From Prorocentrum cordatum (taxonomy: Eukaryota): a stretch of DNA of 64,000 nt. The position numbers and the translations under genes are program-made. Location: contig CAUYUJ010000114.1 in NCBI GenBank assembly GCA_963575745.1, positions 186,001 to 250,000 of the forward strand, written 5' to 3'. The number at the start of each line of letters is the position of its first letter. The first letter of the stretch is position 1. The notes beneath the pieces were generated by a model, which had not been told where the DNA came from, did not search any database, and saw only the letters and a list, made by a program, of their open reading frames with translations. Positions 1 to 64,000 of this stretch are shown one piece after another.

Positions 1-2
1 TT

Positions 3-64
<62 letters not shown>

Positions 65-79
65 GCTGCTGCTGCTACG

Positions 80-111
<32 letters not shown>

Positions 112-136
112 CACTACCACTTCCACTACCACTCCG

Positions 137-181
<45 letters not shown>

Positions 182-279
182 GTACGACGACGACGACTAC
201 TACTACTACTGCTACTACTACTACTACTACTACCACTACTACTACTACTACTACTACTGCTACTACTACTGCCACTACG

Positions 280-331
<52 letters not shown>

Positions 332-372
332 ATACTACTGATACTACTGCTACTGCTGCTACGACTACTGCG

Positions 373-422
<50 letters not shown>

Positions 423-460
423 TACTACTACTACCGCTACCACTATCACTACCACTACCA

Positions 461-518
<58 letters not shown>

Positions 519-674
519 GACTACCACCACCACCGCCACCACCACCACCACCAACTACCACTACCACTACCACTGCCATTATCACTACCACTACCACTAC
601 CACTACCACTACCACTACCACCACTACTGCTACTGCTACTGCTACTGCTACTGCTACTGCTGCTGCTGCTGCTG

Positions 675-709
<35 letters not shown>

Positions 710-752
710 GCTACTGCTACTACTACTACTACTACTACTACTACTGCTACTG

Positions 753-798
<46 letters not shown>

Positions 799-860
799 CA
801 CTACTTCCACTACTACGACTGCTTCGGCCACTGCCACTGCCACTGCCATCGCCGCCGCAA
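1..860. repeat. (CTA)n/(TAG)n microsatellite with CCA and CTG variants
   Basis: Directly visible trinucleotide tract; the poly-V and poly-S ORFs over it are artefacts. Confidence 0.97.
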
Positions 861-3800
861 TCACCTTTCCTACTCCTACCAAAGTGCCCCCCACACGCAT
901 CAAGATCGGAGTGTGTGTGGCCACTTTTTCTGGGCGGGAATGAAGCCCCATAAAAGCCCACCAGGGTTTTTCATCTAACAGAATGAATATCGTTTAACCG
1001 ATCCCCAGCCCCAGCGACGTGGCCTAGGCCCTACTGGCCGATTTACCCCCCTAGATTGGGATATGGGCCGTTCACTTAGAGTTTCGAGGGCTGTATCCCT
1101 AACTGGGGCGGTAATTTGGTGGGGGTCTCGACGGGGATGGGAATGGGGATGGGGATTGATTAAACGATACTGACAGAAGAAGCCTTCATATGTTACTTCT
1201 AATTGACAGGCCAGCGCGGGCCGCGGTACCATGCATCTGGCCGCGCGACGGGCCACACAAACACGCAACGTGCCACACAAACCCCCAACGGGCCACACAA
1301 ACACGCGGTCGGCTCGGGGGAGGAGGGTCAGATACGCATCCCCCCCCTGTGGGTCCCGCGGCCTCAGAAAGCACCAAGACAGGCCAAGCGTGCCCCGAGA
1401 GGCCCCCGAGACGGTCCAAGAGGGCCCCCAATCGCCAACCTGTCGGTCCAAAACGCATTGACGCCCTCCAGACTGCCCAGGAAGCCGCCAAGACGTCCCA
1501 AAAAGCATCCAAGAGCACTCCCGAGAAGGGCCCCACAAGGCAAAACTCATTGACTTCCCTGAGGTTGTCCAATGATTTGGGCTCCAACACGGTCCACCGA
1601 ACATCGCCCCAAGACAGCCCAAGAAGCCTCCAAGAGGGCCCCAAAACAGCCTAAGAGGACCCCCAAAACACCCCACAACGCCTCCAAGACGGCCCAAGAA
1701 GCTTCCAAGACAGCTCTAAGAGCGTGCCCAAACGGGGGACCCGAACAGACATGTCGAACCCTCGGCTCCAAGAGGCTCCCAGGAGGCCCCAAAGATGCCT
1801 CCACGAGGCCCACAAGAGGTCCCCAGGAAGCCCGAAGAGGCCACAAGAGGCTCCCAAGAGGGCCCCAAGAGGCTCCCACGAGGCCCCCGAATTCCTCCCC
1901 AGAGGCCCCCGAGAGTCTTCCGAAGAGATCCCAAGAAGCATCCCTCTGGCCCACGCCAGCGTCGTCGTCGCCGCCGCCGCTGTTGTCGTCGTCGTTCCCC
2001 TTCAGGGTCGGCGGCACTGGCCGTAAGGCCGTCGCAATACGGAGATAGTGTTCCAGATTGCGTTTGCACCACCTCGAGTCTCTTTTTCCTCCCCTGGGTT
2101 GCCCGCCTCCCCCAAACGTGCGCCGAGCAGGGGGGAGAGGGACGTGGCAGCCTCTTGGTTGGTTCTCCTGGAGCACCCAATATGGCACCAAAGAGGCTCC
2201 AACACGAAATACACGAATTCCTAAATTCGAGCTTGAACCGTGATGTCATTGCTGGTGGTACCCACAATTCGAGATGCATGGAGGCTCGCTTTAACACCGA
2301 TGTTCGTGAGGTTCGCTCGGTAGTGCCAAACGCCACTGCCACTGTTTATGGTTGTCGGTTTGGGACGATTGGTGGAGCCCACAACAGCAAAACCAATGAG
2401 TATTGCACAACGCATGCATTCGCATCAGAAACGCAGATGATCGGACTTGCACTATGATGTGTAGTGCACTCATGATGCGAGCGAACCGATCCCAAGATAC
2501 GAATTATGCATTGCTTATATCATTATGTCGCGTGCCTCTCCGAATTAATAATTTGAATTCATATGGCTCCGTCCCTGTCGTCGCCCGCTGCCGCCGCCGC
2601 CGCCACTGAACATTGACATTGGTCATCGCGTGTACCGCAGCTGTGTTGGGCTGCGAATGAGAGGAAAAAAAACAAGCGCGCGCGATCCCCTCCGCTCGCT
2701 TACATCACCATCCCACTAAGGAATAGTCCCTCCTTAGTTTATAGAACTGCCGAGTCCATGAAGATCCAAGCCGTTGAGATAGCAGATCAGATGACGAAAG
2801 TAGAGCAGGACAATAGACAAATCAGAATGTCAGAATCTTCTGATCCTCTGGCGAATGACTGGCTATCAGCCGAAAGTGCTGCATCAATTCATTTTTCCCC
2901 CCCCGTGTCCTTAAGCGTCAGTTTTCCTCCCTGTCTCCATGATCCACAAGTGCTGCATCAGTTCATGATACTTACTTGGCAAATCAGACACGCCACAATA
3001 TAGAATCGATGTTGCCGATCGACATACCATTGATTCACATGCCGGATGAAAGTCCGTAAAGTTCCATTGCGTCGGGCAAGGCTGACTTATTCAGTTCTAG
3101 CGTAGTTAGCGGAACTGATAAAGAAGATGCAAACATGAGAGAGATCGACACTGACCGAGAGCTATCCGCACTAATCGAGTCGGAGATCAGTTCGTTGAGC
3201 TCATCACTGAAAACAGAGTCGCGCAACCCAGCGAGCGAAACGAACAGACCGGTTATACCAGGGGTTGGTTCAACCATTCCCCAGGCATTTCGACACCAGT
3301 CGACTCAAGGAGAGGAGCTCATAGAAATCTCTCAATCTCCTATTGACACGTTGAGCCCTCGGGGGCCCGAATTGATAGAACAGTCGAGGGACCCTACCGG
3401 GGATACGCCGTTCCCAAAGAGACCGAAGAGGCAATCCGAAAATAGCATGGAGGTAGATGATTCGCCAATGCAGATTTCTGGCCCAGCTGGGAATCATGCA
3501 GCGGCGTCTTACTATCCAATGATCCGCGAGATAGATGGGGCAAATGAGGAGCTTCCTGACTTGGTAGGTTGAACCTGTCAAGTTCAAGATATGGGAGAAC
3601 AAACATTGACTGTGTGTCCCCTCCTCCGAGGTCCCCGATTCCCGTGAGAAGTACTAAGCTCGGGTCGCCTATGATAGGTCCCACTTGGTCGAGAAGTAGC
3701 CGCGGTTCCAGTAGCCCTTCTAGGCTCTAGACAATTCTCTTCTAGCACGGTTTCGACCCTGGTAAATTGCTGAGCCCGGGAACCCAACTGCCAGACGACG

Positions 3801-4913
3801 GCGGAAAATCGGTGACCAGGAAAAGCGGGAAAGGAAAACGGTCCTTGTTGTCGGCCAGCGTGCGGAGCGTGTTCCGTTAGCTGTGAGCATTGTGGTGTCA
3901 GCTGGCTCTGCACGGATTGCGTTGACATGCAGGAACACATATGTCAATATATCATGATTCTGAAGGAGCAAGAGAAGCCAGCTGCGAGAGAAAGACTCCT
4001 CAGCGAGCACATGGCTGCTAAAATCGAGAACCCACGCATCGACACCGCGGGCGCCGAGCGTCGCGCAGTGGTGCCGCATGGGTGAGCGGGACGCGGGCCG
4101 AGACGGTCGACCCAAGCAATGATGCGTCCGCGGCCCGACATTATGCCCTGTTTCACGCCACCGTTTGATGGTGGGTGCTTACGCAAGGGCGGGGATTGTT
4201 TTTGTTGGCCAGATCCACCACCTGGCAACCGACGTCCTGGAGGCCCAGCGGGCCGTGGATGTGGCCATATCTTGGCTCCCAGCGGCCAGAACATATACAT
4301 ATCCACCGCCTGTGGAGGTCCGAGAAAGCCGATCCTCCAAGCGGTGTTTATGTACGAATCCCCGCCTCAAAGCTTACGCAGAGGCGAATCACTGGTAAAT
4401 TCCTTCAGCAGTGCCACAGCAATTGAAACCGGCAGGGGAAAACGGAGCACGCCACCGGCTCATCTAGATTCATCGTGGCAATCGGGGCTTCCAAGACGAG
4501 GATTCGGAAGCAAGCCCGAGCTCGAACGGAAAAGTCGCTCTCAGAAAACATGTTGCCGGCGTCGAGGCGAGGGCACCCAGAACCGCTTCGATACATGAAC
4601 GATCATCACCCACTGGAAACGATCATTCAATGAATCTGAGACGGCGACAACGACGACACGACAGAACATGCAGCCGCCGTCGAGATGAGGGCGCCCGGAA
4701 CCGCTTGCATACATCAGCAAGAAAGGCTAGCGAATGTTGAGAAATGTTCGACGACGACGACGACAACACAACGACGACGACGACGACGACGAGCGCTTGG
4801 GCGCAGCAGCGCGGCGCGACACGTCGCGGCGCGGCCGCCTCCCGGTCGGCCCGGAGGGGCTCGGCCAGGTGCTCCTGAGGGAGGAGTCGGCCATGGGGGG
4901 GATCGCCGTGGGC

Positions 4914-5061
4914 TTAAGTCGGACCTGTCCCTCTACAGCGGAACTGTTCAAAAACAGTCCAAAAATAGTCTGGGGACGATTTCTCGAACATTCTTTGCAT
5001 CTCTTGACTACTTGTAATTGTTCGTCCAAGATCCCCCTGTAGAAAGACAGGCCCGACTTAA
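4914..5061. mobile_element. 148-bp MITE with ~25-bp TIRs and 8-bp TSD
   Basis: Left end TTAAGTCGGACCTGTCCCTCTACAG, right end CTGTAGAAAGACAGGCCCGACTTAA; flanked by direct repeat CCGTGGGC (4906-4913 and 5062-5069). Confidence 0.85.
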
Positions 5062-6836
5062 CCGTGGGCCTGACGGCACTCCCGCCGATCTCTGGCGCTC
5101 GCGCCCGATCGTTCACAAGTAATCTCGGTGGCGCGCCGAGGGGGAAGCTTCCAGGATTCAAAATTCACGGCGTTGTTTGCTCGATTTCGGCCTCGGGGGC
5201 CCGCTGTCGGGCCATGGGACAGCGAACCACGAATCCGAACCGAAGAGCTACTCCCCAGGAAGGGGTCGGGAGCTCTGGGGTCGCGCACTGAAAAAGTCAT
5301 GTCGTCGGATGTCTGGGGGGGTAGGCCTTCTCGGAAGGCGGTGGGGATACCCTGAAGCCCTCCTGCATTCTGCGAAGCCCTCTGCGGCTTTGAAGAAGGC
5401 TCAGAAAGCTTCCCAGAAGACCAGAGGCCTTCTGAGCCTTCTAAGAAGACCCCCCTGGGCGCGCCGCCGATTATCCAGACGTACCTGGATACCTCTGGAG
5501 TTGCCTCGACCTGTCTGGGATTGCGCCGGGTTGCGCGGGTTTGCGTCCCGATTCGTCGGGTTTCTCCATCACTGCCACTCGAGTTGAGAAAATTCATCAA
5601 GACTTGAGACAAGGAAGGGGGGCAGGGGGGGCTGGCACGAGGACCCCGGTACAACGACGCGCTGGAGCGGGATAACTGATGAGAAGGCGAGGCGAGGGAG
5701 AAACAGAAGGAAGGCTAGGGGGATGAGGAGGAGCACGAGGAGGATGAGGAGGAGGAGGGGGAGAAAGAGGAGGAGGACGAGGAGGAGGAGGAAGAAGAGG
5801 AGGAGGAACATGGGGGGAGGACAAGCCAGGCGCGCTCGCGCCTCATCTGACATCCGACCCCTCCCTCCCGTCCCTGTCCATCAAGGCGCCCCATGAGGCA
5901 TCCAAGAGGCCTCTGGCTTTTCTGCTCGCCCTCCTCCTCCTCCTCCTCCTCCTCTGCATCCGCCTATTCCTCATCCTTCCTCCCCCCTCCCCCTCTCCCT
6001 CTCTCTGCTCCTCCTCCTCCCTCCTCCTCCTCCTCCTCCTCCTCCTCCTCCTCCTCCTCCTGTTGCTCCTCCTCCTCCTCCTGTTGCTCCTCCACCGATT
6101 CCTCCTCCATCCTCCCCGTCTTGGGATATGACGTCTTATCCAGCCCTGTAGTCCACTGTATGCTCCTCCGCATCCCTGATCAGGGCAACTCGTCTGGGCA
6201 TCGTGTCTGGATGGGCTGTTGGGGTGACACGAACCGTCTAGAAGTACATCGAGCCCCACCGACGGCCCCCGCCGCTTCGTTCCAAGGCACTGGCTTCCCA
6301 TCCCGAGCCTTTTTGTTGACGGCCCCCAGAGCCAGGCGAGGGCCCCTTGAGGCCGAAAACGATCACGAACCTTCCGTCGCGATGTTGTCACGACGCAGGG
6401 AGGGCAAAATACATCGAGCCCCACCGACGGCACCCGCCGCTTCTTTCCCAGTCACCGGCTTCCAATCCCGCGCTGTTCTTGACGGCCCCGGGTCCAGACG
6501 AGGACCCGCAGAGGCCGAAAAGATAGTCCAAATCCGTCTGTCGCGAGTTTTGCTCACGACACGAGCCCAAACATCCTCCGATATGATTCTTCCATTCTTC
6601 GGCCCCAGATCTCCCGACCCCTTCCCCATGGATAGTTTTGTGTCCCCGATCCTCTTATGTTCCTGAGGCATGGGCCCTGGAGGCCGAAATCGAGGACGAT
6701 CGCCCGCATTGACTAAATCAGATCTTCGAAGCTCTGGGAGGCCGACACACTGGAAAAAGACACCCGGACTGAAAAACATGTCTCCCCGGAGACCTGGGTG
6801 CCTCGAGAGCCCCTCCGGCGACCCCCGCCGCTTCGA

Positions 6837-7072
6837 CTCCAGGGCTAGCCCCCACAGCCCCACGGCGCGCAGCGCGAAGGCGCGGTCGCCGAGCAGCGGC
6901 CCGGAGGCGAAGCGCAGCGCCTCTGATGTGCTCCCTGAAGGAACGCCAGCGAAAGGGCATCGCCTGTCTCAAAAGTGCCTTTCCCTGGCGTCCCGTTTGG
7001 AACCACACATGAGCCTCCCGGTCCCGCTGCATCGCCTCCAGCACCAGCTGCTCGTCGCCGCGGCACGCCTGC
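6837..7072 (-). CDS. Two exons of a DUF4116-type repeat protein gene (partial)
   Basis: Exon ~7072-7015 reads QACRGDEQLVLEAMQRDRE, followed by a GC donor at 7014 and AG acceptor at 6922-6921. Exon 6920-6837 reads ALRFASGPLLGDRAFALRAVGLWGLALE, matching the DUF4116 repeat pattern AL-x-ASxxLxxDrxxvlxAVxxxGxAL. Confidence 0.6.
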
Positions 7073-8015
7073 TCGAATCGAGGGGCCACGCCAGGAGGGG
7101 ACCGGCTCGAAGTTTCGAGGTTCGGTGCTTTCGGGCGTTTGCTGAGACGCACAGGGACACGCTGGCACTGTGTGTCCTCCTTGAAGGCGTGCGTCCGACC
7201 CGAGCGATACGGCCAGGAGGCGCCCGCCAGGGAGCTTCTGCCATCGGATTTCCGAGCCTGCGCGTCGCCCTCGCGTGGCCGACGCACACATACTGTTGAT
7301 GGTTTGTTTGGGCGGTGCCGATCTTCGTCGGTTCTCGGCGGCCTTCTTTCCAGCCTCGGGGTGCCTTCCAACGGCTGCGCCTGGCCGAGGGCGTCCTGGG
7401 GCTGCCCAAATCGTCCCAAACGGCCGCCGGAGGCTCGATGCATGACCCGCAAGCAGCCAAAGGACCCGCTCGGGGAGAAGAAGCATCGCCCTGGAAGCCG
7501 CTATGCATCGCCGATAGGTCAGCGATATGCCCCCGATAGCGAATCGGGACGTTCTTGAGCAGATTCGCTATCGCGATGCATCGACCCCAATCGTCTCATC
7601 GGCGATGAACGGGCGATTAGGCGATTGGGGTCGACGCATCTCCCCTGAGCCTATCCCCCCTCTAGCGTTGCCCCCAAGATAGGAAGAATGGCGAAATGGC
7701 GACAAGGCCCTGGGGAAAGGGTCGGGGGCTCCGGGGACCCCGTACTGAAAATCACGACATCGGATGTTGAGGTCCGCCGGCCCCCTTGTGGGGCCACCAG
7801 GCTGCGAGGCGCGTGATTCGCAGTTTCCTGTACCAGTTGTAGTTTGTAGTTTCCAGTGTTACAGTTCTGCTTCTTGCTGGTTACTGTAACTAGTTGACTG
7901 ATTGCTGGTTACTGTAACTAGTTGATTGACCGCGCGAGGGGGGGGGAGGCCCAAACAAGACTTTCCAGCGTCCCCTGGGCGCGTTGTCTGAATTGCTGGG
8001 GGGGCTCGAAATCGA

Positions 8016-8522
8016 CACCCCTCACGCAGATCCGCGGGGTCAGGGTCAAAAAACACAGGGGATTTGCCACATTTCTGAAATTCGGTGCCACCCCTCACGC
8101 AGATCCGCGGGGTCAGGGTCCAAAAACACAGGGGATTTGCCACATTTCTGAAATTCGGTGCCACCCCTCACGCAGATCCGCGGGGTCAGGGTCCAAAAAC
8201 ACACGGGATTTGCCACATTTCTGAAATTCGGTGCCACCCCTCACGCAGATCCGCGGGGTCAGGGTCCAAAAACACATGGGATTTGCCACATTTCTGAAAT
8301 TCGGTGCCACCCCTCACGCAGATCCGCGGGGTCAGGGTCCAAAAACACAAGGGATTTGCCACATTTCTGAAATTCGGTGCCACCCCTCACGCAGATCCGC
8401 GGGGTCAGGGTCCAAAAACACAGGGGATTTGCCACATTTCTGAAATTCGGTGCCACCCCTTACGCAGATCCGCGGGGTCAGGGTCCAAAAACACAGGGGA
8501 TTTGCCACATTTCTGAAATTCG
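8016..8522. repeat. Tandem repeat, 7 x 73 bp, nearly identical
   Basis: Unit CACCCCTCACGCAGATCCGCGGGGTCAGGGTCCAAAAACACAGGGGATTTGCCACATTTCTGAAATTCGGTGC starts at 8016, 8089, 8162, 8235, 8308, 8381 and 8454. Confidence 0.95.
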
Positions 8523-9340
8523 AACCCATCACGCACATCCATCGCAAGGCGTGGTAACCCAAACTGCGAGAACTCCCTCGGCCCTTTAATCGCAAGGTGT
8601 GGTAACCAAGCCCTTAAACCATACACGTCTTACCAATCGCCAGGTGTGGTAACCCCTCTTGTGATCAGTTGGTTTTGCTGATTGCGACTCGGCTTCGCAT
8701 GAAGTTTCGATACTGCTTCACGACAGCGCCAAGGCCTCATGACTTAGCTCTTCCATGGCCCATTCTCCGAGAGAGGGGGCCGGCGGCAGGGGGCGAAGCC
8801 CTTACGGATAAGTACTGACTGAAGAGAGTCTTCACGTCTCGTCGGGCTCTCCATGTCCATCACTGCCGAGAATCTGCAACAACCTGGAGTCACGCTGTAG
8901 AGCAAGCTATTTCGTGCTAGCTATGCGGTGGAAGCTGTGCAGTGCAGGTATGTGGTGCCTGCAAGTTTGGTGAGGTAAGCTATGTGGTGCAAGCTGTGTG
9001 GCGCAAGCTATGCGGTGTAAACTACATGGTGCTCGTTACGAGGTAAAAGCAATGCCGTGCAAGTTCAACGGGTTACGCTGCCATATGAACATGCGGTGCA
9101 ACCTGCGTGGTGCAAGCCAGGTGATGTAAGCTATGTGGTGCAAGCTATACTCGGCGGCGAGACAAGGTAAAGTAAAAAATCAAAGCCTTCCCCCAAGACG
9201 TAAGACATAAAACACATCTCAGAAGGCGCGGAGGTTTCTAGGAAGCCCCGCCGCCATCTGCAAAGGCCTCGCCCTTTTCACTGTCCGCCTCTCGCTCGCC
9301 GCCGACAACAACAAACACCTTACCCCCACGCGCCATGCAT

Positions 9341-10317
9341 CTACATGCCACATGCATCCATCATGATGCTACACCCGCTTGGGGGCGAACTATATGACAA
9401 GGGGGCGATATTCACACATCCAGATATCCCGCGCGAGAAGGTCGAGCCAACACATTTCTCGAGGCACCTGCCCATTTTCGGCTCGCACGACACACAAATA
9501 ATGCGTACGACTCCTGGGAAGCGGTAGGGGTTCGAAACACTAAAGATTCGAGACCCAAGAGACAGGCAATGCGTAGGACCATACGTCAAACACTCAAAAA
9601 AACAATAGACGGGCAATACGTTGGAACATACGTAAACCATCCGCGAAATCGAACCACACGAGAAGGGCAATATATAGGAACAGTGGGGGCGAAGCCTACG
9701 GGAGCCGGACAGCACTCCCCGAACACATATCACAATCCATAACAGCGTCTCCTGGGGCCTCCTGGGGCGTCTTGGGGGCGAGATAACCGAAAAACGCCCC
9801 CTGAACACAGATTCCAAATACGAATGCCTCCAAAGACCTCCTGGGGCCTCCCCAGCACGCGAACAGGCTTCCCGCCACCACGCATGGGAGAACCCGCTCT
9901 GCACAAGCACAGCTCCAGTGCCCTCAGCAACTCGTCGAAACGAACAGCACGCTCAACAACAGCATTGCTCTGAGGACGGTGGGGAGTCGAAGTATCATGG
10001 CGCAGCTTCAACAGCTTGTACACATCCCCGATTTCCCTAAAGTTGTCGAACTCGACAAGTTAACGCTATCATTAGGAACTACGAAGCTCTTGAAAAGCCC
10101 GCAGCGTTTCATCCGCATTTCTTACTCCCCGACCGTAGACAACGAGACTCGCTGTGTTTCCATGTCGCGACGCATCGTGCTCGCTCCCCAAAAAAATCCG
10201 CGGTGATGAAAGCCCCGATCGCATTCGGGCCATCGTCTCCCGCACATGCCCCGCCCCCATGTTTGTTGTCATCCTGCGAGGCTGATCGCCGATGTTGTCC
10301 GGCCTGCGCCGTCGCAC
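9341..10317 (-). pseudogene. Decayed Ty1/copia integrase (rve) fragment
   Basis: Frameshifted pieces LRHDTSTPHRPQSNAVVERAVR (PxxPxxNGxxER motif carrying the catalytic E), LVQSGFSHAWWREA and upstream RNADETLRAFQE are typical of the copia integrase core. Confidence 0.65.
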
Positions 10318-10761
10318 ACTGGCACGTCGGGGCGTTTAGGTACCTTCGTGCGGCAACACAGGCAGGTCGTGGCTGAACGTTGTCGATGTCATTGCCATCA
10401 GCACCTGAAGGCGCATCGGCGAGCCATGGGTCGTTCTGTCGCCCGACAGACGACATCGATGAGGATGAAGATGTCTGGGACCCACTTCACCTGCCCCAGC
10501 TGCCGAAGGCAATCAGTACACACATTGGCTCGCTGACCGTGCCACTCTGCAAAAGGGCGCGAGGGGAGATACTAACGGTGGATGTTTACTTGCCGAACTT
10601 GAAATTGTCAACTCCACTGCTCGCGCAATCATCCCACCCACCCACCCGCAACTTGGTTTGCAAAACCCATGCGGGACCGAGCACAGATATCGCTCCGGGG
10701 TCGTCTTGGAGCCCTCGGGGGCGCGTCAAGAGCGCCCCAAGAAGGCCAGAGAAGCAAGACG

Positions 10762-10763
10762 GC

Positions 10764-10796
<33 letters not shown>

Positions 10797-11320
10797 CGGC
10801 GACGACGACGACGCCGACGTCGACGACGACGAAGACGACGACGCCGACGACGACGACGAAGACGACGACGACGTCGCCAACGAACACGACGATGAGGGAG
10901 GAGGGAGGACGACGACGGCGACAACGACGACAACGACGACAACGACGACAACGACGACAACGACGACAACGAGGGAGGAGGGAGGACGGCGACGACGCGA
11001 ACGACGAAGGAGGAGGAAGGACGGCGACACCGACGACGACAATGACGAGGGAGGAGGGAAGACGACGACGAGACGACGACGACAACGACGACGACGACAG
11101 CGACGAAATAGGAGGGACGACGACGAGACGCCGACGACGAACGAACGGCGACGACGAGGGAGGAGGAGGAGGAACGACGACCACGGCGACAACGACGACG
11201 GAAACGACCACGACGCCAAAGAAGACGACGACGACGAACACGAGGAATGACTCAGGACGACGTAGGCGACGACGACGACGACGCGGGAGGAGGGAGGACG
11301 GCGACGACGACGACGACGAC
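10762..11320. repeat. (GAC)n/(ACG)n low-complexity tract
   Basis: Directly visible. Confidence 0.9.
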
Positions 11321-12045
11321 GCCGCAAGAGCGCGCGCGCACGCTGTTGTTGAAAATCCGTGTTGCGAAGCCTTCTGTTTGCGTATGTTTCTTGGACGCGC
11401 GATTTTGAAATCCTTCCCGATGGGTTTGGAAGGATTTCGGCGTACGCGCGCGACGACGCGCACGTCTGCACTTCGTCACATTTGTTGCGGAGGATTCTCG
11501 CGACGGCACACGCGCAAGGGCGTTCGACAGATTTCGACATGCGCGCGCGACGCCCGTTTGGTAGCAGATTGTGAAAATCTTGAAAAACCAATTATTTACT
11601 TAAGATTTCGCAAGTGTTCGCGCGGATGTAGTTTAGCATATCAACGTTGCGAAACCATGTGTTATTTTTGTGGTTTATATATATATAATCGATTACGAAA
11701 TCCTTCCGGCACCGAGGGTTTTTGAAGGATTTCGGCATGCGCGCGCGACGACGCGCGCGCGCACTTCGCCCCATTTGTTGCAAAAGGATTCGTGAAAAAT
11801 GATGTGATAGAACAACAAATGTCACCGCATAGATTTTTTTAAACCAGGGAACCTCAAAGGGGGGATACCGGCTGGCCTGGGACATTGCGATTTCATATTT
11901 AGGATGGACATGTGGTCAGAACCATGTGTGATTTACATGCCCGACAGGGAGGGCGATAACGCCGGGGGTGGAGGGGGGAGAGTCTATTATTCTTTTTTCG
12001 TCCGGAGAATCTATGGAATATGAGGGGAGAATATGGGCATTGGGT

Positions 12046-12065
12046 CTTGAGCCAAAACGGCACGG
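12046..12065 (-). other. Relict dinoflagellate spliced leader (DinoSL-like)
   Basis: Minus strand CCGTGCCGTTTTGGCTCAAG versus DinoSL CCGTAGCCATTTTGGCTCAAG. Confidence 0.6.
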
Positions 12066-12517
12066 CCCCTCCCATGGACAGCACACCTCCGATGAAACAC
12101 GCAAGCTCAGGGAGTCTCGCACGCGGACAAGACATCTCACCTCAACTATTCGCCTCGAGACTCAAATCCCATTGTGCCCAATTACTCCTACGGACAGACC
12201 CCGCACGATAATACGTTTAGCTTGCCCTTATCCCTTTCCTCCCGGCCATGGCAAACACCCTCGGCCCTCTTTCCTTCCTTCTTCTATTTTCCCCCCTCCC
12301 CCTCCTTCTCCTCCTCCTCCTCCTCCCCCCCCCCCATCCTCCTCCCCCTTTCCCACCTCCTCCTCACCGTCGCCCCCCCCCGACCCCTTCCCTCCTCGTC
12401 CTCCTCCTGCCTCTTCTCCACGCGCGCCGCCCCCCCACCCCCCCTGGTCGGGGGAAGCAAGTCGATCATCCTCGGAGCCGTCGCCGCCTCGGCCAGCACG
12501 CGCGCGTTTGCCGACGG

Positions 12518-14523
12518 CTAGATCGCGAAGCCGTCGGGGCAGCCCTTCGGGCCAGCCATGCCTTCGGGGCAATCCCGCGGGCCGCCGGGGCGCGAGGGCA
12601 GGCCGTCGGGACAGCCCCGCGAGTCAGACCGCCGGGGCAACCCCGCGGGCCCCCAGGCGCGCGCCGCGGCGCTCAGGCGGGAGGCAGCACGAAGCCCAGC
12701 TCGCTCCGCCACAGCCCTGGAGTCCACCGCTCTCCTGTCGAACTCGCGGAGCGCCTTCCGCGGGGGCGCCGGCGGCCCGCGTTCCAGGAACTCTCGCGCG
12801 GGCGGCCGCGGGATCAGCATGTTCCGCATGCACGTGGCGCGGGGGAACGCGACGTAGAGGCGCAGCCACCTCCTCCTCCTCCTCCCCCCCCTCCTCCTCC
12901 TCCTCCTCCTTCCCCTCCTCCTCCTCCTCCCGCTCCCCGTCCTCCTCCACCTCCTCCTCCTCCTCCCCCTCCTCCCCCCCCCCCCTCCTCCTCTTCCCCC
13001 CCCCCCGCCCCCCCCCTCCGCTCCGGCGTCGGCTGGCGCTCTCGCTGGGAAGAGGAGGTCATCCAGCTGCGAGGGCCCATCGCCTCGGCGCGGCGCAGTG
13101 GCCGGCGGCGGCGCCTCCCCCCAGCGGACCCCCGCTTCTGCGAGCGTGACCCGCGGCAGCGACCGCGCATGCAGCCCGCTCACGGCGCGCGCGCAGTAGC
13201 CGCCCCCCTCGCATCTGAGGACGCGGGGCGGCCCAGCTGCGTTCTGCGCGAGGAACTCGCCCCAGGCCCATTTCGCCCCCCGCTCGAACGACGCGAACGC
13301 CGCGGGGGCGCCGTCGGCGAGGAGGGTCGACCGAAACCGATCGCGGCGGGCCCCCATGTCCTCAGCCTCCTGCTGCGTCGGCGGCGCTGTCGTCCTCCAC
13401 CAGTCGTGGTCGAGGACCTGGGGGGCGACGAGCAGCCTCTCCATGGACTCGCAGGCACCCGGGCGCCACCGCACCAGGGCCTCATCGGCGACATAATTTT
13501 CGACGCCGAGCGCACGTGGCGCACCTGGCGCACCTGGGGCACGAGGCGCACCTGGACGGCCTCTCAAAACGAAACCGAATCGAGGAACCCCCGCGGCGCC
13601 CCCGGCCATTTTGATAAAGCGCGTGGCAGACCTGGAAATATGAGACGTATTCTAATCATGTCGCCGATGGCCTCGGCCCCGGGCTTCTCCGTCTTCTCGT
13701 TCGCGAACCTGGCCGCGTTGAGGAGGGCGCCGCACTCCTCCTGGGTCGACCGAACTGAACGCAGAAACTCAATGCGCAACGCGGGCCGCGCGAGCAACGC
13801 AAGGAGCGCAGGCAACGCGAGCCACGCAGCGCAAAGACAAGGCAACCAACGCTCGCAACGCGACCAACGCAACCGACGCAAGACAAATGGCAGCGCGAGC
13901 TTCCGTTGCCAGTCCGTTCGCTCCTCCTTCGTTGCAGCCGCGGTCGCTCGCTTCTGGTCGCCCTCGGGCAGCAGCTCGGGGGGCAAGAGGCGCTTGCCCT
14001 TCCCCTTCTCGGTCTCCTTGCCGTGCCCAGCGCCGTCGCCGGCGCCGGGGCCGCCGGCGCTGGCGCCACCGTCGCCGGCGGCGGCGGCGCTGGCGCAGGC
14101 GCGGGCGCCATTGCTCTCGGCGGGGGCAGCGCCCCAGCCGCTCTTGCCGCCCTCGCCCTCGGCGCCATTGCCCCCGGCGGGGGCAGCGCCCCAGCCGCCC
14201 ACGCGGCCCTCGCCCTCGGCGCCTTTGCTCCCGGCGGGGGCAGCGCCCCAGCCGCCCTTGCCACCCTCGCTCTGGGCGCCTTTGCCCCCGGCGGGGGCAG
14301 CGCCCCAGCAGCCTTTGCCGCCCTCGCCCTTGGCGCCTGCGTTCCCGGCGGGGGCGGCGCCCCAGCCGCCCTCGCCGCCCTCGCCGTCGGCGCCTTGTGC
14401 TTCCCGCGCCGCCCGCGCCTCGAAGTCAGCGCGGGGCCGGGCCACGCGGGGGCTTGCCGCCCGCCGCTGCCGTTCCCGCCCCCTCTTGTTGAGGGCGTTG
14501 GCCTGCTGCGGCGGCGTCGACAT
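12518..14523 (-). CDS. Hypothetical, probably multi-exon gene with 5 x 19-aa GWG-containing repeats
   Basis: GCCGCGGCT-like context before ATG MSTPPQQ; a 57-bp repeat encodes (G/C)WGAAPAGxxGAxGEGGxG; further protein-like blocks in ORF 12518..13609 are separated by G/C-run tracts. Exon structure not resolved. Confidence 0.4.
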
Positions 14524-14869
14524 AGCCGCCGAGGGGCGTAGAAAAAGCAAGGGCCCAACGCCCCAGGAAGCGCAAGTCCGAAAGCGCTCGGCGCAGCCTC
14601 GCTCAAGCCGAGCGCCGCCGCAGTGAAGCCTCTACGCAGGCTCCCAGATATCCGAAGAGGAGGTGTTCCTCCCTCCTCTTCCTCTTCCCCCTCCCCCTCT
14701 TCCCCCATCCTCCCCCCTCCTCCCCACTCCCCCCCCCGCCTCGTCCTCCTCCTCCTCCTCCTCCTGGTCTTCCTCCTCCTCCTCCACCCCCCCCTCCTCC
14801 TCCTCCTCCATTTCAAGAGTGTCCAAGAAGGCCTAGAGGGACTCCGAAGACCTGACCCTCAGGGGCACA

Positions 14870-15072
14870 TCATCATCAGCATCGATCGCCGACGTCATCA
14901 TCAGCAGCAAAATCCGTATGATCATCTTCATCATCATCACCATCATCATCATCACCATCCTCGTCATCATCAGCATCATCATCAGCATCATCATTTGCAG
15001 CATAATAATCACCATCATCATCACCATCGGTATCATCATCATCAGCAACATCGTCAACATCATCATCGTCAT
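14870..15072. repeat. (CAT)n microsatellite
   Basis: Directly visible. Confidence 0.9.
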
Positions 15073-15074
15073 CG

Positions 15075-15361
15075 GATGGGTAACCACCCCTTGCCCGAAC
15101 GCAAAGGCCCCCCCGTGCGCCCGATTCTGCCGACGATGGGTTACCACCGCCAGCCCGAAGACAAGGGGTTACCCCTGCCCCCGATTCGGCCGAAGATGGG
15201 TTACCACCCCCGGCCCGGACGCAAGGGTTCCCCATCTGCTACCCCTGCCCCCGATTCGGCCGAGGATGGGTCACCGCCCCCAGCCCGGACGCAAGGGGCT
15301 ACCCCTGCGTCCGATTCGGCCGAAGATGGGTTACCACCCCCGGCCCGGAGACAAGGGGTCA
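15075..15361. repeat. ~60-bp satellite, left part (host of the TIR transposon)
   Basis: Unit CCCGATTCGGCCGAAGATGGGTTACCACCCCCGGCCCGGACGCAAGGG(G)TTACCCCTGC; it resumes in register at 31010. Confidence 0.85.
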
Positions 15362-16394
15362 CTTGAATCGCCGCCCTGCGTGCTAAACGTTTAGGCTGGT
15401 TACAGGAGGTTAGGGGTAGGTTAGCTAAACTGTTTAGGGGAGGTTACGCGGGGGTGATTATGACCAGTTTACCGCGATCCCGTAACCACCTCAGCCTCAA
15501 CGCCTAAACTGTTCACCCCACCCCCACCCCCCCGTAAACAGTTTAGTAACCTGTTTAGCGAGACCCCAAAAGGCGAATTTCAAGGTTGCGAAGCCTTGTT
15601 TTCATGTTGGGATCTCGAAAAAGGAAGAGGCGGAGGAGGGGTGTGACGGCGGTGGACGGGAGATTGCGCATAGCGATTTGACTTAAGAGAGGTAGGAAAT
15701 CTAGGTATGCTGACGCCGACAGGCGAGGATAACTGAGCCAAACGTCGTCTTTCGCACCGTCATCGGGCCTTCTTGGGAACCTCTTGGGCCATCTCGGGGC
15801 CAGCTTGGAATCCTACTGACCTAGCAAGTTCGGGGCCACCTCGGATGCCTCTCGGGCCGTCTTAGGAGAAGGGGGGGGGGGGGGGGGGGGGGGTGCTGGA
15901 TGTTTGCCATCAAGATAGGCGTGTTGCGTTTATGTTCTTTGTTGTTTCTCGCGTCGGCACTGCCTTGTGGGGTCTCGCCCCGACACGTAAGCGTTAAAAA
16001 AACGGGTCGATACCAAGGATCGCAATGCCGTCCGAGGGAAGGAGGGAGGGTGGGAGGGAGGGAGGGTGGGAGAGAAGGGAGGGGGGGGGAGGGGATGGGA
16101 GGGGGGACAGAGGAGGAGCAGCAACATCAGCAGGAGGTGAAACAGTCTGGTCAGCGCGCAGCAGCGAACGCGTCTTACAGGGCACGGCGCCTTCGCGCCG
16201 AAAGCGAGCTCCTCTGTCGCTGTCGTCGTCGTCGTCGAGGTCGTCGTCGTCGTCGAGGTCGTCGTCGTCGTCGCCCCCGTCCTCCTCATCCCCCATTTCC
16301 GATCCTCTTCCCCCTCCCTCCTCCTCCTTCTTCTCCTCTTCCTCCTCCTCCTCCTCCTCCTCTTCCTCCTCCTCCTCCCTCCCGCCACCCTCAT

Positions 16395-18414
16395 TCAAGC
16401 TGGAGCCGCCCTCTGCCTAAGCTTGGGCGCAAAAAAAAACAACAGTGCTTTCGGGCCCCGCGTCGGCCCGAGAAAAAAAAAAAGACAGGGCTCGATGATC
16501 TGATCCGCGTGAAACATTTCAGTGCAGGAGGCGACAACGCATTTGGCACAGCTCTCGCCGAACGACGACGTGTGCCACAGCGACAGGCAGGTATACATTG
16601 CCCCGTCCACACTGGAGTGGAAGTATACCTGGTCAAACCGAACGCTGCCGCCATGGTGCAGAGCGACCGCGTCGCTCATCAGCACTGCCCTGCCCCCGCA
16701 GTGCACGGATCGCGAGGTCAGGACCTCTTCCGCGCCGCCAAGATTGAAGACGCCTTCGATTGCCGATCGCAACTTCCAACGGGGAGGGTGTGGCGCCAAC
16801 ATATCTACGTCGAACAGTAGGTGGTGTTCTAAGTCGAACAGGTGCTGCACAGAAATCTCAGCCATCAACCCGAACCCATGCCCGACTGTGTTCCTGCGCG
16901 GGGCGGTCATCGTTTTCGCTACTCGATGCTTGCGCTCCACCAGGAAGCAGGACAGCAAACACCCCTGGCGCTCAAGCTGCTGAGGGAGATGTAAAATCCA
17001 ATGGTCCTTGGGCTTAAAAAGGTCCAGCCCGCGCATGGCCCTGTGCAGGGCGAGGTGGCCCGCGATGGCACCCCCCAGGGTTGTGGGCGAGATCAGCCCA
17101 CTGTTGGCGATAGACAACATGCCTAGCACGCGGCAAAGTGCCGCGCAAATCGCGGCCCCTGCTGGCAAAACGCCAGATGGCACCACAACGTCATTCACGT
17201 ACTGCTCGAGGGCTGGCGCTAGACTGATCGATTGGGATGCACCCCCGCTCAGGCGGCCAGAGTGGAAGCACTCAGCGCCGCTGGCGTAGCCCCATCGGCC
17301 ACGCCCAGCCCTTGAGGTAGGCGTGGATCTGCCTGGCGCCCAGGCCGTGGTCCTTCAGGCGAGTTGTGAACTCAGCGATCTCTCTCTGCCACAGCCCGCC
17401 CACGCAATAGCAGCGCATCCAGTCCCACGCGCCGATATCAGCTAGATCAATTGCCAACTGATCGTCTTGCAAGAGAGAGCCCTCGTTGCACGCGAAACCC
17501 ATCAGCGTCTCGGCCTTCTCGAGCTCGGCCTTGGTGGTGGCCTGCTTCAGGTGCCGCAGGTGCAGCTGGATCTCGCGAGTCGCATCGCCAGTGTGAAGTG
17601 CAAACTTGGACACGCCGAGCTCGGTCACGGGCGCGCGGAAGATAGTCGGATCAGGCAGTAAGCTCGAATGTCTGTCAACTATATTGGCGCACAAGAAACA
17701 AGGTTTGATGCCCGAAGCGCCTTTGCACTCCGTCGTGTACTTATGGGCCCGCTCGTCCTGCATTATGATCTTCACGGCGCCGTGGATCATGACAGGGGCG
17801 CCGTCAATGACGATCGCCACGCCGTGGCGCAAGTCAGGCCCATGAGGGAAAGCCATGAACATCTTGAGGGCTATTTTCATCACTGCTGAAAGCCCTGACG
17901 AAACCCCGTCGCACTCTGCGCTACGGATGCAGCATATCGTATTCCAGCACAGCTCGTTGGACAGCCCAGGAAATCCAATCTCTTTGATGGACAAGTATAT
18001 GGCCTGAACCTTTCGAAGGTTCCTATCTGAAAGAACGTTACCAGGGACCGCCTCGCCTGAATATATGACGATGCTGGTTCTGCCAGAGGTTCGACGGACC
18101 ATGTCTAGGAACATGCCCTTGAACGGCTCCGACACTCTGCAGGCGCACTCGACAAACGCCCAAGGGTGCTGCATCCATGCCTCAACGGGCTCGCCGCCAT
18201 CGATATGGATCGTGTGGCATTGCAGGAGGGGGCCGAAACTTGTCGCTTGCTGCGCGGTCTTGTTTCGATGCCGTCTCTGGCTGGATGCACTGATGCATTC
18301 GGGCAGTCCTTCTAATTCAACTCGGCGAAACAGCGCATTGAGGGCAGACCGGGCCACGTCCGAACGCTTTCCAAATGTGCTGGGTTTCGGCCGCTTGCTG
18401 GACGTGTCGGGCAT
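16395..18414 (-). pseudogene. CACTA/EnSpm (CMC/Plavaka-like) DDE transposase, frameshifted near 17290
   Basis: Motifs: IVIYSGEAVPGN (first D appears replaced by G), IMQDERAH, KGASGIKPCFLC, WDWMR (usual DxxH), KPKDHWILHL and FLVERKH (catalytic E). ATG lies in GCAGCCATG context just after an SL relict. Confidence 0.75.
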
Positions 18415-18425
18415 GGCTGCCCACG

Positions 18426-18445
18426 CTTGAGCCCAAATGGCTACG
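18426..18445 (-). other. Relict DinoSL 11 nt upstream of the transposase ATG
   Basis: Minus strand CGTAGCCATTTGGGCTCAAG, one mismatch to the last 20 nt of DinoSL. Confidence 0.85.
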
Positions 18446-18469
18446 CGCGGCGACGTCTGCGATGATGAC

Positions 18470-19860
18470 CCGCGTGCGAGGGCCCCAAGGCGAGCTCCCA
18501 GGTGAGGCGCCTTGGTGGGCGGGGGCCAAGGTGGGGGCGCTCGGGCCCCAGGAAGAGGGCCCAAGGGAAGTCAGGGCCCCGTTGAATGGCATTGCATAGC
18601 TTAGTGTAGCATATCACGGCATGACATACCATTGCATAGCATAACAACTTACCGCCCTAGGCGGGAACGACGCAATTGGGCCCCCAAGGTGAGCTCCCAA
18701 GAGAGGCGCTTTGGTGGGCGGAGGCCAAGGCGGGGCGCTCGGGCCCCAGAAAGGCGAGGGCCCTAAGGGGGGCCAAGCGGGGCCCCGTCGGATAGATTCG
18801 CAAAGCTAGCGCTGCAGGTTATACCACTGCATCGCATAGCACCTTACCGTCGCCATCACGGGGCGGATTGAGGGGGCCGATGGGGCTAAGCCGCATACGG
18901 GGCACACCGCTGCATAGCATGGCAACCTACCGCCGACGACGCAGATTGGGCCCCCAAGGTGAGCTCCCAAGTGAGGCGCCTTGCTGGGCGGAGGCCAAGG
19001 CCGGGCGCTCGGGCTCCAGAAAGGCGAGGGCCGTAAGGGGAGCCAAGCGGGACCCCATCGGATAGCATTGCAAAGCTGGCGTTTTGCAGATCGTAGCACT
19101 TTACCGTCGCCATCATGGGGCGGATTGAGGGGCCGATGGGGCTAAGCCGCATACGGGGCATACCATTGTATCGCATAGCAACCTACCACCAACGACGCAA
19201 TTGGGCCCCCAAGGTGGGCTCCCAAGTGAGGCGCCTTGATGGGCGGAGGCCAAGGCGGGGCGCTCGGGCCCCAGAAAAGCGAGGGCCATCAGGGGAGCCA
19301 AGCGGGACCCCATCGGATAGCATTGCAAAGCTGGCGCTTTGCATATCATAGCACCTTACCGTCGCCATCGTGGGGCGGATTGAGGGGCCGATGGGGCCAC
19401 GCCGCATGCGGGGCATACCATTGGCAACCTACCACCAACGACACAATTGTGCCCCCAAGGTGAGCTCCCAAGAGAAGCGCTTTGGTGGGCGGAGGCCAAG
19501 GCGGGGCGCTCGGGCCCCAGAAAAGGCGAGGGCCATAAAGGGGAGCCAAGCGGGACCCCATCGGATAGCATTGCAAAGCTGGCCTTTTGCATAGCATAGC
19601 ACCTTACCGTCGCCAACATGGGGCGGATTGAGGTGCCGATGGGGCTAAGCCGCATACGGGGCACACCACTGCATAGCACCCTACCACCAACGACGCAAGT
19701 GGGCCCCCAAGGTGAGCTCCCAAGAGAGGCGCATTGGTGGGCAGAGGCCAAGGCTGGGCGCTCGGGCTCCAGAAAATGCGAGGGCCCTCAGGGAAACCAA
19801 ACGGGGCCCCGTTGGACAGCATAGCAAGGCATAGCGTAGCGTCGCGTTGAATGGCATACC
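18470..19860. repeat. ~250-bp tandem repeat array A (about 6 units)
   Basis: GGGCCCCCAAGGTGAGCTCCCAAG recurs at about 18481, 18678, 18948, 19203, 19450 and 19701; same family as 24905-26400. Confidence 0.9.
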
Positions 19861-20396
19861 AGTGCATGTCATAGCATCGTCATCAGTATCATCGTCGTTG
19901 TCCTCATCCGCCTCCTCCTCCTTCCTCCCTCCGCCCTCCTCTATCCCCCCATGGGTCGGGGTGCCTCGGAGACAGCCGTCGCTCGCCCACGGGGCTGAGT
20001 CGACTGTGGGGGGCCAGCAGGGGCCAGGAGGGCTGTGAGTGCTCATGCAGGGCTGCAGGTGGCTATATAGGGTGCTCAGGGGCGAGGGGGGCTAGGCGGT
20101 GCATAGGAGGGCCCGCGAAACTACGAGAGCTAGATGGCTAAGATGATTAGAGAGCCAGGGGGCCAGGAGGGCTGAGAGGGCTATGGGGGCGGGCGGGGCG
20201 AGGAGGGGCGCGTTCCGTTCGAGCGCCGATTCGAGCGTGCACGACACTTGCGGCACTGACCCCCACAGTGCAAACGAAACTGCCGCACCCCAATGCAATG
20301 TATACATGTGCACGCGTCTATAGCATCAGCGACATACGAACGCCCCTATGGGCATCAACTGCACGAACGGAACTGAACTGCTGGCTCAAACAGTCG

Positions 20397-22034
20397 CTAC
20401 GCTTTCAGCACAGCGTAGGCAACGGACGCCAACCTGTAGGCCCCCTTCGCAATCTCAATGATGTCCTTATCCTTCCCGCCTTTCTGGGTCGCCCTGGCCT
20501 TGGCCACGCCATAGGCCCTGCTGGCAAACGCATTGCGGCTCCGCTCACCTAGCTCCGCTGCGACGAAGAGGTCGGAGACGTCCACGGCACATTTGCCCTT
20601 CTTGATCGCGCCCTTCGGCACGGCCTTGGGGGCAATCTTGGTCGGCGCCTTCGTCCCGCTCATGTCCTTGGCAACGGGCTTGCCCGCCAGCGCAGTCGCG
20701 CCCTTGCCCCTGCCCCTGGCCCTGCCGCCCCCGCGGCCGCCGCGGCCGCCGCGGCCCTCGGGCGCCTCCGAGGGGGCAAGGTGGCTCTGAGCCGCCTTCG
20801 CTGCTGCCGACATCGCTGCCACAAGGTCTGCGGAACTGCAGCCCCAGCGGCGGGCTGACCACCCTCAGCGACGACGCTCGGCGGCGCTGCACTCGCTGCA
20901 TCCGCTTCGGGCGCTGGTAGCGGCATGGGCAGCGCCGGCGGAGAGCTCGCAGCATTGTTGGGCCCCCCGCTCCCTTGGGAGTCAGTGAGAGGCGCGGGCG
21001 AGTCCTCGCGCCGCGTCGGGGCAGTCTCGGCGCTGAGGGTGCCTGGGCTGGCGCCCCTCTTGACCCCCTCGGGAGCCGCGCCGTTGAGGTAAACAAGGTT
21101 GGCCTCCGACAGCGGCTGGATATTCCCGCCGCCTTGCATATGCTGGAACATGGTGGCCATCTGCATAAAGCTCTGCATCATGCCCATCATGTCCATGCCT
21201 TGGAAGCTCGCAGATGGCCCCGAACTCCTGCCACGACTGTACGACACCATCTGGTCCGCCGCTTGGGCACCCTTGAACGAGCCGCGGGTGCTGCGGTGCC
21301 CCGCGCTATCTTCGGCGGCATCCATCGCCTGCTTGGTGACCTCAGGAGGGGGCTCGACAGCAGGCCCAGTGCCGCACGCGAAGTCGAGCACGGTTTGGGG
21401 CAGACCAGCTGGGGAATCGGGGTAAAGCTTCACGCGGTCGAATGGCCACCTCGCCCTCTCGTCCATGCTCTTGATGATGCTGCGAATGGTCTTCATGTGC
21501 TGCTTCTTGGTCTCGGCGTCAATCCCCATGCTTGCGGGGGCGCCGACGAGCACGATGAGCTCCATGGCCCGCTTGAGCACGCCATTGCCTGGACACGCGA
21601 TCCCGACGCGGTGCAGCCGCTGCGCGATGACGCGCAGCTTGGGCGGCACCGCGCGGTCGAGGTCCACGATGGCTGACCACTCCTCGGCCGCGAAGTACAT
21701 GTGGACAGACTCGCATGTCTGCTGAGGCCGAGTGGCCGCGCCGCCACCCATGCGAGTCTTCGTGCCCGACTCCATGGCCTTATGAAGGGCCCCTGCCAGC
21801 TGCACCTTCTGCTCCTTTGTCCCAGGCCCAAGGCCCCGCAGCTATCTCCGCGGACACTTGCGTTGCCGTGTCCAAGCAAATGCTCGGCGTGCAATGGATG
21901 GTCGTCACCAATACATGCGTCTGGTCCTGCAGCATTGTCGCCTTCGGGATGCCAGCGGCCACCTGAGCGCCGATGAAGGCCACCCGTTGGCGCAACATTC
22001 CGGGCAGGGTATCGGTCGTGCTCTGCGCTGCCAT
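20397..22034 (-). pseudogene. Transposon cargo gene 2, unknown function, two frameshifts, K/A-rich C-terminal tail
   Basis: ORF pieces 21780..22061, 20660..21805 and 20397..20822 join into one intronless protein-like sequence (MAAQST...RPQQTCESVHMYF..EEW...LYPDSPAGLP...SRNAFASRAYGVAK). Confidence 0.55.
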
Positions 22035-22849
22035 CGCAGCAAGATCGGTAAGAATCAACACGCAAGGGCGCGAAATCTATACACGGCCAAAACACATGCG
22101 GCACGAATGGAGATGACGGTAATTGCAGCGCTCGCATGTGTTTGTTGATGGTGATATTGTTGATGACGTTGTCGTTGTTGCTGCTATGTTCGATGTTACA
22201 GTTGTCGATGATGCTGGTGTTATTGGTGGTTGATGCTGTTGACGTTGATGTTGTCAGTTTTGCTGTTGTTGCTGTTGCTGCTGTTGCTGTTGTTTCTGCT
22301 GTTGTTGCCGCTGATGTTGCTGACAATGTTGCGCGCCCATTGCAGCATGTTGAAGGCGCTTCCGCAACGCACAACGCAATGCAAGTGCAGGCGCGTTGAT
22401 GAGACGGCGGACGGCCCCGACCCCCAGGCAATAGCACGTGACAGGCGCGCGTGAACGCATGTAAGCGCCTGGGCTGGAGCTACAGGAGGATGGGGAGGAG
22501 GACAAAGGACGAGGAGGAGGAGGAGGATGGAGGGGGGGAAGGGCGAGGATGACCAGCAAGACGGAGGAGGGCCGCCCCCTCCAGAAAGCACGGAGCGGGC
22601 GGGCGCCTGCGGCGCCGTCGTGGGCGGGCGCCTGCGGCGCCGTCGTGACCAGCACCCCCTCGCTCTCCCCACCCCTGCCCCGTGCCTCCCTCCCTCATCC
22701 GTCTCTTCTCTCTGCCGCATCCCCCCCTTCCCCCTCATCCCCCCCCCCCCCCCCCCCCCCCCCCCCCACCCACCCACCCACCCACCCACCCCCTCATCGC
22801 GTCGCCATCATTGCCAGTATCATCCCCACTTACGCTCTCAATCCCTCTA

Positions 22850-23280
22850 GATGCGGTGGGGCTGAGGGCGCCCCAACGCATATGTGTTCGGGGCCGAGGG
22901 CGCCCCCGCGCATCCGCTGATGTGTGATGGGGGCTGAGGGCGCCCCAACGCATATGTGTTCGGGACTGAGGGCCCCAACGCATCCGCTGAGATGTGTTGG
23001 GGGCTGAGGGCGCCCCAACACATATTTGTTCGGGGCTGAGGGCGCCCCAGCGCATCTGTCGAGGTGCGTCGGGGGGCTGAGGGCGCCCCAACACATATGC
23101 GTTGGGGCGCCCTCAGCCCCCAACACACTTCAGAAGATGCGCAGGGGGGGGCCCTCAGACCCGAACACATATGTGTTGGGGCGCCCTCAGCCCCCCAGCA
23201 CATCTCAGCAGATGCGCTAGGGCGCCCTCAGCCCCGAACACATATGCGTTGGGGCGCCACGAGGCCCCACCACATCGTGC
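22850..23280. repeat. Foldback (palindromic) array built of GGGGCTGAGGGCGCCCC subrepeats
   Basis: Subrepeats switch orientation at the CATATG centre (23094-23099); the outer arms are reverse complements of each other. Confidence 0.8.
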
Positions 23281-23369
23281 CCAAATCAGGGCCCCTGGTT
23301 TGATCCGAAAGCCGCCCAATACGGTCACGTCCAAGAGGGCGCAGTTGGCCAAGGGCACCGAGGGCCCAT

Positions 23370-23750
23370 TATCACCACCATCACCGTCATGACCATCATC
23401 ATAATCAATGTCCATCCTCACCCTAAACATAACCGCAACCACCGTCATCATCATCATCATCACCACCACCATCATCATAACCAACATCACCCTCATCATG
23501 TTCAACCGTCATCGCCATCGCCATCATCGGCGTCAGCATCACCACCACAATCATCATCATCACTATCATGACCATCATCATGAATATCTTTCTCGTCGTC
23601 GTCGACGTCATCACCATCACCCATATCGTCGTCGTCATGGTCATCATCGCCATCACCATCACCAGTAGCATCACCGCCGTCGTCAGCGTCGTCGGCATCA
23701 CCATGATCACCATCCTCAGCATCAACGCCACCATTTCCTTCAGCATCCAT
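23370..23750. repeat. (CAT/CAC/CGT)n degenerate microsatellite
   Basis: Directly visible. Confidence 0.85.
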
Positions 23751-24058
23751 GACCTTGTGCGCCCTCACTATCAATATCACCCCTCCTCCCTCCATCTTCC
23801 ATCATCCCCCCCCCGCCGCGCCCTCCTCCGCATCGTCCTGCGCCCCGTCTCCATGGCCCGAGGTGCTTCGGAAGTGGCTGAGGGCTCGGGGCACCCAGAG
23901 GAGGAGGATGAGGAGGAGGAGGAGGCGGCGGTGTGGTTGTGCTATGTCTCGTTGAGGTGTCATGCATAGCGCTGGCGGCGTACGGATGGCCGAGCAAGGC
24001 GCCCAAGAGGTAGAACACGCCCCTCCCCACATGCGCCCTCCCCGGCTCGCGCTATGTA

Positions 24059-24829
24059 TTATGACAATCTGCGCGGCGATGTAGCTTGGCGTGCTGTGCA
24101 CAAGTATGCACATGTGCTCTGAACTTGCCCTTGCAGGTCCGTGGACTCGTGAGCGTCGTAGAACGTCTGCAGCACCTTAGCGACGTTGTCGGCCTTGACC
24201 TGCATCTCCTCGTTGGTTGGGGCCCTGATGGACATGGTCTTCACGGCAGGCTTCCTTGCGTTTGCGCAGGTATACCTCACTTGGAGGGCCGCCCTGTAGC
24301 GCAGGAACGTGACGTTCGGCTCCGTAACAATGGGCACGAATTCTCTATCGCGCGCTTCGCCCTCCATCGGCAGCTTCATCAGCGTTTCCACGTTCTCAGG
24401 TGCCAGCTCGAGGGCCAGTTTGGTCCGAAGGTACGGGGCCGTCTCGACGATCATTGAATGGGAGCAGCCCAGGGCGTCGCGAACGGTGATCTCGCGGATG
24501 CTGTCGATCGAGTCGGCCTGCCCTTTCTTCGCCCTCTTGGCACCTGGCCCTTCCCCGCCGACGGAGTCCGCCATGCCGTCGGCATCGTGCTCAGCAGCGC
24601 GCTCGGCGCTCTCCATCATCTCCTGGCACTTGCGATGCCGCGCCTGCTGGCAGGTCTCCAACATCTGAAAGCTGCCGTTCACGAGGCTGCTGAATGATGC
24701 GTTCTTGCGGTCACGCACCACAAACGCCTTGTCGCCGCGCTTGTGGACTCGGTTGGCCCACGAGTTGCACGGCCGCGGGCCCTCGCACGCGCCAATCGCA
24801 ACAAAACCGCCCACGATTATCACGGACAT
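24059..24829 (-). CDS. Transposon cargo gene 3, hypothetical ~256-aa protein
   Basis: Uninterrupted complex ORF from MSVIIVGG with NLS-like AKRAKK; SL relict TTTGGCTCAAG at 24891-24881 upstream. Confidence 0.55.
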   Translation of the reverse strand: MSVIIVGGFVAIGACEGPRPCNSWANRVHKRGDKAFVVRDRKNASFSSLVNGSFQMLETCQQARHRKCQEMMESAERAAEHDADGMADSVGGEGPGAKRAKKGQADSIDSIREITVRDALGCSHSMIVETAPYLRTKLALELAPENVETLMKLPMEGEARDREFVPIVTEPNVTFLRYRAALQVRYTCANARKPAVKTMSIRAPTNEEMQVKADNVAKVLQTFYDAHESTDLQGQVQSTCAYLCTARQATSPRRLS

Positions 24830-24904
24830 GCCTCGAAGCGTCGCCTGCCTCGCAAAACTAAAACAAAAACCGACAGCTGGCTTGAGCCAAAGGGCGACGA
24901 GGAA

Positions 24905-26400
24905 CGACACAACCTACCACCAACTACGCAATTGGGCCCCCAAGGTGAGCTCGGAGGCCAAGGCGGGGCGCTCGGGCTCCAGAAATGCGAGGGAGCCACG
25001 CGGTGCCCCATCGGATAGCATTGCACAGCCTACCATTGCATAGCATAGCGCCACACCGTCGCCATCATGGGGCGGATTGAGGGACCGATGGGGCTAAGCC
25101 GCATACGGGGCATACCATCGGGCCGCGTAGCAACCTACCACCAACGACGCAATTGGGCCCCCAAGGTGAGCTCCCAAGTGAGGCGCCTTGATGGGCGGAG
25201 GCCAAGGCGAGGCGCTCGGGCTCCAGTAAGGCGAGGGCCATAAGGGGGGCCAAGCGGGACCCCATCGGATAGCATTGCAAAGCTTACCATTGCATAGCAT
25301 AGCGCCTTACCGTCGCCATCATGGGGCGGATTGAGGGACCGATAGGGGCTAAGCCGCATACTGGGCATACCATCGGATCGCACAGCAACCTACCACCAAC
25401 GACGCAATTTGGGCCCCCTGGTGAGCTCCCAAGTGGGGCGCCTTGATGGGCGGGGGCCGAAGCGGGGCGCCCGGGCCCCAGAAAGGCGAGGGCCCTAAAG
25501 GGGAGCCAAGCGGGACCCCATCGGATAGCATGGCAAAGCTAGCGCTGTGCACAGCATAGCACCTTACCGTCGCCATCATGGGGCGGATTGAAAGACCGAT
25601 GGGGCTAAGCCGCATACGGGGCATGCCATTGGGTCGCATAGCAACCTACCACCAACGACGCAATTGGGCCCCCAAGGTGGGCTCACAAGTGGGGCGCCTC
25701 GATGGGCGGAGGCCAAGGCGGGGCGCTCGGGCCCCAGAAAGGCGAGGGCCATAAGGGGGGCCAAGGGGGGCCAAGGGGGGCCCCATCGGATAGCATTGCA
25801 CAGCCTACCATTGCACAGCATAGCGCCTCACCGTCGCCATCATGGGGCGGATTGAAAGACCGATGGGGCTAAGTCGCATACGGGGCATGTCATTGGGTCG
25901 CATGTAGCAACCTACCACCAGCGACGCAATTGAGCCCCCAAGGTGAGCTCCCAAGTGAGGCGCCTCGATGGGCGGAGGCCAAGGCGGGGCGCTCGGGCCC
26001 CAGAAAGGCGAGGGCCATAAGGGGAGCCAAGCGGGACCCCATCGGATAGCATTGCAAAGCTTACCGTGGCATAGCATAGCGCCTTACCGTTGCCATCGCG
26101 GGGCGGATTGAGGGACCGATGGGGCTAAGCCGCTTGCGGGGCATACCATTGGGTCGCATGGCAACCCACCACCAACGACGCAATTGAGCCCCCAAGGTGA
26201 GCTCACAAGTGGGGCGCCTTGATGGGCGGAGGCCAAGGCGGGGCGCCCGGGCTCCAGAAGGCGGGGGCCCCAATGAGAGCCAAGCGGGGCCCCGTCGGAT
26301 AGCATTGCAAAGCTAGCGTAGGATGGCATGCCATTGCATAGCATAGGCCCTCACCGTCGCCATCATGGGGCGGATTGAGGGACCGATGAGGCTAAGCCGC
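24905..26400. repeat. ~250-bp tandem repeat array B (about 6 units)
   Basis: Same unit and orientation as array A. Confidence 0.9.
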
Positions 26401-26733
26401 ATCGGTGGTGGGCTAGAACATTGCGCCGCGCAGCATAGCACGGCATAGCCAAGTAGCGAACACCTCGCGGGGCACTTCAAGGCCGCGGGGAGGGGGGCGG
26501 CAGGGGTGCACTGGGGGGCGAGGGGCATTCTATCGCGCACATTCCGCGAGCAGCAAGTGCGTCGGCTGCCCGCGGCCAAAATGCTCGGCCCTCTGCAACG
26601 GGCGGCACGAGAAACAAAACGAACATGAGGGCGGATGTCGGTGCGATGGTGCAAGGTGTGTGCGTGTGTATGTCGTAATGTGCATCGCGCGCATCAACTC
26701 ACATCCGCCCCCCTCCCGAGTGGCGGTGGACCC

Positions 26734-27368
26734 TCACTCGCCACTGTCGCGCCCCCTCTTCCGAGCTCCGCTGACGATTGGCTCATCATCCGAGCCGTCG
26801 TCTGGGCGCGAAAGCACGCGCCCCTCTGCCAGCGGGCGCGCGTTGTGCAACGCTGGAAGCAAGAGGCCGCGCTGGCCCTCGGGGCCGCCGCGCGCGCGGG
26901 CTGTGCTGACCGTCTCGAGCCGCGCCCTGCCAAGCGACAGCGTGGCCCCGCGGCCCCTCTCTCGGGCACCAACCAAGAAGGCACCACGCAAGGCTCTTTC
27001 TTGGCCTTCGTGGGAGGCTGGGCCATCTTACCGACGTAGACGACGGCGCCTGCGGGCGCGCGGGGCAAGTCGTTCACCGCGATCGCGCCCTGAGGCACTT
27101 TGCCGGGTGCGCGCGTGCCAATGCGCGCGGACAAGGGTGCCAAAATCAACTGCCCAGCTGCGTAGTCTTCGCTGGTCGTGATATGGCCCACTTCGGCCCT
27201 CGCAGAGTCTGGCGAGGACCTATATTCCACCGTGATGTCGACAGCTGCGGGGGCGGCGCGGTACGCCGCGACCAGCGCGTCTCCCACCGCCGCCTTGCAC
27301 GCCTCGAGCATCAGGCCCTTGTGGCCCTCGGGCGGCGGAGGAGGGAGAAGGAGGGGGAGGGGGAGGGG

Positions 27369-27411
<43 letters not shown>

Positions 27412-30400
27412 TGGCGGGGGCGGGGGAGAAAGAAGAGGAAAGAGGAGGGAACGAGGTGGAGGAGCGAACAGGAGGAGGAGGAGGAGGAGGAGGAGGAGGA
27501 GGAGGAGGGCCAGGAGGCTGAGGAGGAGAACTATTAGGAATAGGAGGGAAGCCCGTTCAGATACGAAAAGCCGGGGTCTGAACCCCCGGGGGCCATGGTG
27601 GAACAAGCACCTTATCACCCTTATCCTCCTCCCCCTGCCCATCCTTCCCCACCTCCTCCTGACATCGGATTTCCGAGAGTTGCTTGTGCGAGGTCGATGT
27701 CGAGGAAGCCCGACGTTTAGATATCCTCACCCTCATCACCGCCGCCCTCCTCCTCTCCCCCTTCCCCCCCCCCTCCACCTCCCCCTCCCCTCCGCCCCCC
27801 CCCCCCCCCCCCCTCTCTCCTCCTCGCCCATCCCCCATAGCGGGGGGCGGGGTGGGGGATGCGAATTCACGGGAAAGAGCCGATTGGATTGAGCCCGAGC
27901 TCCAAGGCCGAGGCCTTCTCGGGGCCCGCGACCAAGGTGTCCGTGGCCACTGAATCGCGACCCGGGCGGCGCCCCCATGCCCCCCACCCCCCTCCCGCAT
28001 TCCCCCTCCTTCTCGCTTTCGTCGTCGTCGTCGTCGCTTTCCCCCCCCCCCTCCTCCCCCCACCCAACCTTGCCCCCCCCTCCCCCTCCTTTCTCCTCCC
28101 CCCCCTCGCCCCCCTCCTCCTCCTGATCCTACTACGCACCCCCCGTCGTTCCCCATCCTCATCATCATGGCCGCCATCGCCATCATCAAACTCATCATCA
28201 CCGCGTTCGTCACCGTCATCGCCACCATCATCGCCATCGACACCCTCATCATCAGCATCGTCTCCCTAGTGATCACCATCGCCGCCATTATCGGCAGCAG
28301 CGCATTCATCATATTCATCAGCAGCATCGCCATCATCAACAGCACCATCATCATCATACTCATCATTTTCACCATTATCAGCATCATCGTCCACATCTAC
28401 GAAGTCGTCGTCATCATCACCATTATAGTATACATCATAATTGCCAGCCTTGTCAGTGGCATCATCGCCATCACCATCGTCCTCGTCAGCAGCATCAGCA
28501 TCACCATCACCGTCAGCGTCGCCGCCGTCATTCTCACCATCGTTATCATCAGCCACATCACCTCCATCCTCATCACCTTCATCGCCATCACCACCACCAT
28601 CATCAACATCATCACCATCAGCATCACCATAACCCCACCCCGTAAGGACGCCAAACAACAAAAACAGCGGCATTTTCATAACACGCGCTTTATCCCAGAC
28701 ACCGTCCCAAACCAGATGAATCGTAACACCGCCGTGAACCCTCAAGGACACTAAGTCACCCTATGGATATCCCCCTCGCCCCTCCTCATCCTAAACCCCA
28801 TTGGCCCCGGCCCGAACGGCCTGGTACTCGTCCAAGAGCGTGCCAGACGACGCGGAGAAGCTCCCGTCCTCGGCCTGCTTCTGCCTCGCCGCCGTCCTGG
28901 CGGCGCCACCGTCTTCGCCGCCCCCCTTCGGCACCTCCTGCGGCATGAGGGTCGCCGCGGGGCCTTGTAAGCCCTTGATGACCCAAGGCCCGCCCGTGAA
29001 CGGCGCCATCCTGCGCCCCACCACCGCGCCCGCAACCAGCTTCTTGCTCTGCAGGGTGGCCTGGTCCACGCCGCCGCGCTCTGTGAAGCTGCGGAAGCCT
29101 GCAGACTCCAACGGGGGGGGGGTCCTTCCCCGCTGGCTGTATGTCATCGAACGGCGCGTTGAGCTCCTGGCTCTCTGGGTATTTCGTGTACAGGTCGCCC
29201 AGGAACTCGCGGACGATCTCGACTAACGAGGTGAGCTCCCTCCTGGCCACAGCCGACTTCCCGAGGTTCATCATGGCGCCACGGACCCCGAGGTCGCCGA
29301 TCAGCTTGCACGCCTCCGCGTCAGTCGGATGCTTCTCCAACTTGCTGACCATATCCTGCAAGAAGGCCTGCGCTTGTTTGATCCGCATGCTGAGCATCAG
29401 GTTGGCCTGCTTGTGCTTGCCTACTGCATTCTGGATGTCCAGGCCAGTGAGGAGCGTCGAGTTCCCGTTCTTGACGAAATTCCCAGGGCTGCACATGCCC
29501 GCCTTCACCATCGCAATTATGACGTCAGGGGCCGCCGCGAAGCCCACCGCCCCCAAAAGCCTGAAGGCGGCGCTCGGGATCTCCACCCTGGCCTTCAGCG
29601 TCTCGGCGAACTGGCCCAGCTCCTTGAGCAGCGGCGCCTGCGCACCACCAGACCATTTCTCGACGAACGCCGTCAAGTCTTTGATCTGTCCTTTCAAATG
29701 CGGCTTGCCAGCCTCGGTGCTGGAGACGACGCTCGGCCAGTGGAAACAGCGCGTCTTCTTGAAGTTCCGCCCGCCCTTCGCATGGATCTCCATGAGGAGC
29801 AACATATTCGTCAACGTCCGCTCGGTGTTGCGCCCCGACTTCGCAGCGTCTTGTAAAAACTCTGGAAGGTTAGGGCAACCCTTCAAGATCTCATTCCGAA
29901 TCACCACCCACTCAACGCCATGGTCGAGGAACTCCTCGATCGAAGGGTTGACGGCGATCACCTTGTCGCGCGAGAACTTGCCGTCCGTAGCTAATTCTTC
30001 AAGCTCCGTGCACGCGCCAGCATTGACCGCGTTCAGACCGCGTTTGGTGCGCGTGCGCGCCACGGACACAGCGCGGACGCGCTCCCTCCTGAGCGGCGCC
30101 AGTTGGCCATCTGAGTCCGCCACCATCTTGGCATTGAAGTCGAGTTCCTGCGCATCATCGGGGCCGATGGCGAAGCGCACTGGGCCGTCCAGCCTGCTCT
30201 TGACGAAGCCCTGCTCGACGATCGTTTCAAGTAGGAGGTGCACGCCGACGGGGTCGCAACCGTTGCCGAATCGATTCGCGCTCGACGCGGCCACCTGGTA
30301 GGGATGCAGGCGCTCGATCGAAGCCAAGTTGCGCGAGAGGAGGTACTGGACGATCTCCTCTGACTTGGCCCGCTTCTGCTGCAACTTGGCCTGAGAAGCG

Positions 30401-30465
30401 TAGAGGGCCAACTTGTCATTAGTGTATGGGACGGCAGTGGACAGCGCCTGCTGGAACTCGGCCAT
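26734..30465 (-). pseudogene. Transposon cargo gene 4: ParB-like N-terminus, possible SET-like C-terminus; frameshifted and interrupted
   Basis: ORF 28786..30465 (LHPYQVAASSANRFGNG..VHLLLETIVEQGF...SVARTRT) shifts frame at the G-run near 29115 into 28791..29147. After a low-complexity insert or intron (~27335-28790) it resumes in 26694..27311 and 26734..26991. Confidence 0.5.
28155..28630. repeat. (CAT)n degenerate microsatellite
   Basis: Directly visible. Confidence 0.9.
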
Positions 30466-31009
30466 GCCGATCGTGCACCGCGCGCCCCGCGCAGAATTCC
30501 AATCGCAGGCGACTGGAAAAGCCGCAGAGCTGGAACCCGAAATGGCTGCGGAGAAGCCAAACTCCGAACAATGTCTCTTCGATTCGGGGAGCGCCCGTCC
30601 GAAATCCTATGTCAAATTCCTGTTACTTGGCGGGCGAAACTCCAATCGGCGGGACGGGATCCTGGGATTGCCAACCGACTGATCCTGTTTAGCAAACTAG
30701 TTTACGGAGGTTAGCTAAACGAGCTTACGTTGGTTAGCTAAACGCGCTTACGGTGGATAGCCGTGGTTCGTAAGCACTTTGCGTAACCTCTGTATTCACC
30801 TTGCGAGGTTAGCCTAGAGTGGTTGCTAAAGAGTTGTAAACGTGCCATCTGGATACTATCTACCCTAAACGCTTACGGTTTGCAGTAATGTGGATACAAG
30901 GTTATAAAGTATGTTAGATACAATATAACGTGGTTGTAGCGTGTTCATATATTTGATATAAACATTCGTAAACAGCTAAAATGGTTAGGAACCGCCGCGG
31001 CGATTCAAG

Positions 31010-31150
31010 TACCCCTGCCCCCGATTCGGCCGAGGATGGGTTACCGCCCCTGGCCCGGACGCAAGGGTTTCCCCCTGCGCCCGGCGGCCGCTTCGGCCGT
31101 GGATGGGTTACCACCCCCGGCCCGGACGCAAGGGTTTCCCTCTGCGCCCG
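31010..31150. repeat. ~60-bp satellite, right part
   Basis: Continues the unit interrupted at 15361. Confidence 0.85.
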
Positions 31151-31309
31151 GCCGCCGTCGTCCTTTTCAATTCCTGTTCCTCGTCGTCCTCCTCCTCCCC
31201 CTCCTCTTCCTCCTCCTCCTCCTCCTCCTCCTCCTCCCTCCTGCGCCTCAGCTCCAGCTCGCATGCTTCGAGCTGGCTCAGCGCGGGGACTCCCGCGGGG
31301 ACAAACCGG

Positions 31310-31870
31310 CGGGTTCCCGCCTGTGACTTCCACGCGAGTCAATCACAGACGAGGCTCGCGCCTGATACATCCACCTTATTTAAGCCCTCCGAAGGCCAGA
31401 ATTTACGACAGTTACACGTTTCGGATGACCCGCCTCGGATTAAAAACCAGAAATGCAGGCCCCATAGGGAGGGGTTTCCCGCCTGAGACTTCGTCGCAAT
31501 TCACGCACACACGAGGTTCCCGCTTGATACTTCCTCCAGATTCACGCCACAGGGGCCCAGTAGTGACGACAGTTACACGTTTCGGATGACCCGCCTCGGA
31601 TAAAAAAGAAGGCGCGGGGCTCATAGGGAGAGGCTTTCCGCCTGAGACTTCGTCGCAATTCACTCACAGACGAGGTTCCCGCTTGATATTTCCTCCAGAT
31701 TCTCGCCACAGGGGCCCAAAAGTGACGACAGTTACACGTTTCGAATGACCCGCTTCGGATTAAAAACATGAGGTGCGGGCCCCAAAGGGAGGGGCTCCCG
31801 CCTGAGACTTCCTCACACTTCACTCACAGACGAGGCTCCCGCCTGATACTACCTCCATATTCAAGCCAGG
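31310..31870. repeat. ~160-bp tandem repeat (3-4 diverged units)
   Basis: GACAGTTACACGTTTC at about 31407, 31568 and 31727; CCGCCTGAGACTTC recurs. Confidence 0.85.
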
Positions 31871-32759
31871 GAGTGAGTGATGACGAAATGATGAGTGAGT
31901 GAATGATGATGATGATGAGTGTGTGATGAATGAGTGATGATGATGTTGATGATCATCATGATGGCCACTGAGTGGGTGGTCGAGAGATTATGATGGAGAT
32001 GGTGACGATGATGTTGAGAGTGGCGGCGGTCCTACCGTCGGAGGACCACTGCCTCCGAAACCTACTGAGGATGACTGGGTAATTGAGTGGGTGAGTGGGT
32101 GATCGAGTGGTGATGATGGTGACGATGATGATGAGGGTATGATGATGAGTAATGATGAAGGATAATGATGTTGAGTAGTGATGACGCTGATGGTGGTTGA
32201 TGTTGATGATGATGGTAATGATGATGAGTGTGTGCGTGTGATGACGATGATGGTGGTTGATGGTGATGATGATGGTGATGATGGTGAGTGTGTGAAAGAG
32301 CAAGGGAAGGGGGGTGAGATCCTGCGCGGCGTGTGCGAAGCAAACAAGAGACCCCACTTTGGATGTGGGGAAAAACAATGAGCTTAAGAGGGCGCTGCGC
32401 CGCGGGTATATATCTATTCAGGCGCGCCTGTAAAAGGTGGCGGGAGGGATCGAACCTGGCCCTTTGAAACCTTGCCGCACTGTTGCCACCGCCGTCGCGA
32501 GCAGGCGCTCGGCCCCGCCGTGCACTGGCTCCGCCGCGCGCTCAAAACGCGGGGCACATGTCTCGCCTGCCTTAGAGAACATTTCGGCACTGAGACGGCC
32601 TGCGGCTGCCTGGTCGGCCCCACCCTCCCACTGCTGAAATTGCCTTTGAAACTCGGCCCGGAAACGCCCGTTCTCGCCCCCATGCGACCCTCGAGGGCCC
32701 CTCCGAAGACAGCCAAAGACACCCGGGCCGAAGCGGCCCGAACTAGGCCGCGTTCGTCT

Positions 32760-33520
32760 TGGAAGTGTCGGACTCAATCACGCTAACGGCCAGAAGAAAG
32801 AGGCGGGGCACCCATCCGATCGCGCTTCCGACTTAAGACACTATGTCTCGGACGACGGCCAAATCGATCGCAGCCCTCCGATCTGAACGGGAACTATTAG
32901 ACAACTTGCTGAGGGTATCATAGATTTCCTCGGCGCCTTCAACACTGGGGAACTCAGTGGACGGAACGGGGGGGAGCTCGCAGTCCCGGCGCAGCAGGGC
33001 GACAAAATGGCTGCATCGCCCGCCAGGACGCGGTGACCACATCGCCACGAGCCACATCTTCAAACACGAGATGGAGCCACTGCGCCTCGGCCACGGCCCC
33101 AGACAGAAACAGGGTCTCTCCGGCCAGAGCGCTGGCGACCTGTTTCTTCGCGCGACAAGATCGCCACGCCAAGGCCACGGCACGGGCGCGGCGGCCGCGC
33201 GCCAACGAGTTGTCGGCCATGTACACCTGCCAGGCCTGCTGATGGCACTAGCAGCCATCGGGCCCGACTCAGTCGCTGGCAGCGGCAAAGACGAAACGCT
33301 CGGGGTCAAAGCGACGGGCGATCAGCGGCGAGGCGGCCGTCGAGCGCAGGTGATCCACCATCTTGTGAGCCTCTAGGAGGTCCTCGATGCTTGGTGAACC
33401 TTCGCGGCCAGCGCGGAGGCCACCCAGGCGGCCTCGGCCAGGAACTCTCGACCCGCCCAAGTGAATTTATAAACGAGGCTGCAAAAGTCGGCCACTTCAG
33501 GTCCGCAAAAATGACTGTTG
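32760..33520 (-). pseudogene. Decayed Ty1/copia RT-thumb and RNase H fragment
   Basis: Pieces FCSLVYKFTWAGRE..AAWVASALA, PSIEDLLEAHKMVDHLRST, LAWRSCRAKKQVASALAGE and IYDTLSK...DRRAAIDLAVVRD match the copia RT/RNase H pattern; multiple stops and frameshifts. Confidence 0.7.
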
Positions 33521-36399
33521 CGGCCCCCCCGCCCCCCCCGGGACATGGGGGCCTCGCGCAGCTGCCCCGTGGCGCATTTCCCCCGGCCCGCGGGAATCCT
33601 GTGGCAGGGCCCCCCCTTGGCCCACCCAAGAAAGCCCGCGCCCAATGCACTCGACCCCCCTTTTCATCGGGTTTCTCCATCTTGCCAAAATTATTACAAA
33701 TTACTACGCCCACGAAACTCCGGCATGCACTCGCCTTCTTGTCCGGGGGGAAAGGCCATCGCCCAGTCGTCAACCTCGAGCAGCACCTGCGAGATCAGGC
33801 GATCGCCTCGACGCCGAGCGAATCAGCATGGCTGGCCCCAACGCACCACTGGCGGTCGAGAAACTTGGCACACGTTTCGAGACAAGGCCACAAACGCACC
33901 ATCGCGCCCATAAACGGCAGCAATAAGCTCGACCAGGGCACCGGCAGGGAGGCCGAGCCCCTCGCACGGCTCAACAAAAACTCTTCCTCGAGGCCTCTCA
34001 AGGGGGTCAGGCTGGCAGAAACAATTCTTGATTTATGTATATATATATATATATATGGACCTCTGGATCGCACATGGGCGCGATGGCCGAAAAAAACATC
34101 AGCGACTCCATCGCGGGGGTCGGAGCGCAGGCCTGGGCAGCATCCTCGCCCTGGCGCCCCCTGACGCGCCACCGAGACTCGGCTGTCGGCCCGGCCCTCG
34201 CGCCGCCCCGGCGCCTCCAGGGCAAACCATCTGGCTCGAGACAGTCCGACCGGGACAGAGAGCACGCAGCTGATTGCCTTCTTCTGGAGGGTGAACCGCG
34301 ACGGATTTCGCGCTTACTAGGCGCCCCCACTCCTGAAGATCAGAAGCGGCGAACTCTCGCCTTCCCCGGGCATCGAGATCCCCCCAGTGGATCTCGCCCC
34401 CCCGGTTGGCCAGGAGAGAAAGTGACACCTCGGAGGGGTGGCCGCGTTCCTGGGGGGCGATCTCAACGTCCGCGCTTCCACTGCGATAGGTCGCCTATTC
34501 CCCACTCAAGCCCCCATTCTCAACGCCCCCCCCCCCCCCCCCCCCCGAAAAACGCGCAGAGCGGGCCGCCCCCGAGCCCCGGGGGCGCCCGGAGCCCCGC
34601 GCCCTGCAGGGCAGGGTCGGTGGAGGAGGCCATCCCCCCCATAGGCTGGGCCTCGCCAGCCGCTCCTGAATTCGGCGGGCGCGATCTCGGCCGCCCGCGG
34701 ACCGGCTGCCCGCCCTCTATCTGCCCTGTCTGACTTGCCCCTGGACCTTTCCGGGGAGGGGCCCTCGAAAATCCCCCATCCCAGCCCGTTGGGCCTCTGA
34801 CTGGCCCCTCTCGCGCCTCAGTCGAAAACTTCATTCCGCTTGACAGCCCCGCGCATAAAACTCCGGCCATTGGACGCCCTGGTCGACGACCGCGCGTCTG
34901 GGACCTGTCCGGCGCTCGAGGGAGACGCGGGCGCCCCGTCTTCCGCCAATTGATGAGAACCCCTCGCCCCCATTTACTCCTTTCGCAGAAGCTGACGCAC
35001 AACATTTCCTCTGCTGCCATGTCCCCCACAACTCTACTCCCAACTTATTTCATATGTCGTTATACAGACCCCCCCTGCACCTTCTGATGATTGTCGGTTT
35101 CGAACTGAGACAGCTGAACTGCCTCCGATGCATATGGCCAAGATAAACCTGTTGCGCGGCGCGAAGGAGAGTCCCTTTTTCGCTGTGCAGTTCCCGGCGT
35201 TGCTCATCTTTTAATCCTGAAACATGTGAACTTGCGCGGCCAATTCTTCACAAATCTCCCTGTCGTTGACAGCGCTTCTCTGTTTAGTTCTGTTGCCTTT
35301 CTAGAAAGATGAGGTGGCGATTGCTATGCTCTTGCATGTCATTGCCCAGTGGAAAGAGCAAATTGCGAGTGAACAGCCAGCAGACGCCAGTCGTAGGCAG
35401 GGACCGCTGATGTGATTCGCCTTCCCAGGGCACCTGCGCGCAGCGGGCTGTTAATAATCGTGGTCCTCCAGCCCAACCGCTTACTTTTACCGAGAGGCCT
35501 CCAGATAAGGTTCCACGGAACTCTTGGCTGCTACTCGATCTAGCACGCAAACTAGATACCAAAGGCGATCGAGAGATCGGCCTCCTGAAATTTTCACGTG
35601 GGGACATTGCCGGGACAGGGATCGGCCCTATAATTTCTTCTCGTCGAGCAAACGACCAACTTGACTGGAAACCGACATCGGCGATTCATGTTCCATGCTT
35701 ATGTCGTTAAGAACTTTGGCACGCGTTGCTTCTGGCGTTTCCCTTTTCGTGCTGTCTCTCACGTGTCCTGCCACCTCAGAATTCAAGCCATCGCCTCCCA
35801 TGATAGCGGAGAGGCCACGGCCCAACCTACCCCCCCCCTCCCCACTGGCTGGGCCAGTGCCGAAACACTCTTTTCCATTGGAACAGAACGATCGTCAATC
35901 AAAAAGATGGCGGGATCACAGGGGGAAGATGGCGCCTTTCGCTATCCGCCGAAATTGTTGAATGACCATGTGCGGATTCCAAGGCTACAAGCACATTGAA
36001 ATCACTGTCTGTGGTAATTTGCACGTCAGATACGACAACCGAGGCTTCGGCTGATGACTCATCATTTGCCTGAGGAAAACGGTATCCGGCACCAGGCCGG
36101 GTATGATAATGAAACTCACGTATCGGTACCATCGCTCATAATAGGTAAGTAAAACATGCCTTCTGTGATCCGTTAAGCTGTAAGATAATGAATGCAAGAG
36201 TACAAGTGATGGAGGAGGAGAGACGACGACGACGACGACGACGACCCTCAGACTTTCCACTCTCGCGCCGACAGGCCCGCGGTGCCCACGCTCGGTGTCA
36301 CTCGTCTCTGATGCTTACACAGCTGCGGTGGCGGCGGCAGGGAGCGAGCAGGAGGAGAGGTTGAACAAGTTTCCCCCCTTGTCGACCCAGATTTCTTTC

Positions 36400-37230
36400 G
36401 CAGACGAAAGCCTTCGGTGGAAACCCCATGGGGCCACGAAGCGTGTGATGGGGTGTGCCGAGATGGACATGAGATAGGCGGGGAGCCGCAAGCGAGCCCT
36501 GCCACAGGGGCCTCCAGTGGAGCTCCCTGTGGGGCCACGGAACGTGTGAGGAGTGGGCCGGAATGGGCATGCGGTGGGCGGGGAGCCGCATGTGGACCAT
36601 GCCAGTGAGACCTTCGGTGGAGTCCCCGAAATGGCCACGAAATGTGCGAGGGGTGTGCCCAGATGGACGTGCAGCGGGCGGCGAGCCGTGGGCCCACGAA
36701 GCGTGTAAGGAGAGAGCCGACATCGACATGCGGTGGGCGGGGAGCAGTATGTGGACCTCGCCACTGGGACCTTCGGTGGGGTTCCCTATGGGACCACGAG
36801 ACGTGTGAGGGGTGTTCCGAAATGGGCATGCAGTGGCTGGGGATCCGCAGATGGACCCTGCCACTGGGGCCATCGGTGAAACTTCCTACGGGGCCACGAA
36901 GCGTGTGAGGGGTGCGCCAAAATGGACACGCGGTGGGCGGGGAGGCACATGTACACCCTGCCACTGGGGCCTTCAGTGGAGCAGTGGAGTTCCCTATGGG
37001 GCCACGAAGCGTGTGAGGGGTGCACCGAAATTTACATGCGGTGGGCGGGGAGCCGCGTGTGGACCCTGCCACTGGGGCCTCCAGTGGAGCTGCCTATGTG
37101 GAAACACGAGACATGTGGGGGGGGAGGGCGAAATGGACATGCGATGGGCGGGGAGCCGCATGTGGACCCTGCAACTAGGGCCTTAGGTGGAGCTCCCTGT
37201 GGCCACAAAGAGCGTGAGGGATGTGCCGAA
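36400..37230. repeat. ~100-bp tandem minisatellite (8-9 units)
   Basis: GGGGCCACGAAGCGTGTGAGGGG...GCGGTGGGCGGGGAGCCGCATGTGGACCCTGCCAC recurs at ~100-bp spacing. Confidence 0.9.
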
Positions 37231-38159
37231 CTGGTAGACTGATGTAGAGAGCAAAAGTAAGGAGGGGGAAGAGGGGGGAGGAGGAGGAGGAGGAGGAGGA
37301 AAGAAGGAAGAGGAGACGCGGGGAATGTCTCTTCAAACGAGGATGGTTGGGAAAAAGAAGCGAGCCTCTGGAGGAGCACTTAAATTGAAAAACAGAATGG
37401 GCACTGGGGGGATCATCAACAATTGGTCTTTAGAAATGGGAATTCAACAATACTGGCCACTGGCAAGATCCGTATTGGGTCCTGGATTGATGCGTAAGTT
37501 TTCTTTCTATAGACGAGCGCGTTCCTCTGCTCGCGAAGTAGCTACTCGCATAATGCCTCGATCCGCCGCGGGGGATTCACGATAGATTACACTGAGGCAG
37601 ACGTGTGGTTTTTGACGTTTGCGAGTAGGCACTATGCGAGTAGCGGAACGCGCTCGGTGATTCTAAGACGACAAACTGCGTAAACATACACTTTCAGAGC
37701 GCCGCGCGGAGGTCTTGGGTCGGCGCTGGACTTCCCTCCCTGGGGTGCCAAGCACCGATCCAAGAATTCGCGCGAAGGTCCAAAAGTTTGTATTTAGAAA
37801 ACATGTTACTTCTGGTTCGACGCCTGGCGTGAACCTGGATAATTCTGCACCGATCCAAGGCTTGGAGAGACCTGGTCAGAATTGGGCGTTCGTTAAAGGG
37901 GGTGCAAAAAAAACGTGGGGTAAAGAAAGCTGCACCTTTCGTACACCGTCTGGGCCCGCGGTGGCAGTCTGGGGGCCATTTAAGGCCCCTTTCGGGCCCT
38001 GTAACGTCGTTCCTGCGTCCTGGACCCGAGGCCCGTGAAGGGCCCAAAGAGACCGAAAACAACGAAAAAACCTCAGGACCCGTTTGTCTCGGGACAAATT
38101 TCCCCCATGGTGAGGTCCGCCCGACAGGGCTGGTGGTGTTACGTTTGCCAGTATCCGAC

Positions 38160-41100
38160 CTCTGGGGCGAACTCCAGGCAGCCGGCGTTCTCGCGCACGC
38201 AGCGGCGCACGAAACCCACGTCGTCGAGCAGCCCCTGCGCAACGTGCCGGAGGGCGCCCCTGGCCTCGCGCACGGCCTCGAGCGCCAGCTCGGGATCGCC
38301 TCTGAGCTCGTCGCAGGCGTACTTCAGCGCTACGCCGTCCACCGAAGGAGAGAAAGCCGCACAAACAGAAAGCTGTCGGAGCCCCGCGCGGATCTCTTGG
38401 ATCGGCGCTGGACCACCGTCCCTGGCGCGCAAAGCGCCAGGGGCTGCGCCAGGAGGCGCCGCGAAAAGGGCCCAGCGCCAATCCGAGAAACCCGCGCGCG
38501 CCAGCAGCGGCGCCGGAGGGGGGAGCCCAGCGCCGATCCAAGAAAACCGCCCGCGCCAGCAGCGGCGCCGGAGGGGAGGCCAGCGCCAAGCCAAGAGATC
38601 CACGCGGAGCTCCGAAAGCTCTCTGCGTGCGCCAGTTCTTCCTCCTGCGGGTCAACTCGGACGGCGTGCAGCACCAGCTCCCGGTCGGCGCGCAGGGCGT
38701 CGGAGGCGAACTGCAGGGCCGTGCCGCTCTCCTCCAGGGCCTCGAGGATGAGCCCCCGGTCCGCCAGCAGCTCCTCGGCGGCGCCCAGTCGGGGGCGGCG
38801 CGGGGGGGCCAGCCTCTGAGAAGCGGTGAGGCTTCTCAAGAAGCAGGGGAACCCTCTGAAAAACCTACCCGGTTTCTGAGAGGGTTCCTTGGAAGCCTCC
38901 GGGGGCTTTCGCCGGGGAACGGAAACCAGTACAAAGATACAAACCTTCGGAGATCCGCGCGGGTTCCATGTATCGGTGATGGGGCCCCCTGGCGGCGCCT
39001 CCCGCGCCGCTCCTGGCGCGCTCCGCATGCCAGGGAAGGAGGGTCCGGCGCCGATCCGAGAAGCCCAGGCGGAGCTCCAAAAGGTTACTGCGCGGCGGGA
39101 ATTTATCCGCATCCACCGCCTGGGAAGCGACGTCCTGGTGCCCCAGCAGGCGGTGGATATAGAGAAATGTTGGTCCCCGGGGGCCCGATTATGCCCATGA
39201 TCATCCACCGCCTGTCGATGCCCCCGAAATTGATCCTCCAGGCGGCGGTCGTGCATGAATCCCGGCCCTGGGACCCGACGGGCAAGCGACGTGCAAGGCG
39301 ACTACGCAAACACTTGTTTGGTCTGCGGGTCAAGAGCGGGCCGCTTCCAGTCAAGAGCTAGGCGGGGCGCGCGAAGCACGACTTGGGGAGACAGGGCGCG
39401 GGCGGGCGGCGCCTCGGGCGGCCGGAAGGCGCGGGGCGCAGGCGGCGCCGAAGAGCTCGCACAGGAAAAGGTACGCCTTGGACAGGAGCCGGAAGCGAAA
39501 TCCCAGAGGGAGAGCGGAGCGGCGTTGCCGTCAACGGCGCGTCAGAAAAAACATCCTCGAGTGCTGCGTGGGGAGGGACGTGACCAGGTCGACGCCCGAG
39601 GGGTAGAGGAAGACCAGGCAGGCGAAGTGCAACAGGCGCCACCACCTGGTAAGGAGAGGCTCAGGAGATGAGGAGGACCACGAAGACGATGTGCAACGTT
39701 GTGCCATCGGGTGGTCGGTAGCGGCCTGGGGTGGTAGTCCAATCCACGTCCAGGTAGCAGCCAAGAGGTGCGGCCATAAGGGCCGTCTGTGTCCGCCTGC
39801 CGCGGGCCGGGCCTGAGCCGCGCTGCCCAGGGTGAACGAGGCCGCCGAGGCGGCAAGGTGCAGTGCCAGCACCAGGCCGGGGCCGCGCTGTGCCGGGCGC
39901 CGCCGCCATGGGAGGGGGGGAAAAGCGAGCGGGGAGGGAAGAAGCGAACAGGGAGGAGAGAGGCCGGCGTCCCACGCCAGCCGAAGCCCCGCCAGCATGC
40001 ACCGAAGTGCTCACGTGGGGGCAAGCCCCAATGCGTACAGGTAAGACCCGAGGCCCCAACGCGGGCGTGTCACGCACGTCGCTGGCGCACCTATGCGTCG
40101 CAGGTGGGTACAGGGAGGACACAGAGTTCCAGATCCTTGAACCTCATTCAGCCCATGGGTACAGGGGGGACACAGAATCCCAGATCCTCGAATCACAATC
40201 AGCCGATGGGTACAGGTAGGACACAGAGCCCCAGATCCTTTGGAAACAGCCGATGGGTACAGGGGGGACACAGACTACGCAAACACACAGCACCGACGGA
40301 AAAAAGTGGCGTCCCACGCCGGGTCATTCGCCAGCGTGGCAGTGCAGGACGCCGCGGCTCTTATTCGGACACAGGGACGGCCGACAAAGAAACGCGGGCC
40401 GGGCAAAAGGCCAAAACGGGCGCCCGCCTCGGATTTATGCTTCCGCCGCTCTGCTCTTCTCCCAGTACAAGAGGGCCCCTGCCTGCCAGCCAAGACCCCT
40501 CCACCTTCGTGGGAGGCGGCCCCCCCCGCCCCCCGGGGGGGGGGGCCGCTCGGCCAGCGAGGCAACGGGCCAAGCCTGTGGGGGCGAATCGGCGGCGAGC
40601 TAGGGGGGGGGGGAGGGGCAAGCGAGAGGGAGAAAGCCTCCTCAGAAGGCCGGCGGGACTTCCCTGCAGCCCCTGCGCTTTCTGGGAGCCCTCAAATGGA
40701 ATCCTATCAGGGCTGCGTCCAGCTCTAATAGAATCCTACTAGGGCTGCGTCCAGCTCTTATAGAATCATAGTAGAGCTGCGTCCAGCTCGAATGGAATCC
40801 TACTAGAGCTGCGTCCAGCCGGCGAGGCACAACCGCCTTCGCATCGTGACTCGAGCATGCCATCTCGGTGCTATGTGCTTCCTTGCTGGGACTTCCCCGC
40901 TCGTACGGCCTCCTCTCCTCCCTGTCCTCCTCGTCCTCCTCGCTCTTCCTTCCAGCCAGGTTTCACGATTTTAGCGCTCATGCGAGTCGTGCTTTCACAC
41001 GGATGTAGTGCCGCTCCTTCACAGCCTGGGGTTTCCGGCAAAGAGCCGGTGGCCCGAATTTCGGCTACGCTTGCAGGACAGCTTCTGGCCGCTACTGCGG

Positions 41101-42934
41101 TGGCCTCTGGTCTTTTCGGCGCGTGGTTGGCGCGCCGGGGCCTCCTCGTTTGGAGTTGGCTGCGGTCTTGACGACGCCAGGCCCCTTCCTCACGCACGCA
41201 CGCACGCGAAGCCAAGCATCCACAGGGACGCGCAGGCAGAGACGAGGTGCTCGGTGGCAACTCTCCTCTTGAAGTTTTCCTCGTCTATGGGACAGGCTTA
41301 GAACACTTCTCAGAAGGCCAGAGGACTTCCGAGCCTTCTGAAAAAGCCCGCCCCTCCTCACTTCCCTCCCGGGCTCGCCGCCGAATGAAGTAGAAAGGCG
41401 TTGAAGATAGGCTGCACCTCCGCCCACCCCCTGCAGAGGAGAAAGGAGGGAAAGCCGCTCGAGCGCTGAAGCAGGAAAGCGCCTAAAACATGTTCGAAGT
41501 AGGAACACCTGGAGTAGGATCGCTGAAGCAGAATCGCTGAAGTAGGAAACCCGCTCGATCGCTAAAGTAGGATTCCGCCGTGGGCGCCGCCCCGCCGCCC
41601 GCGCCCCGCCGTGGGCGCCCCGCCGCGGGCGCCCCGCCGCGGGCGCCCCGCCGCGGGCGCCCCCGAGCTCCTCCGCCGCCAGGCCGAGCGCCTGCACGTC
41701 CGCCCGGGCCGCCTCCAGCACCAGGGCGCGGTCCGCGCGCAGCGCCGCGGGCGCCAGCTCCAGGGCCTTCCCAGAAGGCTTAGGTCGGGCGTGTCCCCCT
41801 ACAGGCGGATTTTTTGGCAGAACAAATAAAAATAGTCGCAAAAATGTACCAACAATGATCGAACAATACTTTAAAAAAATGGCATGGTCCCCCGATTCAC
41901 TATTTTTGAATATTCCCCGTGTAGAGGGACAGGCCCGACTTAACAGAAGGCTCAAGGGCTTCAGAGAAGTCTCGCTTCCCCCCCCCCAGCTCGCCGCCGA
42001 CCCGCCCCCACGGGCGTGGCCTGGGCCCCGCTGGCCGAGTTACCCATCCCTGGATGGGGACATGGCCTGTTCGCTGCGAGCTTCGAGAGGCACGTCCCCG
42101 ACTGGGACGGTGGCATGGTAGGGACCAGGATGGGGATGGGGACAAGGACCCGTTCACCGGTACTGACCTTCCAATCCCGCCGGACGGCCTCGAGGACCAG
42201 CTCCCGGTCGCCCCGCAGCTCCTCTCGGGGAGACGGAAGACTCGGGTTCGGGCCTGACGAGGCCATCATGACAATAACGAGGCCCCGTCTGAAACTTGAC
42301 GCGAGCTCCCGCTGCAGACATCCCACGAAAACCGGGCCGTCGTGACCCAGGACGCGCTCGTCAAGAAGCCTCGGCAAACCCGAGTTCCGGCGCACTCGAG
42401 TCTTACAGTCAAAACTGATAATAAGGATGCGCGATAAGGATGCAAGCCCCTTGGACGCCCGTGTTGAAGTTTTTTCGAGCAGGGCGGGCCATCGAATGTA
42501 CTCAAAGATGGACCAAACAGGCATGGAAGCAAGGGTGCCCTTGGGGAGGCCACCCATCCTTACCACCGATTTCGACTGCACGTTTCCACCATCGTCTGGA
42601 GGCAGAATAGAAGGACCTGAGCGTAAACCTTCGGAGCTCCGCGCGGACCTGGGCTCGGCGCCGGAAGCGCCAGCTCCACGAAATCATCCGCGCGGAGCTC
42701 CGGGAGGTTCCAGCCAGAGCGCGCATAGCAAGGAGGAGCAACTTCCCAAGGTTACCCTTGCATCCTTGCCCTTTCGGCCCATCCAATCGAACGCCGTCAA
42801 CATGGCCTCCCAAGGCCCTTGCGTCCTCACCGCGCATCCTCATGATGCGTTTTGACTGTATGCTCATGCCGTTGTCTGTTCCTCGGTCCTCGCCGCTCAG
42901 CCCCAGCGCCTTCCAGTCCTGGCGCAGCGCCTCC
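38160..42934 (-). CDS. Multi-exon DUF4116-type repeat protein gene (partial)
   Basis: Exons: ~42934-42890 EALRQDWKALGLSGE; 42221-42168 ELRGDRELVLEAVRRDWK; 41766-41671 ALELAPAALRADRALVLEAARADVQALGLAAE; 38773-~38645 ELLADRGLILEALEESGTALQFASDALRADRELVLHAV; ~38331-38160 ALKYACDELRGDPELALEAV...CLEFAPE. GA and GT donors, AG acceptors. Confidence 0.75.
40105..40275. repeat. ~50-bp tandem repeat (4 units)
   Basis: GGGTACAGGG..GACACAGA..CCAGATCCT recurs. Confidence 0.8.
40698..40820. repeat. ~31-34-bp tandem repeat (4 units)
   Basis: GAATCCTACTAGGGCTGCGTCCAGCTC recurs. Confidence 0.8.
41780..41943. mobile_element. 164-bp MITE, same TIR family as 4914-5061, 8-bp TSD
   Basis: TTAGGTCGGGCGTGTCCCCTACA...TGTAGAGGGACAGGCCCGACTTAA flanked by CAGAAGGC (41772-41779 and 41944-41951). 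Confidence 0.85.
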
Positions 42935-44010
42935 CATAGAGGGGACAAAAAAGGGAGCCACATGACCAAGACTGAGCGCGGAGACGTCGGTGTCAATATT
43001 GGTCACCGTCCATCCTCCTCCTCCTCCTCCTCCTCCTACTCCTCCTCCTCCTCCTCCTGCTCCTCCTCCTCCTCCTTCTCCTCCTCCCCCGCTGCCCCCT
43101 CCCCCTCCTCCCCCTCCCCCTCCTCTCCCTCTCCTCCTCCTCCTCCCCCTCCCCCATCCCACTCTTCTGCTCCCCCCGGGGAACCTGAGAGCACCGTCCA
43201 TCTTGGTCACCGTCCATACTGGTGAGAGTCAACTCGTGGATCATATCCTCGCGAATCGACGGCGGCTGGTATGGACCGTGACCAAGACCGACGTCGGCAC
43301 CATCCACTCACCATCCACTGAATTGTTGTTTTACGGTCCTGGGGCCCAGCGAGGACCCCAGAACGCCGAACAGATCGACAACACGAAAACAAAAACACAG
43401 AAACCTAAACCACAGCAGCAACAACAACAACAGCAACAGAAACAGAAACAGCAACAGCAACAACAACAACAGCATCGACCAACGACAACGACAACAGCAT
43501 TAGTAACAGCAACAACGGCAGCATTAAGGTAACTTAAAACTATTCGCTCGTATCTGCTCGCGGATCATTCGACGTGCATTTAGCGCGGCCAGTAAGGCAG
43601 GGGAGAAAGGAGGAGGGAGAGAAGGGAGAAGGAGGAGGGAGAAGGATTGAACACGAGAGAGAATAGCAGGAGTGGGGCAAGGAAAAGAAATTAAAGGAAG
43701 AACAAGACGGGCGGATCGGGCGGGTAAACCCTAACGGGCGGGTCGGGAAGGCGTTGCTGACACACCGCGATTCCCGAGTAGATCTTGAGAGAGGCCAGAG
43801 CGGGAACGCGATTTCGGAATGTCGAGGGCGCGCCGCCCGAACAGATTCCGAGGAAGACCGCTCGAGAGTGCGATTATTCTATACATTGTGAGGAAGTCCA
43901 GCGCCAGCGCCAGAGTTTGAATAAAATGCGCAGCAGCAACAACAACAACAACAACAGCAGCAGCAACAGCAGCAACAACAGAAAATCAAAAGCAAAGCAA
44001 CAACAACCGC

Positions 44011-44049
<39 letters not shown>

Positions 44050-46089
44050 CATTTAAGACTGGGGACACTCCGTTCTCACCAGTGCCAGGGTTTTCATAGG
44101 AGGCGGGCAATACCCCCACTTTGTGGGGGGGCCGGTTCAAGCTCTACCAAATTTCCAAACGACTCTTCGCCACCACCCACACCCAGCTTCCCGCCCTATG
44201 ACGTTCGGACACTTCACTTCGTGGCATGCGGACGACCGTGGCTACTATTCAGGGCCCCGCGGCCGACGACGACGGCGTGCGCGCGCGAAGAAAAAACGAA
44301 TGTGTCCAATATGGTATTATTTGACAGGGATGATGGCCCTGGCATGCGCGCAACCGTTGTTGCAGAAGTTCGAAGCACGTGAAAAAGTTGCTCGCAAGAG
44401 CCCGTTTGACAGAAATGTTGAAAAAATAGTGGGTTTCCTCAGAAATCCGCAAGAGCGCGCGGGATGAATTTTGAAACTTTTTTTTTGAAAAACCATTGGG
44501 TTTTTCATGTTTTTATGTTAAAATCGTTACGAAAACTAAGGTTTTGGAAGGATTTCATCTTGCGCGCGCGAGTGTGCACTTCGTGTCATTTTCTTCAAAG
44601 GATTCTTGAAGTTTGGTTATGTTAGAACAAGAAATTTCATTTTATAGTGTTTTTTGCAAGGGAAAGCGGGCGTCAACAAAACAACCGGATCTGGATGACA
44701 TCGTTTTACCTGAGACTTCCTCACGAAAATTATGAAAATGTGGCTGCGGCCTAGGCGCGGGGAAGGGGGCGTGCACCAGGGGGCCCAACAATAATTATTC
44801 TTTAGAATTAATAATGTTCAACAACAACAACAATAACAACATTCATTGTAAGACTGTTCGCTCCGATCTGCCCGCGTGCCACTCAACGAATACATCCCAA
44901 ACCATCCGTACCAGCCCTCTTCGTCAACGATCGTACACCCATGGGGATACATTTCGCGCGGACCCCAAGGCAGGGAAAGAGAGGATGGATGGAAGGAAAA
45001 GACAGTGGGGAGGGAGGAGGATGGAGCACGAGAGAGATTAGCAGGACGGGGGCTGGGAGCAGAAAACACGTGGCAGAACCAGACGGGCAGATCAGGCAAG
45101 ACCCTAACGGGCAAGCCCGGAAGGCGGGCCAAGGCGGCCAGGTCAAGCAGGCGGGTTGCTGAAGCGTGAGTCCTGCATGAATCGCAAAGAAGTCTCGAAT
45201 GACAGCGCGATCCCCAAGTGAATCGTGAGAAAATCCTGGGCGAGAGCGTGACCCCTGAGTGTGAAGGGGGGGCGTCTGAATGAAGTGCGAAGACGTCCCA
45301 CGCGAAGGGCCAATTCCTGCATGAAGTAAGTCCCGCCCGATAGTACGATTCTGGAATGGACGGTGGGGAAGTATGAAGAGGAAGTCGTCATTGTTGTGGT
45401 TCGAATCCAAACAAAGCACTTTGAGCAGGAAGACTTTCCCTGAATAAAAAACAGGGTTCGGGCCCCGAGGTCATTTTCCAACTGAAAAAACATACTGTGC
45501 ACCGGTGGGGCGGGATCAACAGCAATTATTCCTCAGAAGTGAGAGTTCAACAACAACAACAACAACAACAACAGCAGCAGCAGCAGAAGCAACAACACCA
45601 GTCATTGTAAGACTGTTCGCTCGTATCTGTTCGCGGGCCACTTAGCATGCACATCCCGGGCCCAAGATACCCGCCCTCTTTTTCGTCTTCGATCGTACCC
45701 CATTGGGGGTAGAAGGCGGCAAGGTCGAGCGGGCGGTTGGCTGAAGCCTGCGTCCTGCATGAATCGCGTGGAAGTGTCGAGCGACAGCGCGATTCTCAAA
45801 TAAATCATGATGACATCCTACGCGGGAGCGCGATTCCTGATTCAATTGTGAGGACTTCCCGCGCAAGAGCGCGATGTGGGAATTTATTGTGGAAGTATCG
45901 GGCTGGAGCCGCTGTTGCTGTAAACCGGGGCCCGGGGGTACAGTGGGTGGCACCTCCCTTCGCCTTATAGAAAACAGAGTGCGAGTCCCTGGGGAACCGT
46001 ATTTGCTAAACATGATATGGAGACTGGGGTGATAAACAACAACTGATACGTCGAAAAGAAAACTCGTCAACAACAGTTGGTAAACATTT

Positions 46090-46134
46090 TATCACTACTA
46101 CTACTACTACTACGACTACCACTACTGATACTGA

Positions 46135-46179
<45 letters not shown>

Positions 46180-46393
46180 CACTACTACTTCCACTCCTTC
46201 TACTACTACTACTACTACTACTATTACTACGACGACTACTACTACTACTACTACTACTACTAATAATAATAATAATAATACGACTACTACTACTACTACT
46301 ACTGCTACTACTACTACTACTATTACTACTACAACGACTGCTACTACTACGACTACTCCGACTACTACTACTACTACTACGACTACTACTACG

Positions 46394-46425
<32 letters not shown>

Positions 46426-46469
46426 CACTACTACTACTACTAGTAGAAATACTACTACGACGACTACTA

Positions 46470-46505
<36 letters not shown>

Positions 46506-46606
46506 GTATTACGAAGACTACTACGACTACTACGACTACGACGACTACGAATGCTGCTGCTACTACTACTACTACTACCACTACCACTACTACTACTACT
46601 ACAACG

Positions 46607-46659
<53 letters not shown>

Positions 46660-46726
46660 TACTACGACTACTGCTACCACTACTGCCACTATTACGACTA
46701 CTGCTACTACTAGTGCTACTACTACG

Positions 46727-46760
<34 letters not shown>

Positions 46761-46795
46761 TACTACTATACTACTACTACTTCCACTACTACTAT

Positions 46796-46832
<37 letters not shown>

Positions 46833-46891
46833 GCGACTACTGCTACTATTACTGCTACTACTACTACTACTACCACTCATATAATCAGCCT

Positions 46892-46922
<31 letters not shown>

Positions 46923-46927
46923 GACTG

Positions 46928-46964
<37 letters not shown>

Positions 46965-47226
46965 TACTACTACTACTACTACTACTACAACTACTACTAC
47001 TACTACTACGACTACTGCGACCACTACTACTACGACTACTACTTCCACGACTAACACCATTAACACTACTACGGCTGCCACTACTACTAACTAAGACTGA
47101 TACGACTACGATTGCCACTACAACTACTACTACTACTACTACTACTACAACTACGAATACTACTAACTACTACGACTACCGCTGCTACTAATAATACGAT
47201 TACGATCACAACTACTACTAGGACAA

Positions 47227-47262
<36 letters not shown>

Positions 47263-47368
47263 CACTACTACTACTACTACTACAACTACTGGTGTTACGA
47301 CGACCGCTACGATTACTAGCACTGCTGCTACTACTACTACTACTAATACTACTACTACGACTACTGCG

Positions 47369-47403
<35 letters not shown>

Positions 47404-47409
47404 GACCAT

Positions 47410-47446
<37 letters not shown>

Positions 47447-47964
47447 GCTGATACGGCGACTACTCCTACTACTCCTACTACGACTACGACTACTACTACT
47501 ACCACTACTACGACTACTACTACCACTACTACAACTAGTACTGTTAATACTACTGCGACTACTACTACTACTACGATTGCTGCTACTACTACTTCTTCTA
47601 CTACAACTACGCCTACGACCTTGACTACGACGACTAGTACGACGACTACTACTACTACTAATACTTCTACTACTACTTCTACTGCTACGACCACTACTAC
47701 TGCTACTACTACTTCGACGGCGACGACTACGAATACTCAACTATTACTTCTACCACGGCTACGACTGCTACTACTACTGCTACTACTATTACGACGTCTA
47801 CTACAACTTCTGCAGCTACCATTACCACTGCTGCTACTACTACTACCACTACTACTCCCACTACTACCACTACTACTACTACTACTACTACTGCTACTAC
47901 TACTACTACTACTGCAACAACTACTACTACTACTACTACTACTACTGCAACTACTACTACTACG

Positions 47965-47996
<32 letters not shown>

Positions 47997-47997
47997 G

Positions 47998-48046
<49 letters not shown>
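46090..48046. repeat. ~2-kb degenerate (CTA)n microsatellite
   Basis: Directly visible. Confidence 0.97.
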
Positions 48047-48675
48047 GGTCTCGTGCACCACATCACCACGGCTCAACCGCCTTGGGATGAGCGTCCTTGT
48101 GGCTGCCTCATTTCCAGTATGTAGCGAGCACCTCTTCTGGGTGAAATGGCGGGTCAGACGTGCATGCAGCGGCGGGCGCTTATCCGAGGGCGGCTGGCCC
48201 CCACGACCCAGAGTAAAGCGACAGCGGCGGCGCGGCAGCACGCGGGGCGACCCCAGTACCGCCATCGAGGCCAACGAGCGCAAGTAGGCGCGAGAAGAGG
48301 CCAGGATGGCAAACCAAAATGGCTAGGCGAACAGCGGCGGCACAGCAGCACGCGGGGCGACCCCAGTACCGCCAGCGAGGCCAACGGGCGCAAGTAGGCG
48401 CGGGAAGAGGCCAGGATGGCAAGCCAAAATGGCTAGGCGCGCAGTTGACCGCGCGAAAGGCGAAGAGCGAAGAACTAAGCAACAGGGCCCACGGCGCTAG
48501 GGGGGGCACCACTGTGGGCGCACCCGCGCGAGCTGGCACAGCGGCGCTGCTACAGCTGGAGCGCAAGCGAGCATGCAGGCTCAGCATACAGCTCGGGACC
48601 TTAACTCAAGAACTCACGCGGCCCCCCTGAGGGCTCAGAAGTAAACAATGCTGGGGGCCTGCAGAGTCTCAGTGT

Positions 48676-51252
48676 TCAGGCGGACTGGCCTATCCCTTGC
48701 GCAATGGCTGCGAAGACCTGCGACGGCAGCGCCTGCACCTCTCCCCCGAGGTCACCACTCCCGCCAGCCCGCCCTGGGGGCCCAAAGATCTGGCGCTCGA
48801 GATCCTCACCGAGGGCCACGTTCAGGGCGGCGACATTGGGGATCTGCTGCGGGAGCAGGCCAACCGGCGGCGGCGGCACCGCAGGGGGCGCCGTCAGCTG
48901 CGGCGGCGGCGGCGGGGCCATGATGGCCGCCAGCGGGGCTCCAGCAGGCGGCGGCGGCGGGCCCTGGCCGCCGCGGGCCGAGCCATCGGGGAAGCGCTGG
49001 CGGCGCGGACGGGGGGGGCACGCGGGGCGACCCCGGTGCCGCCCCCGCCGCCCGCGAGGCTGCCCTCCAGGAGGTTGTGGCGGCGCTCGTAGTCCGCCAA
49101 TTCCGCGTGCGCGGTCGCCAGGCGCTCCCTCTTGGCCTTCTTCCGCTGGCTCTTGCTGTAGCCCGCCCAGGCTGGATCGTTCAGCCCCCAGGCAACCTGC
49201 GAGTACAAGTCGGACCACTGGAACTCAGGCAGGTTGTCCCAGGAGAGCCCGTCCATTAGCACGTGGTGGCCCTCCCACTGCGGCTGCAGCGGATCGTAGC
49301 GCTTAAGGGCGGTGCCCACCGCCAGCGGCTCGACCTTGGGCAGGTGCTTCAGGAGGTCCACAGCGCTGAGCACCGCTACCCCCTCCTTCTTGAGCTTGTC
49401 GCGACGCAGCAGAGCCTTCAAGTCGCGGATGCCCTCCTGGGGGAAGTCCGCGTGCATGTAGTACGCGCGGGGCGGGCTCAGCTCTTCCTCTATCATCTCG
49501 ATACAGACGCCGTAGGAGGTCGTGTAGCGCGCGCCACAATGGCAGTGCCAGCGCTGGCCAGACTCCCCCGCCGCCCCCTGCGCACAGGTGAGCAGTTGCG
49601 CCCAGTGATCCGAACGGATCACCGAGCAGCATCCCTTGGGATTGTCCCAGGTCTTGTTGGCCGAGCACTTGTAGTACATGTTGAACGTAAAGCCCTTGCC
49701 GCGATAGAGCTGGTCCGTGTAGTCGCCCATCCGTCGGTGGGCCTCCTGCGCCATGGCGTTGCCCTGGCACTCCTCCTTCCACGCGCGCCTGTGTCCCAGG
49801 TGCGCGTCCACGACCTCCAAGGCCTCCAGGAGGCCCTTCTTCAGCCTCACCGCATCATCCTCTGCCTCCGCACCCAGCGCGCCGAGCCACTTCTGAGCCC
49901 CGCCCTGCGCCGCCGCGCCCTTCACCACGTCCTCTTTCTTCTCCAGGATGGGCCCCATGCCTCCCAGCATGCGGGCGCGCATGGTCTCGAATTTGAGGAC
50001 ACCGCAAGCCCGCGCCATACGCTTCAGCGATTTCTTGGAGAGGCCGAGCCGCAGCAGGGGCTCGACATCCGCGACCTCCTCCACAGTCTTGGCGTCGACC
50101 AGCTGGCGCCCCTGGCCCTCAGCGTCGTTGTCGAGCAGGGGGTCGCTTTCATCACCACGGGGAGGGTCTGTGGCGCCAGGTCCATCCTCGAAGGGTGGAG
50201 GTGGCGCGCGGGGCGGCCCCGGCACCACCTCCACCGTCATCGGGCGACCGACCTCCTGCGCCACCGTCTCCGTGGCCGGAGGGGCGCCCACGCCCTCCGG
50301 GGCGATGCCCACCCCGACGCCTTCCGTCGCCCTCCGCAGGGCTGGCAGGCCGTCGTTGGAGAGCGCGTAACCCACGAGCACGTCCATGCCCTCCTTGATG
50401 TGGTCGAAGCTCGCGCGGAACTTCGCCACGCGCTTGGCGGCTTAGCTCCCTTGTTCTGGCGCGCCGCGTGCGTCGCAGCCTCGTGCTCGGGGATGCCCTG
50501 CGCCGCCGCCACGCAGCGCGAGCGCGTGTGCAGTTTGCATTGGCCTTGATCCCCCTTCCGCAGCTTGGGGCGCTGAGGGTTGTGCTCTGAAACTGCGGCG
50601 TAGCGGCGCATTTCGCCACGTTTGAGCTCGTCCACGTACTCCACCATCATGACCTTCCAGTCATCCAGCTCAGCGCACTCACGACACCAGCCCAGGCGCT
50701 GCGGCGGGAGCCAGTGCGCACCCATGCAGTGCACGTAGCCCGCCGCGAGGTAGTCCACGCCCGTCATCATCTCAGCGTCCTCGAGCTCAGCGGCCGCGCC
50801 GCCGCTCGGTGAGGGGGCTTTGCCGTAGGCGGCCTTGTTGCTGCGACGGCGGTGGCGTTTGCCGCCGCGCCCGCTGAGGGCGCCCGTGGTCGCCGCACTC
50901 GGGGCCTCACTGGCGGTCTCACCGCCCCTGAGGCGGCAGCCGTCGGCGTCGCTGCGCGCGCCCCGCCCGCCGTGGCCGCTCACAGACTGCCCCCGCCGCT
51001 GGAGGTTGCGGAGCGCGAGGGCGATCGCGTCCAACCCGCGGCGCTGCTCCACGGTGAAGTTGGAGTAGGTGGCCGCCGCCGCCAGGGCCGCCTTCGTCAC
51101 TGGCACCACCGCCGACGGGGGCATCGCCGAGGGCTCAGCGGGCGCCCTGGCCGTCGCCGCGGGGGCGCCGTCAGAGGCACCGTCAGAGGCAGCGGCGCTG
51201 GGGGCGGCCCCCGCACCGCTGCCTCCGTCGGCACCCTCAGCAGGCGTCGCCG
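48676..51252 (-). pseudogene. Intronless hypothetical gene with Cys motifs, frameshifted, between two (CTA)n tracts
   Basis: ORF 50237..51124 is open to the microsatellite edge at 51252 and joins ORF 48894..50429 at ~50440. Motifs WCREC and YYKC...CCSVIRSDHW...QRWHCHCGARY; the probable C-terminus is in frame 48676..49218. Confidence 0.5.
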
Positions 51253-51358
51253 ACTACTACTACTCGTACAACTACAACTGCTACGACTACTACAACTCCT
51301 ACGACTAACTGCGACTACTACGACTACTACCACTACCACTACTACGACGACGACAACG

Positions 51359-51402
<44 letters not shown>

Positions 51403-51463
51403 AAGTGTTGCTAGTACTGCCCGTGCTACTACTACTACTACCACTACTACTACTACTACTACA

Positions 51464-51501
<38 letters not shown>

Positions 51502-51551
51502 CACTACGACTACGACTACTACGACTACTACGACTACTACGACTACTACTG

Positions 51552-51589
<38 letters not shown>

Positions 51590-51886
51590 GCTACTACTAC
51601 GACCACCACTACGACTACGGATACCATTACTACTGCCACAAGTATACCTACCAATATTCTTACGACCTGTACGGCCACGGCTACTACTGCTACGACTACT
51701 ACAACTACTACTACGACCATTGCTACTACTTCTACTACTGCTACTACTATCACTACTGCTACTACTACTTCTACTACTACGACTACTACGAATATGACTA
51801 GTACTACAGCTTCGACTACGACTACGACTACGACTACGACTACGACTACGACAACGACTACGACCACGACTAGGACTACGACTACG

Positions 51887-51951
<65 letters not shown>

Positions 51952-52184
51952 GACTGCTGCTGCTGCTGCTGCTGCTACTACTACTACTACTACGACGACT
52001 ACGACTACGACTACGATTGCTAATACTACTACGACTACTACTACTACTACTACTGCTGCTACTACTACTACTACTACAGCTACGACTACGACAACGACTA
52101 CGACTAGGACTGCGAAAACGACTGCGACTACTACGACTACTACTACTACAACTACTAATACTACTACTACTACCACTAGTACTA

Positions 52185-52225
<41 letters not shown>
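51253..52225. repeat. (CTA)n/(CTACGA)n microsatellite
   Basis: Directly visible. Confidence 0.97.
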
Positions 52226-52226
<1 letters not shown>

Positions 52227-52329
52227 GGGCTGACCGGGGGATGGTGGCCGGGCAGTTCGTCCGTGAGACGACTTAAGGGTGGTGATGGAAGTTTCGCGTT
52301 TCCAACGGCTTTAACAAACAAAAAGAAGA

Positions 52330-53225
52330 TTGTGGGTGTGGGTGTGGGTGTGGGTGTGGGTGTGGGTGTTGGTGTGGGCGGGGTGTGGGTGTTTCATGTA
52401 AGATGTATGATGATGTATGATGATGTGAGATGGTGTATGATGTTGTACGATGATGTATGCTGATGTATGATGGTGTACGATGATGTATGATGATGTATGA
52501 TGTTGTGCGATGATGTATGATGATGTATGGTGTTGTACGATGATGTGTGATGATGTAATGATGTATGATGACTGTTGTGTGGCGTTTGATTATGTTAGAT
52601 GTATGGTGATCGATGGTGTATGATGTTGGATGTTTGATGTTTGATGTTGAACGATTTCGGATGTTTGACGTTTGAGGTTTTATGTTAAAGGATGTTGGCT
52701 GATGCTTGATGTTTGACGTTTGGTAGTTGTTGACGTGTGATGTTTGATGATTGTTGATGTTTGATGTTTGATGATGTATGATGTTTGGTGTTTCATGTTT
52801 GATGATGTTTGATGTATGTATGATGTATTATGATGTATGACGCATGGTGTACGATAGTGTATGACGGTGCATTATGATGTATGGTTTTTTTTGTTGTGTA
52901 TTATGATGTATGATGTATGATGTTTGGTGATGTTGTATGATGTATGATGTTTGATGATATATGATGTTTGATGACGTATGATGTTTGATGGTGTACGATG
53001 TTTAATTATGTAGGATGGTTGATCATGCATGGTGTATGTACAATGTTGTACGACGCATGATGGTGTATGGTGTATGTGTAATGTTGTATGGTGAATGATG
53101 GTAGGGTGTATGTATAAAATTGTACGATGTCTGATGATGCATGCTGCATGTATAATGTTGTATGGTGCATGGTGATGTATGATATATGTCTCATGTTGTA
53201 TGATGAATGATGTTGTATGGTGTAT
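52330..53225. repeat. (GGTGTG)n followed by (GAT)n/(GATGTAT)n simple repeats
   Basis: Directly visible. Confidence 0.9.
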
Positions 53226-53244
53226 GTATCACGCCTTCGTCGTC

Positions 53245-53680
53245 AAGCCTCCCAGGAGGCTTCCCAGGAGGCCCTAGAGGCCTGTCAGGAAGCCCTAGAG
53301 GCCTCTCAGGAGGCCCCAGAGGCCTCTCGGAAGGCCCAAGAGGCCTCTCAGGAGGCCAAAGAGACCTCTCCGGATGTCCGAGGGGCCTGTCGGGAGGCTT
53401 AAGAAACCTCACAGGAGGCCCAAGAGGCCTCTGAGGAGGCCCCAGAGGCCTCTCAGGAGGCCCCAGAGGCCTCTCAGGAAGCCCAACAGGCTTCTCAGGA
53501 GGCCAAAGAGGCGCTCCGGATGCCCAAGGGGCCTCTCAGGACGCCAACGAGGCCCCCCAGGAGGCCCAAGAGGCCTCCCAGGAGGTCCAAGAGGCCTCTC
53601 AGGAAGCCCAAGAGGCCTCTCAGGAGGCCTCTCAGGAGGCCCAATATGTCTCTCAGGAGGCCCAAGAAGCCTGCCAGAAG
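53245..53680. repeat. 21-bp minisatellite GAGGCCTCTCAGGAGGCCCAA, truncated by the LTR
   Basis: About 20 diverged units ending abruptly at 53680. Confidence 0.9.
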
Positions 53681-53853
53681 TGTGTGAGGGTGAGGAGGAC
53701 CAATGGACCGACCCCACCCCCGAGTGTCCGTCGGTAGACGATGAGGGACGATGGTTTTACCCAACGTACCTCCAAGTATCGAGTACCTGTCATCCGAGCC
53801 AAGAGGGGCGATGGATATGAGCAAGATAGGAGGAAAGTAGGGGGATTCACACA
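53681..53853 (-). repeat. Putative 3' LTR (~173 bp) of the copia element
   Basis: Bounded by the 7-bp inverted repeat TGTGTGA (53681-53687) / TCACACA (53847-53853). Preceded on the minus strand by G-rich CGGGCGGGATCGGGACGGGG (PPT-like) and abuts the satellite. Confidence 0.55.
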
Positions 53854-54612
53854 CACACCCCGTCCCGATCCCGCCCGATGCCAACGCACAAAAGCGAAAG
53901 GCACCGAAGCGGGGATCGGGATAGGAGAGTGAATCTCTACTGAACTCCTGTCTGCAATCCACTGCTTCGGCCCAGGAAGGAAAGGAAGGGACAGCCAAAG
54001 CTCTGTCGTAAGGTTCGTACCCAACGGCGGCGCTAACCTGCAAAAAGTTTTACAGCGCCAGCCGCCGAGATAGAACCCAGGACAGTGCTGTGGGCTGGAG
54101 AGAAGTGGAATGGAGAGACTGAACTCTTATGACACCGACCCAAACGGTCGGTGCCCGAAGCAACACATGATAATCATGAATATGAAGTCTTCAATCCAAT
54201 ACCAAATCAAAGTAATCAAATCAGTCACGGTACGAGGGTGGTGAAAATCTTTTTATGCAAGTTCCATATCCAATCTGTACCAGATGCAATATGTACGTCT
54301 TGCCACAGTTCAAATCTAAAGGATATTTATGCAATTGTGCATTATGCGATTTTTTTTTTTTGAATCTATATGAGTAGTATTATCCCATCATGAGGATAGC
54401 TGTCACCATAAACTTTCTCACAGTTGTTGAGTCCATGAAGAGGAAGAATCCTTGAAGTGATATACTGATCAAAAGGTAAGTGCGAGCGTCCTCGAATACT
54501 ACATGTCATCGAAGAAAATGATATAATGCATCAATAGGCACATCAACAATACGATAAAGTTGGAAGCCATTCAAAATCTTATGGGCGGCATGGCAACCAG
54601 TTTCCTGGTGCG

Positions 54613-57600
54613 TCAGCGTGGAGGGTCCCAGCGCCATGATCTGCCCGTATATTTCCCCGATATGTACTTCTTATTCCATGCAGTCGCGCCCCATCCATTA
54701 TTGACGAACGGATCCCACGCTTTGATCCAGATGAACTCGCCCCAATGGTCGTACCACTGGCGGTCATACGGTGCAATTTGCCTGTCATAATAGTGGGCAC
54801 CGTATTCAGCACTGTACCCGTGGGTCACATTCGAAATGGCGGGGCGCTTTGCCAGAGGTGGTCCATCATCGGGACGCGCAGGCGCATATCTGGCAGCGGA
54901 GGCGGTATGGCCATGGCTGTCGAACGCGCCGGAAGAAGTACGATACTCGGATGTGTGTGGTGGTGGCTGGGGGGTTGGATCGGTCCCGCTCCCCCTAAAG
55001 TCACCCCCACTACTGCTTCCTGGAGCGTTGCCGCTGCGGTTTCCCGCTGCACTGGCGGTCTCCTGAAGCTGAGAGTAGTATTCTTCGCGCTCTCGCTTAA
55101 CACCGGATCGGATCTCGTCCCGGGACCCAGTCAAAGACTGTGGGTGTGCACGAATTTCTGCGGCGGTGATGGCACCGCGGAGAGATTCGCCCGGGACGTG
55201 AACGGTAAGGTGGTTGCGCTGAAAACGTTCACGAAGTGTTTCGGCTCCAAGGTTCGGCGCTCCGACCTCTTTCCTCTTTTTGGAGGCCTGCCAGAGGCGA
55301 TCGGCCTCAGTGGCAACTTCTAACGTCCATGCAACCCTACCAGCCTGAGTCCGAACTGTCGTCATCTGCTCACGAAACTCATCATCCTCCGCAAAGCGCT
55401 GTGCTAGAGACATGTATGGATGATACATGGGAGGATAATTTGGATTCTCAGGCGGGATGCCGTCCGCGTCGGCGTCTGCACGTAGCTTGTCGCACTCCTC
55501 CCGAGATGGAGAATTCCAAGCTAGCCACTTCTGATGCCGTTTGTCAGCTTTCTTCCCCATGTTTTGAAGCTCGTCTTTAGCGTCTGTCTGTGGCTTCTTC
55601 GAGCCACGCGTATCAATGGGGGCAGCTGTGATGCGCTGGGCGACGTCATCCGGCTGAGTGGCGGCAAACGCAACGAACTGTTCTCGCCAGGCCGCAACTT
55701 CGTCCGGCCATTTGGAGTTCTCGTACCTCATGCAAAAGGCACATTTCAGAGTGGCCCCAGGCGTGTCCAAATCAGCTGGCATCCGAGCGTTGCAAATTGC
55801 GCAAGACGGGATGCGAGTCTGTAGCTCTGGAGGTGCCAGTCCTGTGCTCTCGTCGAACTGAACGACCCCTGCGAGCAGGGTCGCGAAATTCTCCTGAGAT
55901 ACGCTCCCACCTGGCGCAGAGACGATTTGGCGGGCCCGATCGAGGTGATCAGGTTCAAGTGGGGCAAAGATCTTCTCGTCGTCTTCGTCCAAGATCTTGT
56001 CAAGGTCGCTGCGGTTTCCCGCTGCACCCTGAGACTCGGCGGAGGCGGAAGCAGCGACAGCCTGGTATGCATCTTGGAGAACTTGAGTGGCGAGTGTGCG
56101 TTGTGATAACTGTGAACCAACGACAGATTCAATAACGGTTTTGGTAGCCTCCACATTGTCTTGCGATGCTAGGGTTTCCCCTTGCTTCGTAGCCAATGTG
56201 GAAATCTTTCCGTCGTGGGGCGCCTCATTCACGAACTCATCCTCCACATAGGTCTCTGTGCCCATGCGGAGTGCAGCAAGGCCAGGATGATTCTGCACAA
56301 CCTCGGCGTTCTCAATGTCGATGAGTGCAAATTTGTCGCCAGCCTGCTGGTAGAGGTTCAAGTATGCCATGGCGCACCATGAACGTCTGCCGTATGCCAG
56401 GGTTCTGTATCGGAAAGTACCAATGCACTGGAAAAGGTACTTTGTGAAAGCTCTGTGTCCACATTGGTCTGGGAAACGGTGACACCATGGTGCATCGCAG
56501 TTGAACTCGAAGGTCATTGTTGTATTTGCGATATCGTCCATGTTCAAGACAACGGTGTACTCCATGGTCTGCTTCACTTTGGTGTTAACGACACCGTGAT
56601 GCCCAGATCTACGAACAATGTGGACTTTCTTGACTGCTTTGAAATAGTCTGGTAGGTCGGACTGATCTGGTCCATATGTGAGAGTTTTCTCCGCGTTATC
56701 CTCCATTGTTTCGATTTCATTGCGGATATCATTCAGCTCTGGGGACCAGTCATCCTTCTTGAGGAAGTCATCATCAGCATGTTCTGGAACATGTGGCACA
56801 GTGTCACCATTGCTGCGATTTCCCGCTGCGCCGTCATCATAACTTTCCTCTGGAAAATCCGTTGGTACAGGGATTTCGGTCGGCGAGCTCTGGTCCTGTG
56901 TGGGGACCGGCATCTCTGTAGGTGAACTGTGATCGTCTGCCGCCAGAGGGTGATCCTCCGCTGCCGGCGGAGGATAGTCGGGCGAGTGTGGAGTGATAGT
57001 CGGCGACGGAGGGTCAACTGCCATTGGTGTCGGTTCTGGTACGACTGTCGGCGATGACTGGGCCGGAGGTACATCGTCAGTGGGCACGTCCAAAGACTGA
57101 GGGCTCCTGATCAATTTAAGCAATTCACCTGGCTCAGCTTCACGAGCATCTATGTCGGCGACCTCCTCAACCTCTGGGGGCTGTTGACTGGGGGCGCTGC
57201 GGTGTCCCGCTGCACTAGAGGCGTCTGTATGCCTCTGGCGCAGTGGAGCACGAAGATCTCCCACAGCCCTGACGTCACTGGTCGGCGTCATGATCGCATG
57301 ACGGGGTGGAAAGTTAACTGGGGGACCGAAGCGAAGGTCATCTGGGAGTGAGTTGGCGTCAAAGTCTGGGCAAGGTACAACGCGGGCAAGCGTGTTGCCC
57401 GCAAGCATGCCCTTCGTGCCATCCCAAACGTTCATCCAGTGATCTCCGATTTTCACGGTCACGTATCCCATGAACTGGCCTACCTCGCGAATGGGTCCGA
57501 ATAGGGATCCCATTGGTTCGCCTTCATGAGGGCTAACGCGCTCGCCAACCCAGGAACCATCTGAGTGTTTCGATGGCGGGTGAGAGTAAAAGTAGCAAGC

Positions 57601-60600
57601 TTGTCTTGTTTGAACGTAGTCTCCAATCCGATAGGTCTCGTGGGGACCCATGGGCGGCCAGGCTGACGTGATGTGGCTAACGCGGCCCTCAGTGGCAGCC
57701 TGTAGAAACCATTGGTCGTAACGCTCGTGAATCTGACGATTACGCTCGCGCTCCTGGTCTGTTGTCAACTGCGAAGCTGCGGTTTCCCGCTGCATAACAG
57801 TTGGTATAGAGACGTCAGGGGCGGATGTGTCGCCAGACTCGTCACGATGTGCTCGGATCGGGGGTGCCACAGGGCGGATGTTAACCAACCCGACGGCCTT
57901 TCTAGCCGCTGTTAAGGCATTGATTGCATCAGCGAGTCTACTCTGTGTCCTCAGCAGCGCGGCCTCGGACTTAGCAAGGGCGGCTTCCCTCTCGGTGGCC
58001 TTCTGGGCAGCAGCCGCGGCCGCGTTGTGTGGGTCTAACGTGAGGCCCTCAACTCCCTCGGAGACTTCTTCCACGGCTGTATCTCTCGGCGCGGCGGTCT
58101 CCCGCTGCTCTGCTGCGATCTCTCGCTGCACGTGCGGGGGGGCCGAAGCGATGGGAGTGTGTGCCGGTGGAGGTCCTGGGGGGAGCGGCGGAACAGGCGG
58201 CGAAGCCTTGGCAATACCTTGTCCAGGTACAGCTCCCACTGGTGGCGGCGCATGCCGTGGTGGCGGTGGTGGAACCCTGTTGTCGCCCACGACCTGGCCA
58301 GGATACACGTTGGGAGCGATCGGCGGCGGTAACTCTCCTGGAGGAGGTCTGCCGACGCCTTCTGGTGGCGGGGCCTTCCTCTGGGGTGTCTTGGGAGCAC
58401 GTTGCCCAGGCTGGCCTGGCTGGAGTGGAGTCGGAGGCGGAGGCGGAGGCGGTGGAGGCTTCTTTGGCACATCGTTGCCTCGAGCCAGGGGTCTGGGCTT
58501 GTGCAAAGTCGGAGCAGACGGTTTAGGTGGGGTTGGAGGTGCAGCTGCGGTTGCCCGCTGCGCATCGCCCCACGGGTTATTGCCATGGCCATACACTTGC
58601 CATGGCCACGAAACTGTGGAGCGCTCATACTTGGACCGTGGCTCAGAATCACGAGGAGGTCTGGCCAGGTCGTCGTCGTCTGGGCGCCCCCAGATTATTT
58701 TGCCGGTAGCGATGTTCCTGCAACGAATAAGACAATGTACTGGGATGTCGCGTTCTGCCATTATCGCGCCCTGTTTACCCTTCCACCAAGTGATGCCAGC
58801 CGTAGCGCATTTCTGATGGTCAATCTGAAATTCACACTGTTTCTTAGCGGAATGAAAGACGTACGGCGGTATGGTGGTGTAGGGGTTCTGGCCGCAAGAG
58901 TGAGAGAAAGGATGAGCGGAGGCAAAGACCTCGGCACGGGTTGCCCCATGCTTGTGGTCTCGCTTGTCGAATCCTTTGATTATGCCTGGGTTAGACCTTG
59001 GTGAGCCTTCGGTAATGCTCCGCACTGAAGACAGCTCGGTTGCGTGCCAGAGATATGGAGTGTCATGAACAGACAACTCCTCCCAACCCATGTTGTGGGC
59101 TGTGGAATATGGGTGCACCTCGGACTGACCACCTGTGCTTCGTATGGCCAAGATGCGGCCGAACGGAAACGTAAGTGGATTGAGGTCAGAGCCGACGGGT
59201 GCAAACACTTCTGTGCGCGACTTTCCATCTGCATGGTATTGCAGCATACGAATGGCCATGTAACAATAGTAATCGGCCAAGTCGATGTAGTCACCATTGT
59301 CACGCTCAGTTTCCCAACACGCTAGGACGGCCTCGTTCGTGGGTGTCTTGCGGTATTCCCATTTCTCCTTCTTTTTGTGGTAGTATTCTTGCTGGCTGCG
59401 CTGCCAGCAATTCATCGCACACTCTCGAAAGGTGGATGTCTTGGAAAAATCGATGTTCAGACGCCGATCGTGATATGCGTTGGTCACTCCACTTGTGTGA
59501 CGGAGTATCGTCATGAGAAACTTGCTAAACTCCCAGCGTCCGAAGTCGCATCCATCAGGAAGAGGTGGGCCGTATGGGCAATCTCGCCATGGGGGCAAGG
59601 CGATCCACTCATATGCTCCCTCGAACCAGCGGCTGCCGACGAGATCGTCGGCGTATTTGAGCACGTGAATGTCCTGTTCATTGGTCAGGCGCCGCGGGTC
59701 GTTCTCGGGGACATTGTCCGGGATTGTTCTGCGAAGCAGTGGATCGACATCAAAAATGACAATGGCATTTGGATGATCGGGATCAATCAATGCTAACTCT
59801 CGTGGGGTCTTCCATCTGTCCATGTCATCTGTACGCTTCTTGACCCCGGAGAAGTAGCATGCCCGCTGTGGTGTCAAAACTTCGTACTTGGACGATGTCT
59901 CTTCGGCTACGGTTTCCCGTTGCAAGACCGTGTCATCGTCCTCGGACTCAGCGGTCGTCATCGGGTGGTTGTCCATCCACTGCTGGGCCTCCGGGTTGAG
60001 AGCCATTTCTTCCGCCAATCGGAGGTGCCGGGCATCGCCTTTACCGTTCTTCATAAGGTCAGGGTCGAGCAGGTAAAGGCCGGCGTAAATGGCGGCACAC
60101 AGTCGTGCGTGTCTCTCGCGCCAGGAGGTCTCGGATGTGCATTCCATGTAGCCAGTGATCCAAGAGTTACGGTCTGGTCCAAGCGATTTATTACGAGTGT
60201 CCTGGAGAAGGCCTCGGTATAATTTGGACATCTGAGAAACATGATCGGCCATGACATAATCGTCCTGAGTCATCACTAATGCATATGTCGGGTCAGCCGT
60301 CGTGTCCTCTGTGACTGGCAAGAAGGTAATGTCACCTTCTTGGTTCAGAACGGCGCGCATCCCAAGGTCCTCACGCTGCTGAATAGATTCTGCGTTGGAA
60401 GCAAAGGCCGTGGTTGCGCGCGTGGATGTCTCGTCTTCGTTTTTCATACCAGATCGCTTAAGATGTGCTGTGATCATTTTGGCGATCTCGGGAGCGACGG
60501 TAGGCGGGGCGGCGGCTGTAGCAACGGTTTCCCGTTGCACAGCTGCGGTGTCCCGCTGCTTGGTCCAATTGCAGAGGTTATGAGCGGCACGCATGCACAT

Positions 60601-63600
60601 CAACTCATTGGTCTTCGCACGATCAACGTTTGATGCTGAAACGTGATCGTATAGACTCTGGATGTGTACTTGACGATGGTGCCACGCGATCAGCAACATG
60701 TGGGACAAACTATGAGATTGTGGCTCATTAAGCGGCTTCACTGCGGGCTGTTTGAAAGCGTAGAACTGACTTGGCTTAGAGTTCATTACGCCGTAAAGGT
60801 TCTTGAGTGTTGCAAAGGTGACCCATTGCGCAGCGAAGCGAGCCCAATTCGCACCTGTCTTCTGGCAGTGCCATCCATCATCCTTGGTGCGATCCATAGC
60901 TTGTGTCCATGCCGAGTTGTTGATCACGGAAATACCACGTGTCTGCATAAGGATGCACATATCTTTCGAGATGGTGTCGAAGTGGTGAGGTAAGCCCCAA
61001 TCTTTGGCCGTGCCAGGGCCAATGACGTGAGGATGTTTATACCAGTTCGCAACGTCGCAAAATCTATCAAGGCCGATAGTGATATGCGGCATCATCTCGA
61101 GCAGGCATCCTTCTTGTGCTTCCCACTTGCGTTGGTACGCACGGTGGTCCCGTCTCTCCCAACCCAGGTCCACTCTTTGGGCATCGACGCTTTTCTGATT
61201 GTAGTCTGGGAACGTGATGTCATTGTTGTTCCACCAGAAAGTGGCAGTGGCACCACGCTCATACCACAATTGTTTGTAATGAGCATCAAGGTCGGCCCAA
61301 GTGTCCCATAGGGCTTCATCCATGTCGAAGTAGCGTTTTCTTTGAGCGGTGTCCATATTCTGGGCGCGCATCTCTCTGAGCGTGGCGATTCTTTCGAGGA
61401 TATCACGATGGAGACTCCAGAGTGAAGAATCAATACCATCAATGGTGGTGCCTTTTTCAGCGTTGGTGATGATGATTCGTTTCCTCTCCGATGCGCGCTG
61501 GTCCAGGCGCTGAAGCTCTGGGACAAGGCTCAGGTCTTTGTAGTCTTCATCGGACGAACCCTCGGGGCGCTGAGGAAGATCCGTGCCTGGCTGCACGACG
61601 TGATCATCCCAGAATCCTGGAATGTAGGAGTAGAACCAGTCCAGGATACAGTCCCGAGCCGCGGAAGCTAGAGTAGCGAGAGTGGCTCCTCCCATGTACT
61701 CTTGATGCACTGGGGTTGGGACGAGTAGCGTTGAGAAGGGTTGTCCAACTTGGCGAATACAATCATAACTGCACAGCATGTTGATGGCCTCTTCAGGCGT
61801 ATGGTAATTCTTGCTGGCTTTTCCCATCATAGGTCCCGAGTCGGTGAAGATGTAGAAGAATGGGGTGGCAGTGCCTGTAGGTCCAAGGGCATGGTTAATG
61901 GATAATCCAAGATCCTCTGTGGCGATCTGCATCCAGCCATTCTCATCCGCGAAGCATTTGAGCACGGAAGCGTTGGTCCACGTGTGATGCTTAGCGTGAT
62001 CGAAGTCAATGAAATCGTTAGTACTGTCACCGCGGGATGTAGAGTCGACACAAACCAACAAAGGGTCGGAAGCCAACAAAGGAAAAATCTGTTGGTTGTG
62101 TGATGGGCATCCGAAGATGTTTCGCCTTTGGTGTCCCGGGGCCCAACCACTAGTACGAACGGGACTCTCGTTCGCCTCAAGATCCTCACGCCAGGGGTCA
62201 TCACCGCTGCGGTTTCCCGCTGCGTACCGATGGCTACCTGTGTCGGTGAGGCTAGCGATGGCAATGGGGCGAGACAAGTGGCCCCCAGATCCGCACGGCG
62301 GGTCCAAACGACAACTGCCCCCTCCTATGTACTGGACATGGTGTTTAGGCGAAGCCGTTCTCATGTCACTGTTGAGGTCTCGAGCGGGGATGTCGATGAA
62401 CGAGTTGTAGCTGTTTTCCACGAACGAGCCAACCGAACCTGCGCAGTCGCTCTTGTGTGGAAGAGCTTTTCCGTGTGTCAATCCAGAAGAGGGCCGCTGG
62501 ACACCAAAATTATGTCCGTGGTTGGGCGTGTCAAGGCTGTCTAGACCTAATGGGCGATGCTCCTTTTTGTACATGTTATATGTGTCGTCAAGAGAAGAGC
62601 TCACCCATCCACCAATGGCGGTGGATCCAACTGTAGGCCATGCACCTTGGAGTCCTTTCCACAAGGACGTGGCGGCGTGTGAGAGGCACTCAAGAGATGG
62701 CATCAACGGTGGCTCGCTGCGGTCTCCCGCTGCTATGCTGCGGTCTCCCGCTGCACGGCCGAGAGCCTCGGTGCGAAGCCAGTTGAAGTGTTGAACGATG
62801 CTCTCCAATTGGTCACTCATATCCTGGTCGAGGCAAGCCTTGGCTACATACGAATGCAGAACAGCAAAGAATGAAACCCAAGGGAGTGTCGTCTCCTGCA
62901 ACAAATTTTGCATCGAAATCTCAACATCCATCTCGACGGCGTTACGAAGGTCTTTGCGTGAGCATTCAAAGAAGCAAACGCCAGAGCCCTCTGGTGCCTG
63001 AGTAAAAGCTATCGGGAACTTATTAGGGCCTGCCCACGGTAGCTGAGTATCGAACGCAGCTCCAACAGTGGGTCGAATGATTGGTCCGTCTGGAGGAAGA
63101 GTGCAGGCTGGGCGCTGGATCATCGGAAAGGCACGATTGAAACGTAGTGTCCCTACCGTGATGTCAACCATGTCAACGTCCTGGTCATCGCCGCCCTCTA
63201 GCGGGGGTTGCCCTCCGCGTGGAGCGATAGGGTTACCCCCTGAGCTCGATGCGGTGCCCCGCTGCATGCTGCTGGGGGGGGAACGAGACCGATCCTGCAA
63301 CTGTGTGTTTGAGCCGCCTACCGCGCCGGGGCCGGGCGGGGCGGCCGGAGTTTCCTCCGCTTGGGAAGAAACGCTGCGGTTATGCATAACATCTCGTATG
63401 ACAAGAGTGCGTAATGGTGAAGAAGAGGATGGATCAGGGGAAAACGATGTCGAAAAACGGTGACCTGTATCAACCTTACGCCTAGGTCGGGTCGGGCTCT
63501 TAGCCCGGGTCGGTCCCGGGTCTATCTTGGCCCGGGTCGGACTCTTCTGAGGAGACTTGCGGCGTTGTCGCGGGGACTTGGTCCGTGCCGAACGCGAAGC

Positions 63601-63999
63601 GTTGGACCCGGCTGTGATGCTGTGATGATGTCCACATGAGTGTAAACCCTCGTGATTAGGGCAACTAACACATCTCTTACCACATGCTGATCCAACGTCG
63701 CCCCAGGGGTCCTTGGAAGTGAGAGCAACTTCACAGAAGCCCGAACATCCTGGAGGTTTTGGGGGGTCGGCGGAGCGCGGTAGACCGTTGGGTGTAGTCC
63801 CCTCGTCCTCCGTCATAATATGTTGACGCATGCCCTTATTCAATGATGGCGAAGGACGAATGAGCGCAAGCTCGAGAAGTGTTTCCCAAACATTACTCTT
63901 TTTGGAGTCGAAATGTTTTGTCATCATGTCCGCAACTTGTTCCTTAGTACCTACGTGTGACAAATGTATTTGTTCATGTTGACAGACTTCCACGATCCA
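54613..63999 (-). CDS. pol: Copia Pol polyprotein, 5'-truncated by the window: RNase H end plus ~3,080-aa in-frame extension (Cys/His cluster, SGNH-like, Tpt1/KptA-like, Pro-rich, Zn ribbon)
   Basis: Uninterrupted 3126-aa ORF, open to the window edge; begins with the copia RNase H motif TxxQxADxxTK. Confidence 0.85.
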   Translation of the reverse strand, partial: WIVEVCQHEQIHLSHVGTKEQVADMMTKHFDSKKSNVWETLLELALIRPSPSLNKGMRQHIMTEDEGTTPNGLPRSADPPKPPGCSGFCEVALTSKDPWGDVGSACGKRCVSCPNHEGLHSCGHHHSITAGSNASRSARTKSPRQRRKSPQKSPTRAKIDPGPTRAKSPTRPRRKVDTGHRFSTSFSPDPSSSSPLRTLVIRDVMHNRSVSSQAEETPAAPPGPGAVGGSNTQLQDRSRSPPSSMQRGTASSSGGNPIAPRGGQPPLEGGDDQDVDMVDITVGTLRFNRAFPMIQRPACTLPPDGPIIRPTVGAAFDTQLPWAGPNKFPIAFTQAPEGSGVCFFECSRKDLRNAVEMDVEISMQNLLQETTLPWVSFFAVLHSYVAKACLDQDMSDQLESIVQHFNWLRTEALGRAAGDRSIAAGDRSEPPLMPSLECLSHAATSLWKGLQGAWPTVGSTAIGGWVSSSLDDTYNMYKKEHRPLGLDSLDTPNHGHNFGVQRPSSGLTHGKALPHKSDCAGSVGSFVENSYNSFIDIPARDLNSDMRTASPKHHVQYIGGGSCRLDPPCGSGGHLSRPIAIASLTDTGSHRYAAGNRSGDDPWREDLEANESPVRTSGWAPGHQRRNIFGCPSHNQQIFPLLASDPLLVCVDSTSRGDSTNDFIDFDHAKHHTWTNASVLKCFADENGWMQIATEDLGLSINHALGPTGTATPFFYIFTDSGPMMGKASKNYHTPEEAINMLCSYDCIRQVGQPFSTLLVPTPVHQEYMGGATLATLASAARDCILDWFYSYIPGFWDDHVVQPGTDLPQRPEGSSDEDYKDLSLVPELQRLDQRASERKRIIITNAEKGTTIDGIDSSLWSLHRDILERIATLREMRAQNMDTAQRKRYFDMDEALWDTWADLDAHYKQLWYERGATATFWWNNNDITFPDYNQKSVDAQRVDLGWERRDHRAYQRKWEAQEGCLLEMMPHITIGLDRFCDVANWYKHPHVIGPGTAKDWGLPHHFDTISKDMCILMQTRGISVINNSAWTQAMDRTKDDGWHCQKTGANWARFAAQWVTFATLKNLYGVMNSKPSQFYAFKQPAVKPLNEPQSHSLSHMLLIAWHHRQVHIQSLYDHVSASNVDRAKTNELMCMRAAHNLCNWTKQRDTAAVQRETVATAAAPPTVAPEIAKMITAHLKRSGMKNEDETSTRATTAFASNAESIQQREDLGMRAVLNQEGDITFLPVTEDTTADPTYALVMTQDDYVMADHVSQMSKLYRGLLQDTRNKSLGPDRNSWITGYMECTSETSWRERHARLCAAIYAGLYLLDPDLMKNGKGDARHLRLAEEMALNPEAQQWMDNHPMTTAESEDDDTVLQRETVAEETSSKYEVLTPQRACYFSGVKKRTDDMDRWKTPRELALIDPDHPNAIVIFDVDPLLRRTIPDNVPENDPRRLTNEQDIHVLKYADDLVGSRWFEGAYEWIALPPWRDCPYGPPLPDGCDFGRWEFSKFLMTILRHTSGVTNAYHDRRLNIDFSKTSTFRECAMNCWQRSQQEYYHKKKEKWEYRKTPTNEAVLACWETERDNGDYIDLADYYCYMAIRMLQYHADGKSRTEVFAPVGSDLNPLTFPFGRILAIRSTGGQSEVHPYSTAHNMGWEELSVHDTPYLWHATELSSVRSITEGSPRSNPGIIKGFDKRDHKHGATRAEVFASAHPFSHSCGQNPYTTIPPYVFHSAKKQCEFQIDHQKCATAGITWWKGKQGAIMAERDIPVHCLIRCRNIATGKIIWGRPDDDDLARPPRDSEPRSKYERSTVSWPWQVYGHGNNPWGDAQRATAAAPPTPPKPSAPTLHKPRPLARGNDVPKKPPPPPPPPPTPLQPGQPGQRAPKTPQRKAPPPEGVGRPPPGELPPPIAPNVYPGQVVGDNRVPPPPPRHAPPPVGAVPGQGIAKASPPVPPLPPGPPPAHTPIASAPPHVQREIAAEQRETAAPRDTAVEEVSEGVEGLTLDPHNAAAAAAQKATEREAALAKSEAALLRTQSRLADAINALTAARKAVGLVNIRPVAPPIRAHRDESGDTSAPDVSIPTVMQRETAASQLTTDQERERNRQIHERYDQWFLQAATEGRVSHITSAWPPMGPHETYRIGDYVQTRQACYFYSHPPSKHSDGSWVGERVSPHEGEPMGSLFGPIREVGQFMGYVTVKIGDHWMNVWDGTKGMLAGNTLARVVPCPDFDANSLPDDLRFGPPVNFPPRHAIMTPTSDVRAVGDLRAPLRQRHTDASSAAGHRSAPSQQPPEVEEVADIDAREAEPGELLKLIRSPQSLDVPTDDVPPAQSSPTVVPEPTPMAVDPPSPTITPHSPDYPPPAAEDHPLAADDHSSPTEMPVPTQDQSSPTEIPVPTDFPEESYDDGAAGNRSNGDTVPHVPEHADDDFLKKDDWSPELNDIRNEIETMEDNAEKTLTYGPDQSDLPDYFKAVKKVHIVRRSGHHGVVNTKVKQTMEYTVVLNMDDIANTTMTFEFNCDAPWCHRFPDQCGHRAFTKYLFQCIGTFRYRTLAYGRRSWCAMAYLNLYQQAGDKFALIDIENAEVVQNHPGLAALRMGTETYVEDEFVNEAPHDGKISTLATKQGETLASQDNVEATKTVIESVVGSQLSQRTLATQVLQDAYQAVAASASAESQGAAGNRSDLDKILDEDDEKIFAPLEPDHLDRARQIVSAPGGSVSQENFATLLAGVVQFDESTGLAPPELQTRIPSCAICNARMPADLDTPGATLKCAFCMRYENSKWPDEVAAWREQFVAFAATQPDDVAQRITAAPIDTRGSKKPQTDAKDELQNMGKKADKRHQKWLAWNSPSREECDKLRADADADGIPPENPNYPPMYHPYMSLAQRFAEDDEFREQMTTVRTQAGRVAWTLEVATEADRLWQASKKRKEVGAPNLGAETLRERFQRNHLTVHVPGESLRGAITAAEIRAHPQSLTGSRDEIRSGVKREREEYYSQLQETASAAGNRSGNAPGSSSGGDFRGSGTDPTPQPPPHTSEYRTSSGAFDSHGHTASAARYAPARPDDGPPLAKRPAISNVTHGYSAEYGAHYYDRQIAPYDRQWYDHWGEFIWIKAWDPFVNNGWGATAWNKKYISGKYTGRSWRWDPPR
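58690..59540 (-). other. kptA: Tpt1/KptA RNA 2'-phosphotransferase-like domain within the Pol extension
   Basis: In order: FSKFLMTILRH (SKxLSxxLRH), DGKSR (DxKxR), AIRSTGGQS (IRAxQGHS), YLWHAT (LYHGT), GIIKG...RAEVFAS (GLxxxxRxxVHxS) and FQID....GITWWKGKQGAIMAERDIP (IDxxxxxxxGIxFxxSxNGVxLxxxIP). Confidence 0.8.
60800..61870 (-). other. SGNH/GDSL hydrolase-like domain within the Pol extension
   Basis: Four blocks in canonical order: FYIFTDS (block I Ser), MGGATL (II Gly), WWNNNDI (III Asn) and DDGWH (V Asp-x-x-His). Confidence 0.6.
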
Positions 64000-64000
64000 A

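Follow-up and report, generated by a model that had tools for sequence, protein, structure and literature searches.

A single-strand array of short hairpins in the open frame of a predicted Ty1/copia element of Prorocentrum cordatum

The stretch analysed here (the window) comprises 64,000 nucleotides of Prorocentrum cordatum DNA (assembly GCA_963575745.1, contig CAUYUJ010000114.1, positions 186,001 to 250,000), and all coordinates below are those of the window. It ends within a long open frame (Table 1) in which the end of a copia pol, its RNase H tail, runs on without an intervening stop into an extension of about 3,080 residues; the gag region of the element lies outside the window. The first 55 residues of the frame are 70% and 66% identical to two relatives (P0035 and P0036), both of which extend upstream with the motif EDNQAVI..HLHRTHRI and also carry ADMMTK; P0035, like the window frame, then reads on in frame through a shared Cys-rich segment. 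We take the EDNQAVI..HRI..ADMMTK motif to be that of a copia-type RNase H. The tail itself had no Pfam match and no match among PDB sequences. Contigs left the window at 53681 in three of four runs (X1, X4 and X5) and at 54172 in two of four (X3 and X4), and summed depth over the LTR stretch was higher than over the element interior in run X1. The loose letters beside 53681 in X1, X4 and X5 read GGTTATCAGCC on the (-) strand, a putative primer-binding site that presumably resembles the anticodon-arm primer sites of Ty5 and Drosophila copia. Judged from sequence, the host is a Ty1/copia LTR element of P. cordatum with an in-frame extension behind RNase H. Ty5 priming is treated in the excerpt of PMC5371799 used here.

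The extension also holds a basic SP-rich segment and two domains with predicted folds. The model of the first (mean pLDDT 57.5) had the esterase 3hp4 as its top VIA-align match (Z 8.4, rmsd 3.6, 161 aligned) and, for this same low-pLDDT model, many other GDSL/SGNH chains below it at Z 5–7; Foldseek returned nothing at E≤0.001 and Pfam no match. For the second, Foldseek ranks 1–22 were all Tpt1/KptA (best E 4.7e-4), and three of the 11 relatives aligned carried PF01885 (best E 5.2e-6; E 0.047 for the window piece); a predicted Tpt1/KptA fold, of which mainly the NAD-binding lobe is covered, is supported. Pfam at its cut-offs gave neither Tpt1 nor SGNH for the window protein, and two ESM Atlas queries returned no named family. 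Both labels, already proposed in the original prediction, are backed by fold comparison, though below Pfam cut-offs and, for SGNH, tentatively.

Table 1. Features of the element and positions of the 19 hairpins in the window.
Feature	Coordinates	Strand	Remarks
Open frame, 3,128 codons	54613..63999	(-)	Open at window end; carries all 15 near-consensus copies
C-terminal tail of Ty1/copia RNase H, ..KEQVADMMTKHF..	63856..63999	(-)	Likeness to P0035, P0036
Hairpin	63248..63265	(-)	Phase 2; loop GGCA; outer pair 2/17 broken
Added variant hairpin	63201..63218	(-)	Phase 1; loop GCAA; mismatch at 5/14
Hairpin doublet (62737 + 62716)	62716..62754	(-)	Phase 0; 21-nt period
Hairpin	62206..62223	(-)	Phase 0; exact consensus
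SGNH/GDSL-like alpha/beta fold with helical insertion, aa ~733–1069	60793..61803	(-)	Predicted-structure comparison
Added variant hairpin	60812..60829	(-)	Phase 2; loop GTCA; within last helix of SGNH-like fold
Hairpin doublet (60542 + 60521)	60521..60559	(-)	Phase 2; 60521: two-sided change at 4/15, 3/16 paired
Hairpin	59906..59923	(-)	Phase 2; two-sided change at 4/15
Tpt1/KptA-like (ART-fold) domain, aa ~1640–1775	58675..59082	(-)	Foldseek, and Pfam in relatives
Added variant hairpin	58934..58951	(-)	Phase 2; fully paired with one U.G; loop of Tpt1-like domain
Hairpin	58544..58561	(-)	Phase 2; loop GCAA
Hairpin doublet (58112 + 58091)	58091..58129	(-)	Phase 2; 58112: two-sided change at 7/12
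Hairpin	57776..57793	(-)	Phase 2; exact consensus
Hairpin	57196..57213	(-)	Phase 0; loop GACA
Hairpin	56812..56829	(-)	Phase 0; G.U at 7/12
Added variant hairpin	56168..56185	(-)	Phase 2; two-sided changes at 4/15 and 5/14; A.A mismatch kept
Hairpin	56008..56025	(-)	Phase 0; exact consensus
Hairpin	55033..55050	(-)	Phase 0; exact consensus
3' untranslated region	54173..54612	(-)	Rich in A and T; neither a hairpin of the format nor a clear polypurine tract
3' LTR, about 492 bp, ends ..CACA	53681..54172	(-)	No hairpin of the format

A motif scan of the window recovered, at the exact positions originally predicted, 15 copies of an 18-nt hairpin motif, all on the (-) strand and with 0–3 mismatches to the consensus, whereas shuffled sequence held 0.13 on average and one at most (0 of 100 shuffles reached 15); the remaining 53.7 kb gave no match at ≤3 mismatches. 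The copies had been described as read in two codon phases and conserved at the nucleotide level, which is borne out: seven lie in phase 0 (AAG.RS) and eight in phase 2 (QR.TAA type), only 2.0 copies were expected (maximum 6 in 1000) when synonymous codons were shuffled with the protein held fixed, and at degenerate third positions the consensus base is used in 67 of 73 cases. The fifteen are not the whole array, however, as a structure-only scan added four variants (63201, 60812, 58934 and 56168) against a null mean of 0.38, with none of 2000 shuffles reaching four. This brings the array to 19 copies, at least four beyond the 15, of the format GC-N5-GNNA-N5-GC, and with 63201 in phase 1 three phases are used; a repeat kept at the protein level is ruled out by the three phases and the codon shuffle. 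The sequence-free count of the format was 16 against 0.3 expected, and the antisense of the element held no hairpin of the format.

The stem, originally limited to four pairs, has seven, of which 3/16 is usually mismatched (A.A), and the stem variants and G-N-N-A loops of the 15 are as first described. Information content was 1.3–2.0 bits within the 18 bases, except at loop position 10 (0.5), and ≤0.8 bits in the 12 flanking bases on either side. A scan of the frame for any seven-pair stem with a GNNA loop gave 17 matches, every one of which started and finished with GC unasked, and among 16 classes of first and last loop letters only G..A was enriched (17; others 0–3). As 15 of the 19 loops are GNRA and four GNYA, the loop rule is stated as GNNA rather than GNRA. 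Hairpins recur about every 0.6 kb, more evenly than random (CV 0.54, P 0.014 and 0.032). The clustering in linkers reported earlier holds for the 15, the flanks being poorer in order-promoting residues (0.22 vs 0.30, P 0.006), whereas the claimed absence from the domain cores is true only of these near-consensus copies, since variant 60812 falls within the SGNH-like fold and variant 58934 within the Tpt1-like one. The 3' untranslated region and LTR (932 nt) held no copy against about 1.6 expected, which is not significant. An Rfam 15 search of 52000–64000 gave 26 matches at E≤10, none reaching the gathering score, and no published description of the hairpin array was found in the literature.

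Among the unbiased 15, all seven inner-stem changes keep pairing and three of them are two-sided (P 5.5e-5, or 1.3e-3 with 60521/59906 counted once, under a transition-only null); a count including the four added variants is partly circular, these having been picked by pairing. Every two-sided change combines one silent and one amino-acid change. The G and A of the loop never changed in the 15 copies (0/30), compared with 9/30 for the two middle loop bases, and the two CpGs of the motif are invariant. This covariation lies within one element and derives from few events, and the copies are not independent because they are related by copying. The data support hairpins that are written into the coding sequence and kept for base-pairing rather than for protein, and in this respect the original proposal of a cis-acting signal in a copia element stands as a nucleotide-level, single-strand, structure-dependent signal.

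REP and Rickettsia palindromic elements are short palindromes inserted in frame in genes, over unrelated host genes and on both strands, whereas within the window the hairpins here keep to a single strand of a single element. A neutral passenger of this kind, spread by slippage or reverse-transcriptase copying and tolerated because 18 or 21 nt keep the frame, could explain the tandem doublets, one long-range copy, one decayed half copy (a 3' half directly before hairpin 55033) and the loss of a copy in a relative, and tolerance alone predicts the linker bias. It is nevertheless already strongly disfavoured, and in our judgement very improbable, given the pairing kept in all stem changes, four new-stem variants in the same format (two within folded domains), a single orientation in 12 of 12 clusters (P 5e-4), the invariant CpGs and no excess of decayed copies at 4–6 mismatches. 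A double-stranded binding site for an element or host protein on the integrated copy, read either as a quasi-palindrome or as two GCAGC direct repeats, would suit the quasi-palindromic motif with its two GCWGC-like halves, but the two-sided changes and the four variants alter both halves with pairing kept, and the strict orientation and fixed G..A loop make such a site barely conceivable. Segmental duplication was rejected since the flanks are unlike, one doublet excepted, as was target-site duplication of GCAGC, whose 13-nt period would shift the frame; ribosomal frameshift signals do not fit one continuous frame. Helitron 3' terminal hairpins, which have CTRR shortly downstream, were rejected as well, CTRR following within 25 nt of only 2 of the 19 hairpins (background 0.24).

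The doublets at 62716–62754 (phase 0) and 58091–58129 (phase 2) share 91% identity across 43 nt, one doublet having been copied 4.6 kb away into another reading phase; with stem changes that keep pairing, this indicates that copying and selection both act. In the run X5 contig hairpin 56812 is missing, 7 bases standing in place of 55 (net -48, in frame), and single copies are thus dispensable. The template-switch site of the original prediction, at which reverse transcriptase would shuffle cargo domains between or within elements, draws some weak support from the copied doublet, from this indel, which finishes at a hairpin edge, and from hairpins flanking both the SGNH-like and Tpt1-like folds. 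In addition, seven of eight informative loose contig ends lay ≤32 nt from a hairpin edge, three exactly on it, where 13.6% of positions qualify, although diverged relatives or elements sharing only the hairpin explain these ends equally well. On the other hand, none of the three long joints listed from the four runs was hairpin-to-hairpin (contigs drop rare variants), phases along the frame were not significantly blocked (P 0.07 and 0.11), and recombination requires identical sequence but neither two-sided changes in the stem nor an invariant G..A loop; we regard it as quite unlikely that recombination is what the hairpins serve.

As to the strand on which the hairpins work, inner-pair probability exceeded 0.65 in 12 of 19 hairpins in 168-nt local folds, the other seven folding poorly, and the wobbles (two G.U on the sense strand and two A.C, equivalent to G.T on the antisense) do not settle the strand by their direction. 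Folding as DNA does not favour the sense strand, the antisense being slightly better (-5.1 vs -4.8 kcal/mol). This would agree with a single-stranded DNA signal during reverse transcription, such as a pause, plus-strand starts replacing the polypurine tract, or a binding site on strong-stop-like intermediates, and no clear polypurine tract precedes the 3' LTR (≤9 purines per 12 nt within 90 nt upstream, the LTR start being uncertain by 5 nt). A GNNA family of DNA loops exists, which the four GNYA loops fit as well as they fit RNA, but its very stable members require a C-G closing pair and 17 of the 19 hairpins close with G-C; single-stranded DNA is moreover short-lived in the LTR cycle, and a DNA signal seems very unlikely.

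Relatives of the array were sought widely. Motif scans gave 29 single matches in viral contigs and at least 120 in metagenome contigs; among the matches listed, 149 loci included three with two motif matches (≤3 mismatches), with no array and no tblastn match to the protein. Protein-guided scans of viral contigs and prokaryote genomes found no relative, one 29% match (E 9e-4) being disregarded, and the doublet pattern in prokaryote genomes retrieved two unrelated Streptomyces 13-nt tandem repeats. No full-length protein relative (1,720–5,474 aa) occurred among 7,997 candidates. Five motif peptides are kept in P0002/P0033, as expected at 82–95% identity, and among the 40 entries listed of 1,225, none of 35 frame substitutions fell inside hairpins against 1.3 expected, which is uninformative. 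In 28 distant relatives 16 hairpin-compatible peptides were counted against 9.9 ± 2.8 (2 of 100 shuffles reached 16), one of them, in P0005, aligning with the doublet at aa 423; at the protein-sequence level this is suggestive only, and may hint at kept hairpins.

Tentatively, and with confidence somewhat short of even, we favour reading the hairpins as tags scattered along the element RNA and bound by a protein, by analogy with virus assembly mediated by packaging signals. The 18-nt unit would be a repeated cis-acting hairpin on the sense RNA, its stem opened and closed by G-C pairs and tolerant of one mismatch, offering a candidate site for one protein every ~0.6 kb. We infer that RNA is the working molecule, that it is bound by protein, for which the likeliest candidate is the Gag/nucleocapsid of the element itself or some other RNA binder that it encodes, and that packaging is the purpose: cooperative multi-site binding would select and compact the unusually long genomic RNA for particle assembly. 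New copies would arise by intra-element copying, probably through reverse-transcriptase slips, insertions of 18 and 21 nt preserving the frame in any phase, and would settle mainly in linkers, which can take six additional residues without harm, to be held there by selection on pairing. Dimerisation through kissing loops, which had also been suggested, is unlikely because GNNA loops are not self-complementary.

All structural and strand evidence for packaging tags applies equally to hairpins serving another step of the sense RNA (export from the nucleus, transport, or stabilising or shielding so long a coding RNA) through a putative host protein or an extension domain such as the Tpt1-like domain, whose fold has solved relatives binding RNA and DNA ends, or the basic SP-rich segment. 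The I-factor ILS (PMC13186709, as excerpted) offers a precedent, being an RNA tag in a retrotransposon coding region, a stem-loop with a needed bulge that recruits host transport machinery; it is, however, single, longer, host-read and in a non-LTR element, compared with ~19 short identical hairpins here, and nothing in our element points to a host binder, which leaves such a role unlikely.

For packaging tags the closest likeness is with ssRNA viruses and HBV, in which dispersed stem-loops with a common motif drive assembly (MS2, parechovirus; available sections of PMC6281560 and PMC8472981) and which share many short stem-loops, a bulge or mismatch and a location in coding sequence of the genomic strand. 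Those signals are degenerate and, in these sections, were found by SELEX or cryo-EM, whereas the present array consists of near-identical 18-mers visible by eye, spreads by copying and is carried by an LTR retrotransposon, coat-protein binding being putative here. Ty1 (PMC4974528) and Symbiodinium SmTCL1-4 (PMC5776459) resemble the host, as far as the excerpts go, in the LTR and in RNase H closing pol, and may also do so in the putative anticodon-arm-type primer site by the other LTR copy. In the Ty1 excerpt, the packaging signals are confined to the 5'-terminal 580 nt and interior deletions of up to 5 kb are tolerated, so copia packaging in general does not require interior tags, whereas here the extension behind pol carries the array. 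Bdelloid rotifer LTR elements (PMC5408684, in part) likewise have an SGNH-type domain downstream of pol, but as a separate GDSL/SGNH ORF3 and with integrase after RNase H, in contrast to the in-frame fusion behind copia RNase H, together with a Tpt1-like domain, seen here. The word 'hairpin' does not occur in the bdelloid and SmTCL papers, nor 'stem' in the latter.

A more speculative and rather doubtful extension is that each family's own 18-nt GNNA spelling would act as a self-copying RNA barcode, planted by reverse-transcriptase copying at intervals of about 0.6 kb in cargo newly captured, and read by a protein of that family, which would thereby select and compact only the family's oversized RNA; tagging would then let giant dinoflagellate copia elements grow, and the sites would double as domain swap points. 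The choice of RNA by LTR retrotransposons is poorly defined, even for Ty1, and hairpins that are nearly identical, can be counted and can be erased by synonymous recoding make cooperative multi-site RNA recognition directly testable in a retroelement. If the packaging reading is true, the compact hairpin-protein pair may be of use as an RNA tag, packaging-signal-mediated assembly would extend from RNA viruses to the Pseudoviridae, and it would help to explain how copia elements bear a 3,000-residue extension.

Searching the window for the 18-nt consensus (≤3 mismatches) returned exactly the 15 places of the original prediction, all on the minus strand (15/15; 100 shuffles gave a mean of 0.13 and 1 at most), and no consensus match elsewhere in the window, outside the element. 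All 15 lie in a single open frame and, as claimed, in two codon phases (seven in phase 0, eight in phase 2). Similarity among the copies ends at the 18-base boundary, and in the predicted fold a 4-nt loop is closed by a stem of seven pairs, with an A.A mismatch at 3/16. When any stem of seven pairs (≤1 mismatch) around a G..A loop was sought, the frame gave 17 hits (null 1.4, maximum 6 of 500) and the antisense one, while each of the other 15 loop classes, obtained by varying the loop letters in the same scan of the frame, gave ≤3. GC stood at both ends of all 17, although the scan did not require it; the array format is GC-N5-GNNA-N5-GC. This format adds four copies (null mean 0.38; 0/2,000 shuffles reach four), one of them in phase 1, bringing the total to 19. 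The loose format occurs twice on the plus and eight times on the minus strand in the rest of the window (nulls 1.9 and 2.6, maxima 6 and 9); six of these ten matches come from two families of host repeats whose stems are longer, and are separate from the element array.

Features of the hairpin-bearing element and its surroundings
Feature	Position (strand)	Description
Open frame	63999..54613 (-)	3,128 codons; open at window end
Copies added by format	63201, 60812, 58934, 56168	
Further GNNA hairpins	63226-63243, 63344, 55021 (all -)	Short of array format
Triplet	63248, 63226, 63201	Spaced 22-25 nt
Variant hairpin, SGNH-like fold	aa 1057	In helix
Variant hairpin, Tpt1-like fold	aa 1683	In loop
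Basic SP-rich repeats	63430-63600 (-)	SPQKSPTR-type; early in extension; possible nucleic-acid binder
3' LTR	53681-~54172	~492 bp; start on - strand TATCATGTG or TGTG, 5 nt uncertain
Satellite	53240-53680	GC-rich, ~21-nt palindromic units; element inserted into it
Open frames	48894-51253 (-)	Two, 515 and 338 codons; CTA microsatellites on either side; Cys/His-rich motifs; probably a different mobile element
Host repeat	15291 (+), 31061 and 31128 (-)	11-pair stem, GAAA/GCTA loop; inner part fits GC..GNNA..GC
Second host repeat	19070, 19325, 25533 (-)	Covarying GCA..GCYA..TGC hairpins in conserved ~80-nt unit

Conservation at the nucleotide level, with covarying stems and G-N-N-A loops, had been proposed, and our data bear this out. 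Shuffling of synonymous codons with the protein fixed (n=1,000) left 2.0 matches (maximum 6) against 15 observed, and 0.3 against 16 for the free-stem format (antisense 0), and the consensus base occupied 67 of 73 degenerate third positions within the motif. The pairing test was restricted to the 15 copies which, having been chosen by sequence only, form a fair sample: pairing was kept in 7/7 inner-stem changes, which make up three two-sided G-C to A-U changes and one G.U. With seven random transitions, three two-sided changes have P = 5.5e-5 and retention of all pairs P = 0.013 (1.3e-3 and 0.04, respectively, if 60521 and 59906 are taken as a single event). In each two-sided change one side is silent and the other replaces a residue (A>V in two cases, T>I in one); the outer pair is broken in one of the 15 copies only (63248), and the loop G and A are altered in 0/30 cells, as against 9/30 for the middle bases. 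Across the 19 copies, two-sided changes occur at four pairs with a covariation score of 0.284 vs 0.115 (0/500 shuffles), a score that carries no independent probability, since pairing was the criterion by which the four extra copies were chosen and all copies are of common descent. We consider it very probable that the units form some type of single-strand hairpin signal under selection; a site acting in duplex DNA is highly improbable.

Folding in local context gave pair probabilities >0.65 in 12 of the 19 hairpins and lower values in seven. Wobbles are split between the strands (2 vs 2), RNA folding energies favour the sense strand (-8.3 vs -7.3 for antisense) and DNA folding energies do not (-4.8 vs -5.1). 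A signal acting in single-stranded DNA is, in our view, quite unlikely. Sense RNA is not proven as the acting strand, the main argument for it being the fixed G..A loop, of GNRA type in 15/19 hairpins.

The protein closest to the frame product is Prorocentrum cordatum CAK0816555 (95% identity over the best segment). The first 48 residues of the frame are 66–70% identical to the relatives P0035 and P0036, both with a full upstream motif that we take to be copia RNase H, and are on this basis assigned to the tail of a copia RNase H. Behind it, ~3,080 residues follow without a stop, comprising SGNH-like, Tpt1-like, Cys-rich and proline-rich parts. P0035 likewise has no stop after RNase H and continues into the same Cys-rich segment, and the in-frame extension is therefore not private to the window copy; P0036 departs shortly past the RNase H domain. 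Comparable SP-rich repeats stand immediately before the RNase H motif of P0035. The SGNH/GDSL-like fold (Z 8.4, rmsd 3.6, 161 aligned) comes from a predicted model of low confidence; the Tpt1/KptA-like fold took Foldseek ranks 1–22 (best E 4.7e-4), with a Pfam match in 3/11 relatives. Among the substitutions listed (40 of 1,225 rows), 35 fall in the frame, 21 at third, 10 at second and four at first positions, a third-position excess indicating past purifying selection. Public gene models for P0002 and P0031–P0033 (CAK0816554-7) join sister-copy pieces to a host dioxygenase-like exon set, a fusion that is likely an annotation artefact.

The 3' LTR was delimited by comparing contigs of four runs with 53660–64000, and folds into long hairpins (-221 kcal/mol, an energy without shuffle control); no clear polypurine tract precedes it. 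The satellite yields many sub-threshold miRNA-like Rfam matches. Letters adjoining the other LTR copy (loose contig ends at 53681; runs X1, X4 and X5) resemble an anticodon-arm primer site, but carry C in place of the G presumably needed to match initiator Met. Ty5 (PMC5371799) offers a comparison for anticodon-arm priming.

Three doublets each have a 21-nt period. The doublet 62716-62754, in phase 0, and the doublet 58091-58129, in phase 2, share 91% identity over 43 nt, showing that a doublet was copied across 4.6 kb into the other phase, and the pair is now separated by a two-sided stem change. A half copy precedes 55033, and an X5 contig has seven letters in place of 56774-56828 (net -48, in frame), so that copy 56812 is missing. 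Copying of this kind is what a neutral repeat would also display, a reading we regard as very unlikely given the pairing kept through change. Flanks of the 12 clusters are poor in order-promoting residues (0.22 vs the frame average of 0.30, P = 0.006) and their spacing is more regular than chance would give (CV 0.54; P = 0.032 with the clusters as units, 0.014 with the 15 copies); no phase blocking along the frame was significant (P = 0.07, 0.11). The predicted absence from the Tpt1 and SGNH cores holds for near-consensus copies, which flank the folded domains, but not for two variants located inside them, which suggests that linkers hold ready-made units and cores locally adapted ones.

As indirect evidence on relatives, loose ends, where contigs leave the window sequence, were considered for 24 of 44, those listed; six at the LTR and ten in a proline-codon repeat were set aside. 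Of the remaining eight, seven lie ≤32 nt from a hairpin edge and three exactly on it (background 13.6% and 0.4%), and other sequences in the runs therefore share the hairpins but not their wider surroundings. Candidate sources are diverged relatives that have preserved the hairpin better than its surroundings, other motif-bearing elements, recombinants, and chance matches of short length. Recombinants would accord with template switching at the hairpins, itself an unlikely role. The loose X4 letters at 62737 are in frame, match the window helix after the doublet at 4/10 residues (hand reading) and would fit a diverged relative with a single hairpin there. P0005 (27% identical) has a hairpin-compatible peptide aligned to the doublet at aa 423 and none at aa 593, a weak hint.

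No Rfam family matched the hairpin, and a full-text search, with most subscription papers and all supplements outside it, found no account of LTR-retrotransposon coding sequence that carries a repeated hairpin array; the available portions of papers on dinoflagellate copia elements (PMC5776459) and SGNH cargo behind pol (PMC5408684) leave hairpins unmentioned. The array is real and selected and apparently has no printed description so far; its function is what we infer. As a model we take packaging-signal-mediated assembly in ssRNA viruses, as described in PMC6281560 and PMC8472981: the array would work like such dispersed signals and is a candidate member of that class. Against packaging counts the requirement of Ty1 for 5'-terminal sequences only (PMC4974528), and another RNA role, in export, transport or stability, is a lesser possibility. 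The reading we prefer, at somewhat short of an even chance, is that the genomic RNA offers, in each hairpin, a site for a protein of the element: one element-encoded protein would bind many hairpins along the RNA, and this cooperative multi-site binding would both select and compact a very long RNA.

What the first reader, a model, noticed from the sequence alone, without database searches (positions are those of the whole stretch)
58690..59540. Tpt1/KptA NAD+-dependent RNA 2'-phosphotransferase (ART-fold) domain encoded inside a copia retrotransposon polyprotein
Seen: six ordered motifs match the Tpt1/KptA family. All four residues of the catalytic Arg-His-Arg-Arg tetrad are present (ILRH ~59497, GKSR ~59215, AIRS ~59140). 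The NAD-binding lobe motifs are also present (HAT for HGT, RAEVFAS). They sit in the same stop-free frame as copia RNase H. Established: Tpt1 removes the 2'-phosphate at tRNA splice junctions using NAD+, and some homologues ADP-ribosylate 5'-phosphate ends of DNA or RNA. It is not part of standard copia architecture. Dinoflagellate retrotransposons are known to capture DNA methyltransferases, but I know of no described Tpt1-bearing LTR lineage. Inference: the element may bring its own nucleic-acid end-modifying enzyme, for example to process the tRNA primer, cap cDNA or RNA ends, or counter host defence.
Basis: partly seen in the sequence, partly recalled or inferred. Interest (0 to 1): 0.92.

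Follow-up and report, generated by a model that had tools for sequence, protein, structure and literature searches.

The report
Tpt1-like enzyme domain in giant copia element
A jumping gene of the copia type in a dinoflagellate-like genome carries, in one unbroken 3,128-codon reading frame, a divergent copy of the RNA 2'-phosphotransferase Tpt1/KptA, an enzyme that uses NAD+ to modify phosphate groups on nucleic acids and has not been reported in such elements.

Summary
Window 58690-59541 (minus strand, aa 1487-1770 of a stop-free 3,128-aa frame, 54613-63999) encodes a divergent Tpt1/KptA domain. The window copy alone is below the Pfam cut-off (PF01885, 14.8 bits against 26). The family it belongs to is not: 13 relatives were found, PF01885 is the listed family for 6 of them, and one passes the cut-off. 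A family profile aligns to E. coli KptA (hhalign 93.5%, E 2.4e-7). A template-free model matches Tpt1 structures first in two searches (VIA Z 13.1, 11.7, 9.7; other ADP-ribosyltransferases 7.5 or less). The Arg-His-Arg-Arg tetrad is present as R1500-H1501, R1595 and R1688. The histidine that contacts the NAD+ ribose in solved Tpt1 is Phe here, and HGT is HAT. The frame's first 49 residues match the C-terminal end of an RVT_2-bearing copia-type ORF from a metagenome. A candidate 3' LTR follows the stop codon. RT, integrase and the 5' LTR lie outside the window, so linkage rests on this tail. Activity and role are untested. I found no published Tpt1-bearing retrotransposon. An 18-nt hairpin motif occurs 15 times in the frame.

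The parts
54613..63999 (-). Giant open frame, 3,128 codons plus the stop codon at 54613-54615. It is open at its 5' end, so it continues beyond the window end. It consists of the pol tail followed by a ~3,080-aa extension.
   Evidence: 0 stops in this frame against 57-166 in the other five frames. Contigs from 4 public runs tile it, and no intron-like joints are listed between 54.6 and 63.4 kb.
63853..63999 (-). C-terminal tail of a copia-type RT/RNase H (aa 1-49: ...IHLSHVGTKEQVADMMTKHFD...LELALIRP).
   Evidence: P0022, 41% identity, E 9.8e-19; it carries the preceding RNase H stretch and also reads on; metagenome locus L005 has an 834-aa ORF with RVT_2 (PF07727, 29.8 bits, E 5.8e-7, cut-off 31.6). 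The last residues of that ORF (794-830) align to window aa 11-49 (E 1e-6), and it then stops.
59122..59541 (-). Tpt1-like N-terminal (RNA) lobe, aa 1487-1626. It holds SKFLMTILRH, GKSR(TEVF) and ILAIRSTGGQS, with about 45 extra residues between the R-H dyad and K-x-R compared with KptA.
   Evidence: BLASTP SKFLMTILRH against KptA 13-22 SKFLSFVLRH, E 0.006; hhalign E 0.0044 but probability only 7.8%. LAIRSTGGQS aligns to KptA RCIRAVQGHS. The fold was not confirmed (pLDDT below 50).
58690..59121 (-). Tpt1-like C-terminal NAD+ lobe (ADP-ribosyltransferase fold), aa 1627-1770.
   Evidence: pLDDT about 75-93 over most of this lobe; the top-ranked Foldseek matches are all Tpt1/KptA. VIA Z 13.1 (7yw2_A, rmsd 2.1 A over 112 residues), 11.7 and 9.7; hhalign to KptA 77-176.
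59497..59502 (-). Codons of R1500-H1501, the Arg-His dyad of the catalytic tetrad.
   Evidence: The tetrad is defined in PMC6333775.
59215..59223 (-). Codons of K1593-S-R1595, the K-x-R motif; R1595 is the third tetrad residue.
   Evidence: this Arg is present in 4 of 4 family sequences that span it. It is mapped by motif order and spacing to KptA K67-K-R69. The hhalign alignment does not cover it.
59038..59046 (-). Codons of H1652-A-T1654, the counterpart of the HGT motif (Gly replaced by Ala).
   Evidence: One search aligns YLWHAT with KptA FLYHGT. His is present in 7 of 8 family rows. The role of HGT is described in PMC10622864.
58924..58938 (-). Codons of R1688-A-E-V-F1692. R1688 is the fourth tetrad Arg. 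F1692 occupies the position of the His that hydrogen-bonds the NMN ribose 2'-OH in PhoTpt1 (His119).
   Evidence: VFASAH aligns with KptA VHLSAD. Arg in 7 of 9 rows and Phe in 7 of 9 rows; no row has His at this position. PMC10622864 passages.
58150..58630 (-). Pro-rich low-complexity linker after the domain (about aa 1790-1950).
   Evidence: Relatives P0003 and P0019 also have a Pro/Ala-rich stretch after their domain. Very high contig depth in the 58407-58873 bin reflects low complexity.
57370..57510 (-). Small conserved module (GSLFGP...WMNVW...KGMLAG, aa 2164-2210), also present in relative P0012, where it lies N-terminal to the Tpt1 domain.
   Evidence: BLASTP E 0.002. Its fold is unknown.
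53681..54166 (-). Candidate 3' LTR (~486 nt, TGTGT...ACACA on the minus strand), 447 nt downstream of the stop codon. A 21-bp satellite starts at 53680.
   Evidence: sequence; contigs of X3 and X5 match only 53681-54172 and continue with unlike sequence; loose ends lie at 53681 in X2, X3 and X5; summed depth in 53737-54203 exceeds the bins inside the frame in X1, X2 and X5 (for example X1 90 against ~18, X2 318 against ~100) but not in X3 (8.3 against ~7-9). No second copy lies in the window, so it is unpaired and inferential.
55033..63265 (-). Span holding 15 copies of an 18-nt hairpin motif, GCAGCGGGAAACCGCAGC. All are on the sense strand. They are read in two frames (AAGNRS in 7 copies, QRETAA in 8).
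   Evidence: 13 copies in the frame at 3 or fewer mismatches to a near-identical pattern, against 0.10 expected.; 98.3% of cells paired, 2 of 6 pairs with compensatory changes.

Best explanation
The stretch encodes a divergent but probably functional member of the Tpt1/KptA superfamily, with an RNA-phosphate-binding lobe and an NAD+-binding ADP-ribosyltransferase lobe. It sits about 1,440 residues into a ~3,080-residue C-terminal extension of the pol frame of a giant Ty1/copia-type LTR retrotransposon, in a dinoflagellate genome close to Prorocentrum cordatum. Shown: homology and fold of the NAD+ lobe; presence of the Arg-His-Arg-Arg tetrad; frame continuity with the copia-type RNase H tail; existence of a diverged family of such domains. 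Inferred: the domain is made as part of the element's polyprotein and carries out Tpt1 step-1 chemistry, in which a phosphate monoester on a nucleic acid attacks NAD+ and becomes ADP-ribosylated. The substrate would be the element's own replication intermediates or primer. The family has Phe where solved Tpt1 enzymes have the His that hydrogen-bonds the NMN ribose 2'-OH. My preferred guess is therefore that it leaves a stable ADP-ribose adduct, for example a 5'-phospho-ADP-ribose cap on cDNA or RNA ends. Such a cap would leave the 3'-OH free for integrase. The alternative, completing 2'-phosphate removal, seems less likely to me.
For: Sequence searches:
- PF01885 is the only Pfam family for the window piece (E 0.03).
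- 13 relatives at E <= 1e-3 among 1.84 billion representatives.
- PF01885 is listed for 6 of those 13. P0012 reaches 27.0 bits against a cut-off of 26; P0009 scores 23.2 and P0003 21.7.
- hhalign of the 13-row family profile against E. coli KptA gives 93.5% probability and E 2.4e-7 over 100 columns. It aligns IRxxGG[HQ]S, H[GA]T, the RxxV[F/H]xS region and the FW.G.QGA.MT strand.

Structure searches:
- all 19 listed Foldseek rows from rank 1 to 21 are Tpt1/KptA entries (probability 0.98-1.00, best E 7.2e-4).
- an independent VIA-align search of 48,161 chains gives Tpt1 at ranks 1-4 (Z 13.1, 11.7, 9.7, 7.7). The next-best matches are other ADP-ribosyltransferases at 7.5 or less.

Catalytic residues:
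- with the tetrad definitions read: R1500-H1501, K1593/R1595 and R1688 are all present.

Link to a copia-type element:
- one stop-free frame.
- the frame's first 49 residues are homologous to the end of an RVT_2-bearing ORF.
- a contig of run X3 spans 63459-64000 and runs over the window end, so the pol-extension junction is seen in an independent assembly. A repeat unit at 53681-54172 has unlike flanks in other contigs, which fits an LTR.

Other copies:
- a 95-97% identical paralogous copy is annotated in P. cordatum. It has 8 amino-acid differences in the domain (counted by eye), none at a motif residue.
Against: The window copy alone is below the Pfam gathering score (14.8 against 26). The whole frame, and a 450-aa chunk holding most of the domain, gave no Pfam hit at E <= 1. 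NCBIfam, PADLOC and PHROGs gave nothing for the domain or for two relatives.

The family profile found no Tpt1 among PDB sequences.

The N lobe is not confirmed. Its pLDDT is below 50 in both models. The N-terminal hhalign match is 13 columns at 7.8% probability. The R1595 assignment rests on motif order, not on a scored alignment.

Deviations at conserved NAD+-site positions: Phe replaces the His at Arg+4 in 7 of 9 rows and no row has His there. HGT is HAT and QGHS is GGQS in the window copy. The domain could be catalytically altered or dead.

RT, integrase, gag and the 5' LTR are outside the window. None of the relatives in hand (P0003, P0012, P0019) shows an RT in the same protein. Copia-type relatives L002-L005 stop soon after RNase H.

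No dN/dS could be computed.
Confidence: 0.7

Rival explanations
1. The domain is a real Tpt1 homologue but catalytically degenerate. It would then act as a nucleic-acid- or NAD-binding module, or as a structural part of the long extension, and no ADP-ribosyl transfer would occur.
For: Phe replaces the His that hydrogen-bonds the NMN ribose 2'-OH. HGT is HAT and QGHS is GGQS in the window copy. There are large insertions in the N lobe. The match to the Pfam model is sub-threshold.
Against: All four tetrad residues and the K of K-x-R are kept in the window copy. The Arg positions are kept in 4 of 4, 5 of 5 and 7 of 9 family rows at 27-44% overall identity. This pattern is expected for a working active site, not for a relic. 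The Gly-to-Ala change affects main-chain contacts only.
Confidence: 0.17
2. The Tpt1-bearing sequence is not an integral part of a copia element. It would be a separate gene family, host or other mobile element, fused by chance or by loss of a stop codon to a copia pol remnant in this lineage of copies.
For: Only 49 residues of pol are visible. Relatives P0003, P0012 and P0019 show no RT. Copia-type relatives L002-L005 end within about 5-45 residues of the RNase H tail. The module order differs in P0012.
Against: There is no stop across 3,128 codons in frame with the pol tail. A 41%-identical relative, P0022, also reads on past the RNase H end into a similar Cys-rich stretch. A repeat boundary and an LTR-like unit lie downstream of the frame, not between pol and the extension. 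The junction is present in an independent, 3% diverged contig (X3 record 24). The hairpin motif is spread through the frame from aa 245, about 200 residues after the pol tail, to aa 2984.
Confidence: 0.1
3. The resemblance to Tpt1 is a chance match, or the domain is a generic ADP-ribosyltransferase fold unrelated to Tpt1.
For: Individual scores are weak: 14.8 bits, Foldseek TM about 0.45-0.49 normalised to the target, and mean pLDDT 59.5.
Against: Four independent lines of evidence converge on the same family: the Pfam model on 6 of 13 relatives, hhalign to KptA at E 2.4e-7, Foldseek, and VIA-align with a clear gap between Tpt1 (Z 13.1-9.7) and other ADP-ribosyltransferases (7.5 or less). In addition, the Tpt1-specific N-lobe motifs are in the right order.
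Confidence: 0.03

Closest known systems
Tpt1/KptA/TRPT1 RNA 2'-phosphotransferases (Pfam PF01885), e.g. E. coli KptA, mouse TRPT1 (7yw2), T. kodakarensis KptA (9ld3)
   Same: The NAD+ lobe fold matches best. The motifs are in the same order: SKxLxxxLRH, KxR, IRxxGG[HQ]S, H[GA]T, RxxV.xS and the FW.G.xG..MT strand. The Arg-His-Arg-Arg tetrad is present.
   Different: It is embedded in a polyprotein of more than 3,128 aa instead of being a free ~180-230-aa enzyme. It has about 45 extra residues in the N lobe and about 16 between HGT and the fourth Arg. Phe stands in place of the His that contacts the NMN ribose 2'-OH. HAT and GGQS variants occur. Identity to solved Tpt1 structures is only 13-19%. 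It is below the Pfam cut-off.
Ty1/copia-type LTR retrotransposons (RVT_2, PF07727), as in metagenome locus L005
   Same: The RNase H C-terminal tail is homologous. A candidate TG...CA LTR lies downstream.
   Different: Ordinary members, including L002-L005, end pol just after this tail. Here the frame runs on for ~3,080 residues. No other Pfam-recognisable domain was found in the extension.
Giant LTR retrotransposons with accessory domains inside huge polyproteins (Burro, gypsy-like, planarians; 5,140-aa ORF1), reviewed in PMC6431247 (passages read)
   Same: The principle is the same: an LTR element accumulates extra enzymatic or structural domains in one very long frame.
   Different: The superfamily (gypsy), the host and the domains all differ. 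By term search, that review contains none of the terms 'ADP-ribos', 'phosphotransferase', 'copia' or 'dinoflagellate'.
DNMT-bearing retrotransposons of Symbiodinium (PMC5890265, passages read)
   Same: Dinoflagellate retroelements have captured a nucleic-acid-modifying enzyme.
   Different: Those are LINE-like and tyrosine-recombinase (DIRS-like) elements. The paper states that Symbiodinium Copia elements lack a DNMT domain. The captured enzyme there is a cytosine methyltransferase, not an NAD+-dependent transferase.

Membership tests
Tpt1/KptA (PF01885) | Score to the Pfam PTS_2-RNA model at or above the gathering cut-off (26 bits) | tested here: inconclusive
   The window copy scores 14.8 bits, E 0.03, covering profile positions 74-176 only. 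The relative P0012 scores 27.0 bits. The family profile against KptA gives hhalign 93.5% probability, E 2.4e-7.
Tpt1/KptA (PF01885) | C-terminal NAD+ lobe with the Tpt1-type ADP-ribosyltransferase fold | tested here: met
   Model pLDDT is about 75-93 over the lobe. All 19 listed Foldseek rows from rank 1 to 21 are Tpt1. VIA Z is 13.1, 11.7 and 9.7 for Tpt1 against 7.5 or less for other ARTs.
Tpt1/KptA (PF01885) | N-terminal winged-helix RNA lobe | tested here: inconclusive
   pLDDT is below 50 for model residues 1-98, and the mean is 41.3 when the lobe is folded alone. Only motif-level support exists.
Tpt1/KptA (PF01885) | [quoted passage not shown] | tested here: met
   R1500-H1501 align to KptA R21-H22. 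R1595 lies in K-x-R (assigned by motif order). R1688 lies in RAEVF at the KptA RHYVH position. The tetrad definitions come from passages read.
Tpt1/KptA (PF01885) | HGT motif, whose Gly main chain binds the nicotinamide amide | tested here: inconclusive
   The window has HAT. Family rows have HGT or HAT, with His in 7 of 8 rows. The contacts are main-chain contacts, so Ala may be tolerated.
Tpt1/KptA (PF01885) | His four residues after the fourth Arg (PhoTpt1 His119), which hydrogen-bonds the NMN ribose 2'-OH | tested here: not met
   Phe at this position in 7 of 9 family rows, including the window (F1692). No row has His there.
Tpt1/KptA (PF01885) | NAD+-dependent 2'-phosphotransferase or 5'-phosphate ADP-ribosylation activity | not testable with these tools
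   A biochemical assay is needed.
Ty1/copia LTR retrotransposon | RVT_2-type reverse transcriptase, with integrase upstream of RT | not testable with these tools
   These lie beyond the window end, and no genome is held. Only the relative L005 shows RVT_2 (29.8 bits, cut-off 31.6).
Ty1/copia LTR retrotransposon | RNase H C-terminal region homologous to that of copia-type pol | tested here: met
   Window aa 1-49 against P0022 (E 9.8e-19 over the query region) and against the end of the L005 RVT_2 ORF (E 1e-6).
Ty1/copia LTR retrotransposon | Paired long terminal repeats, TG...CA | tested here: inconclusive
   One candidate 3' LTR at 53681-54166 has TGTGT...ACACA ends and repeat behaviour in public contigs. 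Its partner would lie outside the window.

The most novel reading that the evidence does not exclude
A lineage of giant copia-type retrotransposons in dinoflagellates has turned a Tpt1 enzyme into a dedicated nucleic-acid ADP-ribosyltransferase. The Phe-for-His change at the NMN ribose contact would favour a stable ADP-ribose adduct. The enzyme would cap the 5'-phosphate ends of the element's own cDNA or RNA, shielding them from exonucleases, end-joining or sensing while leaving the 3'-OH ends free for integrase. The 15 dispersed GNRA-type hairpins in the same RNA would be a second lineage-specific device, for example protein-binding or packaging signals.
Probability: 0.12. Interest if true: 0.88.

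Novelty: new variant of a known kind. Interest (0 to 1): 0.66.

Why it matters
Tpt1 is found in all domains of life. Its role outside fungal and plant tRNA splicing is still debated, with 5'-end ADP-ribosylation and NADP(H) turnover among the proposals (abstracts and passages of PMC12678800 and PMC10622864). A retrotransposon that has kept a Tpt1 domain with an intact catalytic tetrad across deep divergence would be a natural experiment. It would point to a role on nucleic-acid ends during reverse transcription or integration. It would also add NAD+-dependent nucleic-acid modification to the accessory functions that eukaryotic retroelements can capture. Finally, it shows a copia-type pol frame extended by more than 3,000 residues of unknown function, which bears on how dinoflagellate genomes became so large and rich in repeats.

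Tried and rejected
Searches that found nothing useful:
- Pfam on the whole 3,128-aa frame: no family at E <= 1.
- Pfam on ten 450-aa chunks: only chance-level hits, and none for the chunk aa 1501-1950.
- phmmer of the domain and hmmsearch of the family profile against PDB sequences: no Tpt1.
- NCBIfam, PADLOC and PHROGs: nothing relevant.
- First word-based homologue search at near lengths: none.
- ESM Atlas on the pol tail and on P0022: no usable hit.
- Pfam and PDB on P0022: nothing.
- Rfam over 53000-64000: only sub-threshold hits in the satellite.
- The search of earlier findings: nothing in four look-ups.

Related loci for the Tpt1 domain:
- Alignments A2 and A3 were too variable for the tool.
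- A4 gave 487 pattern matches in JGI metagenomes and 69 in viral contigs. None was confirmed by tblastn.
- I therefore have no DNA context for any relative of the domain.

Other attempts:
- Folding the N lobe alone: mean pLDDT 41.3, not searched further.
- Aligning the small module and the upstream segment with P0012 and P0019: not informative.
- No whole genome is held.
- Sequencing runs: no RNA holder is listed, so nothing can be said about expression from that tool. Four EukProt peptides labelled Pyramimonas sp. CCMP1952 belong to the family. I did not establish whether that data set is transcript-derived or why its label differs.
- dN/dS: not computable. The paralogue is available only as protein, and read laying prints only 40 of about 790 variant places.

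Considered and rejected: that the AAGNRS/QRETAA peptides are protease sites. They are one DNA motif read in two frames.
Full report
**What is at the coordinates.** The minus strand of the window carries one frame, 54613-63999, with no stop in 3,128 codons. It is open at the window end. Over the same 9.4 kb the other five frames have 57-166 stops. The proposed domain is aa 1487-1770, which is window 59541-58690.

**Is it Tpt1? Sequence evidence.**
- On its own the window copy is marginal. PF01885 (PTS_2-RNA) is the only Pfam family reported for a 351-aa piece, at E 0.03 and 14.8 bits against a cut-off of 26. It covers only profile positions 74-176.
- The whole frame gives nothing at E <= 1. A 450-aa chunk starting just after the Arg-His dyad also gives nothing.
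- An exhaustive phmmer search of 1.84 billion representatives found 13 relatives at E <= 1e-3, mostly fragments.
- Scanned independently, PF01885 is the listed family for 6 of those 13. P0012 (764 aa) passes the gathering score at 27.0 bits, E 5.2e-6. P0009 scores 23.2 bits and P0003 21.7 bits. Of the other 7, four have no family and three have unrelated weak hits.
- A 13-row trimmed alignment (A2) compared with E. coli KptA (fetched, translated) gives hhalign probability 93.5% and E 2.4e-7 over 100 columns. The alignment pairs LAIRSTGGQS with RCIRAVQGHS, YLWHAT with FLYHGT, VFASAH with VHLSAD, and ITWWKGKQGAIMAE with LPFWQAENGVWLTS.
- The same profile found no Tpt1 among PDB sequences. NCBIfam, PADLOC and PHROGs were blank.

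**Is it Tpt1? Structure evidence.**
- A template-free AlphaFold2 model built from A2 has mean pLDDT 59.5. Most of the C-terminal lobe is at about 75-93, and residues 1-98 are below 50.
- In Foldseek against the PDB, all 19 listed rows from rank 1 to 21 are Tpt1/KptA entries (mouse, human, yeast, T. kodakarensis, P. horikoshii, A. pernix, C. thermocellum). Probability is 0.98-1.00 and the best E is 7.2e-4. PltA, DarT and pertussis S1 follow.
- VIA-align against 48,161 representative chains does not depend on Foldseek. It gives Tpt1 at ranks 1-4: 7yw2_A at Z 13.1 (rmsd 2.1 A, 112 residues), 9ld3_A at 11.7, 7yw4_A at 9.7 and 7kw9_A at 7.7. Other ADP-ribosyltransferases score 7.5 or less.
- The NAD+ lobe is therefore a Tpt1-type ART fold.
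- The N lobe could not be confirmed. Folded alone it gave mean pLDDT 41.3.

**Catalytic residues.** Passages of PMC6333775 give the CthTpt1 tetrad as Arg18-His19-Arg68-Arg121, with Lys66 and His101/Thr103. PMC12678800 gives Arg17-His18-Arg65-Arg118 with Lys63 and His98. PMC10622864 gives His95-Gly96, Arg115 and His119 for PhoTpt1. From these, the third Arg lies in a K-x-R motif and the fourth lies 20 residues after the His of HGT. Mapped through KptA:
- R1500-H1501: SKFLMTILRH matches KptA SKFLSFVLRH. BLASTP gives E 0.006. hhalign gives E 0.0044 but only 7.8% probability over 13 columns.
- K1593/R1595: the GKSR motif, assigned by motif order.
- R1688: RAEVF against KptA RHYVH.

Across the family:
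- The dyad is present in 2 of 2 rows that reach it.
- The K-x-R Arg is present in 4 of 4 rows.
- The IR..GG Arg is present in 5 of 5 rows.
- The HGT His is present in 7 of 8 rows.
- The fourth Arg is present in 7 of 9 rows.

There are also deviations:
- The residue four positions after the fourth Arg is His119 in PhoTpt1. There it hydrogen-bonds the NMN ribose 2'-OH and packs on the nicotinamide. Here it is Phe in 7 of 9 rows and never His.
- The window copy has HAT for HGT and GGQS for QGHS.
- The N lobe has about 45 extra residues between the dyad and K-x-R.
- There are about 16 extra residues between HAT and R1688.

PMC6097658 proposed that a histidine might deprotonate the ADP-ribose O2'' for step 2. 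PMC12678800 says the responsible group is still unclear. The idea that Phe favours a stalled ADP-ribosylated product is therefore my inference only.

**Is it inside a copia-type element?**
- Only the first 49 residues of the frame belong to pol.
- A search with aa 1-400 found P0022 (223 aa, metagenome-derived, 41% identity, E 9.8e-19). It holds the preceding RNase H stretch (…EDNQAVIKIV…RTHRINLDW…) and the same tail. Like the window, it reads on into a Cys-rich stretch.
- Using P0022 to fetch DNA gave 8 metagenome loci.
- L005 has an 834-aa ORF with RVT_2 (PF07727, 29.8 bits, E 5.8e-7, just under the 31.6 cut-off). Its last residues, 794-830, align to window aa 11-49 (E 1e-6), and it stops four codons later.
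- L007 carries rve and SH3_retrovirus.
- L002-L004 end after a short Cys-rich tail.
- The frame therefore begins as the end of a copia-type pol and runs on for ~3,080 residues where ordinary relatives stop.

**The 3' end of the element.** The stop codon is at 54613-54615. After 447 nt of non-coding sequence comes a unit, 54166-53681, that reads TGTGT...ACACA on the minus strand. In public contigs, records of runs X3 and X5 match only 53681-54172 and continue with unlike sequence. Loose ends pile up at 53681. Summed depth in 53737-54203 exceeds the interior bins in X1, X2 and X5 but not in X3. This is what a 3' LTR would look like. Its partner is outside the window, so it remains a candidate.

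**Copies and assembly.**
- Contigs of four runs from four studies tile the frame.
- X1 and X2 are near-identical, with 0-5 other letters per 270-1,787 nt.
- X3 has 1-19 other letters per 349-1,223 nt.
- X5 has 6-51 other letters per 289-579 nt.
- X3 record 24 spans 63459-64000 and runs over the window end. The pol-extension junction is therefore not peculiar to this assembly.
- No joints are listed inside 54.6-63.4 kb. Two small ones are listed at 63427-63809 (X5) and 63485-63526 (X2).
- A paralogous copy is annotated in Prorocentrum cordatum (CAK0816554-7). The gene models there are chimeric: they splice pieces of the element onto a dioxygenase gene. Identity is 95-97%.
- Within the domain I count by eye 8 amino-acid differences, none at a motif residue. 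That is too few to test selection.
- The stronger argument for constraint is that relatives at 27-44% identity keep the motifs while the flanks are not alignable.

**The rest of the extension.**
- No other Pfam or NCBIfam domain was found.
- A Pro-rich linker follows the domain, as in P0003 and P0019.
- A small module at aa 2164-2210 is shared with P0012, where it precedes the Tpt1 domain.

**The hairpin motif.**
- An 18-nt motif, GCAGCGGGAAACCGCAGC, occurs 15 times. All copies are on the sense strand, between aa 245 and 2984.
- It is read in two frames: AAGNRS in 7 copies and QRETAA in 8. Flanks are not conserved. Three pairs are tandem, 21 nt apart.
- Chance expectation is 0.10.
- All 8 tested pieces (6 single copies and 2 tandem pairs) fold as the same 4-nt-loop hairpin, single copies at -5.2 to -11.2 kcal/mol.
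- 98.3% of cells pair, and 2 of 6 pairs show compensatory changes. Only 2 of 500 shuffles reach the observed covariation score.
- Its function is unknown.

**How it most likely works.**
- Shown: a Tpt1-type NAD+ lobe, the tetrad, and continuity with pol.
- Inferred: the domain is translated with pol and performs Tpt1 step 1 on a nucleic-acid phosphate of the element's own intermediates.
- Tpt1 enzymes can ADP-ribosylate 5'-phosphate ends of RNA and DNA (abstracts of PMC6182162, PMC6582358 and PMC12678800). RNase H processing and primer removal leave 5'-phosphate ends; this statement rests on established knowledge, not on a call.
- My preferred guess is therefore 5'-end capping of cDNA or RNA, with 2'-phosphate removal as the alternative.
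- I put the domain's homology to Tpt1 at about 0.9, its being part of a copia-type element at about 0.8, and catalytic competence at about 0.5-0.6.

**Novelty.** Full-text searches returned no paper describing a Tpt1-bearing retrotransposon. The searches were:
- Tpt1 + retrotransposon + dinoflagellate.
- PF01885 / PTS_2-RNA + retrotransposon / copia.
- KptA + retrotransposon: 3 papers, none on this topic judging by title and abstract.
- A six-term search.

The giant-transposon review PMC6431247 contains none of the terms 'ADP-ribos', 'phosphotransferase', 'copia' or 'dinoflagellate'. PMC5890265 places dinoflagellate DNMT captures in LINE-like and tyrosine-recombinase elements and says Copia elements lack a DNMT domain. 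The paper library is incomplete, and I read no supplements. I rate this a new variant of known kinds: a new domain combination, with a divergent Tpt1 subfamily.

Noticed in passing
window 55033-63265, minus strand (15 sites, e.g. 62206-62223, 60521-60559, 58091-58129): An 18-nt hairpin motif, GCAGCGGGAAACCGCAGC (4-nt, mostly GNRA-type loop), occurs 15 times on the sense strand of the giant frame. It is read in two different frames. Flanks are not conserved, three pairs are tandem 21 nt apart, and some copies carry compensatory stem changes. Chance expectation is 0.1. Its function is unknown; possibilities include an RNA protein-binding or packaging signal, or a small in-frame insertion element.
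   Followed up: partly
window 53681-54166, minus strand: A candidate 3' LTR (TGTGT...ACACA, ~486 nt). It behaves as an independent repeat in public contigs, with unlike flanks. The element appears to abut a 21-bp satellite.
   Followed up: partly
window 51253-52226; 52396-53229; 53251-53672: Three simple-repeat blocks lie just downstream of the element: (ACTACT)n with ~162 copies, an ATG/TG-rich minisatellite, and 18 copies of the 21-bp unit CCCAAGAGGCCTCTCAGGAGG.
   Followed up: no
window 63700-63852, minus strand (aa ~50-130 of the frame); loci L002-L004; P0022: A Cys/His-rich stretch directly follows the RNase H tail (C..FC...C.KRC.SC...H.C.HHH). It recurs in copia-type relatives from metagenomes (CCADCG...C.C), where it is the very end of pol. 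It may be a zinc-binding tail from which the long extension grew.
   Followed up: no
window 57370-57510 and about 59850-59900, minus strand: A small module (GSLFGP...WMNVW...KGMLAG) is shared with relative P0012, but in the opposite order relative to the Tpt1 domain. A short 'RQACYF' peptide occurs both upstream (aa ~1378) and downstream (aa ~2125) of the domain, which hints at duplicated modules.
   Followed up: partly
proteins P0015-P0018 (Prorocentrum cordatum CAK0816554-7): The public gene models for a paralogous copy are chimeras. They splice fragments of the element's frame onto the N-terminus of a non-haem dioxygenase gene, so the element is mis-annotated as a host gene there.
   Followed up: partly
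window 46001-48000 and 1-2000: Strong composition anomalies: GC 0.39 with GC skew -0.63 at 46-48 kb, and GC skew -0.35 at 1-2 kb. These are probably simple repeats.
   Followed up: no
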